Positions 1 to 41,191 of a stretch of 41,191 nucleotides of DNA are shown here, piece after piece. This DNA is from Candidatus Altiarchaeota archaeon. GTDB lineage: Archaea > Altiarchaeota > Altiarchaeia > IMC4 > SCGC-AAA252-I15. Position numbers and translations under genes: made by a program. How positions within the stretch are numbered: position 1 is the stretch's first letter; each line of letters opens with the position of its first letter. The DNA lies in NCBI GenBank assembly GCA_043800255.1, contig JAZDNF010000004.1, positions 1 to 41,191 on the forward strand, in the 5' to 3' direction. The notes beneath the pieces are model-generated. The model saw nothing but the letters and a program-made list of their open reading frames with translations, ran no database searches and was not told where the DNA came from.

Positions 1-14
1 GCTATCATATTACT

Positions 15-266
15 ATGACAACTCTTACGTTGAGTTTTGATGGGGTGTATGAGAGGATAATAGACCATATGCTTAGTTCCCGGATGGCGAAAACCAAGAG
101 CGAGGCGGTCAGGATGGCGCTGCTCTACTTTGGCATGAATACTGGAGCGCTGAAGAGCAAAAATATTCTGGAGAGCATCAGAACCGATCTGAGCAGAGAC
201 TCGCCCAAGCGCAGTGACATTGCGAAGGAGATCGAGAGGGCTAAGCATGCGACTGTTCGTAGATAG
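15..266 (+). CDS. Ribbon-helix-helix/CopG-like putative antitoxin
   Basis: N-terminal beta strand (TLTLSF) followed by a 'KTKSEAVRMAL' RHH helix; overlaps the start of the downstream PIN gene. Confidence 0.7.
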   Translation: MTTLTLSFDGVYERIIDHMLSSRMAKTKSEAVRMALLYFGMNTGALKSKNILESIRTDLSRDSPKRSDIAKEIERAKHATVRR

Positions 267-666
267 CTCCGTTCTAATCTACGGTTTAGAGCTCAGGGAT
301 TCCAACTCGGCGAGGATTCTGGATCTAATACACTTGGAGAAACTTCAGGGTGTGGTTAACGATAAGGTCATCCAGGAAGTCAGGGAGTACTTCAGGAGGA
401 GGCGCGGAAGACAATACGCGTTTCTCATCGAAGCCATCATCAGAGAAAATTATGAGATAGTACCGCCAGACAAAATAAAACCTTTCGTTGACCGGCTGAG
501 GGGCGGTGTCAAGGAAAAGGACTTGGAGCATTATGCGACTGTCAAAGCAGAACAGCTGTCTGACCTGGTTGCATACGACAGAGATTTCCTGAAACTGGCG
601 GAATATTCAACGCCGAGAGGATTCCTAAAAAAGATCGGTATGGAATGCCAAGATACAGAATACTGA
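247..666 (+). CDS. PIN-domain protein (VapC-like toxin)
   Basis: MRLFVDSSVLI, VIQEV, KDLEH, LVAYDRDF acidic PIN motifs; start moved to ATG 247. Confidence 0.85.
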   Translation: MRLFVDSSVLIYGLELRDSNSARILDLIHLEKLQGVVNDKVIQEVREYFRRRRGRQYAFLIEAIIRENYEIVPPDKIKPFVDRLRGGVKEKDLEHYATVKAEQLSDLVAYDRDFLKLAEYSTPRGFLKKIGMECQDTEY

Positions 667-766
667 CCGCTGCTATTCTTATTAACAGAAACCGACGTTT
701 AGTCGGCAGGTATTTATACCTTATTCCCCATACTTAAATCCGTATTTGTTCTGCGGGTGGTTTGGG

Positions 767-2776
767 TTGAAGGAGAAGGTTGAAGGTTTTCTGAAGAAGA
801 AGTCTAAAGACATCAAGCAGATTGGCGAGTTCTACCCTGAGAAGAAGAGCCTGATTATTGACTGGCAGGAGCTTGAACGCTACGACAAGGAGCTGGCGGA
901 GGAGCTGATAAAAAAACCGGACGACACCATACTACTCTTTGAGGACCTGCTCAAGGAGAACCCCATCTTCACAACCCTGGAGGAGCCTAAATTCCACGTC
1001 CGCTTCTCAAACCTTCCGAAGGAGAAAGACTACAGTGTGATGGTGAGGAACCTCACGACAGACTACATCAGGCGGCTCGTTTCAGTTGATGGCATAGTAA
1101 ACAAGATAGGCGATGTCCTCCCGAAGGTTCAGGAGGGGAGGTTCATCTGCATCAAATGCGGCGAACACAACATTGAGCCGCAGCCTGACAGCCTGCTCAG
1201 GGAGCCGATAAAGTGCAAGAACTGCGGGAGAAGGGAGTTCCGCTTCGACGCTGATAATTCAACCTACATTGACATCCAGCGGCTTGAGATACAGGAGCCA
1301 TTGGAGATGCTTCGCGGGGGGGAGCAGGCCAGGCGCATAGAAGTGTGGACCGAAGACGATCTAACGGACGTTGTGACAGCAGGCGACACGATTACGGTGA
1401 CTGGGATATTGCGGCTGCGGCCTCCGCAGAAGAAGGGCTCAGTATACTTCAAGTACCTAGAGTCCAATTACATCGAAAAGATTGAGTCAGAGTTCGAGGA
1501 CATACAGATATCTGACGAGGAGAAGAAGGAGATAATGAAGCTGTCCAAGGACCCGAAACTGTATGACAAGATTGTAAACTCCATAGCTCCTTCAATATAC
1601 GGCTACCATGAGGTTAAGGAGGCCATAGCCTTGCAGCTTTTCGGCGGTAGACACGGGAAAAAACTCCCGGACGGGACTTCAGTCAGAGCTGACATACACC
1701 TGCTGCTGGTCGGAGACCCGGGCGTCGCTAAATCGAGGATGCTCCAATATGTTGATCAGATTGCGCCGAAGAGCATATACGTCACAGGTAAGGGCACAAC
1801 CGGGGCAGGCCTTACCGCCACAGCGGAGAAGGACGAGTTCGCCGAAGGCTCATGGACTCTGAAGGCTGGCGCTCTCGTACTGGCAGGCGGCGGGATAGCG
1901 GCGATAGACGAGTTCGACAAGATGGATCCAGGCGACAGGAGCGCCATGCACGAGGCTATGGAGCAGCAGACAATATCCGTTGCAAAGGCCGGGATTGTGG
2001 CAAAATTCAAAGCCAACACTTCCGTTCTCGCAGCCTCGAACCCGAAATACAGCAGATTCGACAATTACAAGCCGATTGCGGAACAGTTCGACATCCCCCC
2101 AACATTGATAAGCAGGTTCGACCTGATATTCCCGATAAGGGACATACTCGACAGCGAGACCGACCGGCAGATCGCCACCCAGATGCTCAAGATGCACAGA
2201 ACAGAGAAAGAGCTGAAGGAGATAGAGCCTCCAATAGCGGCCGACTTTTTCAGGAAGTACATAGCATACGCGCGGGTGAACTCCCACCCGATACTGACGG
2301 ACGACAGCGCGGAGAAGATTAAAGAATACTATGTTAGCATCAGGGCGAGGAGCAGCGGAGGCGCGGCCGCGGCAACGCCAAGGCAGCTTGAGGCCATCGT
2401 CAGGATGGCGGAAAGCTCTTCCAAGATGCGGTTAGACGACACGGTCACCGTTGAAGACGTCGAGAGGGCGATAAACCTGACCGAGTTCGTCCTCAAGGAG
2501 ATAGCATACGATCAGGCCACCGGCCTTTTCGACATAGACCGGGTCGTCACAGACCATCCCAAATCCACCAGAGACCGTATCAGGACCATAGAATCTATAA
2601 TAAGGGAGCTTATCAAGGCCAGCGACGACGGCACGGCCAACAGGGACGAGATAATCGGGAAAGCTTTGGACTCCAAAATCGACAAATTCGAGATAGAGAA
2701 GCTGATTGACGAGCTGAAGAAGAAAGGCGACATCTACGAGCCCAGGCACGGCAAATACAAGCTCACCGAAGAGTAG
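767..2776 (+). CDS. mcm: MCM replicative helicase
   Basis: CxxC..CxxC Zn finger, Walker A GDPGVAKS, Walker B IDEFDKM, SRFD Arg finger, C-terminal wHTH; TTG 767 preferred because of upstream GGTGG (ORF open from 746); no intein. Confidence 0.97.
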   Translation: MKEKVEGFLKKKSKDIKQIGEFYPEKKSLIIDWQELERYDKELAEELIKKPDDTILLFEDLLKENPIFTTLEEPKFHVRFSNLPKEKDYSVMVRNLTTDYIRRLVSVDGIVNKIGDVLPKVQEGRFICIKCGEHNIEPQPDSLLREPIKCKNCGRREFRFDADNSTYIDIQRLEIQEPLEMLRGGEQARRIEVWTEDDLTDVVTAGDTITVTGILRLRPPQKKGSVYFKYLESNYIEKIESEFEDIQISDEEKKEIMKLSKDPKLYDKIVNSIAPSIYGYHEVKEAIALQLFGGRHGKKLPDGTSVRADIHLLLVGDPGVAKSRMLQYVDQIAPKSIYVTGKGTTGAGLTATAEKDEFAEGSWTLKAGALVLAGGGIAAIDEFDKMDPGDRSAMHEAMEQQTISVAKAGIVAKFKANTSVLAASNPKYSRFDNYKPIAEQFDIPPTLISRFDLIFPIRDILDSETDRQIATQMLKMHRTEKELKEIEPPIAADFFRKYIAYARVNSHPILTDDSAEKIKEYYVSIRARSSGGAAAATPRQLEAIVRMAESSSKMRLDDTVTVEDVERAINLTEFVLKEIAYDQATGLFDIDRVVTDHPKSTRDRIRTIESIIRELIKASDDGTANRDEIIGKALDSKIDKFEIEKLIDELKKKGDIYEPRHGKYKLTEE

Positions 2777-2779
2777 ACG

Positions 2780-3571
2780 ATGAAACACCTGAAGCCTCTG
2801 CTGCTTGTCGTGCTGGTCTACCTCTTCATTCAGTCTGTCGGCCTCTACGTCGGCAGGGCCCTGATACTGGAGATGGCTAAGGGCGAGGCTTCAGTCATAA
2901 AGCCCATCACAGACAACCCTGAGAGCATAGGATCTTCATTCAAGCTCTTCGGTTATGTTCTCATAATGACCGGCGTACTCCTCATCCTCCTCAAATACGG
3001 CCTCTCTTTTATCATACGGTTCATGATGTACGCTGCGATGCTGATGGGAACCGCACTGTCAGCCGGCGTGCTATTCGGGGATGCCGGCATACTGCTGGCG
3101 CTGCTCCTCGTCGTCTCAGCAGCAGCCTGGAAGAACAACATCTCAGTCGTCAACACGACATTGCTGTTCACCATCTCAGGCATCGGAGCATTGATTGGAG
3201 CATCATTAGCCTTCAAGCCGGCCCTAATATTCCTCCTGGTGCTTTCAGCCTACGACCTTATTGCGGTTTTCGGCACCAAACACATGGTCACATTAGCCGA
3301 CAAGTCGAAGGGCAGGTTCCCGTTCATGTTCCTCATCCCAGTCGGCGACAGAAAGCTCGGCCTCGGCACAGGCGACCTCGCAATCCCGCTGGCATTCACA
3401 GTCTCAGTCCTCCGGGACTACTCACTATCAGAGGCAGCCTCAACAGCACTGGGAGGCCTCCTAGGCCTGACACTAATGTTCGCCTACATCCTCAAAAAAG
3501 AGACTGTCGCACTACCCGCCCTCCCCCCGCTAGCAGCAGGACTCATACTCGGATTCCTAACAAGTCTCTAA
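2780..3571 (+). CDS. Presenilin/signal-peptide-peptidase-like intramembrane aspartyl protease (A22)
   Basis: Multi-TM protein with YD (AYDLIAV), GxGD (LGTGD) and PAL (PALPPL) motifs. Confidence 0.92.
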   Translation: MKHLKPLLLVVLVYLFIQSVGLYVGRALILEMAKGEASVIKPITDNPESIGSSFKLFGYVLIMTGVLLILLKYGLSFIIRFMMYAAMLMGTALSAGVLFGDAGILLALLLVVSAAAWKNNISVVNTTLLFTISGIGALIGASLAFKPALIFLLVLSAYDLIAVFGTKHMVTLADKSKGRFPFMFLIPVGDRKLGLGTGDLAIPLAFTVSVLRDYSLSEAASTALGGLLGLTLMFAYILKKETVALPALPPLAAGLILGFLTSL

Positions 3572-3580
3572 ACCGCGGGG

Positions 3581-4435
3581 CTACCGTCCCCTTGTTTTTA
3601 ATTCAACTCCTGATTCGTCCTCGATTATCTTTTTGAATCTCTCCAAGAGCGCTTTTTGTTTTTCCTCTTGCGGCGTTACGGTCTTTGATGCGTATCTAAT
3701 CACACTCTCCACCCATCCTAACATCGGTCGGCTGTAGAATGATTTGTCATCTGTGATTATGGCATCAGAGCCCTTTTCCGAGTCGAACAATATTAGCGCT
3801 TCCTCATCCTTCCCAAAAGTCCCGCTCCAATAGGTTTCTGACTCTTTGCACCTCTTCACGAGCCTGCCGACCGCACGCAGGCAGTCATCCAACGGAGTCA
3901 TATCCCCGTTTTCGTTGTAACCCCTGGCCGCGTCTTTTACTCTCTCAGTGAAAGGAATCCCTCTCGGCTCTACGACATAAAACAGGTTGCTCTTCTGGTC
4001 GTGAATTACTGCCGCCTGGGGGACGACAGGGAGTCCCTGCGTGTATTGGTCCATCGTCTTCCCGCATTCTGCGATGACCTCGTCGGCTCCCTTGTTCAGG
4101 TGGGATGATTTTATCACAGCGCGTTCTCCGATTTTGACCGATTCCCTGCTGGTGCTCGTATGCAGTTTGTCAGCATCAGAAAAGCCGTCTAAATACTTGT
4201 CTAAATCTTCGACACTGTAGACTGGGACTTTCACCTTTTTCTCAAGGTAATCTCTGGTTATACTAACCTCCCGCAGTTCAGGATGCCCCCCCTCAACTAT
4301 GCTACCCAGACCGAGGGCTTTCATCTGCTCGCCCGCCTTCTTCAACAGCGCATCAGATGTCAACTCTCCTACACCCTTCGGAAGCCTAAACTGCTCAAGC
4401 ACGCCCTGCTGAAATCTGACCTCCTCCTTGTGCAT
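3581..4435 (-). CDS. Hypothetical protein, degenerate protein-kinase-like (RIO/Kdo/Bud32) fold
   Basis: Ordered motifs AVIK, AE, GLPVVP, YVVE, VGRLVKR, IITDD; no HxD..N. Confidence 0.5.
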   Translation of the reverse strand: MHKEEVRFQQGVLEQFRLPKGVGELTSDALLKKAGEQMKALGLGSIVEGGHPELREVSITRDYLEKKVKVPVYSVEDLDKYLDGFSDADKLHTSTSRESVKIGERAVIKSSHLNKGADEVIAECGKTMDQYTQGLPVVPQAAVIHDQKSNLFYVVEPRGIPFTERVKDAARGYNENGDMTPLDDCLRAVGRLVKRCKESETYWSGTFGKDEEALILFDSEKGSDAIITDDKSFYSRPMLGWVESVIRYASKTVTPQEEKQKALLERFKKIIEDESGVELKTRGR

Positions 4436-4455
4436 AAAATACTATAGGGCGAGCA

Positions 4456-4470
4456 GGAAGAAAAGAAAAA
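4456..4470 (-). terminator. Oligo-U terminator after tRNA
   Basis: TTTTTCTTTTCTTCC on the minus strand directly after the tRNA 3' end. Confidence 0.6.
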
Positions 4471-4471
4471 G

Positions 4472-4602
4472 TAGCGGGGGGTGGATTTGAACCACCGACC
4501 TTCGGGTTTCTTAACTCAAGCGCTGCCCGTGAAGGCAGAGCGAGTCCGCGAAGCGGACGAGTGTATGAGCCCGACGAGCACTCCTGGCTGCTCAACCCCG
4601 CT
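4472..4602 (-). tRNA. Initiator tRNA-Met(CAT) with 56-nt intron at 37/38 (4508-4563)
   Basis: A1-U72 acceptor AGCGGGG/CCCCGCT, three G-C pairs in the anticodon stem, CTCATA^intron^ACCCGA, GGTTCAAATCC T-loop; full CCA not encoded. Confidence 0.95.
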
Positions 4603-4615
4603 ATTAGGTTTTGTG

Positions 4616-4713
4616 CACAGCGGATTATACGTGTCATCGAGTGGCCGGAAGGCCACGAAGATGGCACAATCTGCCGGCTGGATTTCCAGCCGCTGGCAGT
4701 TAACCCCGCTGTG
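4616..4713 (-). ncRNA. Structured RNA / pre-tRNA leader of unknown type
   Basis: Closing stem CACAGCGG/CCGCTGTG enclosing two GC-rich hairpins; TATA-like element about 25 nt upstream (4731-4741). Confidence 0.55.
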
Positions 4714-4780
4714 TTGTGTTTTTTTGGTGCTTTATATTTATGATGTTGCCGTATAAAAGATGTCTTTCCCATAGTTTTAT

Positions 4781-4843
4781 TGTCCAGATGATGAAAGCGA
4801 AGTAGGCTGACCGAGTGAAGACAAGGGTAGCTGCTGATGGGCA
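4781..4843 (+). ncRNA. Box C/D dual-guide sRNA (23S rRNA 2'-O-methylation guide)
   Basis: C ATGATGA 4788-4794, D' CTGA 4807-4810, C' GTGAAGA 4815-4821, D CTGA 4834-4837, two 12-nt guides, terminal stem TGTCCA/TGGGCA, TATAAAA at 4752-4758. Confidence 0.92.
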
Positions 4844-4862
4844 CCGTGTGTTGGTTTTTACG

Positions 4863-6821
4863 ATGTTGTCGGAGAAGTACGCTCAGAGGGCTAAGTTGGC
4901 TGCTGAGAAGGCTAAGCCGATACGTAATATTGACAAGCCGAGGGTTGCTTCTCCCACTCTTGTGAGCTGTGATGTTCCTGAGGCGGGAGTTGATGTTTGC
5001 GCTGGCAGGGAGTGGCTTCTGACGAACAGTATGGGCGGTTATTCCTCCTCTACTGTGTTGGGTTTGAACGTTAGGAGATATCATGGGCTTCTTGTTCCAT
5101 CATATGGGGGGCTTGTGAGGAGGCTTCTGTTGCACGGTTTCGAGGAGGCTTTGGAAACGTCTGAAGGCGTTCTGAGGCTGTCATGCGTGGATGCTGGAGG
5201 CTCATCTGGTGAGGGTTTCAAGCTCCTCAAGAGCTTCGAGTTGCATCCTACTGCTGTCTGTTTCGGTTATGATTCTGGACCTGTAACGGTTTACAAGAGG
5301 GTTAGCATGCTGTCTGAGGAGAATGCTGTCCTAGTCTCCTATGATGTTGGGAATGATGGAGATTCTGATGTAACCTTTAGCGTGAGGCCTCTGCTGAATT
5401 CTAGATTGCATTCCAGTCTCTCGACCGGTGGGAATTTCAGTTATAGTGTCATCCCTGTCGGCGGAAGCGGGGTCGCGTTCAGGACGGCGGAAGATTATCT
5501 ATTCCTTTACTGTGATTGCGGGGGCTACTCTCCTGAGGCTCCTAAGATCAGAGAGAATGTCTTTTACAGGGCGGAGAAATCTTCCGAGAGCTGTCTTGAG
5601 GCAGGCTCATTCACAGTTAAGGTTGGCTCCAGGAGCCAGCGGACTGTAAACTTCTCTGCCGTAGGCTATCCTACTGAGGGTGCTGCGGGGCCTGTCATGA
5701 AACGGATTCTCGATGTGGGTTTCAAGAACCTCGCAGGCTCCTGCAGGAATGTGCTGATGGGGTCTCCCATGATGTGCCTGTTATCGATGGCCGATTCTTT
5801 TGTCGTTGATTTCAGGCATAAGAGGGCGGTGGTGGCAGGCTACCCCCATTATGGTTTCAGATCCAGGGACGCTCTCATCTCGATGCCAGGTCTTATGCTG
5901 ATTAACGGCAGGCTGGGTGATGCGCGAAGCCTCTTGGAGTGCCTGCTGAACAATGTGAAGGCTGGCCGTGTGCCGTCAGAATTTGTCGGCGGAGACCCTG
6001 TTTACGGTAATCTCGACAGTTCCCTCTGGTGTGTTGACAGGCTCAGAGAGTACGTCAGGTACGCTGGCTTTGAGGAGGGTAAGGCGTTCCTCCACACCTA
6101 CTGGTGGACTGTCAAAGACATCATGCTGAACTTTGCGAATCTTGAGCGGGATGGTATGCTTGCCGCGGAGGCTGACAGTTGGACTGGTGTCAGGAAATCC
6201 CCGGTAGAGTTGCAGGGCCTCTGGTATAACGCGCTCAAGACTGTCGAGTATTTGAGCGGGCGGTTCGGGTACGAGATGCCTGACCTGAGGTTGGACGGTC
6301 TTCTGGAGCGTTTCGAAGAGAACTTCCTTGAGAAATACTGGAGAGACCATTATCTTCTGGATTCAGTAGGCTGCGATGACTTCAGGCCGAACCAGATTCT
6401 TATGCTTTCTATGGAATACTGTCCTCTGAAGAGCGAGTACGCGGTGAGGATTCTTGACCAGGCTGAGATTGCCCTTTTGACGTCTTACGGCCTTAGGAGC
6501 CTGGAGCAGCAGAGTCCGAAATACGATTCTGAAGGCTTCAGGAACCCTTACGATGGGGCTGTCTTCCCGTGGCTTTTCGGCCCCTACGTCAGGGCTTACT
6601 TGCGTTTCATGGGCGACAGCAGTAGGACAGCATTCAAGAAGATGCTGGACGACTTCTTCTCTCTGGTCATCTGGGAGGATGGCATCGGCTCTGTCAGCGA
6701 ATACTATGCTGGCGCCAAAAAGTTCGTTGGCGGGGGATGCCCCTTCTATGCGTTGAGCGTCGCAGAGCCTCTGAGAGCCTACTTTGAGGATGTGATGGGA
6801 CGGAAGCCTGCGCTACCTTGA
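4863..6821 (+). CDS. Glycogen debranching enzyme-like (amylo-alpha-1,6-glucosidase, GH133), divergent
   Basis: EWLLTNSMGGYSSST, RRYHGLL, VVAGYP..RD, RPNQI, GLRSL, SVAE; start set to ATG 4863 because GTG 4815 lies inside the C/D sRNA. Confidence 0.85.
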   Translation: MLSEKYAQRAKLAAEKAKPIRNIDKPRVASPTLVSCDVPEAGVDVCAGREWLLTNSMGGYSSSTVLGLNVRRYHGLLVPSYGGLVRRLLLHGFEEALETSEGVLRLSCVDAGGSSGEGFKLLKSFELHPTAVCFGYDSGPVTVYKRVSMLSEENAVLVSYDVGNDGDSDVTFSVRPLLNSRLHSSLSTGGNFSYSVIPVGGSGVAFRTAEDYLFLYCDCGGYSPEAPKIRENVFYRAEKSSESCLEAGSFTVKVGSRSQRTVNFSAVGYPTEGAAGPVMKRILDVGFKNLAGSCRNVLMGSPMMCLLSMADSFVVDFRHKRAVVAGYPHYGFRSRDALISMPGLMLINGRLGDARSLLECLLNNVKAGRVPSEFVGGDPVYGNLDSSLWCVDRLREYVRYAGFEEGKAFLHTYWWTVKDIMLNFANLERDGMLAAEADSWTGVRKSPVELQGLWYNALKTVEYLSGRFGYEMPDLRLDGLLERFEENFLEKYWRDHYLLDSVGCDDFRPNQILMLSMEYCPLKSEYAVRILDQAEIALLTSYGLRSLEQQSPKYDSEGFRNPYDGAVFPWLFGPYVRAYLRFMGDSSRTAFKKMLDDFFSLVIWEDGIGSVSEYYAGAKKFVGGGCPFYALSVAEPLRAYFEDVMGRKPALP

Positions 6822-8609
6822 CCTGAAAGCCTTTTCCACTGCTAGGTCATGTGCTACTATGTAGTTTTTGACGAAGTCGCCCCAGTCTGCGTGGGTTGAG
6901 AGCATTTTTGCGTTGATGCGCCTCTCAGACAGCTCGTTTTTTGTCAGGTTCGCTATCTCGTACAGTTTCTTGGCCAGGTCTTCGACAATATCCTCCCACC
7001 TGCGTCCTTCAATCTTCAGGACGTGGACTCCTCTTCCCCTGCCTTCTATGAACTTGCCGAAGCCTGCGCAGTCTGTCGTTATCGCGAGGCTCCCCTGCGC
7101 TATGGTCTCCAGCGGCGTGTAACCCCACGGCTCATAGTATGAGGGGAAGACTCCGACGTCGCATGTTATCGTTGCCTCGTTGTAGTCCAATGAGATGAGC
7201 CTGTCAGCTGGTGACAGATAGGATGGGTAGAATATGACCTTCACTTTGTCCTCCTTCCTGTTCAGCAGCTGGTTCTGCTTGAAGGCCCTTATTATCTGGT
7301 CGTCGTCCTCCGGCGTTGCCAGCTGGTAGGCGCAGAGCGGCGGACTCTGCCCTCTCTTTTCTGTGAAGTGTGCTGCGAGTTTCTTACAGGTCTGCATGAA
7401 CTCGTCTGATATCAAGTCCTTAGGTATCTCCCCCTTCACGAGGTGTCCTATCATCATATCCTCGACTTCCGGGAGGTATTCTGCAACGTGGTCGTGCAGT
7501 TCCTCATAGAGTGCCTTGTTCTTCAGCACCTGGAAGTCCTCCCCCCTGGTTTCCTTCGGAATCCAGAAGAAGACGATGACGGTCTTGTCTGTCTGGTCCT
7601 TCTTCATCTTCTCGTTTAGTTTTCCGAGGGCTTCGATGAAGAGGTCGATGCCTTTGTTGTGGAACTCGTACCTGCCCGATATGAACATGCTCCTGATGTT
7701 GTAGAAGTCCATCTCATAGTATCTAGAGAAGTAGGCTATCAGGAAGTCCCTCATCTGCATCCTGTTCTTCCTCCTCAGTATGGTGAGGTCTTCGAGGCCA
7801 GGGTATTTCTCGAAGTCTATGCCGTTGAGGGTCAGTATGTCCGGCTCCCTGCCGAGGATGAACCTGACCTCGCGCGCTGTCACTTTGCTCACCGTAGTCA
7901 GTACATCACATTCTCTGGCGCATGCGAGCTCTGTTGTGTGCTTCGCTGAGATGTCGAATCTGCCGGCTCTTCTCAGGTTCTCTTCGCCGTCTTTGCCCTC
8001 CTCTATCATCCTGTAGAGGTCTTCGTTGCTTGATACTATGGTTCTGCCGAGTGTTGTGGCGTGTGTCGTGAAGACGGTGCCTATCCTCACCTTGTTCTTC
8101 TTCAGGTATAGCAGCGCTCCTCCGGCGAGCCATTCGTGAAAGTGTGCGACGCATTTCAGTTTCTTGAATTTTTCCTCCTTCATTAGCTCCTCGAGGAACA
8201 TTCCCGCCGACGTTGACCAGACGACGGAGTCGTTGAACATCTGGTCTGAGCGTATCGAGTCGACCTGGTATTTTTCCCACAGGTTTTTCTTTATCTCGTT
8301 GACCTGGCTTTTCAAGGCGGTCGGCTCCAGCAGTATCGTCTTAGGCCGGCCTCCTATGAGCCAGATGCCCCATCTGCATCTGATGCCTTTTCTCTCCAGC
8401 CGGCTGAACGCTTTTTTGACCTCTTCTGGCGGTTCCTGCTCTTCGAACTCTATTTTCGCGCTTTCTGCGTTGTAGGGTCCTAGGGTGTGGTACTTTTCGC
8501 CGTACTCTCTGCTCATGTAGTAGGCTTTCGACTTCAACACCTGGTATATGCCTCCTACTTTGTTGCACACCTCCTGGGAGACTTCGAAGACGCAGTCAGC
8601 CGTTTTCAT
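6813..8609 (-). CDS. Glycogen synthase, GT3 family
   Basis: EVCNKVGGIY, HFHEW, FTTHAT.LGR, GRYEFHNKG, FPSYYEPWGYTPLE. Confidence 0.93.
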   Translation of the reverse strand: MKTADCVFEVSQEVCNKVGGIYQVLKSKAYYMSREYGEKYHTLGPYNAESAKIEFEEQEPPEEVKKAFSRLERKGIRCRWGIWLIGGRPKTILLEPTALKSQVNEIKKNLWEKYQVDSIRSDQMFNDSVVWSTSAGMFLEELMKEEKFKKLKCVAHFHEWLAGGALLYLKKNKVRIGTVFTTHATTLGRTIVSSNEDLYRMIEEGKDGEENLRRAGRFDISAKHTTELACARECDVLTTVSKVTAREVRFILGREPDILTLNGIDFEKYPGLEDLTILRRKNRMQMRDFLIAYFSRYYEMDFYNIRSMFISGRYEFHNKGIDLFIEALGKLNEKMKKDQTDKTVIVFFWIPKETRGEDFQVLKNKALYEELHDHVAEYLPEVEDMMIGHLVKGEIPKDLISDEFMQTCKKLAAHFTEKRGQSPPLCAYQLATPEDDDQIIRAFKQNQLLNRKEDKVKVIFYPSYLSPADRLISLDYNEATITCDVGVFPSYYEPWGYTPLETIAQGSLAITTDCAGFGKFIEGRGRGVHVLKIEGRRWEDIVEDLAKKLYEIANLTKNELSERRINAKMLSTHADWGDFVKNYIVAHDLAVEKAFRSR

Positions 8610-8632
8610 ATTATGGAATTACCTATGAGAGT

Positions 8633-8659
8633 AAAAAAGAGCAGCCGATGTTCGGTTGC
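8633..8659 (-). terminator. Hairpin plus oligo-U
   Basis: GCAACCGA-ACA-TCGGCTGC (one mismatch) followed by TCTTTTTT on the minus strand, after the small ORF. Confidence 0.4.
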
Positions 8660-8679
8660 AGGCTGGGGTGGTGCAGCGG

Positions 8680-8856
8680 TCAGTAGTCGAAGATGTTCTT
8701 CTTGTTCCTCTGTTTTATCACGTCGATTGCCGTTCTGACAGGGTGGTTGTTGTGGAATTTTTCGTTGAGGTGCTGGGCTAACTCCTCGTTGGAGTATTCT
8801 CTAGAGTGGACTTTTATGAACTTTATCTCAGGGTATGACCACAGTTTGTCTTGCAT
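8680..8856 (-). CDS. Small Myb/SANT-like HTH protein (58 aa, not in ORF track)
   Basis: MQDKLWSYPEIKFIKVHSREYSNEELAQHLNEKFHNNHPVRTAIDVIKQRNKKNIFDY; TATTAATA at 8885-8878. Confidence 0.7.
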   Translation of the reverse strand: MQDKLWSYPEIKFIKVHSREYSNEELAQHLNEKFHNNHPVRTAIDVIKQRNKKNIFDY

Positions 8857-8949
8857 GGAATATATTTTACATGGGGTTATTAATAGTTTTGGTTGCGGGC
8901 GGCATATATTCTTACCAAAATAGTAATAACCCTGAAAGATTATTACTGA

Positions 8950-9987
8950 TTAGGTAATCATTGGCTCAGGTATGCCCAAAGCCCTGTCAGTCTTCTCAAT
9001 AGACTTCTCTGCAGGCATCAGGTTGAACATCGCCCTTATCGCATCAATGTTCTCAGGAACGACATCAGACTCCTGGTGGATTGCCTGCGTGTAATACAAT
9101 TCGCCCCCTTTAACGTTCACAGACTCCCTCCAGACGCAGATTTCCATCATGTCGCTCCTCGGCCCATACAAGTCTCTTGCCAGCTCCATTATCTGGGCTG
9201 TCGACGTTAAACCCTCATCAGCGCTGACAAGCCTTACCCTCCGAGTCTTTTCAAAAGTCTTGATAACATCCTCAGATTTCGCGTCCTTCTTAAGCTCCAC
9301 CATCAGCGTCTGCAGGTGCATCAGCGTTGTGGGAACAACGAACCCGACGGTTACGATATTGAGGTCAGGCATTACTGTGACGACGTCTGGGCCGTGATGG
9401 GACGGCACTGTCACTGGATTGGGGACTATCGCGTTCACAGGACCGCTTTTGGTGTTGCCTGGGTCAGGCCCCCTCCTTATGAGAATGACTCTGGCCTTCT
9501 TTATTCCGAAGCTGTCTTTCACAGCTCCGAGAGTCCTGCACAATCCTGTTGTATTGCAGGAGACCACCCTGACGTAGTCTTTATTAATCGCTTGGTCGTA
9601 ATTGCGCAGCGCAGAAAACGACACGTCTGCGATGTGCGCTTTCTCGCCGCCCTGGAATATGGCCTTGATTTTGGCCTTCTTGTAGTAATCCTCCTTGTTC
9701 TTCTCCCCGGACTTCTTCCCAGGAGAGCAGTCTACTATGAGGTCCGACGCCTTCACCAGGTCTTCTATGGTGCCCTGCATCGGAACCTTCTCCTTCTTGA
9801 AGTTCTCAACAGCCTCAGGTATGGCCCCGTAGATCCTAAAGCCCTTTTTGACAGCCAGTTTAGCGATCCAGTCAGGCTTGGTCTTCGTAACGCCTGAAAC
9901 GACCATATCGTCCTGCAAATTCACAGCATCAGCAACACGTTTCCCAATAGTCCCGTAACCGTTTATCCCAACCTTAATCTTATCCAT
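8950..9987 (-). CDS. gap: Glyceraldehyde-3-phosphate dehydrogenase, archaeal type II
   Basis: [49 protein letters not shown]. Confidence 0.97.
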
Positions 9988-10059
9988 CAGATCACCCGAG
10001 AAAATATTCCAGTGAGGTTAATACTTAAACAGGTTAAAATAAAAAACTTAGTATTCGGC

Positions 10060-11532
10060 TTAAAGGCTCATGATGAGGTTGATGCCGTTTATCATTGCAT
10101 CAACGCTTGCCAATATTATGTCTGCTCCGGTGCCTTGGGCTGTGACTATCTTGTCCTTGCTTTTCAGTTTGACTTCTATCCTCACCAGGGCGTCGCTTCC
10201 GCCTGAGACTGCGTCGACGTGGTATTCTGTGAGTTCGAATGGGACGTCCTTGCAGGCTGTTTTTATCGCGTTTATTGCCGCGTCCACCGGCCCGGTCCCG
10301 ACTCCTGATACCACCTTCTCGTCGCCGTTTATCCTCACTTTGACTGACGCTGTTGGCGTGAACTTGTTGCCTGCTACTGCGACAAGCTCCACGAGCTGGA
10401 GTTTAGCCTCCTTCTCTATCCCTAAGACCGTGTTCGCGATGCTTTCAAGGTCTACCGAGGTTACTTTCTTGCCCTTGTCTCCCAGGTACTTGATCTGCTT
10501 GAATATCTGCTCAAGCTGGCTGTCATCAGCATTTATCTTAAGCTCCTTGAGCATGGCTTTGACGGATTTCATGCCAACATGTTTTCCGAGGACGAACCGC
10601 CTCCTAGCTCCCACAAGCTCCGGCTTTATGAGCTCGTAGGTTTCAGGCTTCTTCAATATGCCGTCGACGTGGATTCCGGCCTCATGGGTGAACGCGTTCT
10701 CCCCTACTATTGCCTTGTTCGGCGGCACAGGCACGCCGGTCAGCCTCTCGACGAGGTCTGATATGTCCCGTATCCTTCTCGTCTTTATCCTGGTCTTGTA
10801 GCCGTAGCACATCTGCAGTGCCATCACAACCTCCTCGAGGGAGGCGTTGCCAGCCCTCTCGCCAAGCCCGTTGACTGTGACGTCGACGACTGTTGCCCCA
10901 TACCTTACTGCTGCGACGGTGTTCGCGGTTGCCATCCCCAGATCGTCGTGGCAGTGCACTCCCACAGGTATTTTAGCGCCTTTGGTGAGAAGCTTGAAGA
11001 GTGTCTGAGTCCTCTCGGGGGTCAGCACTCCTACGGTGTCAGCCATCGTGAACCTGTCGGCCTTATTCTCTACTGACGCTTTGAGAACTTTTTTCAGGAA
11101 TTCCGGGCTTGTTCTTGAACCGTCCTCCGTGCATAGGTCTACTCTTAGCCCGTGGTCTTTGCTGTAAGTTATCAACTCTCCGACGGCGTCCAACACTTTC
11201 TCCCTACTGCTTTTCAGCTTATACTTTATGTGCAAGTCTGATGTTGGGGCGACAAGGAACACGCAGTCGACGTCGCATCCTAGGGCGAGGTCTATGTCCT
11301 TCTGAAGCAGTCTGGTATAGCTTGCAACCTCAGCCTTCAGACCCTGCTTTGCTATGAGCTTTATGCTCTCACGCTCCCCCTCTGATGTTATGGCAGAGCC
11401 TGCCTCCAGGTAATCAACTCCGAGCTCGTCCAAGGCTTTCGCTATCTCAAGCTTCTCTTTCGGCGTCAGCGTGACGCCTGGAGTCTGCTCCCCATCCCTC
11501 AGCGTTGTGTCCAAAACCCGTATATTTTTCAT
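10060..11532 (-). CDS. cimA: (R)-citramalate synthase (LeuA family)
   Basis: [26 protein letters not shown] (resembles methanogen CimA rather than LeuA/AksA), [15 protein letters not shown], LeuA-type C-terminal regulatory domain; start ATG 11532. Confidence 0.85.
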
Positions 11533-11594
11533 CTTATAGAGTATCCTCAAGGATTTTTTGTCCCGTGAGATGAAAAGTGTGTTGTTGTGGAGGT

Positions 11595-11672
11595 TCAGCC
11601 CCCAATTATGATAGAGCCTATGCTGATGGTGATGCGAGAAAACCCAACCTTACTGTCTGAAGCTCTTCTCAT
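11595..11672 (-). promoter_or_regulatory. Ile-rich leader peptide ORF (25 aa) upstream of cimA
   Basis: MRRASDSKVGFSRITISIGSIIIGG*; 6 Ile in codons 14-23; TTTATATA at 11704-11697. Confidence 0.75.
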
Positions 11673-11708
11673 CTATGTATAATAAGAAAAATTGCCTATA
11701 TAAATGCC

Positions 11709-12326
11709 ATGATCGTCGCAGTAGACCAGGATGATGTTCTGATGGTTCCCGGTTCTATGGGCGTCCTCCAAGCGGAGTTGAACCTCAGAGAGGGCGAGAA
11801 GAAGGCCATAATGGAGGTCCTTCGCGATTACAAGCGGGGTAAGGCAACCACATTAGATGTTCATGCCGCACGATACAACATCCTTAAGGGTTATCCCAGG
11901 GACGAAATCTTGGAGGCGCTTGAGCGTATGTCTGCGAGAATCCCTGAGGAGTCTCGAAAGTTCGTCAAAAAAGTCAAAAATTTTGCAGACGTCTACATTG
12001 TCAGCAACAGCGATGTGAGCATCGTTGAAGAGATTGCGAAGTCACTTGATATAGATTCTGTCGCTGAAAACAGGTTCCTGTTTGAGCTGAAGTTCGTAAC
12101 AAACAGGAAGAGCGAGATGCTCATCCGCCGCGGGATCACGCCTGATGTTGTCATAACCGACGACCCCCTCAATGAGTCCGATTTCCTGGACATGGGTAAA
12201 CTGGGCATTGTTATGGCGAGGCGGGACAACCCTGTCACGTACTCAGAGGATATCAGAAAAAAATATTTTTTCGTGAACTCACTCGAGGAAGCGCATGATA
12301 AAATCGTCTCATCTATTCCCATTTAG
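11709..12326 (+). CDS. HAD-superfamily hydrolase, SerB-like, divergent
   Basis: N-terminal DxD (VDQDD), motif II IVSNS, IAKSLDIDSVAEN, motif IV-like TDD. Confidence 0.65.
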   Translation: MIVAVDQDDVLMVPGSMGVLQAELNLREGEKKAIMEVLRDYKRGKATTLDVHAARYNILKGYPRDEILEALERMSARIPEESRKFVKKVKNFADVYIVSNSDVSIVEEIAKSLDIDSVAENRFLFELKFVTNRKSEMLIRRGITPDVVITDDPLNESDFLDMGKLGIVMARRDNPVTYSEDIRKKYFFVNSLEEAHDKIVSSIPI

Positions 12327-13068
12327 TCAGACTCTTCTGGTAGAGTAATTCTTTTGGCGGGTAGAAGAGTCCGATTATCATCCATGTTCCGAATTTGAAG
12401 TGTGTTCCGAGGATGAAGTATACGTCCCGCTCCAACATGAAGTCGTAAAATCTTTCCTTGATCTTTTGTTGGGCTATCCCATCCTCGTTTTCCTTTTTCA
12501 GCACGTTTCTGGCCAGCTCGTTCAGTTCCCAGTCAATAAGGATTATTTTGTGCCCTTTGCAGCTCGGCTCATTCTCGCATTTGAAATGGTATCTCAACTC
12601 TATGGGCATCTTGACTTTCTCCCGTTTTTCCATGAAGTTCCCTGTAAGGGAAAAATAGGCTTGGTCATCGTAGATTTTCGTGTCATTGACCTTGACGTCT
12701 ATATCGCTTAGAATTGGTTTTATAACACCTAGGCTTGCTTTTTTAGCCTCTAGTTTCTCAATTGATGATAAAAGAGGTAGTATCCTCTTTAGGGTGTTAG
12801 TATCGTCTAGTGGGGAATTCAGGTTCTTATAACCGAATACTTTCCTGCTTTCCGTTCGTTTGTCGTTGTCAGGTTCGCCCAATTCAACTTCGATAATATC
12901 TTTTTTCTTGAAGTCTATCCGTTTTTCCCCGTAAACGAATTTGAAGGGGTAGAGTCTTCTCCACTCGCCTTTTTCGGTTATCCCTGCAACGCATACTTTA
13001 TGGCCGTATCTGGTACTCTCCTCTGGCGTAGCCCTCACTAGTACAAGAATCTTTTCCTTGGTGGTCAT
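12313..13068 (-). CDS. Hypothetical protein of the type found next to DUF488 (possible OB folds)
   Basis: VCVAGIT...W.RLYP, SLGVIKP, DWE, FILGT..IIGLFYPP; 4-nt overlap with the DUF488 gene. Confidence 0.65.
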   Translation of the reverse strand: MTTKEKILVLVRATPEESTRYGHKVCVAGITEKGEWRRLYPFKFVYGEKRIDFKKKDIIEVELGEPDNDKRTESRKVFGYKNLNSPLDDTNTLKRILPLLSSIEKLEAKKASLGVIKPILSDIDVKVNDTKIYDDQAYFSLTGNFMEKREKVKMPIELRYHFKCENEPSCKGHKIILIDWELNELARNVLKKENEDGIAQQKIKERFYDFMLERDVYFILGTHFKFGTWMIIGLFYPPKELLYQKSLTKWE

Positions 13069-13982
13069 AGGTGCTTGATCGGACTAGTGATTTGCTCCAA
13101 GTAATCAGATATTATGCCCCGGTGGCACATGTTTCTGTCGTGTTCAAAGCACATCAACGCTATCCTGTTTTTTCTACCAAGGGATACTATTTCCTCAAGT
13201 TCTTTTTTCCTCTCCTTTAGGGTTCCCCCGTAATCTTCGAACAGTTTTCTGTAATCGTCCTGGGTTTTTAGGTTTTTCCTTAATTCGCCGTGTATTCCAA
13301 GTTCTGGGATATGCTTGTAGGCGATTTCTACTCGCTGGAGGTATTCGCTGAGTTTCTTTTGGGTGAAGCTGAGGCTCATGCTGAACGGATTCCTCCGGAC
13401 GTCAACCAATACCGTTATGTTATTTTTTATGAGTATGTCGAGGAATGCGTCTATGTCTCTGCCCTCATAGCCGATCGTGAATATACCCGGAGGACTAGGC
13501 GTTCTTTTTATTCTGGAGCTCTCGCTTTTGACGGTATATTCCGGGTACTTGTCATACACATAGCTCTTTATCTCATTGTCCGAGTTGAATCTTTCCGCGG
13601 TTTTGGCTATCTTCTGCCGGACATTTGGATTCAACGAGACTATAACGCCTCTTGCATTTTCGGTGATTTCAGGATTCTTCTCATCTTCGCTAAGATAGCC
13701 CTTCAAACGTAGCCCATTCAAGTCAAAGTAGCTCATGTTCGAGAACGGGCCGTATCTGTAAGGGAAGAAGTTGTAGAATTTCATATCCTCGTCAAGAGCC
13801 TCCTCCTTCTTGAGCAGGAACAGGTTCTTCTCAATCATCAGCCTCGAAGACTTGCCTCTAACCGAAAGTTCATCAATCACGGCTAACAGAGCCCTCTGTT
13901 TATACTGTAAAACATCCCCTGCCATAAACTCGTCCATCAAACCAAAATACGCCTTCTGAGGCATTAAAACCCCCGCGAGCAA
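13065..13982 (-). CDS. wHTH/SocA-like N-terminal domain fused to DUF488
   Basis: FFPYRYGPFS N-terminal motif; IFTIGYEGR, LVDVRRNPFS, ELG, LMCFE...CHR; true start uncertain (ATG 13964/13937/13925). Confidence 0.85.
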   Translation of the reverse strand: MLAGVLMPQKAYFGLMDEFMAGDVLQYKQRALLAVIDELSVRGKSSRLMIEKNLFLLKKEEALDEDMKFYNFFPYRYGPFSNMSYFDLNGLRLKGYLSEDEKNPEITENARGVIVSLNPNVRQKIAKTAERFNSDNEIKSYVYDKYPEYTVKSESSRIKRTPSPPGIFTIGYEGRDIDAFLDILIKNNITVLVDVRRNPFSMSLSFTQKKLSEYLQRVEIAYKHIPELGIHGELRKNLKTQDDYRKLFEDYGGTLKERKKELEEIVSLGRKNRIALMCFEHDRNMCHRGIISDYLEQITSPIKHL

Positions 13983-13994
13983 CGGAAAAATGAA

Positions 13995-14501
13995 TCATCC
14001 AGATGCCCCCTCCACAATCTTGATTTCCTCAGCCGAGAGGCCGTAAAGCTGGTATACTATCCTCCCAACACTCGCAGAATCCGTTGGCAAAGGTTTCTGG
14101 CGGCAGTCGTAGACTGCAAACTCTTCAAAATCTGTCAAAACAGCGAGAGGCAGTTTCGCACTCCACGAGTATCTCCTAATCTGATAGGCTGGGCTGACAT
14201 CAGCCTTGATGTTCACGGCAGGTTTCTTGGTTTCAACAAAGAACTTCCTCTGCCCGCCAATCCTGAAGGAGTAGTCCGGGGCTTTGGTGCTCTGTCCTAT
14301 TTTGAGGGCGTCCTCGTGTATGACGTCCTTGCAGGCTTCAGCCTTGCTTTGAATGTTTCTGACGTCCCAGCCGAGGGCTTCGAAAAACGGGTTGATGAAT
14401 TCCTGCCGCAGTTGCGTTTCATTATAGGTCTGGCTTGTGTAAGAGTTCCTGTTCCTCTCAAACCTTCCCACCAAATCCAGAATATCCTGCGGGCACGCCA
14501 T
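13995..14501 (-). pseudogene. Internally deleted type IIG (Eco57I-like) restriction-modification gene
   Basis: NETQLRQEFINPFFEALGWD, PDY...VETKK nuclease, LTDFEEF joined directly to the C-terminal tail VYQLYGLSAEEIKIVEG; no methyltransferase motifs. Confidence 0.8.
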
Positions 14502-14556
14502 CACTTAAACATTGGGCGGAGGATTTATAACCCATTTTCCGGCGCATCCATTATCC

Positions 14557-15150
14557 TCACGCGTATCTGACTCTCTTCTCTATCTGCTCAACCCTCTTGA
14601 AGATTTCCTTCTTTTTGCCGTAGCCGTCTGCCATGCTATTCCAAACGGTGTCGAACTTTCCGGGATGCGTGGCTAGGAGGCTCTTCTTGAAGACCACGAG
14701 GTCCATGGCCTTGTCCTCGACTCTGGTGCTGTGGAATCCTAATCCCATGTCAATCAGGTAGATTTCATCGCCTTTCAATATCATGTTCGAGGTTGTGAGG
14801 TCGTTGTGGATCATGTTGTCATCGTGCACTTTTGCAACTATCCTGCCAATCTGCTTCCCGAGCTTTCCAATCCTATCATCATCCAACTCCTCTATCGCCT
14901 GCTTCAGTGTTCTGCCGTTGATGTACTCCATGATGATGGTCGTTTTCTTCTCGTCGACCTTGTAAACCTCAGGAACGCTTAAGCCTGCCTTCTTCAGCCT
15001 CTCGAGGTTCTTAGCCTCCCTCTTGGTTCTGGACTTCCTAAGGCGCCTGTCAAGCTCATCGATCCTGTACTTCTTCGCGACCCTCTCTTTGACGAGTTTC
15101 CCATCATCCAGATAGAGGTTCGCCTCAGCGCCCTTCGCAACAAGCTTCAT
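14557..15150 (-). CDS. bud32: KEOPS kinase Bud32
   Basis: GAEA, K.YR..LD.RLR..RT.REA, HNDLTTSN, LIDMGL, EDKAMDL, C-terminal R.RY; start ATG 15150. Confidence 0.95.
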   Translation of the reverse strand: MKLVAKGAEANLYLDDGKLVKERVAKKYRIDELDRRLRKSRTKREAKNLERLKKAGLSVPEVYKVDEKKTTIIMEYINGRTLKQAIEELDDDRIGKLGKQIGRIVAKVHDDNMIHNDLTTSNMILKGDEIYLIDMGLGFHSTRVEDKAMDLVVFKKSLLATHPGKFDTVWNSMADGYGKKKEIFKRVEQIEKRVRYA

Positions 15151-15181
15151 GCTATTAAATCTCATACTGCGGTAATATAAT

Positions 15182-15766
15182 ATGCAAAAGTTCAGGGAGC
15201 GGGAGCCGATCGATCCCGAAGTCCTGAAAGTGTTTCCGGAATTGATCAGCCCGAAACCTGAGACCGGTTCTGAAAAACCTCGCATACTCGTTGTGGACGA
15301 TAATCCGGAAGTCCACAAGATATGTGAACGGTGCGTGCAGACTGAGGGCGGTTCCATAGTGTGCGAGTGCGATCCAGTGGACGCAGGCCTCATCTTGAAA
15401 AAAGAAGAGTTTGACATAATCTTCCTCAATACCGTACTGAAGCCTGCAGGCAGCCCGAGGAACTTTACTCCCCACTACCTGCTGTCTGCTTTCAGTAAGT
15501 TTAGGAAGCCGGATCCCTATGTTGTCCTTATGTCACATCAGGTGCCAGCATCTAAGGGTCAGGAATTTCTGGAGAAATTATGGGCAGAGTCCCGGGTTTT
15601 AAAAGACATCTCAGATCCCACTGTCGTAAACTTTTTCGGCGTTAGGGACGTAATCCAACGACCAGCGTCCACTCTCCCCCGAAGGGAAGTTATGAGGTTC
15701 GAGAATGAGTTCACCGGCGCCCTGAGGAGAGCTAAGTGGGAGATTAATGATAGAGAGACTGTCTAA
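15182..15766 (+). CDS. Receiver (REC)-like domain protein, atypical
   Basis: RILVVDDN, FDIIFLN, VVLMS, VIQRP. Confidence 0.65.
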   Translation: MQKFREREPIDPEVLKVFPELISPKPETGSEKPRILVVDDNPEVHKICERCVQTEGGSIVCECDPVDAGLILKKEEFDIIFLNTVLKPAGSPRNFTPHYLLSAFSKFRKPDPYVVLMSHQVPASKGQEFLEKLWAESRVLKDISDPTVVNFFGVRDVIQRPASTLPRREVMRFENEFTGALRRAKWEINDRETV

Positions 15767-15768
15767 TA

Positions 15769-16686
15769 CTATTTTGTCAATAGCATGACCCTGCTGTCCT
15801 CTTTGCGGTCTTTAACGCCGTAGCCTGTGTTGTCCGAGATTTTTTCAGCGAACTCCTCTATCTCGGCGTGCGATGGCATATTCTCCAGAGCCAGCCGCTG
15901 CCTGCTGCCTCCGACGAACATGTACGCTTTCACCTCGACATAATCTGGTTCGGCCTTGAGGATGAGCTTAGAGTACGCCTCAGGTTCCGTCATGTTAAGG
16001 CCCTTGACAAGAGTCAGCCGCACGACTTTTCTCGTCTCCAGGCTTGGAAACAGCTCCAGCGTCCTGTTCACCCTCTCCCAGGCGTCAGATAGCATCGGCC
16101 TGTCCACGTTCTTATAGATTCCCTCGGTTGGGGCGTCAAGGGAGACGTACAACTGCGTTGGGAGAGTGTCAAGCGCTTCCAATCTCTCAGGCAATGTGCC
16201 GTTGGTCACAAGATAGGTGGTGTAGCTCCGCTTGTGGAATTCCCCAAGCAGGTCGCTCAGTCTAGGGTAGACCGTCGGCTCGCCCGCGAGGCTGATGGCA
16301 GCCTGATTGGGTTTCTGAGCTTCCTCGAACTTTTTTTTGTTAATCTGTTCTGGAATCCCGCCGAAGCCTGACAACAATCTGCGTTGTTGTCTGACCGCCT
16401 CTTCTATGATATACTGTGGCTCGTCAAACTCCTCCAACTCTTTCTTCAGCGTGAAGTCTGTTGTCCGCCAGCAGTAGACGCACTGGTTGGTGCACCACAA
16501 CACTGAGGGAGTCATCTGCAGGCACCTGTGCGACTGTATCCCATAAAACTGCTGTTTATAACAGTGACCCTCATCCCGTATGCTCTTCCTAGTCCAATGG
16601 CATATTTTAACCGCAGAGTGCCTTCCAACAACCTTGTAATGCTGGTACTCCAGCTCCTCTGAAACTTCTTCCGGGATCATGCTCAC
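15769..16686 (-). CDS. taw1: 4-demethylwyosine synthase (radical SAM, TYW1)
   Basis: HSAVKICHW, CYKQQFYGIQSHRCLQMTP, CTNQCVYCWR, AISLAGEPT; start GTG 16686 or ATG 16680. Confidence 0.96.
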   Translation of the reverse strand: MSMIPEEVSEELEYQHYKVVGRHSAVKICHWTRKSIRDEGHCYKQQFYGIQSHRCLQMTPSVLWCTNQCVYCWRTTDFTLKKELEEFDEPQYIIEEAVRQQRRLLSGFGGIPEQINKKKFEEAQKPNQAAISLAGEPTVYPRLSDLLGEFHKRSYTTYLVTNGTLPERLEALDTLPTQLYVSLDAPTEGIYKNVDRPMLSDAWERVNRTLELFPSLETRKVVRLTLVKGLNMTEPEAYSKLILKAEPDYVEVKAYMFVGGSRQRLALENMPSHAEIEEFAEKISDNTGYGVKDRKEDSRVMLLTK

Positions 16687-16741
16687 GGTTTAAAAACCTT
16701 CTTTTATATGCTTAAGTATCATAGGTAACCTAGGGGTAACT

Positions 16742-19700
16742 ATGGGGACAATGAGGAAGATTATAGCACTGCTGGTTCTCATTTTCCTAGCACAGCAGGC
16801 TTCTGCCACTGTCACAATCTCTCTGAGCGCCAATCCGAACTACGGCGTCAATGAGACCATATCATTCTCGGGGACGATAACCAACGTTACCAATGCCTCC
16901 TCCGTTTCGCTGGCTAATGCGACGGTGAATGTGACACTGGAGAACAGCACGGGTGATGTGCTGTTGGCATCGACTTTGGTTTCCTCAGGAAGTGGAACAT
17001 TCACTGGCACTCTCACAGCGCCGTCTGTCAGCGGCACCTACCAGATCAAGGCAGGTTACAACGACAGTGAAACGCTGTGGGAGGGAGAACTCACCGTCGT
17101 AGTGTCAGAGCATGCTGTTGACACAATCAATATCTATCCTGACAAGGCGACCTACTACATTGGCGAATCAACGATCAGTCTGACTGCGAGTGCGGTGAGA
17201 TCGGTCGCTGGGACAGAGGTTGGCGTTGCTGACGTCTCAATAAACGGGACAATCAGATACGCAAATGAGACGGTAATATCAGGTTTCAACTGCACGACAG
17301 GTTCTACAGGGTCCTGCGACACGACACTGGCCGTTCCATCGGCTGTTGGGACTTATCTGATAGAGGCTAACAATTTCCTAGGCTCTACAACGGTAAGCGT
17401 GATATCGCTCGATGTCACATTAAGTACCAGAGACGACACAGGCGACAGTCTGAAGGCGGTCTACTCTCCTGGTGATAATGCCCGGATACGGGTGAAGGTG
17501 TCGTTCAACGGGACTGTGGATTCCAGCGTGAATTACACCTTCAGCGGCAGCATCAGCTACCCGAACGGGACGCAGGTTAAAGCAATTTACGAGAACCAGA
17601 CGGACGCGTGGGACAGGACCACGCAGACCGGTTGGCACAACTTCACAATCGACGGCAACTTCACGGCAGGCTCTTACATGGCATCAGTCACCGTGACGGA
17701 CGGCGCATCGAACGTGTCGCAGACAGTGTTCTTTTCAGTGCAGTCCTGGAGCATCACGCTTGAGAAGATATCAGGCTTTGAGTACAGCCTCTCAGCATTC
17801 CCCGGTTCTACGGCATGGTTTAAGATAACTGTGAAGAACCTGACGACAGGAGGTTCCATAACAACGTTGAATAATACGAACTTTAACATAACCTTGAGCA
17901 GTTCAGGAGATGCGGTAGGCTCATACAATATCACGGCAAACAGCACCTACAATTTCACATTCGCGATGCCTTCCTCAGTCGGAGCCTACACATTGCGGGT
18001 TCAGGTGACTCACGCCGGCACGACACAGTCCACTGAGGTGACACTGTATGCGATAAATGCCGTGGCGTCGGCGACGCCTGTGAACAGCGAGGGAGAATTG
18101 AAGGAACTGTTCGACGGAAGCGAGTACGTTCACATCCAGGTCACTCTCAGAAACCAGAGCAGCACGTTGAACATAACCAACCTGACCGTCACCGAAGTCA
18201 GGGATGAAGACGGCGATTTAGTCAGTTATTCCTATCAGGGCAACTGGAGCGGCGACGTTAACGGCACAAAGGAGTGGAGGAAGAACATATCCGCTGCGAT
18301 GCTGAAACTGGACAACCCCAACACAGGCGGCATGTACACCGTCAAAATCGAGGTCAGCAGCCAGTCTGCAGGAGGGTCACAGGTCATAAGCATCGCAGAC
18401 GCGATACAGGCGGGGCAGACTGCTGTCGCAAACACCAAATTCATAGTAGACCCCTACACCATATGGGCTTATCCGAAGGGCGAGGATGAGAGCTGGGGCA
18501 GGTACCAGTTCGCGGTCGGCGACAAAGTCTATTTTGACGTTACCGTGATGAAAGCCCAACACCAGTACGGCTCTGCCATGATGGCTTTTGAATCGGGCTA
18601 CGGCATGGGAGCTGGCGGCACCGGAGGCTACCCTGTTCCAGAAGTGGCACCCTCAAGGCAGATAGCGTCTTCAACAGAGAATGTGAAGAAGATGCCAAAC
18701 TCTGTTGCGGCCGCCGGGCCGGCGCAGCATAGCAGCATGGCAGGGAGTGGTGCGAGTTCCACTGCAGTCTCAGGAGCTACAGTAAACGTTTCTAAGATCA
18801 TAAACGATCAGACGTTCGAGGAACTGCCGTTGTCTGAGGTGAACTGGTCGTGCACTCAGACAAGCTCCACAGGCAGTTCAACATGCAGCATATACCCAAT
18901 AAATTCAAGCGGAAGCCAAGCTAACTGGAGCGGCGGAAGATACCATGTAGTGTTCCAGGTAACTGGGCCTGACAACGTCACAACAGGCCTAGGGCACTCT
19001 GGCTTCGAGGTCAGGAGCTTCTACATTTACGCATGGTCGACTTCGTGGATGAACAAGCCGACCGCCAACATAACATTCACGGTGCAGATGTACGACGCAG
19101 CCAATACCCAGTGGTGGAACTGGTACTATGGCGGCAGCAACGGCAGCACAGGCGGCTTGAACGGCAGAGTCTCAGTCTTGAAGGTGCTGTTCAATGGGGG
19201 CATGGGAGAGTGGATTTGGCCTCCGATAAACTACAATTACACTGGAACGCTCCCAAGCAACAAGCAGATCACAAACGGTCAGGGCAATTTCACGTTGAAC
19301 GCTCCGACTGGGAACTGGGGGTCAGGCTCCTACACGCTTGTCTTGAAGGCCGAGAGGACTGACGCCAATGGCACGGTGCTTGACACAGACTACGGTGAGG
19401 CTTGGTTTGACATCAGGCTCTGGGATGCGTGGGCGTCGCCGGTTGACGCGAATAACAGCTATCAGTGGACTCAATCGTTCGCCGCAAGCGATACTGTAAA
19501 CTTGTTCGTGAACATACACAACGCAGGCTCGTGGCTGTCTGGAGAGGATCTGACAAACGGGCCGGTAACGGTTTCGGTGAAGAAGATAGAGGACTTCACA
19601 TCATGGCCGCCGAACGTGCTGGATTCAAGCAACTATACCGCCAACTCCATAACTGTCTCAAAGTCAGCTGACTCATGGAGCGCCTACTATGGTGGCTCCT

Positions 19701-22660
19701 TCAATGCATCAGACTATCTGATAAACATCACCCCAGCAGGCGGGGTCTGGCCTACCGGATACTACAATGTTGTGTTGGATGTGAACGGGACGGACACCGG
19801 CTTCGGCTACTTTAACGTGATATCCTTCTATGCCAGCGCCCAGTTCGTCAATTCGAGCGGCAGCTACGCGTACTCTACCAGAGGGACTGGGCCGGTCTAC
19901 TTTAACGTGTCATCGTCCAGCGACACCTTCGGAGGCGAGCCTATAAACACGAGCATAAAATCGCTCAGCCTCATGATGTGGAGCTCATCAGGGCTTCCGA
20001 CTGAGTACACGTACCCTGATGACCTGTCGGTTTCGCCTGCAAGTATCGGAGGTTCCGCCCTGGTTCAGGTCAACAACACAGGAGGCGGCTGGCCTGCAGG
20101 CTGGTACAACGGCGAAATCGTGTTGAATGACAGCACCGGAGCGACTGCGACAGCATGGATCTGGTTCGAATCCAGGCCGTTTGTCGTGAACGCTTACACG
20201 ACATCCTACGAGGTTGGCAGGTCATCCAACGTCACAGCGACCCTCTCCATACTAGACCCGTTGGACTGGTACACGCAGCTGCCTGGCACATACGTCATCG
20301 ACAGCATAACGGACATGGACTGGGGCCCGATGGGAGGCGTGGGAACAGCGATAACAAATTACACGCCAGCGTATTTCACACAGAACGGCTCCGGAGCGTC
20401 TCTGACGATAACGCCGAACAACGGCGCGTGGAGTTCAGGATACCATAACCTTGTCGTGAGGGTCCGGGACAATGCGACCAACTCCAGCGGGGAGACGTGG
20501 CTATACTTCAACATCGTCCCGTTCACGGTGTCTGCAACACAGGATAGGTGGACTTACGGGTCATCGGAGAATGTCACAGTCAGCGTTAACGTGTCAGACC
20601 CGCTCACCGGAAACCCGGTCACCGCGAACCTGAGCAGGGTGTATGAGACGGACTGGTCTAACTGCTGGACGTGGCCTTGCCCGACGACAGAGTACAATTA
20701 CACGCCGCAGCTGATAAACGGGACGGCGAATGTCAGCATAATCGCCCCAGCCGAAGGCTGGAGCTCACAGTGGCACAGCCTGACGTTGGTGTTCGCAGAC
20801 CCAAGCGACCCGACCACAACAAGAGACCAGTGGATAAGCTTCGACAGCAGGGCATTCAACGTCTACCTGAGCCAGAGCGCATGGACGTACAGGAGAACGC
20901 AGAATGTGACCGCAACCGCTCAGATAACAGATTTGGACTATGTTACGCCGAAGGCTGCGAACGTCACCCAGGTTTATGAGATGAACTGGTCAAACTGCGT
21001 GTACACTCCCGCCTACTCATGCCAGCAGATTGATTACTCATTCAGTCCGACGTACATTAACGGCACAGGCAACCTAACAATCGCAGCCCCTGCCGGCGGA
21101 TGGTCTCCGGAGTACCACAACCTGAACGTCATCTTCGCCGACCCCAACAGCCCATCCGCAACCCAAACAGCCTGGCTGTACTTCGACTCCAGGTCGTTTG
21201 TAGGTTCTGCGTCACCGAGCACGTACTCCGCAGCGCCTGACAGTGCGGTAGACTTTTCCCTGTACGTTTACGAGCCGGACTGGTACACCCCCATAAACGT
21301 GTCAATAACCAACATAACCTACACATCATACAATTACAGCTCCTGGACGTATGACCCGCAGCAGCAGGCCAACTGGACTCTGCTGAACACGTCATCCTCA
21401 GAGCCGATGGAAGGCAGCAACGTCTACGGCCCCAGCATGTTCAGACTCTACCCCCCAGAAGACAACTGGTCCGTAGGCCAGTGGGGCTACGGCTCATACA
21501 ACGTATACGTGTACATGCAGACCGTGGACACAGCCGAAGCAGGCTCACTCTCAGGATACTTCTCAACCAGCGGAACCGCAATGACGACCACGAGCATATA
21601 CTATACCACAAGCACACTAGGCACGGACTGCGCAACCAACTGCAACAACTGTTACGATTCAACCAACTGCACAAACAGTTCAGCAGGATGCGTGTGGGAC
21701 AGTTCTATTAGCTGGTGTTATCCAGCAAGCACTTACACGTCATCGACGTTAGGTACAACGACTACCACAATAGCGGTAGCCTGTGACAGCAGCAACTACA
21801 GCTCCTGCGGAACTGCTGACAGCATCTCCAGCGAGGAGACAGACACGTTCATGTGCGGCTCACAACAGTGGTACAGTGTGACGACAAACGACACATGCAC
21901 GATAACATGGACGATGACAGACGACTATAACGCAGATTTCGACCTGCATACGCTCTGGAATGGCTCATGCCCGACAACCAGCGATTATGACTGCAGGCCC
22001 TACACCAGTTCAAACCAGGAGAGCTGCTCTAACTACTCATCAGCTGGAACCTATTATGCTATGGTAAACCAGTACACCAACTGGGGAGGCTACTACAACA
22101 TCACAGTAAATGTAACCTGCGGGAACATATCAACAACGTCCACAACTTCAACAACCTCAACCAGCACGACAAGCACGACAACAACGACGATAAGTACTGT
22201 TAATGTCCTGATATCTGAAGTGTTTTATGATACAAATGGGACTGATTCTAATGAGGAGTTTATAGAGTTATACAACCCAACGACATCAGAAATAAATATT
22301 ACCAATTGGAAACTTGGTGACAACGATGGCAATTATACCCTAGTTATAGCGTCGTCATTCCCCGGTGAGAGTTATCTGACATTTGCGAGAAATGACACAG
22401 GATTCTACAATTTGTTTGGTTTTTATCCAAATGCGAGTAACTTAACACTGAGTTTAGCTAACACAGGGGATTACGTTTATCTCTATAATACATCCGGCAG
22501 TGTCATAGACTTTGTTGCGTGGGAAAATTACGTTACAGGATGGAATATAAGTGCAGCGGAAGGTTATTCAATCCATAGGTATTACTTAATAGATACTGAT
22601 ACTTCAAGTGATTGGTTTAACGGGATGTCAACACCAAACAATCCTGGACCTATGATTTAA
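16742..22660 (+). CDS. Giant secreted surface glycoprotein: Ig-like repeats, Cys-rich segment, PPC-like domain, Thr linker, lamin-tail domain
   Basis: Signal peptide (MRKIIALLVLIFLAQQASA), dense N-x-S/T sequons, Trp-rich repeats of about 110-135 aa, VLISEVFYD...EFIELYN. Confidence 0.85.
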   Translation: MGTMRKIIALLVLIFLAQQASATVTISLSANPNYGVNETISFSGTITNVTNASSVSLANATVNVTLENSTGDVLLASTLVSSGSGTFTGTLTAPSVSGTYQIKAGYNDSETLWEGELTVVVSEHAVDTINIYPDKATYYIGESTISLTASAVRSVAGTEVGVADVSINGTIRYANETVISGFNCTTGSTGSCDTTLAVPSAVGTYLIEANNFLGSTTVSVISLDVTLSTRDDTGDSLKAVYSPGDNARIRVKVSFNGTVDSSVNYTFSGSISYPNGTQVKAIYENQTDAWDRTTQTGWHNFTIDGNFTAGSYMASVTVTDGASNVSQTVFFSVQSWSITLEKISGFEYSLSAFPGSTAWFKITVKNLTTGGSITTLNNTNFNITLSSSGDAVGSYNITANSTYNFTFAMPSSVGAYTLRVQVTHAGTTQSTEVTLYAINAVASATPVNSEGELKELFDGSEYVHIQVTLRNQSSTLNITNLTVTEVRDEDGDLVSYSYQGNWSGDVNGTKEWRKNISAAMLKLDNPNTGGMYTVKIEVSSQSAGGSQVISIADAIQAGQTAVANTKFIVDPYTIWAYPKGEDESWGRYQFAVGDKVYFDVTVMKAQHQYGSAMMAFESGYGMGAGGTGGYPVPEVAPSRQIASSTENVKKMPNSVAAAGPAQHSSMAGSGASSTAVSGATVNVSKIINDQTFEELPLSEVNWSCTQTSSTGSSTCSIYPINSSGSQANWSGGRYHVVFQVTGPDNVTTGLGHSGFEVRSFYIYAWSTSWMNKPTANITFTVQMYDAANTQWWNWYYGGSNGSTGGLNGRVSVLKVLFNGGMGEWIWPPINYNYTGTLPSNKQITNGQGNFTLNAPTGNWGSGSYTLVLKAERTDANGTVLDTDYGEAWFDIRLWDAWASPVDANNSYQWTQSFAASDTVNLFVNIHNAGSWLSGEDLTNGPVTVSVKKIEDFTSWPPNVLDSSNYTANSITVSKSADSWSAYYGGSFNASDYLINITPAGGVWPTGYYNVVLDVNGTDTGFGYFNVISFYASAQFVNSSGSYAYSTRGTGPVYFNVSSSSDTFGGEPINTSIKSLSLMMWSSSGLPTEYTYPDDLSVSPASIGGSALVQVNNTGGGWPAGWYNGEIVLNDSTGATATAWIWFESRPFVVNAYTTSYEVGRSSNVTATLSILDPLDWYTQLPGTYVIDSITDMDWGPMGGVGTAITNYTPAYFTQNGSGASLTITPNNGAWSSGYHNLVVRVRDNATNSSGETWLYFNIVPFTVSATQDRWTYGSSENVTVSVNVSDPLTGNPVTANLSRVYETDWSNCWTWPCPTTEYNYTPQLINGTANVSIIAPAEGWSSQWHSLTLVFADPSDPTTTRDQWISFDSRAFNVYLSQSAWTYRRTQNVTATAQITDLDYVTPKAANVTQVYEMNWSNCVYTPAYSCQQIDYSFSPTYINGTGNLTIAAPAGGWSPEYHNLNVIFADPNSPSATQTAWLYFDSRSFVGSASPSTYSAAPDSAVDFSLYVYEPDWYTPINVSITNITYTSYNYSSWTYDPQQQANWTLLNTSSSEPMEGSNVYGPSMFRLYPPEDNWSVGQWGYGSYNVYVYMQTVDTAEAGSLSGYFSTSGTAMTTTSIYYTTSTLGTDCATNCNNCYDSTNCTNSSAGCVWDSSISWCYPASTYTSSTLGTTTTTIAVACDSSNYSSCGTADSISSEETDTFMCGSQQWYSVTTNDTCTITWTMTDDYNADFDLHTLWNGSCPTTSDYDCRPYTSSNQESCSNYSSAGTYYAMVNQYTNWGGYYNITVNVTCGNISTTSTTSTTSTSTTSTTTTTISTVNVLISEVFYDTNGTDSNEEFIELYNPTTSEINITNWKLGDNDGNYTLVIASSFPGESYLTFARNDTGFYNLFGFYPNASNLTLSLANTGDYVYLYNTSGSVIDFVAWENYVTGWNISAAEGYSIHRYYLIDTDTSSDWFNGMSTPNNPGPMI

Positions 22661-22665
22661 TAAAA

Positions 22666-23865
22666 ATGAAACTCAAAGTGACTAATATGGCCTGGAGGGC
22701 GGGGATAGCGGGCTTAGTGCTGGTGCTGTTGACTGGTTTGGTGTCGGCTGCTTTCACTGTGCAGTCTTTTTCGTGTAATTCGCAGTCTGGCACGATTGTG
22801 GTTGAGAGCAGCGGGACGTTGAACTGTCAGGCCACGATAAAGAACACTGGAAGCTCCTCCTCAAACCTGTCGGACGTGTCCTTGGTTCTTGACGGCATAT
22901 GGGCTGAATCAACAAGTTATACTGGTCTGGGCTTCGGCAGCTCGGTCGGGGCGGGAGCGACGACGACCGCGACATTCGGCAACATCAAGCCGATAACCTC
23001 CGGATTGCACGGGTTCAACTATGTTAGGATAGGCTCTGTCACAGACAATTACCCCTCCTCCATGGTCGTGAACGTGTTAACAGTCAAGAACATGGTGTTG
23101 AATGTCCCTGACAACGCAACCTACGGCGACGAGTTCACAGTAAGCTCGTCGGTAACGTCCGGCGGAACAGCGGCCATCACATTAACATTAACGGTGAACG
23201 ACTGCGCTCTCGCAGCCGGGGAAACGGCCGCCAAGGCGCTGGGAACAGTATCAGACAACACCGTGAAATCAACCTCCTGGAGGGTGGTGATGGGCGCAGG
23301 AGAATGCAGCTTCAACGTGAGCGCCTCAAGCTCGTCGGGGGCTGTTACGGTGTCGAAGACGAAGAGCGAGAGCGTGACCTACAGCGGAGCGGCCACAACC
23401 ACGACGACAACAATAATATCCGTGGTTAACATAACATTGAACGAGATAATGGCCTATCCGAACCCGGGAGAGCAGGAGTGGATTGAAATATACAATGCTG
23501 GGAACGTCGCAGTCAACCTCAGCGGATGGCGGCTCTACAATAACACAGGCTTCTATAATCTCCTGGCTGAGAACATCTCAGTGGGAGGCTTCAAACTCTA
23601 CAATTACTCGCAGACCAGCCTCGGGCTGATCGACCTAGCTGATACTGTGACCCTGAGGAACAGCACAGGCTCTATAGTAGATACCCACACCTGGTCAAGC
23701 GCGACAACCAGAGGCCAGTCGATGATGAGGTCGTCAGACGGCGGGGGGGGGGCGTGGATACAGTCAAATTCCACGATGCCTGCTACGCCAGGCACCTCAA
23801 ACGTCAATCTGATGCAGCTTACGCTGGCAGCCGGCTGGAATCTCCTGAGCCTGCCCCTGAGTTAA
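22666..23865 (+). CDS. Secreted protein: Ig/CARDB-like domains, Thr linker, lamin-tail domain, terminal GWNL motif
   Basis: Signal peptide, LNEIM..P..EWIEIYN, TPG..N, ends LAAGWNLLSLPLS. Confidence 0.85.
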   Translation: MKLKVTNMAWRAGIAGLVLVLLTGLVSAAFTVQSFSCNSQSGTIVVESSGTLNCQATIKNTGSSSSNLSDVSLVLDGIWAESTSYTGLGFGSSVGAGATTTATFGNIKPITSGLHGFNYVRIGSVTDNYPSSMVVNVLTVKNMVLNVPDNATYGDEFTVSSSVTSGGTAAITLTLTVNDCALAAGETAAKALGTVSDNTVKSTSWRVVMGAGECSFNVSASSSSGAVTVSKTKSESVTYSGAATTTTTTIISVVNITLNEIMAYPNPGEQEWIEIYNAGNVAVNLSGWRLYNNTGFYNLLAENISVGGFKLYNYSQTSLGLIDLADTVTLRNSTGSIVDTHTWSSATTRGQSMMRSSDGGGGAWIQSNSTMPATPGTSNVNLMQLTLAAGWNLLSLPLS

Positions 23866-23906
23866 GTGGTTTTTAAAGGAGAATTCACAATAATAGATAA
23901 TCTAAA

Positions 23907-24152
23907 ATGGTAACCTACATTATCGCAAGGCAGTTAGGCGGAAAACCGGTTATAACCGTATCCGGCGAGGAACTGGGCAGATTGGACGATGTCGTCGTCG
24001 ATGAGAATACCGGCGATTTCATATCCATAATCGTGGAGCCGATAGAGAGCACATTGTCCAGGATATCCTATCCAAAAGACAAGGATGGCAACCTGATAAT
24101 ACCCTACGACGCTGTTAATGCGGTGTCGAAGGTCGTGGTTGTAAAGGACTGA
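23907..24152 (+). CDS. PRC-barrel domain protein (CdpB-like)
   Basis: L.GK.VI...GEELG.LDDVVVD..TG, IPYDAVNAVSKVVVV. Confidence 0.88.
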   Translation: MVTYIIARQLGGKPVITVSGEELGRLDDVVVDENTGDFISIIVEPIESTLSRISYPKDKDGNLIIPYDAVNAVSKVVVVKD

Positions 24153-24256
24153 AGCGTTCGATTTTTATTTTCTGATAGAACCCTACGGCCTACCGTCCGG
24201 CTCATTAGGGTGCATACTTTCGGATTAATAAGCATTATTCCATTAATTTTAATTGT

Positions 24257-25513
24257 ATGGCAGTGAAAAACAACAAACTTTTGGTGTTGTGCATTGACAG
24301 AGACGATGACATAGGCCGCAAGCTCAAGGTGAAAGGCCCTATCATCGGAGAGAAGGAGAACATAAACGTTGCCAAAGACATGGCGTTGGTAGACCCGGAA
24401 GACACTGACATTAATGCGATGTTCGGGGCTGTTAAGGTCGCAAGGGAGATGGAATGCGAGGTTGTGACCCTCACAGGGGATATGAATGTGGGCGAAGTCT
24501 CAGACACGAAACTGTCAGCGCAGCTTGATTCAATACTCGGGAACCTGAAGCCTGATTCTGTCATACTCGTATCCGATGGAGAGGAAACCGAGCAGATAAT
24601 GCCTATCGTCCAGTCGCGGGTGAAGATATCCGCGGTGAAGACCATCGTCGTCCGGCAGAGCAAGGAGCTTGAGAAGGCCTATTTCACGGTCACAAACTTC
24701 GTAAAAGAAGTTTCAGAGGATCCTAATGTTGCGCGCCTGCTGTTCGGCGTTCCTGGAGTGGCACTACTGCTGCTCTCAATCTACGGGTTCCAGGCGGTAT
24801 ACTACATTGTAGGCATAACCGGGTTATACTTGCTGCTGAAGGGCATGGGCTATGAGGAGTACCTCTTCCAGAGGATTGACGATTTCATAAAATCCCTCTC
24901 AGTTGAGCGCATCAGCACCGTAACCTATTTCATATCCATAGTCACTCTTGCGATAGGCTTGGGTTTCGGATACAGCGATTTGGCGAGGAATCCGTTCGAC
25001 TTTTCGGACATGGGCTCAACCCTCGACTCTCTGTCGATATTCGTGGTCAATACGTCCGCTCTCGATATCGTCCTGCTGGCCGTTGTTATCGCGATTATGG
25101 GGAAGATAGCGGACGAAATTGTCTCGAAGAAGTACCTCCAAGTCAGGCGCTATTTCATACTCCTGGTCTTCGTGATACTCCTAAAATTCATCATAACCGC
25201 TGGTGCGAACTTCAGCATCAAAGAGGACTTCGGTCTCGGCAATTTCCTGTCTTGGGTGATGTTTGGGATACTCATCTTCTACCTGTGGGTGCGGTTCACT
25301 GAGAGCATGTTCGTGTCGGAGATAAAGTCCATAAAGGACATCATAAACTCCCTCTCAGGCCTTGAAGTTTACACCTCGGACGGAAAGCATATTGGCAAGG
25401 TCACGAAGGTTCTCATAGTAAAGGCCGAGCTCTCCGGCATAAAGGTCGGTAGAAAGACTATACTGACGGACAATATCGTTTCAAGGGACAAGGTTGTCGT
25501 CGTTAAGATTTAA
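24257..25513 (+). CDS. DUF373 membrane protein with C-terminal PRC-barrel-like domain
   Basis: LVLCIDRDDDIG, DPEDTD.N, VSDG, VVRQS..LE; TM helices; GLEVYTSDGKHIGKV tail. Confidence 0.88.
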   Translation: MAVKNNKLLVLCIDRDDDIGRKLKVKGPIIGEKENINVAKDMALVDPEDTDINAMFGAVKVAREMECEVVTLTGDMNVGEVSDTKLSAQLDSILGNLKPDSVILVSDGEETEQIMPIVQSRVKISAVKTIVVRQSKELEKAYFTVTNFVKEVSEDPNVARLLFGVPGVALLLLSIYGFQAVYYIVGITGLYLLLKGMGYEEYLFQRIDDFIKSLSVERISTVTYFISIVTLAIGLGFGYSDLARNPFDFSDMGSTLDSLSIFVVNTSALDIVLLAVVIAIMGKIADEIVSKKYLQVRRYFILLVFVILLKFIITAGANFSIKEDFGLGNFLSWVMFGILIFYLWVRFTESMFVSEIKSIKDIINSLSGLEVYTSDGKHIGKVTKVLIVKAELSGIKVGRKTILTDNIVSRDKVVVVKI

Positions 25514-25604
25514 GCCTGAGCAGCCCTGTCACAGCGTTCTCTGAGAGCTGTCCCTCTTGCAGATATTCTCAAGCGCTCTGGAATATAAGCTATCTATGTC
25601 TCTC

Positions 25605-26483
25605 CTATAAGACCAAAACGGAAAAGAGGAGCTCCAGGAAGTTCCCGAAGTAGAGTGTGACAAGGAATGCTGTGAGGAATATTGGCACGAAACGTATGCC
25701 CCATCTTATCAGGACTTCATCCGGTACCTTGCCCTGCTTTCTCAGCAGTCTGAGAAGCTCAAGATCCTGCGCTGTAATCCCCTCTATCATCTTGCCCTTC
25801 ACCTTCACCTCCCCGTTCACAATAATGTCCTCTGCCAGCATGTCCCCCTCCCTCAGGTCTTTAACCTTTACCCTCTTCTGGAGCGCAACCTTCTCGACGC
25901 TCTTCAGATACAGGCTGAAGATGAAGAACACGGGGATTGTGGAGTAGACCAGAGTCAGCGTATAGTATCCCAGGTAGATGGAGAGTATCAGAGGCGAGAG
26001 TGTAAAGAGGAAGACTGCGATAGTCGTCTTCTCCCTCAGCTTCTGCAGGAACTGGCGGTTGACATCAGGCCTTCCAAATCCAAGAGCCAGACCGTAGAGT
26101 ATGACATACGGTGTTGCGACAGCGGCCATGTTCACGATGTAGGTGACAGTGTAGGGGAAGTATGTCGAGTTGGGCCATGTGAATCCTGTGGAATCTAGGA
26201 GGCCTAACGTGCAGCCTATGCCGGCGAGAATCTTAACATCTCCTCCACCCCACTGCCCCAATCTGAAGGCAATATACCCCAACAGGAAGTAAGCCGCTCC
26301 CGCCCCTATTGTGGTAAGAACTGCATCGGCGTTCCAGGCTATCATAGAATAGCCTGCAGCAATCAATAAGATGGCGGCGCTGAAGCCGACGCTCAGCGTG
26401 TCAGGCACCTCACCAGTCCTCAAGTCCACGATGCTTGAGGCGATAAGGCAGAAGCCAGCAACGAGGAAGATAAGAAACATCAC
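25605..26483 (-). CDS. Prepilin/class III signal peptidase (A24)
   Basis: DLRTGEVPD, WGGGDVK, L.EGD.L, RFVP. Confidence 0.9.
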   Translation of the reverse strand: MMFLIFLVAGFCLIASSIVDLRTGEVPDTLSVGFSAAILLIAAGYSMIAWNADAVLTTIGAGAAYFLLGYIAFRLGQWGGGDVKILAGIGCTLGLLDSTGFTWPNSTYFPYTVTYIVNMAAVATPYVILYGLALGFGRPDVNRQFLQKLREKTTIAVFLFTLSPLILSIYLGYYTLTLVYSTIPVFFIFSLYLKSVEKVALQKRVKVKDLREGDMLAEDIIVNGEVKVKGKMIEGITAQDLELLRLLRKQGKVPDEVLIRWGIRFVPIFLTAFLVTLYFGNFLELLFSVLVL

Positions 26484-26527
26484 TCAGTAATTTGATTTTT
26501 TATTAAAAAACAGTAATAGTATCCCAG

Positions 26528-27139
26528 GTGGTTTCTGTGATCAGGATAGGGGTTCTCGTTTCAGGGCGGGGGAGCAACCTGCAGTCTCTGATAGACAACT
26601 GCGAGAGGGGGTACATTCCCGGAAAAGTTGTTGTCGTAATCTCTGACAAGAAGGACGCGTACTCGCTGGAGAGGGCGAAAAAGCACAGCATCGATGCTAA
26701 GTTCTTAGATCCTAAGGGGAAGGGCAGGGAGGAATTCGACAGGGAAATAATGGAGGTTCTGAAAAAATACAACGTGGACCTCATAGCGCTGGCAGGTTAT
26801 ATGCGGATTGTTGGGAAGGGGTTCGTTGAAACCTACTATGGCCGGATAATGAACATACACCCCGCGCTTCTCCCCTCGTTCCCGGGAGTGCACGGCCAGA
26901 AGGACGCCCTGGAATATGGCGTGAAAGTTTCAGGCTGCACGGTGCATTTTGTCGACGAAGACGTTGATCACGGCCCGATAATACTGCAGAAGGCGGTTCA
27001 AGTGAAGGATGATGACACAGTCGACACGCTGGCGGCGAGGATACTCCAGGAGGAGCATAAGGTATACCCCGAGGCTGTCAAGCTCTTTGCCGAGAACCGG
27101 CTTAAGATTGTAGGCCGCAGAGTGAAGGTTCTGGGATGA
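26528..27139 (+). CDS. purN: Phosphoribosylglycinamide formyltransferase
   Basis: SGRGSNLQ, LAGYMRI, NIHPALLPSFPG, GCTVHFVD..VD.GPII; start may be GTG 26537. Confidence 0.97.
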   Translation: MVSVIRIGVLVSGRGSNLQSLIDNCERGYIPGKVVVVISDKKDAYSLERAKKHSIDAKFLDPKGKGREEFDREIMEVLKKYNVDLIALAGYMRIVGKGFVETYYGRIMNIHPALLPSFPGVHGQKDALEYGVKVSGCTVHFVDEDVDHGPIILQKAVQVKDDDTVDTLAARILQEEHKVYPEAVKLFAENRLKIVGRRVKVLG

Positions 27140-28110
27140 GCGCGATCTGCTTTGACCTGGAGGGGCCGCTGTCGCCGCAGGACAATGCGTTCGAGATTAT
27201 GGGGCTTTTCGAGAACGGCAGGCGGATTTTTGAGATAATATCCAAGTATGATGACATTCTGACTCTGGAGAGGCGCTCAAACTACGAGCCTGGCGACACG
27301 CTCAAGCTCATAATACCGTTCCTCCTGTATCACGGCGTTGGAGACGCCGATGTACGAAAGGTCTCAGACAGGGCCAAGCTTGTCGATGGCGCGGAGAAGA
27401 CCGTCGGCCAGCTCGTCAAGGGAGGCTGGGAGGTTTACATAATCTCGACAAGCTACGCCCAGCACGCTGAGAGCATAGGCGCAAGGCTGGGCTTGGATGC
27501 CGGCAGCGTTTACTGCACCAGAATCAGGCTTGACGAGTGCAGGAAATACCTCGAAGAGGATGAGCTCACTCTTATAGGCGAATTCGAGCAGAGCATGCTG
27601 AAACTGAAGGAGGGCTCTGAGATCAGGGATTCGCTGGACAGCTTCTACAACAAGGAGCTCGCAGGCAGCAGGATAGGGCACATGCTTGACGGCATAGCAG
27701 TCTGCGGGGGCGAGAACAAGGCGAACGCTGTCGCAGATATCGTGAAAAAATCAACCTCCTACGTGGACGAGGTTATTGCCGTCGGCGACAGCATAACAGA
27801 CTATAAGATGCTGAGGATGGTGAGGGAGGCCGGAGGCCTCTCCATAGTGTTCAACGGCAACGAATACGCCCTCCCCTACGGAAGCGTCGGCGTTGCCAGC
27901 ATAACACTCGAATCGATTCTGGAGATTGCAGAAGCCTTCAGGCTTGGAGGGAAGGACAGGGCAAGGGAGTCTGTTCTCAGCTCAAAAAATAATGACCAAG
28001 CGTGCTTTCACTGGCTTGAGGGAGCAGGCAAAGAGGATATGAAGGAGATAGCAAAGGTTCACATGAAATTCAGGCAGAAGGTCAGAGGGTCTGCTGCCAA
28101 ACTTGGTTAG
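27136..28110 (+). CDS. HAD hydrolase, EhaR-like
   Basis: FDLEGPLSPQDNAFE, SKYDD, YEPGDTLKLI.PF, ISTSY, VGDSITD, FNGNEYA. Confidence 0.8.
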   Translation: MSAICFDLEGPLSPQDNAFEIMGLFENGRRIFEIISKYDDILTLERRSNYEPGDTLKLIIPFLLYHGVGDADVRKVSDRAKLVDGAEKTVGQLVKGGWEVYIISTSYAQHAESIGARLGLDAGSVYCTRIRLDECRKYLEEDELTLIGEFEQSMLKLKEGSEIRDSLDSFYNKELAGSRIGHMLDGIAVCGGENKANAVADIVKKSTSYVDEVIAVGDSITDYKMLRMVREAGGLSIVFNGNEYALPYGSVGVASITLESILEIAEAFRLGGKDRARESVLSSKNNDQACFHWLEGAGKEDMKEIAKVHMKFRQKVRGSAAKLG

Positions 28111-28111
28111 A

Positions 28112-28972
28112 ATGGAAGTCATAGGAGTCGGCGCCCTGAACTTTGACAGGATATACTCTGTTAACAGGCTAGCAGAATCCGGAACACACCAGCCAATCCT
28201 TGCAATACACGAGAGCCCAGGAGGGTCGTCTGCGAACACCATCGCGGCATTAGGCCGCCTAGGCCACAGGACAGGGTTTGTAGGCCTTGTAGGGAACGAC
28301 GTGGAAGGGAGGGTAATCCTGAAGGACTTCGGGGACTATGACGTTGACGTGAGCCATGTGAGGACCATGGTCGGCAGGTCAGGCCTGATAATCTGTTTTG
28401 TCGATTCGGAAGGCGAGAGGACAATGTACCCTCACCCCGGCGTCAACAACATGGTAGAATTCTCTGAAGCGGATGTTGAATACTGTAACAGCGCGAAGAT
28501 TGTTCACCTGAGCTCATATGTTGGGGAAAAGCAGTTCAGAGAGCAGTGCCGGCTGCTGGATAAGATTGAAAAGCCGACGATAAGCTTCACTCCAGGCGAC
28601 CTTTATGCTAGGAAGGGCCTAAAGGCGCTGTTTCCCCTGCTTGAGAAGTGTTCGATACTGTTCCTGAACCGGTCAGAGCATGAGAGCCTTACCAGTGCAG
28701 GCATAGCGGAGGGGGCAAGCATGCTGCACGATACCGGCGTTCAGACCGTAGTAGTGACTTTGGGAGACAAGGGGAGTTTCATAAGTTCTAAAGGTGAAAC
28801 TGTTAACGTTGGCGTTGAGAAATCGAAGGTTGTGGACACTACCGGCGCAGGCGACGCCTACGCCGCAGGATTCCTTTCCGGGATGCTGAAAGGGAAGAAC
28901 CTAAGAGAGTCGGCTGAAATGGGAAGCCGCCTAGCGTCAGAATGCATAAAAAAATTCGGAGCTAGGTGGTAA
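28112..28972 (+). CDS. PfkB-family carbohydrate/nucleoside kinase
   Basis: GGSSANT..AL.RLG, VTLG.KG, DTTGAGDAYAAGF. Confidence 0.92.
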   Translation: MEVIGVGALNFDRIYSVNRLAESGTHQPILAIHESPGGSSANTIAALGRLGHRTGFVGLVGNDVEGRVILKDFGDYDVDVSHVRTMVGRSGLIICFVDSEGERTMYPHPGVNNMVEFSEADVEYCNSAKIVHLSSYVGEKQFREQCRLLDKIEKPTISFTPGDLYARKGLKALFPLLEKCSILFLNRSEHESLTSAGIAEGASMLHDTGVQTVVVTLGDKGSFISSKGETVNVGVEKSKVVDTTGAGDAYAAGFLSGMLKGKNLRESAEMGSRLASECIKKFGARW

Positions 28973-28996
28973 AAAAAGAATGTGAGGTTTAGGTCC

Positions 28997-30634
28997 TCAC
29001 ATGTCCATGTCGCCCATGCCTCCCATTCCTCCTGGGGGCATAGGCGGGCCTCCGCCTCCCTTCTTGGAGCCGGCGATGACGTCGTCTATCCTGAGTATCA
29101 TCTCAGCCGCCTCTGAGCTGCTTTTGACAGCCTGTGTTTTTATCTTCAGAGGCTCTACGACGCCCTTCTTCCACATGTCAGCTATCGATGAGTTCAGCAC
29201 GTCGACTCCAGCATTTTTCTCGCCCTTCTCATGCTTTGACCTGAGTTTCACGAGAGTGTCTATGGCGTCCATGCCTGCGCTCTCCGCAAGGGTTCTTGGG
29301 ATGATCTCAAGCGTCTCGGCGAATGCGTTTATGGCGAGCTGCTCTCTCCCGCCGACGCTTTCAGCGTATTCCTTGAGGCGTCTTGAGAGTTCTATCTCAA
29401 CAGCCCCGCCTCCGGCTACGATGCTCCCGACCTCAACCGCTGCTGCCACGCCTCCTAAAGCGTCGTTCACAGCCCTCTCGATCTCGTCGACGACGTGCTC
29501 AGTCCCGCCTCTGATGAGGAAGCTGACCGCTTTCGGGTTCTTGCAGCCTCTGACGAATATCATCTCGTCACCCGAGATTTTGACCTCTTCGACGGTCTTC
29601 GCCTTGCCTAGGTCGTCTTTGCTCAGGTCTTTCCTGTTTGTCACCACATTGGCGCCTGTGGCTTTGGCGAGTTTTTCCATGTCAGACTTCTTCACCCTTC
29701 TGACTGCGAGAATGCCTGCCTTTGACAGATAGTGCTGTGCGAGGTCGTCGATGCCCTTCTGGCAGAACAGTACGTTTGCTCCGGTCTTTACTACATCGTC
29801 GACCATGTCCTTCAGCATCTTCTCCTCCTGCGCGACGAAGGCTTCAAGCTGGTCCGGTGAGGTTATGCTGATTTCAGCGTCGGTTTCCGTGTCCTTAACC
29901 TCAAGTGCCGCGTCGAGCAGAGCAATCTTGGCGTTCTCTACCTTCTTCGGCATCGCGGAGTGTACTCTCTCTTTGTCTATTATCAGGCCCTCTATGAGCT
30001 CTGAGTCGGTGCTGGAGCCTCCCTCCTTCTTCTCAACCTTCACGTTGTCAAGGTCTACTGTGATCTTGTTCCCATCAACCTCAGCAACCTGTCTTATCGC
30101 CTGCATTGACATCTCAGAGAGTTTATCCTTCGCTGACTCTGCGCCTTTCCCTGTCATCGCAGTTACGGCTATCTCCTTCAGGAGCTTTGTGTCGTTCAAG
30201 GTGACCTTGGTTCCTATCTCATTGAGTATCTCCTGGGATTTGTTGGCAGCCATCCTGTATCCTCTGGCAATCACTGTGCTGTGGATCCCCAGGTCTAAGA
30301 GGTTCTCAGCCTGCGATAGCAGTTCTCCTGTTAGCACTACGGCAGTTGTGGTGCCATCTCCGACTTCGTCATCCTGGGTCTTGGCGACCTCGACGACCAT
30401 CTTGGCTGCAGGGTGCTCTACATTCATCTCCTCGACGATGGTCGCTCCGTCGTTCGTTATCACGATGTCGCCTAAATCGTCAACGAGCATCTTGTCCATG
30501 CCCCTGGGACCTAACGTGGTCCTGACAGTTTCTGCAACTGCCTTTGCTGCCATTATGTTGTTTCTCTGCGCGTCTCTTCCTGTTGTCCTAAACGCCCCTT
30601 CGGGCAATACGAAAATCTGTTGTCCTTGTGCCAT
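28997..30634 (-). CDS. ths: Thermosome (group II chaperonin) subunit
   Basis: [26 protein letters not shown] tail. Confidence 0.98.
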
Positions 30635-30648
30635 ATCATATCACCTTA

Positions 30649-31089
30649 TTATTCTACTTTTATTTTCCTCCTATCTTTTGATTCTTTTTTTGGGGCTCTC
30701 ACCTCAAGAACCCCGTTCTTGTATGTGGCCTTAATCTTGTCCGCATTTATCGGATGGGGCATCCTCTCGCTCGCATAGAAGTTTTCGTATCTGGTTCTCA
30801 TTCGCCTGTGGAAGTCATCCCCACCGGTCCTGATCTCTTCTGACCTGACTGTTATCTCTACCCCCTCTTCTGTAGCGTTTATCCTGATATCCTCCTTGTT
30901 CACACCAGGCAATTCAGCTGTTAATATTATCTCACTGCCGGCGTCTATCACGTCGAGGTATGACTCCAGTCGGCCGTGGTCGAAGGTTCTGAATGGCGTA
31001 TATGATCTTGGCTCTACGTCAATCCCGAAACCCTCCCCCAGCAATCTTCTAAGATCGTCGAAAAAGTAAGGCATCCTCCTGCGCATCAC
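30649..31089 (-). CDS. Hsp20 small heat-shock protein
   Basis: [25 protein letters not shown] tail. Confidence 0.92.
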
Positions 31090-31098
31090 ATCACCCTA

Positions 31099-31662
31099 TC
31101 ACTCGATTTTTACGTTAAATCCCCCTGTCATCGCCTTCTTCTTCACTCTCGGAAGCTTAACCTCTAAGACTCCGTTCTTGAACGTGGCCTTCGTGACGTC
31201 AGGTTTGACTTCACATGGCAGTTCAAGTTCCTTGTGATATCTCCTGTCTGGCGTGTTCACGTCTATCGTCAGGCTCTTCTCGCTTGCCTCCAGATTTATG
31301 TCCTTCTTTTCTATACCAGGCAACTCTGCGATTATGTCAACAGCATCCTCTTTCTCGATTACGTCTGTGAGCGGCTCCCTGCCCGCTGTGATAGCCTCCG
31401 GACCGCCTATGCTCACGCCCGGGACGTTCCCGAACTCTTCGATGTGCGGTTTGCCGTCAAGCCCAACCCGCATGGAGAATCCGTAAACGTACGGTCTGCC
31501 TTCTCCAGCCTGATTGGAGCGTTTCATGGCGTCTTCGAATATTTTCGCCATGTTCTCCTCCATCTGCCTGAATTCCTCGTCGAAGTCTGGCATGAACTCG
31601 TCGAAAAATCCGAAACCGAATGGCCATCCGCGCCCTCTTGGGCGTCTCCTGCCTGGAACCAT
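31099..31662 (-). CDS. hsp20: Archaeal Hsp20 small heat-shock protein
   Basis: PYVYGFS..GKP.IEEFGN, REPLTDV, ATFKNGVLEV; GAGGTGA SD at 31676-31670; start ATG 31662. Confidence 0.93.
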   Translation of the reverse strand: MVPGRRRPRGRGWPFGFGFFDEFMPDFDEEFRQMEENMAKIFEDAMKRSNQAGEGRPYVYGFSMRVGLDGKPHIEEFGNVPGVSIGGPEAITAGREPLTDVIEKEDAVDIIAELPGIEKKDINLEASEKSLTIDVNTPDRRYHKELELPCEVKPDVTKATFKNGVLEVKLPRVKKKAMTGGFNVKIE

Positions 31663-31738
31663 CTTCACATCACCTCTAAAAAAAGGAATAATATATTGGT
31701 TTAGATGTATATAAAAAGCTTTTGTCTTTCCGCTGGAA

Positions 31739-32650
31739 TCACTCAACAAGTATGCGGAAAAGCTGTCTTGGCGTTCTGATACCCTCAAAATCAGCAGGGT
31801 TCAGGATAGTAGTCTCAATCTTAACCCTCCTCTCTGAGATGCAAAGAGGATACCCTCCCATTATGTCAGAAACGCTGTTCAAAACCGTCATTTTCTTGCG
31901 TATGCCATTTCTGTCGTTGCTTATCGCCGAAAATATCATCTTCCGCTCCTTGGCAATAATGTCGAAGGGGGCGTTTGTTATGGATGTCTTGAAACCTATC
32001 CTCCTCAGATAGGTGTCAACCTTCTTCGTGAGCTCGGTAGTGTACCCCCGAGGGTAAGCGGCCTCTTCGCTCTCCTCCGCATTCTCGAAAATGTCGCCCT
32101 TAAGGAGCAGCCTGTCGTCCGAGAAAACCTGCTCCAGCCTCTCAGCAATGTCAAGTGAAACGTGCCCTGTTGACTCATACCTGTAGACGCTCTGCTTTGA
32201 GACTCCTAGGCTGTCCGCCAGATTCTGCTGGGTCATCCTGCGCTGACGCCTCAAATGGGACAGCCTCTCAGGGTTGATTTTGATGCAGTAGTTACCCCTT
32301 ATTGAATAGACTGGCGGCTGTATGTCGTCCAGAATCTTATCGAATGTTCTGTGATTGATGACTGGGATACCATAACGCTCGTAGACCACATCATCCTGCA
32401 GTTCTGAGCTTTTTATCTTGAAGCCTATCACAACAGGCTTCGCGGAGATGGCTTCTGAAACACGCTTCAGCTCAGCCGCGGCCTCCCTCGTAAGCCCTTC
32501 GACGTTGTAGAGTATCTTAACAAGCAGTATGCTATCGTCTGACTTCGCTATGATGTCGAATGAGCTTTGAATGCCGGCGCAGTCGACGTAATCGTACTCC
32601 CTCCTTTCAAGAGACTCCTGCACCCTGCTCGAGAGCACGGCCTTCGTCAT
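31739..32650 (-). CDS. Archaeal XRE/Cro-HTH transcriptional regulator (COG1395-like)
   Basis: FDIIAK repeated twice, VYERYGIP, TQQNLADSLGVSKQSVYRYE. Confidence 0.88.
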   Translation of the reverse strand: MTKAVLSSRVQESLERREYDYVDCAGIQSSFDIIAKSDDSILLVKILYNVEGLTREAAAELKRVSEAISAKPVVIGFKIKSSELQDDVVYERYGIPVINHRTFDKILDDIQPPVYSIRGNYCIKINPERLSHLRRQRRMTQQNLADSLGVSKQSVYRYESTGHVSLDIAERLEQVFSDDRLLLKGDIFENAEESEEAAYPRGYTTELTKKVDTYLRRIGFKTSITNAPFDIIAKERKMIFSAISNDRNGIRKKMTVLNSVSDIMGGYPLCISERRVKIETTILNPADFEGIRTPRQLFRILVE

Positions 32651-34038
32651 CTTATAAACCTTCTGTGCAAAGCATTCAAAGCCTTCTTGGCGTCTTTCTC
32701 ATTGACGATGAAGGCTATGTTAACCTCTGATGAGCCCTGGGCTATCATTATTATGTTCACGTTAGCCTTTGCGACGCTTTCAAAGACCTTTGAAGCCACT
32801 CCCTTCGTGCCCTGCATGCCTGCTCCGACGACCGTTATGATGCAGACATCCCCCATGAGACCGATGTTCCTGATGCCATTGCCTTGGAAGTTGTCTTTAA
32901 GGATTTCAATGCTCCTTGTCACATCCTTCTGGGAGACGACGAACGAGAGGTTCGACTCCGAAGAGCCGGATATCATGAGAATGTTTATGTTCCCTTCTCC
33001 TAAGAGTGAAAAGACCTTCCCAGCTATTCCAGGCGTCTCAGCCATGCCTACCCCCTGCAGGTTTATTATGGCAACGTTCTTCGATATCGCTATGGCCTTT
33101 ATAACACCCTTCACGGCCTTTTGCTGTCTCACAATCCGTGTTCCCTGATACCGGGGGTTGAACGTGTTCTTAACCACCACAGGTATGTCAGCCACCATGG
33201 CAGGCTCTATCATCTTGGAGTGTATGACCTTCGCACCATAGTACGCTAGGTCCATGGCCTCAACATAGGACAGCTCCTTTATCAGCTTGGCGTTTTTCAC
33301 AGCTTTTGGGTCTGTGGTCAGTATGCCGTCGACGTCGGTCCAGATCTGAACCTCGTCGGCGTTTATGTAGTTGCCTACCAAAGAGGCTGTGAAGTCGCTG
33401 CCCCCACGTCCCAGGGTCGTTATCTTGGCGCTCTGGTTTCCTGCGACAAACCCTGTCACGACCGGCGTCACTCCCCTGGAGAGCATCGGCTTGAGCTTGC
33501 CGTTCATGGTCTTCTTCGAAATCTTGTGCAGAGGCCTCGCGCAGCCGAAGTTCGAGTCCGTTATCAGACCAGCCTCGTATCCTGTCAGGGCCTCAGCTTT
33601 GATATCAATCGACTTCAGGCAGCCGGTCATTATCAGAACCGACAGCCGCTCGCCGAACGACATTATATAATCGAGAGACTTCGGCGTCAGGTCCTCGAGG
33701 TAACCTACTCCAAGAAGTGCGACCTTGAGCTGGTCTAACAGGCGTATCAGCTCCTGCAGAACTTCGCCGTGTACCCTCCTGTCTTGTATGGCCTCCTCTA
33801 TGGCGCTCCTGTGCTGTATGAGAATGTCCCTGTAGAATATGTCAACCTCGCGCTCGACAACGCTCGTCGGCAGGTCAACAACCTCTTTCGCGATGTTTAT
33901 GAGCTTGTCGGTCACTCCGCCCATGGCAGACAACACGACCACCTTGCTGCCGCGCTGCCTTTTTACGATGTTAGCTGCATCGAATATCCTCTTCCCGTCT
34001 CCGACAGACGTCCCCCCGAACTTCATCACCACAACCAT
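32647..34038 (-). CDS. lysC: Aspartate kinase with two ACT domains
   Basis: MKFGGTSV, VLSAMGGVTD, TTLGRGGSD, WTDVDG, QGSSE; start ATG 34038, TTTTATAG about 26 nt upstream. Confidence 0.95.
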   Translation of the reverse strand: MVVVMKFGGTSVGDGKRIFDAANIVKRQRGSKVVVLSAMGGVTDKLINIAKEVVDLPTSVVEREVDIFYRDILIQHRSAIEEAIQDRRVHGEVLQELIRLLDQLKVALLGVGYLEDLTPKSLDYIMSFGERLSVLIMTGCLKSIDIKAEALTGYEAGLITDSNFGCARPLHKISKKTMNGKLKPMLSRGVTPVVTGFVAGNQSAKITTLGRGGSDFTASLVGNYINADEVQIWTDVDGILTTDPKAVKNAKLIKELSYVEAMDLAYYGAKVIHSKMIEPAMVADIPVVVKNTFNPRYQGTRIVRQQKAVKGVIKAIAISKNVAIINLQGVGMAETPGIAGKVFSLLGEGNINILMISGSSESNLSFVVSQKDVTRSIEILKDNFQGNGIRNIGLMGDVCIITVVGAGMQGTKGVASKVFESVAKANVNIIMIAQGSSEVNIAFIVNEKDAKKALNALHRRFIR

Positions 34039-34121
34039 TTTGACTAAAGTATAGGAAAAGCCACTATAAAAGCCGTCTCCTGAAATGTGATACACTACTG
34101 GTCATTAGCGTGCTGATTATG

Positions 34122-35522
34122 CTAGTCGTCTTTTCCGGTCCAACAGTAGAGGCATAATCTCTCCTTGGGCAGGCCTATCGCATCTATCATGTCGTCGAGC
34201 TGCTGGTACTTGAGGGTCGTGGCGTCAAGGTCTTTTCTGATCCATTCCACCATCTTCCTGTGTCTTTCAGACTTCTGGTCCTGGTACTCTTCCACATGCT
34301 TCGAGTTGTCGCCTTCCAGCGCCTTTATCGCCTTTCTGGCTGCGAGCTCTTCCAGCGTCCTTGTTGACAGGTTGAAAATGCAGGGGTACATGAGCGGTGG
34401 GCATGCCACTCTGATGTGAACCTCCCTCGCGCCGTTGTCGAATAGCTTCTTTATCGTGTAGTTCTTCAGCTGCGTGCCCCGCACTATCGAATCCTCGCAT
34501 ATTACGATGCTCTTCCCCTCTATGATGTCCTTGTTAGGTATCAGCTTCATCAAAGCTATCTGGTCCCTGGTTTCCTGCGAGGGGGGAGTGTAGCTTCTCC
34601 CATAACCCTGGGTATACTTTGTCATCGACCTCCTGAAGGGCAGCCCAGAACCAATAGCATAGCCGATGGCGTGACCAGTGCCGCTGTCAGGTATCCCCGA
34701 CGCCATGTCAGCTTTGATGTCATCGTCTTTGGCGAGCGCCTTCCCGCATCTCTCCCTCACGATTTCCGCGTTTATGCCCTCGTAGCTTGAGGCCGGAAAT
34801 CCTGTGTAAATCCACAAAAAAGAGCATATCTTCTGCTTCTTGTCCCTGCCGGCTATCGTCTCCATACCGTTATCCTTTATCAGCGCTATCTCCCCCGGGC
34901 CGATGAATTTTTTTGTGCTGAACCCGAGGTTGGGGAACGCGCACGACTCTGAGGCGACCGCCCAGCCGTCTTTGCCTTCAGCCACAACCAGCGGGAATCT
35001 GCCGAATCTGTCCCTGGCGGCGTATATGCCGTCCTTGTTCAGGAGGAGCAGTGATGTCGAGCCTTTTATCTCATCGAACATCCTCCGTATGCCGTCAACT
35101 ATCGAGCTCCCCTTGTTTATCAAAGCCGCTACCAGCTCTGTCGTGTTAACGCCGTCTTCCGAGAATTCCGCGAAAGTCTCCCCGCCTTCGATAAGCTTCT
35201 GCGCAAGCTCGTCTTTGTTCTCCACCAGCCCGTTCGTGCAGAGCGCGAACGTCCCGAACTTCGACTCCAGAATAAGCGGCTGCGGGTTGCTGTCGCTTAT
35301 AACCCCTATGCCCGCCTTCCCTGGCATGCTCTTGTAGTCGCCGTAAAATTTCGACTTGAACTGCGTCTGCTGGATGTCATGGATCCTCTTATGGAACCTC
35401 CCCCTACCGTTCAATACCGCCATCCCACCGTACTGCGTGCCCAAATGCGACTGATAGTCAGTACCCAGAAAAAGCTTCCCAGAGCAGTCCTCCCTCAGTA
35501 TAACCCCGAACAAGCCACTCAT
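34122..35522 (-). CDS. purF: Amidophosphoribosyltransferase, variant without N-terminal Cys
   Basis: RD.FG, ASES, PDSG, EDSIVRGT PRPP loop, ACPP, CLYCW. Confidence 0.88.
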   Translation of the reverse strand: MSGLFGVILREDCSGKLFLGTDYQSHLGTQYGGMAVLNGRGRFHKRIHDIQQTQFKSKFYGDYKSMPGKAGIGVISDSNPQPLILESKFGTFALCTNGLVENKDELAQKLIEGGETFAEFSEDGVNTTELVAALINKGSSIVDGIRRMFDEIKGSTSLLLLNKDGIYAARDRFGRFPLVVAEGKDGWAVASESCAFPNLGFSTKKFIGPGEIALIKDNGMETIAGRDKKQKICSFLWIYTGFPASSYEGINAEIVRERCGKALAKDDDIKADMASGIPDSGTGHAIGYAIGSGLPFRRSMTKYTQGYGRSYTPPSQETRDQIALMKLIPNKDIIEGKSIVICEDSIVRGTQLKNYTIKKLFDNGAREVHIRVACPPLMYPCIFNLSTRTLEELAARKAIKALEGDNSKHVEEYQDQKSERHRKMVEWIRKDLDATTLKYQQLDDMIDAIGLPKERLCLYCWTGKDD

Positions 35523-35639
35523 CTTAGAAGAAGGTTAACAATATGTTCCATAAGATAAAAACACAATCAGACACTGTCAGTCCGCGATTGATAGCTATTT
35601 ATACTCTACATTTATAGATTCTAATAGCAGTTCAGCTCT

Positions 35640-38600
35640 ATGAAAAGAAACTTTGGTTTCATCTCATTATTGGGCGCTGTTTTTGCCATACTTTTAGCTG
35701 TAACCTCTGCATCAGCTGTCGAGTGCAACTGCTCGACCTGTGATGGCTGTGAGACCCAGTTAAGCAACAGTTCCTGTTCTGTCGTGAAACTAACGGCGGA
35801 CATAACAAACTACGCTGGGAGTTGCATAAACAACCCGACAGGCTTCGCAAACAAGACCTTCGACTGCCAGGGGCATGCGATTGACGGGGATGATTATGTA
35901 TACGATAGTGGAATCTACCTTTCTGGAAAATCAAGCAACACAATAAGAAACTGTGTAATCACTGACTTTTATTTCGGAATTCAGCTGGCATCCTCAAACA
36001 ACACTCTGCTGACTGATAACATCGTAAGCTCGAATGACAATTATGGAATTGGCTTGGCCACATCCTCAGATAACATCGTAACAAACAACACTGCAAATTC
36101 GAACACCAATCAAGGAATCGTCATATCATCCTACTCTTTAAGCAACATCATATCGAACAATATTGCAAATTCAAATACTGGGTATGGGATGTTCCTGGCT
36201 TCTTCTTCAAGAAATAACACCCTGTCGGGAAACACTGTAAATTCTAACAGATACGGAATTACAGTATATTCCGCAAACAATAACACACTGCTGAACAACA
36301 CGGTGAATTCGAACAATGATTACGGTATTTTTCTGGACCTATCCTCGAACGTCACCCTGTCGGGAAACACTGTAAGTTCGAACACCAATTTTGGGATTGA
36401 GTTATACTCTGCCCCAAGTAACACCATATTGAACAATATTGTAAATTCGAACAAATGGGGGATTTACATGGGTTCTTCGAATAACGTCACCCTGTCGGGA
36501 AACACTGTAAGTTCGAATAGCCAGTACGGGATTTATTCGTCTTCTTCCTCGAACAATACCTTGTCAAGCAATACTGTAAATTTAAACAAATACGGAATCT
36601 ATTCCTACGGCTCTTCGACAAATAACATAACCCGCAATACCGTCTGTGCGAGCACAACTTCGGACTTCCAATCAAATGACTGGCTCTCAAGTTCTGGCGA
36701 CGACAACACCTGCAATGTTTCCGGTACATGGAACGACATCGGAACGACAGGATGCACATACGCGTGTCCGGTACACGACTGGCCGATGTTCCGCCATGAT
36801 TCGGAACATACGGGTTACACAACAAGTTCTGGGCCGTTGCAGAATACAACGCTTTGGAATTACACTAACGCTGGTCTCACATCCTCATCTACTGCAGTTT
36901 TGAATGGAGTAGTATACGTCGGTGCAGGTGACAACAGGGTTTACGCCTTGAATGCGTCTACGGGAACACAGGTATGGAATTACACGGTTGGTGGAGCGAT
37001 ATCCTACTCATCCCCTGCAGTTTCTGATGGTGTTGTATACATCGGCTCAGATGATAGCAAGATCTACGCCTTGAACGCGTCTACTGGGGCACATGCATGG
37101 AACTACACGACTGGCGGACAGGTACGCTCCTCTCCTACTGTTTCAAGCGGTATCGTGTACATTGGTTCTCAGGATAATAAGACCTATGCACTGAATGCGT
37201 TTACTGGAGCACATGTGTGGAATTACACAACTGGCAATACTATATCATCATCCCCCGCAGGTTCCAATGGCATATTATACATCGGTTCGGATGACAACAA
37301 GACCTATGCTCTGAATGCGTCTACTGGGGCGCACATATGGAATTACACGACAGGGGGGAATGTGTTCTCATCTCCTGCCATCTCTAATGGAAAGGTATAT
37401 GTTGGTTCAACTGACAACAGGGTTTACGCCTTGAATGCGTCTACTGGGGCACATGTATGGAATTACACGACGGGGGGCGGTAGTGGGCCATTGTCATCCC
37501 CTGCAATCTACAATGATATGGTGTACCTAGGTGCATGCGATAACAACTTCTATGCATTGAACGCTTCTACTGGGGCGCATGCATGGAACTATACGACTGG
37601 GAGTTGTGATATCTCATCCCCAGCAGTTTCAAACGGTGTTGTCTATGTGGGCTCAAATGGTTGGATAGTCTACGCCCTGAATGCGTCCAGTGGGACACTG
37701 ATATGGAGCTACACAACCGGCGGTCTTGTAGTATCCTCCCCTGCAGTTTCTAACGGTGTTTTGTATGTCAGTTCCTATGACACCAGGGTTTACGCATTTG
37801 GGTCTACGACAACTACCAGCACGACAACAACTTCGACGACAAGCACGTCAACGGTATCAACTACATCCACCACGAGTACTACAACGACCACAATTCTTAT
37901 CGAGTGCAACTGTTCAAGTTGCAGTGACTGTACAGCAAAATTGAACAATGCTTCCTGTAATGTCGTAAAACTGACTTCAAGTATAGCGAACTACAATGGT
38001 AGTTGCGTGTACAGTCCTGCAAATTTCACAAACAAGACTTTCGACTGCCAGGATTATGATATCGACGGGGTCGATTCCACTGATGTTTTTGCCGGAGTTT
38101 ATCTAGACGGAAAGAACAACAATAGAATACAGAACTGCGTAATAACCGATTTCTATTACGGGATTGCCCTCTGGAACTCAAGTAACAATAGCTTGCTCGG
38201 TAACACTGCAGAGTCAAATACCTATGGAATCATTTTATCTAACCAATCCTCAAACAACACCCTGAGCGGCAACGCATTAGCTTCAAATAGCGCTAATGGA
38301 ATTTACATGCTTTATTCATCAAACGGCAACAATCTGACAGATAACCTGATGTATGCAAACCTATGGCATGGAGTCTCAGTATATTATTCATCAAATAATC
38401 TGCTGAGATACAATATAGCGACTTCAAACAGCCAATATGGAATCTATATCGGCTCAAGCTCAAACAATACAGTAGTAGAGAACAACGCGAGCGCAAATAA
38501 TGCTAGCGGAATTGTTATAGACCACTCATCTTCAGATAGCATAAGTTCCAATACTGCGAACTCGAACACGGATGTGTGGTCCTACGGCATATGGCTGTAC

Positions 38601-40121
38601 AACTCTTCGAATACAATCCTGACGAACAATACTGCGAATTTGAATTACCGCGGAATTCACTCTTATGGCTCGAATTCAACGATAAATTCAAACACTTTCT
38701 GCAACAATACGAATGCGGACCTTTACTCTACAGACTGGATCGTAAGCTCCGGCGACAATAACTGGTGCGACATTCCTGACGGCTGGAACGACACCGGAAC
38801 GACAGGATGCACATATGCGTGCGGAGTGCAGGCGACCACAACAACCACGACATCCACAACGACAACCCTGGGCTCAACAACCACTTCCACATCAACTACG
38901 ACCACAATTCCCCAAATAGTAATAAACGAGTTTCTGCCGTATCCCCGGGGCAATAATCCAGAGTGGATAGAGCTCTACAATATCGAGAACTTTTCCGTGA
39001 ACCTCAGCGGATGGCGGCTCGACGATGCGGCAGACGGCGGCTCAAGCCCGTACACGGTTCCTAACGGCACTATCATAACTGCCAACGGGTTCCTTCTTTT
39101 CTACAACAGCAGCACAGGAATCGTTCTGGGGGATATGGGCGACACCGTCAGGCTACTGTACACTGACGGCCAGTTGGTCGACAGTTACACCTACTACTAC
39201 AGCCAGAGGAGCGTTTCCATAGGGAGGATGACAGACGGAGGCAGCGAATGGACCAACTTTGACGTGCCGACTCCGGGAACGTCAAACGAGGCCAGACTGA
39301 ACGACACAAGTCCTCCAACAGTGACGCTGGTCCAGCCTGAGAACAACTCTGTCGACCTTGACGGCACGGTTTTCATAAGCTACACGCCAGCGGACGCCTC
39401 ACTGATAACAGAGTGCGACCTGTACGCGAACACCGCCGGCCCATGGCAGCTGACGCAGGCTGACACGAGCATCTTTGTCAACTCCCGAAACGGGTTCGTC
39501 CTGACCGGGTTGTCCAACGGAACTTATATTTGGAACGTCCGATGCGCTGACGAGTTGGGTTACAGCGCATACGCCGCGAACAATTACACGTTCATAGTGA
39601 ACACGACGTCGAATGAGACTCTGCTGGTGCCGTTGAACATCACAGTCAACCAAACTGTCAACATAACGTCAAACGCGTCCAGGGTGAGGATTGACATAAA
39701 CGTCACCGAGAACATCTCAAACGTCAATGTGATAATCTCATCATACTACAACAACACCCACAATGCCTCGCTTTCCGTGCCAGGATTGGGCAAGTACATC
39801 TCCATAGAGTCAAGCTCCGAATTGGAGGACAGCCTGAACATGATATCATTGAGGATGTACTACACAGAAGACGAACTGCCCGCCAACCTCACAGAGGACG
39901 AACTAGGCATCTGGTGGTACAACGAGACGGAAGACGAATGGCAGATGCTCAACTCCAACACCATGGACTGGGTCAGAGCCACCGGAGTCAACAGAGGAGA
40001 GGACTACGTGTGGGCGAACGTCGAACACCTGAGCGAGTACACCATAGCCCAAGGAACCGAAACACAATCCATACCCCTAGTGATAGGCTGGAACCTCATA
40101 AGCATACCCCTGACCGTTTAG
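35640..40121 (+). CDS. Secreted mosaic protein: NosD-like beta-helix, PQQ-like beta-propeller, second beta-helix, lamin-tail domain, Ig-like domain, terminal GWNL motif
   Basis: Signal peptide; Asn-ladder repeats; WPMFRHD..HTG followed by SSPAV..G.VY.GS.D..YALNA.TG...W repeats; INEFLP..EWIELYN; ends IGWNLISIPLTV. Confidence 0.9.
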   Translation: MKRNFGFISLLGAVFAILLAVTSASAVECNCSTCDGCETQLSNSSCSVVKLTADITNYAGSCINNPTGFANKTFDCQGHAIDGDDYVYDSGIYLSGKSSNTIRNCVITDFYFGIQLASSNNTLLTDNIVSSNDNYGIGLATSSDNIVTNNTANSNTNQGIVISSYSLSNIISNNIANSNTGYGMFLASSSRNNTLSGNTVNSNRYGITVYSANNNTLLNNTVNSNNDYGIFLDLSSNVTLSGNTVSSNTNFGIELYSAPSNTILNNIVNSNKWGIYMGSSNNVTLSGNTVSSNSQYGIYSSSSSNNTLSSNTVNLNKYGIYSYGSSTNNITRNTVCASTTSDFQSNDWLSSSGDDNTCNVSGTWNDIGTTGCTYACPVHDWPMFRHDSEHTGYTTSSGPLQNTTLWNYTNAGLTSSSTAVLNGVVYVGAGDNRVYALNASTGTQVWNYTVGGAISYSSPAVSDGVVYIGSDDSKIYALNASTGAHAWNYTTGGQVRSSPTVSSGIVYIGSQDNKTYALNAFTGAHVWNYTTGNTISSSPAGSNGILYIGSDDNKTYALNASTGAHIWNYTTGGNVFSSPAISNGKVYVGSTDNRVYALNASTGAHVWNYTTGGGSGPLSSPAIYNDMVYLGACDNNFYALNASTGAHAWNYTTGSCDISSPAVSNGVVYVGSNGWIVYALNASSGTLIWSYTTGGLVVSSPAVSNGVLYVSSYDTRVYAFGSTTTTSTTTTSTTSTSTVSTTSTTSTTTTTILIECNCSSCSDCTAKLNNASCNVVKLTSSIANYNGSCVYSPANFTNKTFDCQDYDIDGVDSTDVFAGVYLDGKNNNRIQNCVITDFYYGIALWNSSNNSLLGNTAESNTYGIILSNQSSNNTLSGNALASNSANGIYMLYSSNGNNLTDNLMYANLWHGVSVYYSSNNLLRYNIATSNSQYGIYIGSSSNNTVVENNASANNASGIVIDHSSSDSISSNTANSNTDVWSYGIWLYNSSNTILTNNTANLNYRGIHSYGSNSTINSNTFCNNTNADLYSTDWIVSSGDNNWCDIPDGWNDTGTTGCTYACGVQATTTTTTSTTTTLGSTTTSTSTTTTIPQIVINEFLPYPRGNNPEWIELYNIENFSVNLSGWRLDDAADGGSSPYTVPNGTIITANGFLLFYNSSTGIVLGDMGDTVRLLYTDGQLVDSYTYYYSQRSVSIGRMTDGGSEWTNFDVPTPGTSNEARLNDTSPPTVTLVQPENNSVDLDGTVFISYTPADASLITECDLYANTAGPWQLTQADTSIFVNSRNGFVLTGLSNGTYIWNVRCADELGYSAYAANNYTFIVNTTSNETLLVPLNITVNQTVNITSNASRVRIDINVTENISNVNVIISSYYNNTHNASLSVPGLGKYISIESSSELEDSLNMISLRMYYTEDELPANLTEDELGIWWYNETEDEWQMLNSNTMDWVRATGVNRGEDYVWANVEHLSEYTIAQGTETQSIPLVIGWNLISIPLTV
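36880..37805 (+). repeat. About 8 intragenic repeats of about 120 nt (propeller blades)
   Basis: Recurrent near-identical DNA such as GCCTTGAATGCGTCTACTGGGGCACAT..TGGAATTACACGAC. Confidence 0.85.
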
Positions 40122-40205
40122 AAAGTCCGTGTCGGAGTCACAAGGCACTAAAGTGCATGCGCACAGCGACTGCAATACACCTGATAAACATTTGTTAAAG
40201 GTTGT

Positions 40206-40495
40206 GGGTTGTGGCCTGTAGTCCGTCTTATGTGAGCCTTTTTAGCGGCGTCGCCGCTGTTGGCTCTTTGGGCATTCTTCTAAGCCTACAGTTTTAGTAG
40301 TTGCACCACTGGCAGGCGGTGATCGTTTCAAACACCAGACGGGGCTCCTCAGCAAAACCCTCATAGTCTAACACCCCATTTGGATCTCGTCTCTGCAACA
40401 CCGCCGGAGACTCTCGCCTCCAAGTGTGCCATGATGTGGTGGACGGAACTTCCTCCGCGAACGCGAGTTCACGGGCAGCCCATCGGCCACTACCC
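40206..40495 (-). ncRNA. rnpB: RNase P RNA (archaeal, type-M-like)
   Basis: P1 GGGTAGTGGCC/GGCCACAACCC, CR-I GAGGAAGTTCCGTC, TGAAACG, GTGCAA, GAATGCCCA, CR-V ACATAAGACGGACTA; TTTTAAAC about 25 nt upstream. Confidence 0.93.
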
Positions 40496-40731
40496 GAGAA
40501 TAGATAATACACTACAGGTTTAAAAGCGTTGAAATCCAATTATATTATATGATGGTCAAAAGATGCGTGCTAGATCCGAACAGAACGTGTAATTCGTCAT
40601 GCATAGCGCACAGCCCCCAGGGATGTGCCGTGACAAACATGCCTTCTATGAGAAGATACTCTGAGGATTTAGGTCTGAAAGAAGTCTAGCGAAGTTCTAT
40701 TACGTGGATGGCTTGTCGCCAGGAGTGCATA

Positions 40732-41191
40732 GGGTGGTTAGGCGATTAGTACAGGTGGACTTAACACCTCGCCCGAAGGCTTGGTGCTTACATCCCCTGC
40801 CTATCAAGCCACTCTTTTAGGTGGAGCCTAAAGTCAACCTCTTTTTGGGAGTTGTTTCAGGCTTAGATGCTTTCAGCCTTTATCAACAACAGCGTGGCTA
40901 CCCGGCGATGCCCTGTCGGACAACCGGTACACTAGAGGCTGCGGTCCATCGTTCCTCTCGTACTAGATGATCCTTCCCCTCAGGTTGACAGCACTTCCAG
41001 TAGATGCCGCCAAACTGTCTCGCGACGTTCTAAACCCAACTCACGTACCACTTTAATGGGCGAACAACCCCACCCTTGGCTGCTTCTGCACAGCCAGGAT
41101 GCAGTGAGTCGACAGCGAAGTAGCAAGCAGCGGGGTCGATGTGTACTCTTACCCGCTACCACTCAGTTATCCCCGGGGTAGCTTTTCCATC
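40732..41191 (-). rRNA. 23S rRNA, 3' part (domains V-VI), truncated by the window edge
   Basis: GGGATAAC, TGTTCGCCCATTAAAG, sarcin-ricin loop AGTACGAGAGGAAC, GGCTGAAAGCATCTAAGCC; 3' end approximate. Confidence 0.97.

Follow-up and report, generated by a model that had tools for sequence, protein, structure and literature searches.

The window analysed here, a 41,191-nt stretch of DNA from an uncultured Candidatus Altiarchaeota archaeon, carries on its minus strand a gene of the LeuA/CimA synthase family that is preceded by a short upstream open reading frame (uORF), and on its plus strand a divergent gene that faces away from both (Table 1). The divergent gene, overlooked in the preliminary description of this DNA, starts at 11709, so the whole intergenic region is only 176 nt long and contains two interleaved promoters; the region is 60% A+T. 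Its TATA-like box TATAATAA spans −31 to −24 from the ATG at 11709 and is placed between the minus-strand TATA box and the uORF ATG. We detected no regulator gene adjoining the synthase gene, whose neighbour is the HAD-like hydrolase, and a pattern scan of 11300-11900 revealed no sigma-70-like sites.

Table 1. Features of the divergent intergenic region, the predicted leader and the flanking genes, ordered along the leader; positions are those of the window.
Feature	Position	Strand	Basis
Divergent gene, 205 aa, weak HAD-hydrolase match	11709..12326	+	ORF and profile matches
TATA box TTTATATA of the uORF/cimA promoter	11697..11704	-	read directly; promoter function putative
TATA-like TATAATAA of the divergent gene	11678..11685	+	read directly; function putative
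Segment 1, predicted mRNA 5' end including the uORF AUG	11664..11674	-	inverted repeat I3, folds
uORF, 25 codons and TGA stop	11595..11672	-	no SD before ATG; predicted leaderless
Segment 2, local partner of segment 1 in the free leader, ending at Ile codon 14	11631..11642	-	MFE structure
Ile codon cluster, codons 14, 16, 18, 21, 22, 23	11604..11633	-	codon reading, rarity, phase
Small hairpin (6 bp, 5-nt loop) enclosing the uORF stop codon	11588..11604	-	folds
Segment 3, anti-start element	11568..11577	-	inverted repeats I2 and I3
SD-like GAGGA, 11 nt before the cimA ATG	11544..11548	-	read directly
Segment 4, cimA start-codon region, sequestered by segment 3 in the free leader	11526..11534	-	folds, inverted repeat
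LeuA/CimA-family synthase, 490 aa; HMGL-like, HCS_D2 and LeuA_dimer domains	10060..11532	-	profile, homologue and PDB sequence searches

The downstream gene had been described as cimA, a name that we keep for convenience, and profile matches place it in the LeuA/CimA family. The best NCBIfam match of the synthase was NF002085, a subfamily-level model named 2-isopropylmalate synthase. Of the 12 locus proteins scanned, the 11 archaeal ones also matched this model best, so that it does not discriminate between CimA and LeuA; the one bacterial protein matched NF002088 best. Among 120 listed homologues, 15 bear citramalate-synthase names from JGI and 19 bear isopropylmalate-synthase names from NCBI, and the PDB sequence search returned family-level relatives only. 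The closest of these 120 homologues belong to Altiarchaeota, at 65-83% identity. For the N-terminally extended homologues P0029, P0050, P0052, P0079 and P0113, the upstream DNA is visible solely as a translation in the cimA frame, and we saw no informative pattern in these five extensions. Reading the uORF as an Ile sensor would presuppose that the synthase makes an Ile precursor.

The uORF, which reads MRRASDSKVGFSRITISIGSIIIGG, runs from an ATG at 11672-11670 to a TGA at 11597-11595 on the minus strand and is the sole ATG ORF of the leader. Direct reading bore out its earlier description as a 25-codon frame with six Ile codons in ten, ending 62 nt (11594-11533) before the synthase-gene ATG at 11532. 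The Ile codons are 14 (ATC, 11633-11631), 16 (ATC), 18 (ATA), 21 (ATC), 22 (ATA) and 23 (ATT, 11606-11604), and the ten-codon run that they form, codons 14-23, lies near the 3' end of the ORF. All six ATH triplets in the uORF stretch are in the uORF phase (6/0/0 by phase). By eye, three of the Ile codons derive from approximately 2.5 copies of a hexamer, and TRF reported no tandem repeat on 11500-11750.

The TATA box claimed ahead of the uORF was likewise found, as a perfect TTTATATA spanning −32 to −25 from the uORF ATG, its last base being separated from the ATG by 24 nt. No other 8/8 match to the TATA pattern occurs in the scanned 200 nt upstream of cimA. The uORF thus has both marks of a leaderless transcript, a TATA box about 25-32 nt upstream and no SD, and the spacing fits a predicted leaderless transcript beginning at the uORF AUG, based on the usual geometry of archaeal promoters. 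The same TATA-to-ATG spacing recurs in the divergent gene and in at least one other gene of the window, which makes leaderless starts look usual here. Other window genes are preceded by GGTGAT-type SDs, similar to the GAGGA of cimA.

The Ile cluster of the uORF is rarer than chance. Its chance frequency, an estimate of which the preliminary description had listed as a check, was 2 in 400 for ATG ORFs of the window (10-80 codons, six frames), 2 in 4975 for comparable ORFs from 80 other loci taken from the matches listed, and 2 in 20000 for dinucleotide shuffles of the 176-nt intergenic region. By GC band, the ORFs of the 80 loci reached six Ile in ten codons in 2 of 988 cases below 0.40, 0 of 1031 at 0.40-0.45, 0 of 1819 at 0.45-0.55, the band of similar GC, and 0 of 1137 at 0.55 or above.

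It is a real possibility, though on balance we doubt it, that the Ile-rich frame arose by accident in an AT-rich region of divergent promoter and 5' UTR together with a short hexamer repetition, that the predicted helices described below are incidental, and that cimA is under some other control, such as a transcription factor or feedback inhibition via the LeuA_dimer domain. The high A+T content and interleaved promoters of the region point in this direction, as do the two clusters from the loci of lowest GC. The second window ORF with six Ile in ten codons (5411..5331, minus strand) lies antisense inside a debranching-enzyme gene, a plainly non-functional place, and the case itself was picked by a reader scanning for exactly such patterns. 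Against this, chance requires that a cluster seen in only about 0.05-0.2% of small ORFs should fall before a branched-chain pathway gene, and that its ATG should stand at leaderless distance from a consensus TATA box.

The peptide has a basic N-terminus and a hydrophobic Ile/Gly/Ser tail, a composition that would suit a small functional peptide encoded before cimA by coincidence, and small proteins are common in archaeal Ribo-seq studies according to the available part of one source (PMC10117724). The hydrophobic stretch of about 12 residues is, against this, too short to span a membrane, and we consider such a peptide extremely unlikely.

Predicted folding of the leader revealed alternative pairings that involve both start codons. 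Only three inverted repeats were found in 281 nt, and they are formed by four related elements (11692-11678, 11674-11665, 11577-11568 and 11538-11524). In the folds and inverted repeats, segment 1 is able to pair with either segment 2 or segment 3. Segment 3 in turn has two complementary partners, the start region of the uORF, over 10 bp with one G-U, and that of cimA, over 9 bp. The MFE structure contains the 9-bp helix 11576-11568/11534-11526, and the predicted probability of an unpaired cimA AUG was at most 0.01 in all nine fold variants; in the free leader, the SD is predicted to be unpaired with a probability of 0.40, versus 0.01 for the AUG. Among random stretches, 44 of 20000 contained an element complementary to both start regions; among the ATG pairs of the window, 13 of 2386 did, a count that includes the uORF/cimA pair as well as the pairing of uORF ATG 11672 with the in-gene ATG 11495.

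We then represented a ribosome on the uORF by a footprint of 28 nt. Placing its A site at codon 16, 17 or 18 gave a predicted opening of the cimA AUG of 0.78, 0.78 and 0.50, respectively, and similar values at 20 °C (0.79, 0.78 and 0.63), while the AUG stayed closed in the folding model with the footprint at most other positions, including the uORF stop. Only Ile codons 16 and 18 fall inside this opening window; I14 and I21-23 were without effect, and a footprint at codon V9 partly opened the AUG (0.43). A switch this large was seen in 6 of 500 control stretches. With a 41-nt mask, a comparable switch occurred in 1 of 600 controls, and 2 of 600 were closed when free and open when masked. Moving the transcript ends reduced the opening: setting the 5' end at 11672 or the 3' end at 11480 left 0.3 in each case, and a 3' end at 11440 left no more than 0.2. 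The predicted switch was also weaker at 60 °C. Unmasking of the cimA AUG by a stalled ribosome has moderate in silico support, which is not robust to the transcript ends chosen.

These predictions bear on the chance explanation from both sides. A helix of 9 bp onto a start region is nothing unusual (7 of the 29 genes in the window have one, as do 431 of 3000 random places), the fold of the whole leader is unremarkable (z = −0.73, not significant), and the sensitivity of the switch to transcript ends fits an incidental pairing. Chance would also have to account for the shared anti-start element, found in so few of the window ATG pairs, and for its producing a switch that few controls match.

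The masked start codon could alternatively belong to a regulatory leader that does not sense Ile. In one version, masking of the AUG answers temperature, a protein or a small RNA; in another, the repeated start-like and anti-start-like DNA elements are operator sites that bind a transcription factor for both divergent promoters. Under both versions the uORF, whether translated or not, is no sensor. Sequestration of the AUG in every fold variant is consistent with such a leader, as is the rise of AUG opening in the free leader with temperature (0.00 at 20 °C, 0.15 at 60 °C), and the operator version would draw on the four related elements behind the only inverted repeats and on the interleaving of the promoters. 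We regard it as unlikely: it leaves unexplained why the only ATG ORF of the leader holds six in-phase Ile codons, the synthase gene has no adjacent regulator gene, and no Rfam family matched. In 11300-11900, Rfam at E ≤ 10 gave three chance-level matches only (best E = 2.1), and RF03001 was not among them; over the whole window at the gathering threshold, only RNase P RNA and the 23S 3' end were detected.

The preliminary description had likened the leader to the ilvL, thrL and leuL attenuators, and this part of the claim did not hold. An attenuator in that sense requires a terminator and an antiterminator, and archaeal intrinsic termination relies on oligo-T tracts. We found no terminator hairpin; the pattern scan of 11300-11900 returned no terminator-like sites, and T runs between the uORF and cimA do not exceed 4 nt. 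Coupling of transcription and translation is known from archaea, and a leader ORF with a late Ile cluster is what would be expected if a stall at Ile codons selected an antiterminator over a terminator; with no pairing that competes with a terminator, we consider this very unlikely. Bacterial-type transcription attenuation was rejected as a candidate, because without a terminator there is no competition between antiterminator and terminator, and the alternative pairings concern the start codon.

A plausible reading, which we hold tentatively and with rather less than even confidence, is that the stretch is the approximately 140-nt 5' leader of an mRNA that encodes, in an Altiarchaeota-like archaeon, a LeuA/CimA-family synthase, and that this leader controls translation in response to Ile. 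From the sequence and the folds we infer the following steps. Transcription from TTTATATA would start at the uORF AUG or no more than 2 nt from it, and the uORF would be translated leaderless. In the resting leader, the 5' end is predicted to pair with 11642-11631 and 11577-11568 with the cimA start codon, keeping cimA translation low. When Ile-tRNA is scarce, a ribosome would stall at the first of the Ile codons, its A site lying over codons 16-18, and cover the local partner of the 5' end. The freed 5' end could then capture the anti-start element, and the cimA AUG is predicted to become exposed. Overall, this would be ribosome-mediated translational attenuation that senses Ile, as opposed to terminator-based transcription attenuation.

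Such a leader would share with the ilvL, leuL, thrL and trpL attenuators a short leader ORF, a cluster of pathway-related codons near its 3' end, and stalling that is proposed to switch alternative RNA pairings. It differs from them in having neither a terminator hairpin nor a U tract, in a predicted output of start-codon unmasking rather than antitermination, in an ORF predicted to be leaderless at the mRNA 5' end rather than SD-led, and in its archaeal host. Translational attenuation of the ermC and cat type also depends on stalling within a leader ORF, where the ribosome frees a start site hidden in a helix. The window resembles these systems in that its start site is hidden in a predicted helix that a ribosome stalled upstream would free, with control acting on translation. 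In contrast, the trigger in the window would be a hungry Ile codon and not a drug together with an arrest peptide, the rescuing strand would be the mRNA's own 5' end behind the ribosome, and the AUG is masked more than the SD.

Leader ORFs have also been linked to branched-chain amino-acid genes elsewhere. A conserved leader uORF regulates the branched-chain amino-acid operon in Corynebacterium, as the accessible parts of two reports on the ilvB-II motif and ilvBNC describe (PMC10272879, PMC11857589). That uORF differs from the one in the window in being bacterial, in acting by transcription attenuation with hairpins, and in being conserved across its genus (same parts of PMC10272879, PMC11857589). 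Among archaea, the available portion of one study proposes an atypical start for the LeuA paralogue leuA2 of Haloferax (HVO_1510) and offers this as speculation about slippage and Leu (PMC8305020). Going by that portion, the two cases would have in common a translation-level control by amino acids in the same gene family (PMC8305020). The Haloferax proposal does not involve a run of Ile codons, and the start of the window gene is canonical. The literature searched yielded no archaeal cognate-codon leader peptide.

The candidate cis-regulatory motif RF03001, the leuA-Halobacteria RNA, is likewise located upstream of an archaeal LeuA/CimA-family gene. It contrasts with the window, where the uORF is Ile-rich, ends 62 nt before a gene with a normal ATG and SD, and does not overlap it. 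We take PMC5737381 to be the paper that describes this motif; its main text makes no mention of it.

Comparison with other archaeal loci gave no counterpart of the cluster itself. The preliminary description had proposed looking for Ile-rich uORFs before orthologous genes, and none with at least five Ile in ten codons was present among 161 upstream ORFs of 37 orthologous loci, all from phyla other than Altiarchaeota, a result that favours chance. The comparison loci came from the matches listed, the best of which was 58% identical, with no Altiarchaeota among them. Two Ile-rich ORFs seen upstream in loci L021 and L023 lie antisense within the neighbouring divergent gene and were dismissed.

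Short ORFs of other kinds, with a single invariant Ile codon, do occur at many of the loci outside Altiarchaeota. In the haloarchaeal loci examined, which are probably HVO_1510 orthologues, an ATG downstream of a TATA-like box begins an ORF of 25-34 codons (12 of 14 loci), with an invariant ATT codon 3-4 codons before the stop. RF03001 scored 68-73 bits in nine of nine haloarchaeal loci, where its ORF has one or two Ile codons and is accompanied by a conserved hairpin with compensatory changes. This leaderless uORF contains an invariant GAA-ATT-C, and in 12 of 12 loci the main frame, which it overlaps, is +1 relative to it. A second type, found in other archaeal loci, is a mini-ORF led by an SD, in which M-x-x-x-F-I precedes 0-4 further codons and a stop, and TTT-ATY is invariant. 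In 21 of 23 loci, from Bathyarchaeota, Methanothrix, Methanolinea and others, this mini-ORF overlaps the gene; the main frame, once more +1, often has no canonical start codon.

The occurrence of short-ORF cis elements with an invariant Ile codon at orthologous or paralogous archaeal genes suggests that leader-ORF control of this family is not isolated. A broader proposal, which we find rather improbable, is that archaeal LeuA/CimA-family genes have come repeatedly and independently under the control of short uORFs that read Ile-tRNA supply, in three non-homologous designs: an Altiarchaeota-type leaderless uORF with six Ile codons that unmasks the AUG, the haloarchaeal RF03001 leader, and the SD-led M-x-x-x-F-I mini-ORF. 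In the latter two, the ribosome could be driven to shift by +1 into the enzyme frame when a hungry Ile codon occupies its A site.

In bacteria, it is textbook knowledge that ribosomes stalling on leader peptides serve to sense amino acids. If the Ile cluster proves to be a product of chance, the locus is a caution about codon-run patterns in AT-rich promoter regions. If the leader works as proposed, archaea also use cognate-codon leader ORFs, in a distinctly archaeal build with a leaderless uORF, no terminator and control by start-codon masking. A hint in the same direction comes from the short ORFs with Ile codons that precede homologous genes of other archaeal phyla, and together these elements would open a testable route to cis-acting translational control of archaeal amino-acid biosynthesis.

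An isoleucine-rich upstream open reading frame (uORF) precedes a gene of the LeuA/CimA family, here called cimA-like, and a re-reading of the sequence bore out the preliminary description in every detail of the uORF, its Ile codons, the TATA box, and the spacing to the 490-aa gene. The Ile codons fall at positions 14 (ATC), 16 (ATC), 18 (ATA), 21 (ATC), 22 (ATA), and 23 (ATT), and 62 nt separate the uORF stop from the cimA-like ATG at 11532. That description had missed a divergent plus-strand gene, which leaves an intergenic region of only 176 nt in which the promoters of the uORF/cimA-like gene and of the divergent gene are interleaved. At the usual archaeal TATA-to-start distance, both start codons (11672, minus; 11709, plus) would lie at the position expected for a leaderless transcript start. 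No Shine–Dalgarno (SD) sequence precedes the uORF, and an SD-like GAGGA, resembling the GGTGAT-type sites ahead of other window genes, lies 11 nt upstream of the cimA-like ATG. We tentatively suggest that the uORF is leaderless and translated, and that its ribosomes decide between two leader folds, controlling translation of the cimA-like gene.

Coordinates of the leader, other window features, and leader devices at homologous loci (L numbers) fetched from other genomes
Feature	Position	Strand	Description
TATA box	11704-11697	minus	perfect TTTATATA; 24 nt upstream of uORF ATG
uORF	ATG 11672 to TGA 11597-11595	minus	25 codons; peptide MRRASDSKVGFSRITISIGSIIIGG
Second TATA-like box	11678-11685	plus	TATAATAA; 24-31 nt ahead of ATG 11709
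Divergent gene	start ATG 11709	plus	205 aa; weak HAD-hydrolase match
Predicted local partner of mRNA 5' end	11642-11631	minus	
Predicted masking strand	11577-11568	minus	
cimA-like gene	11532..10060	minus	490 aa
Haloarchaeal device	L018, L019, L024, L025, L027-L031, L033-L035 (e.g. L030:2853-2933)		
Non-halophile device	L001-L007, L009-L015, L017, L020-L023, L026, L032 (e.g. L020:2970-3002)		
Intron-containing tRNA gene	4471-4602	minus	56-nt intron
Lamin-tail protein	16742-22660	plus	1972 aa; additional MG2 match
Lamin-tail protein	22666-23865	plus	399 aa
Lamin-tail protein	35640-40121	plus	1493 aa; additional NosD/beta-helix and PQQ-like beta-propeller repeats
Archaeal RNase P RNA	40207-40494	minus	98 bits
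Archaeal 23S rRNA, 3' end	40726-41191	minus	cut off by window end

The preliminary description had called for an estimate of how often such an Ile cluster arises by chance, and the cluster proved rare, at roughly 0.05-0.2% per small ORF. At least six Ile per 10 codons occurred in two of 400 window ATG ORFs (10-80 codons), the uORF being one; six in 10 were found in 2 of 4975 comparable ORFs from 80 loci of other genomes, and when the intergenic region was dinucleotide-shuffled, 2 of 20000 shuffles contained such an ORF (20/20000 for a cluster of any one of Ile, Leu, Val, or Thr). Both Ile-rich ORFs from the 80 loci lay at GC below 0.40, with 0/1819 in the 0.45-0.55 band, and all six ATH triplets of the uORF stretch are in the uORF phase. 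The uORF region is A+T-rich, and three of the six Ile codons derive from a short hexamer repetition seen by eye, where TRF makes no call. The second window ORF with such a cluster (5331-5411, minus) lies antisense within a glycogen-debranching-enzyme gene (4815..6821, plus); its cluster is surely accidental, a natural example arising without function. That the uORF, too, is a chance ORF within a divergent promoter region is a serious possibility, if a doubtful one.

An attenuator of the bacterial ilvL/thrL/leuL type had originally been proposed here. A scan of the leader for terminator-like hairpins carrying a T run came up empty, and T runs never exceed four, so bacterial-type transcription attenuation is unsupported and the proposal loses its defining element; with neither hairpin nor long T run, we consider classical transcription attenuation very improbable. 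No Rfam family matched the leader, including the model for RF03001 (leuA-Halobacteria RNA). Because the bacterial-type terminator is absent and the RF03001 model unmatched, the leader is placed in no known family.

The whole-leader fold is no better than that of shuffles (z = -0.73), and the 281 nt scanned hold only three inverted repeats, every one involving the uORF and cimA-like start regions. The masking strand is complementary to the cimA-like start over 9 bp and, as RNA, could also pair over 10 bp (one of them G-U) with the start of the uORF, which lies at the predicted 5' end. Taken singly, a 9-bp helix formed with a start region is nothing unusual (431/3000 random places, 7/29 genes); a single element complementary to both ends is rarer, found in 44/20000 random stretches and in 13 of 2386 ATG pairs, the latter including the uORF/cimA-like pair and a second one that joins the uORF ATG to an ATG inside a gene, at 11495. 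Elsewhere in the window (35522-35667, minus), one middle element is likewise complementary to two ATGs, that of a glutamine amidotransferase-domain gene (34122..35522) and an upstream one lying inside the divergent gene; this probably reflects an inverted repeat in the promoter region. Directly past the uORF stop, 31 nt (11564-11594, minus) are G-free on the mRNA strand, C/A-rich, and predicted mostly unpaired.

When the leader is free, its predicted fold has the 5' end bound to the local partner and the cimA-like AUG paired (unpaired probability 0.01), a default state in which this start would be masked. When a 28-nt ribosome footprint was masked at every uORF codon, one by one, the AUG was predicted to open to 0.78 with the A site at Ile codon 16 or Ser codon 17, and to 0.50 with it at Ile codon 18, the 5' end then pairing with the masking strand. 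It is predicted to remain closed with the A site at I14, I21-23, or the stop, and to open partially (0.43) at V9. An equally large switch arose in 6/500 random window stretches; under a 41-nt mask, 1/600 controls reached the switch size and 2/600 combined a closed free state with an open masked one. The predicted switch holds for other footprint sizes and at 20 C. Placing the 5' end at 11672 or the 3' end at 11480 lowers the opening to 0.3, a 3' end at 11440 leaves at most 0.2, and the switch weakens at 60 C. We infer that if the leader folds during transcription, pairing of the 5' end would be favoured while the downstream RNA has yet to be made. Ribosomes stalling at the first Ile codons may let the 5' end capture the masking strand, and the cimA-like gene would be translated.

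Whether the stall would sense the cognate amino acid depends on the enzyme. The 490-aa protein carries HMGL-like, HCS_D2, and LeuA_dimer domains, and among NCBIfam models it best matches NF002085, which scores 626 bits (cut-off 517), stands at subfamily level, and bears the name 2-isopropylmalate synthase. Of 12 locus proteins scanned as well, all 11 archaeal ones had NF002085 as top match, and the one bacterial protein had NF002088. The closest proteins are 65-83% identical, and the named ones come mostly from Candidatus Altiarchaeota or Altiarchaeales MAGs; among the 120 listed, 15 are called D- or (R)-citramalate synthase (JGI) and 19 2-isopropylmalate synthase (NCBI), the remainder being nameless. 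CimA is a plausible candidate identity for the 490-aa enzyme; were it LeuA, the Ile codons of the uORF would be non-cognate. A leader or operator that regulates without sensing Ile is, in our estimate, unlikely, and a small functional peptide encoded by the uORF highly improbable.

The cimA-like gene stands alone, with a type II GAPDH gene next downstream, and the sole other amino-acid gene in the window, an aspartokinase gene, begins 26 nt past its upstream neighbour and has no leader. The three Lamin-tail proteins are probably surface proteins. Default ARAGORN made no call for the tRNA gene, which scored below the Rfam gathering threshold and overlaps a 229-aa ORF (4395..5084, minus) without a family match; with introns allowed, ARAGORN gives Ser(CGA), and the canonical 37/38 intron position, placed by eye, gives anticodon CAT.

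A genome scan listed no homologous locus from Altiarchaeota among its matches, the best of which was a Methanothrix locus at 58% identity. Across 37 full-length loci from Methanothrix, Methanolinea, Ferroglobus, Bathyarchaeota, Nitrososphaeria, and Halobacteria, none of 161 upstream ORFs within -300..+30 had at least five Ile in 10 codons (highest count per locus: one in 16, two in 11, three in six, and four in four). An Ile-rich uORF is therefore no general feature of the gene.

These loci carry devices of their own. RF03001 was present in 9/9 haloarchaeal loci searched, and 12 of 14 haloarchaeal loci have a TATA-like box followed, at leaderless distance, by the ATG of a 25-34 codon ORF spanning the motif, with an invariant GAA-ATT-C and a stop 3-4 codons on. 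The enzyme frame is +1 of this ORF in 12/12, and its codon before AAA-TTC, where some loci have GTG, is GTG in six, GCG in five, and GAG in one. These loci, presumed orthologous to HVO_1510, fit the Haloferax leuA2 start-codon problem described in PMC8305020. The same paper reports Ile auxotrophy upon disruption of Haloferax HVO_0644, which is 47% identical to the M. jannaschii CimA. In 21/23 non-halophile loci, an SD-like GTGAT precedes the ATG or GTG of a 6-11 codon ORF that overlaps the 5' end of the gene and reads M-x-x-x-F-I plus 0-4 codons, with TTT-ATY invariant and the enzyme frame again +1. Nine of these have no ATG, GTG, or TTG in the enzyme frame ahead of the catalytic DTTLRDGE motif; third-position variation (GGN, ATH) suggests that this frame is read through G-I-A-L-F, and translation might begin at an AUH codon, or a hungry Ile codon might prompt a +1 shift. 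In contrast to both groups, the cimA-like gene of the window has neither device and a normal ATG.

When the literature was searched for leader-peptide attenuation in archaea, nothing but bacterial examples and broad surveys of small ORFs came up, and the accessible texts of PMC10117724 and PMC10219788 treat archaeal uORFs no more than generally. On frameshifting or start codons of archaeal isopropylmalate synthase, nothing further of relevance appeared besides PMC8305020, and the main text of PMC5737381, the paper behind RF03001, does not name the motif. If real, the proposed leader would represent ribosome-mediated attenuation in an archaeon, in a new form that is leaderless, terminator-free, and targets the start codon.

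Follow-up and report, generated by a model that had tools for sequence, protein, structure and literature searches.

The window (the whole stretch of DNA that was analysed, 41,191 nucleotides of a contig from a Candidatus Altiarchaeota archaeon) carries cimA on its minus strand, preceded by a short Ile-rich ORF and other leader features (Table 1). Against the LeuA equivalog model NF002086 the cimA protein scored 488 bits, below the cut-off of 532. A check of the minus strand placed the cimA ATG at 11532-11530 and the leader ATG at 11672-11670. Related loci have GAGGU or GGAGG at the position equivalent to the SD-like GAGGAU. A search for mcrA gave no match. In one metatranscriptome run three small contigs identical to the window were found, all within the cimA coding sequence (10305-10945); the leader had none, and nothing from the window was present in two sister runs. 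Such contigs cannot show transcript ends and are therefore uninformative on the leader.

Table 1. Features of cimA and its leader, in window positions.
Feature	Position	Strand	Remark
TATA-like box TTTATATA	11697..11704	-	predicted leader promoter
Leader start region AGAUGAGAAG	11665..11674	-	predicted transcript 5' end; alternative partner of 11577-11568
Leader ORF	11595..11672	-	25 codons + stop; translation MRRASDSKVGFSRITISIGSIIIGG*
Ile-rich stretch	11604..11633	-	codons 14-23, six Ile codons
Stop-codon hairpin	11588..11604	-	UGGGGG 11604-11599, loop CUGAA holding UGA 11597-11595, CCUCCA 11593-11588
C/A-rich spacer without G, CAACAACACACUUUUCAUCUCAC	11565..11587	-	followed by GGGAC 11564-11560
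Proposed anti-start element CUUUUCAUCU	11568..11577	-	site of the relatives' oligo-U tract; here only U4
SD-like GAGGAU	11543..11548	-	10 nt 5' of cimA AUG
cimA start region AGAUGAAAA	11526..11534	-	predicted fold: pairs with 11576-11568
cimA	10060..11532	-	archaeal isopropylmalate/citramalate synthase subfamily member not passing the LeuA equivalog

The leader was compared across a set of 15, its own and 14 related ones from a single Altiarchaeota family; since these leaders are kin, the counts suggest more independent support than there is. Over their last ten positions the 15 leaders have Ile at 61 of 150 residues, as against 6.8% in long ORFs of the window's genome. Apart from this run and the ending I-I-G-x-stop the peptides are divergent, and several are hydrophobic enough for small membrane peptides or a single membrane helix. 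The last Ile codon (AUU, 11606-11604 in the window) lies two sense codons 5' of the stop, and AUU is followed by GG in 14 of the 15 leaders. In the window 32 nt separate the start of the best TATA-like octamer from the leader ATG, and in 14 of the 15 leaders this distance is 32-39 nt. With the usual archaeal TATA-to-start distance, transcription is predicted to start 0-2 nt before the leader AUG here (about 11674) and 1-8 nt before it in relatives, so the leader ORF, judged by the promoter sequence, is probably leaderless or nearly so. In the full-length fold the leader start region pairs locally with 11639-11628.

A hairpin of at least 5 bp spans the leader stop codon in 13 of 14 cimA leaders and 8 of 10 cysK leaders, compared with 37 of 1454 stops of long ORFs. 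In the MAFFT alignment of the 15 leaders (A3, with 3 of the 15 rows still out of register) 86.7% of hairpin cells are paired, against 21-51% when the partner columns are shifted, and three hairpin pairs changed on both sides, which is covariation. A model-fitted alignment (A2) was dropped, as its hairpin arms were out of register and 70% of cells paired. RNAalifold returned the stop-codon hairpin as its sole structure, and it is the only conserved predicted RNA structure of the leader. G-U pairs in the stems point to an RNA rather than a DNA palindrome. The window's own hairpin has a probability of only 0.36 in the equilibrium fold. The initial annotation did not mention this hairpin.

C-rich, G-poor RNA, of the kind looked for in polarity-type termination, lies directly 3' of the leader stop. 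In the 18 nt after the hairpin, G accounts for 14 of 270 nucleotides in cimA leaders and 11 of 162 in cysK leaders, against 25% genome-wide, and C for 36-38% in both. Of 14 leaders, 12 go on to a U5-U8 tract, and in 10 of these 12 its first U lies 37-44 nt 5' of the AUG; in relatives it is a bare oligo-U tract 36-78 nt 3' of the leader stop. One further leader (L239) has, by eye, a U5 at about -39. The leaders of the window's genome and of the related genome G004 have no U tract of at least five, and neither do most leuA leaders, so the U tract is not a universal read-out. MAFFT aligned CUUUUCAUCU, 45-36 nt before the cimA AUG, with the T runs of relatives. The T tract was also considered as a cimA promoter and rejected, as its geometry puts the predicted transcript start inside the Shine-Dalgarno sequence.

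With the covariance model of the leader (R1), 14 of 21 family genomes each gave a single copy, in every case immediately 5' of cimA, which counts against a leader with no regulatory role. A further copy of the Ile leader lies on the metagenome contig L118. Among 152 distant cimA/leuA loci tested the leader was found only in this close relative, and none was seen, by filter and by eye, at 13 loci from other families of the order. Rfam gave no match at the gathering score; two matches (E = 1.4 and 1.8) reached 13-16 bits where the gathering scores are 38 and 75. The conserved set in the 15 leaders, in this order, is a TATA box, a short Ile-rich ORF, a covarying stop-codon hairpin, a C-rich G-poor spacer, and usually an oligo-U tract. 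The view that the cimA leader is a regulatory leader with no enteric-type terminator is supported.

The genome of the window has two further leaders with the same stop-codon hairpin. A Leu leader, MGSFVYQTVGFEDFVSGNPLQLLLLLLRLRE*, lies upstream of a paralog scoring above the cut-off of the LeuA equivalog NF002086 (555 against 532 bits), and a Cys leader, MNPQKVHQGRGTPTGFCCCCCQCRL*, lies upstream of cysK (TIGR01139, 439 bits, cut-off 351) and has a T6-G-T8 tract. Leader type matches the downstream gene in each case: Ile with cimA, Leu with leuA, and Cys with cysK. By filter, the Cys leader is conserved at 10 of 12 loci in the family and the Leu leader at 13 of 14. Three previously unannotated short ORFs and one new RNA motif are now marked for annotation. 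In genome-wide scans for further leaders loose filters were noisy; a strict one gave the cimA leader plus a single unrelated ORF. Also seen in such a scan was a Thr-rich ORF (C13) upstream of another ORF.

The initial annotation had proposed that one segment alternates between the two start codons. Its three minus-strand segments are where it placed them: CTTTTCATCT at 11577-11568, AGATGAAAA over the cimA AUG at 11534-11526, and AGATGAGAAG over the leader AUG at 11674-11665. The perfect 9-bp helix over the cimA AUG also exists and joins UUUUCAUCU (U11576-U11568) to A11534-A11526, with C11577 opposite A11525 and outside the helix. It is present in the minimum-energy fold with per-pair probabilities of 0.79-0.99 (about 0.95 in the ensemble) and a duplex energy of -8.7 kcal/mol. 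The alternative helix with the leader start was likewise confirmed (10 bp, one G-U, -10.4 kcal/mol). Because both start regions read AGAUGA-AA, the two pairings are not independent. Perfect AUG-covering helices of at least 9 bp occurred in 1.5% and of at least 8 bp in 5.3% of 2000 dinucleotide shuffles of the upstream RNA; the test was chosen after the helix had been seen and the 1.5% is nominally unusual. The stability of the 181-nt fold is unremarkable (z = -0.86). A small hairpin said to hold the SD-like motif (ATCC-TTGA-GGAT) is present at 11554-11543, though its predicted probability is only about 0.2. As the initial annotation stated, there is no classic GC hairpin with a T run (no sites in 11300-11900). 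Both pairings with the two start regions are genuine in the sequence and limited to the window's own genome.

The swap itself was not supported. Under every modelled ribosome position, whether one or two ribosomes occupied the Ile codons or a single one sat at the stop or the leader AUG, the leader-AUG pairing stayed at or below 0.07 and the cimA-AUG pairing at 0.89-0.95. In the constrained fold that the initial annotation had suggested as a check, masking a ribosome on the Ile codons had no predicted effect and left the cimA AUG paired at 0.95. Its second suggested check, covariation, also failed to support the helix: in the 15-sequence alignment its columns pair in 50.9% of cells, within the 48-61% of shifted controls. 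Among the 13 further sequences that were scored, the best Watson-Crick helix over the AUG had 3-8 bp, at positions that do not correspond. Expected pairs between the U tract and the start region were 8.7 in the window's genome, 4.9 in the relative L104, and at most 2.5 in the other 12. The second option offered by the initial annotation, polarity-type termination, is the best fit to the conserved features.

Tentatively, and at somewhat less than even probability, the stretch that holds these pairings may be the downstream half of a ribosome-mediated Ile attenuator of cimA in this Altiarchaeota genome. The read-out is more likely to be premature termination after loss of coupling than a swap between AUGs. 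What is established is which parts there are, how they are ordered and conserved, and that Ile, Leu, and Cys leaders go with cimA, leuA, and cysK; every step of the mechanism, its direction included, is inferred, and the steps would be as follows. A promoter about 30 nt upstream would give an mRNA starting at or just 5' of the leader AUG. A ribosome would read the 25 leader codons, with six Ile among the last twelve, and two codons past the last Ile it would meet a short mRNA hairpin with the stop codon in its loop. With Ile-tRNA plentiful the ribosome would reach the stop and be released, and the hairpin could close. The uncoupled RNA polymerase would then cross the C-rich G-poor stretch and terminate prematurely. 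In relatives termination would fall at the oligo-U tract about 40 nt before cimA, probably aided by FttA/aCPSF1. With Ile-tRNA scarce the ribosome would stall on the Ile codons and cover the 5' arm, so that the hairpin could not close. Shielded by the stalled ribosome, the polymerase would read on into cimA. A ribosome stalled there would leave the C-rich spacer uncovered, so the model would need a ribosome that stays attached to the polymerase. An aCPSF1/FttA orthologue is encoded in the genome (TIGR03675, 899.8 bits, cut-off 580.2), and PMC11616081 proposes that FttA and a coupled ribosome are mutually exclusive on the polymerase. In the window's own genome the U tract may have decayed to CUUUUCAUCU, which is complementary to the cimA start and may dampen cimA translation instead of, or besides, termination.

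Other readings were weighed against coupling-dependent termination. The model of the initial annotation, a purely translational switch of this one genome in which CUUUUCAUCU pairs with the cimA AUG (off) or the leader AUG (on), is improbable. Both of its pairings exist, and few shuffles match the 9-bp helix, which dominates the ensemble. The leader-AUG pairing does become the best fold for transcripts that end 5' of the cimA AUG, which makes a kinetic trap conceivable. However, besides its low probability under modelled ribosomes, the alternative pairing lies 5.1 kcal/mol above the best fold and has no link to stalling on Ile codons, the pairings are not conserved, and a transcript from the predicted start may lack 11674-11673.

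Translational attenuation of the mycobacterial poly-Cys type, in which the cimA ribosome-binding region is sequestered by pairing with the regulatory codons or sequence flanking them and is released by a stalled ribosome, appears just as improbable. A precedent is known (bioRxiv 10.1101/834739), and a mechanism that does not need a U tract suits the leuA leaders as well as G004 and the window's genome. In 6 of 14 leaders the cimA AUGGC has its best partner (5-6 bp) in a GCCAU(C) that directly precedes the Ile run or lies inside it, and a modelled stalled ribosome raised AUG accessibility from 0.26 to 0.65 in L094 and from 0.14 to 0.62 in L110. The mean accessibility of the ribosome-binding region, however, was unchanged by the ribosome mask (0.47, 0.45, and 0.47), the helices are short and long-range, and the window's genome has no pairing like that of GCCAU(C) with AUGGC. 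This reading also leaves the hairpin and the C-rich spacer unexplained.

Classical enteric-type attenuation would take the stop hairpin as 1:2, with its 3' arm pairing downstream (2:3) and blocking a terminator hairpin (3:4) before the U tract. It is highly improbable. A hairpin does lie directly 5' of the U tract in L085 and L112, and the 5' half of the U-tract hairpin in L085 is a partner for the 3' arm (-13.9 kcal/mol, p = 0.043 against shuffles). But over the 15 leaders the 3' arm matches downstream RNA no more closely than it does in shuffles (mean z = 0.08), and the terminator hairpin is inconsistent, lying beside the U tract in few relatives. Ribosome masks had no consistent effect, RNAalifold found no second helix with which the first could be mutually exclusive, and the window's genome has no terminator. 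Absence of any regulation, with the short ORF encoding a small hydrophobic peptide or being untranslated and the helix being due to chance complementarity of a pyrimidine-rich remnant to an A-rich start region, is similarly improbable: several leaders resemble a single membrane helix and the 9-bp helix is limited to one genome, but three leader types match the amino acid of the downstream gene, the peptides vary outside the codon run, and the stop-codon hairpin covaries. Least probable is a hungry-codon frameshift (a +1 slip at a vacant Ile codon, reading through the spacer and opening of the anti-start helix, a stop beside the cimA AUG, and restart), an idea formed after the data had been seen: AUU-GG is conserved at the last Ile codon and the +1 frame from it ends 1 nt before the cimA AUG in the window's genome and G004, both devoid of a U tract, but in 6 of 15 leaders this frame runs into a stop 48-94 nt short of the AUG, G-poor sequence is expected to have long open frames, a slippery sequence is absent, and neither +1 frame, -1 frame, nor stop read-through was consistent across leaders.

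The preferred reading, premature termination after loss of coupling, shares features with several known systems. Bacterial leader-peptide attenuators include trpL, ilvL, leuL, hisL, and thrL. Like these, the cimA leader has a short ORF with a run of cognate-amino-acid codons directly 5' of a biosynthetic gene, has its stop codon in or adjoining the first hairpin, and by analogy would likely sense through ribosome stalling. Unlike them, it belongs to an archaeal host, no alternative antiterminator/terminator helices were found, the mRNA is probably leaderless, and the signal is a bare oligo-U in relatives that is missing in the window's genome. In tnaC and other factor-dependent leader controls of E. 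coli, Rho-dependent termination follows loss of ribosome cover. The similarity lies in the C-rich, G-poor, unstructured RNA directly 3' of the leader stop and in the termination on loss of ribosome cover proposed here. The factor here, though, would be FttA/aCPSF1 and not Rho, and the stall would be at sense codons instead of the stop, so that the C-rich site would be uncovered. Leader-peptide attenuation is a textbook form of bacterial transcription-translation coupling. To our knowledge no archaeal leader-peptide attenuator has been reported. The titles and abstract openings covered by a literature search contained no example, and the cimA leader looks like an amino-acid-sensing attenuator of a type not found described for archaea.

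In Canestrari et al. (bioRxiv 10.1101/834739), mycobacterial poly-Cys ORFs are leaderless, short, rich in a single amino acid, and placed before genes for that amino acid, with Cys codons pairing with the Shine-Dalgarno region. The leaders described here are similar in this arrangement (and here predicted to be leaderless) and in having several loci of one design per genome, which in the window's genome even include a poly-Cys leader before cysK. They differ in that no codon/Shine-Dalgarno pairing is predicted and the conserved element is a stop-codon hairpin with a C-rich spacer. Oligo-U tracts and a factor acting on uncoupled polymerase are shared with archaeal polarity through FttA (PMC11616081, PMC8716108, and PMC7515710), and the gene for the factor is present here. 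In the papers found, FttA/aCPSF1 appears as a general end-of-gene and quality-control system, and amino-acid sensing in a 5' leader is not described.

The wider proposal, somewhat unlikely as it stands, is that this Altiarchaeota family carries a set of Ile, Leu, and Cys attenuators with no alternative hairpins, in which the stop-codon hairpin would report completion of the leader and coupling-dependent termination (FttA, U tract) on the C-rich stretch would decide, and which would be the first ribosome-mediated attenuation in archaea. If true, the conserved Ile/Leu/Cys trio would mean that in archaea, too, the ribosome serves to sense amino acids. The trio would also provide a natural substrate for the question left open by the FttA structure paper, namely whether a coupled ribosome protects the archaeal polymerase from the termination factor.

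By sequence comparison, the stretch upstream of cimA belongs to a conserved archaeal leader, a short Ile-rich ORF with a hairpin over its stop codon. The cimA protein matches the archaeal isopropylmalate/citramalate synthase subfamily (NF002085, 626 bits; TIGR02090, 516 bits). It scores under the cut-off of the LeuA equivalog NF002086 (488 bits vs 532), whereas a paralog at another locus of the genome (48% identity) passes (555 bits); by exclusion, the gene in the window is therefore the citramalate synthase. Its close homologs likewise go by that name in some sources, and those that carry a name come from Candidatus Altiarchaeota. The genome comprises 1.75 Mb in 17 contigs, and a search of it for mcrA found none.

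Across the family, cimA is present in 20 of 21 genomes. A covariance model, built from the Ile codons and the hairpin after upstream regions in relatives had been inspected, found exactly one copy per genome in 14 of the 21, all directly upstream of cimA by their coordinates. Copy fifteen lies on a metagenome contig (L118), alone among 152 more distant loci. The model matched nothing in one genus (0/4 genomes) nor in single genomes of three further genera, one of which has no cimA match and another a cimA cut by a contig end. No leader of the same kind was seen in 13 loci of other families in the order. A leader upstream of cimA in a relative's genome (L239, G018:C34; MEPHYKQTAQSTLLTISIGSIIIGG, then stop) has its last 11 residues and hairpin type in common with that of the window, despite being classed in a different genus.

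Leader features in the window and elsewhere in its genome (G000); L numbers are extracted loci
Feature	Sequence	Position	Strand	Basis or remark
Anti-start segment	CTTTTCATCT (= CUUUUCAUCU)	11577-11568	-	sequence; 45-36 nt ahead of cimA AUG
cimA start region	AGATGAAAA	11534-11526	-	covers cimA ATG 11532-11530
Leader start region	AGATGAGAAG	11674-11665	-	covers ATG of leader ORF
Leader ORF, 25 codons	MRRASDSKVGFSRITISIGSIIIGG, stop	11672..11595	-	sequence
Small SD hairpin	ATCC-TTGA-GGAT	11554-11543	-	sequence
Stop-codon hairpin	UGGGGG-CUGAA-CCUCCA	11604-11588	-	hairpin scan and sequence
Leu-rich leader	MGSFVYQTVGFEDFVSGNPLQLLLLLLRLRE, stop (…NPLQLLLLLLRLRE, stop)	L082 1330-1425 = G000:C7:29292-29387	+	upstream of LeuA paralog
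Poly-Cys leader	MNPQKVHQGRGTPTGFCCCCCQCRL, stop (…FCCCCCQCRL, stop)	L114 1344-1267 (G000:C7)	-	upstream of cysK-cysE; cysK = L114 1180-251

The leader peptides are 12-26 residues long and mutually unrelated except at their ends. Over the last ten positions of the 15 leaders, 61 of 150 residues are Ile, vs 6.8% in long ORFs, and the final Ile always stands two sense codons ahead of the stop. The last two sense codons form the 5' arm of a hairpin that holds the stop codon within its loop. Of 14 leaders tested for such a hairpin of at least 5 bp, 13 have it (inspection by eye adds the fifteenth leader), and the same rule applied to long-ORF stops is satisfied in 37 of 1454. The arms occur in seven distinct sequences. 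In a MAFFT alignment of the 15 leaders, 86.7% of cells pair, a figure lowered by three misregistered rows, vs 21-51% with shifted partners; both sides change in three of six pairs. RNAalifold returned this hairpin and no other helix, and the G-U pairs of four stems favour RNA over a DNA palindrome.

The 18 nt after the hairpin are poor in G (14 of 270 bases; C = 36%). Twelve of 14 leaders have a U5-U8 tract, which in 10 of the 12 begins 37-44 nt ahead of the cimA AUG (L239 has a U5 at about -39); a Shine-Dalgarno sequence and the cimA start come next. In the two U-tract-less cimA leaders (the window, 11606-11534 (-), and a relative's genome, G004; locus L117) the +1 frame entered at the last Ile codon is open and stops 1 nt ahead of the cimA AUG (UAAGAUG, UGAAAUG); this frame stops early in 6 of the 15 leaders.

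Fourteen of the 15 leaders have a TATA-like octamer that starts 32-39 nt ahead of their ATG. With the usual archaeal TATA-to-start spacing, transcripts would start 0-8 nt ahead of the leader AUG, near 11674 in the window's genome. The start of a divergent HAD-family gene, at 11709 (+), is just 37 nt away from the leader ATG, and another TATA-like box (TATAATAA, 11677-11684, + strand) precedes that start by about 25-32 nt; 11677-11711 thus has back-to-back promoters, probably of two leaderless mRNAs.

The initial annotation had proposed that 11577-11568 swaps between the cimA AUG and the leader AUG. All its elements lie on the minus strand where it had placed them, and both pairings can form. 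The minimum-energy fold of 11680-11500 includes a perfect 9-bp helix (11576-11568 with 11534-11526), whose pairs have probabilities of 0.79-0.99. As a duplex, the segment and the cimA start give -8.7 kcal/mol, the segment and the leader start -10.4 kcal/mol; AGAUGA-AA occurs in both start regions, which makes the second pairing a consequence of the first. The 9-bp helix is unusual: perfect helices of at least 9 bp over the AUG arose in 1.5% of 2000 dinucleotide shuffles of the upstream RNA, in a test picked post hoc. The stability of the entire fold is ordinary (z = -0.86). The SD-like hairpin is present in sequence, but as a minor conformer (probability about 0.2). A pattern scan of the leader region found no GC hairpin with a T run, as had been noted.

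The swap itself finds support neither in thermodynamics nor in conservation. With ribosomes modelled on the Ile codons (one, or two queued), at the stop codon or on the leader AUG, the probability of the cimA-AUG helix remains between 0.89 and 0.95, and that of the leader-AUG pairing does not rise above 0.07. Forcing the latter costs 5.1 kcal/mol, the local partner of the leader AUG region in the full-length fold is 11639-11628, and bases 11674-11673 would lie at or beyond the RNA end, given the predicted start near 11674. The modelling gave no link between the swap and stalling at Ile codons, and the proposed switch fails at equilibrium in these folds. Only in transcripts that end upstream of the cimA AUG does the leader-AUG pairing give the best fold, so a kinetic trap is possible.

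Relatives do not have the start-codon helix in common. Its alignment columns pair in 50.9% of cells; shuffles give 50.3% and shifted columns 48-61%. For each of the 13 remaining scored sequences, the best AUG-covering Watson-Crick helix has 3-8 bp, at differing positions, and the expected pairs between tract window and start region number 8.7 in the window's genome, 4.9 in locus L104 and at most 2.5 elsewhere. Two MAFFT runs each aligned CUUUUCAUCU with the U tracts of relatives; it is therefore their counterpart, reduced to U4 in the window's genome.

The Leu and Cys leaders of the same genome are conserved in the family by filter (13/14 leuA loci, 10/12 cysK loci). Both types have the stop-codon hairpin, with at least 5 bp in 8 of 10 cysK leaders (AGGCU-CUGAA-GGCCU in the window's genome). 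By eye, leuA leaders have a longer, composite hairpin in which the stop codon and its partner change together (UAG/CUA, UAA/UUA, UGA/UCA). Since each of the three leader types matches the amino acid of the gene behind it, they form the strongest argument for ribosomes sensing codon runs. The G-poor spacer recurs in cysK leaders (11 G in 162 bases), and in many of these a U tract lies about 40 nt ahead of cysK (T6-G-T8 in the window's genome); leuA leaders are mostly without one.

The leuA peptide is also conserved beyond its Leu run (S-G/W-N-P, R-L-R). A second tiny ORF (MSRANRIIILL, then stop; L082 about 1437-1472 (+)) begins within the 3' strand of the leuA hairpin; by eye, 10 of 12 aligned leuA leaders have an AUG there, with variable short peptides. 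About 20 nt past the cysK leader hairpin lies a conserved GGAC motif, then the T6-G-T8 ahead of cysK, and a cysE-like sequence follows cysK. A7-A10 runs directly ahead of the cysK Shine-Dalgarno and downstream of the U tracts (L199, L200, L201, L202, L205, L207) could pair with the tract after read-through. In the promoter of the cysK leader, the TATA box lies between two copies of the palindrome TTAACAAT-N-GTTAA (L114 about 1350-1410 (-)), which are kept in relatives (cysK loci L199-L208) and adjoin a divergent gene whose start resembles a helix-turn-helix. The pair is probably an operator, in which case cysK would have protein control plus leader control.

No Rfam family matches the leader. 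The closest known systems are of three kinds, one of them Rho-dependent leader controls such as tnaC. Bacterial leader-peptide attenuators have the sensor in common with it, but their alternative-helix pair is absent here. Mycobacterial leaderless poly-Cys short ORFs have the leaderless multi-locus design in common, but their Cys codons pair with the SD region (bioRxiv 10.1101/834739). No archaeal leader-peptide attenuator was found in the literature searched, with subscription journals outside coverage, and a review of archaeal coupling (PMC8116511) contains none of the terms attenuation, attenuator, leader peptide or polarity.

Known attenuator designs all failed in modelling. For the 3' arm of the stop-codon hairpin, no downstream partner stands out from chance (mean z = 0.08, 15 leaders), no terminator hairpin is consistent across leaders, ribosome position has no consistent effect, and a stalled ribosome leaves accessibility of the ribosome-binding region unchanged (0.47 vs 0.45). 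The remaining design would be a single hairpin, closable only once the ribosome leaves the leader, followed by C-rich RNA without structure and, in most cases, by a U tract. That the leader senses Ile is quite likely. For the read-out, we infer every step from sequence: a ribosome released at the leader stop would leave the polymerase uncoupled and exposed to FttA/aCPSF1, a termination factor encoded in the window's genome, and termination would then occur at the U tract, whereas the polymerase would stay protected by a ribosome that stalls on the Ile codons. The authors of the FttA structure offer as a hypothesis that FttA and a coupled ribosome are mutually exclusive (PMC11616081).

Polarity-type termination, the other option in the initial annotation, fits better than the AUG swap, and termination through loss of coupling is tentatively favoured, at somewhat less than an even chance. 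Against it, a stalled ribosome leaves the C-rich stretch uncovered, the model assigns the hairpin no established role, and the U tract is missing from the window's genome, from G004 and from most leuA leaders. Where it is missing, the read-out may have become translational, for example through the 9-bp helix in the window's genome or a GCCAU:AUGGC pairing (6/14 leaders). The interest of the stretch in the window lies in its membership in a conserved archaeal Ile leader.
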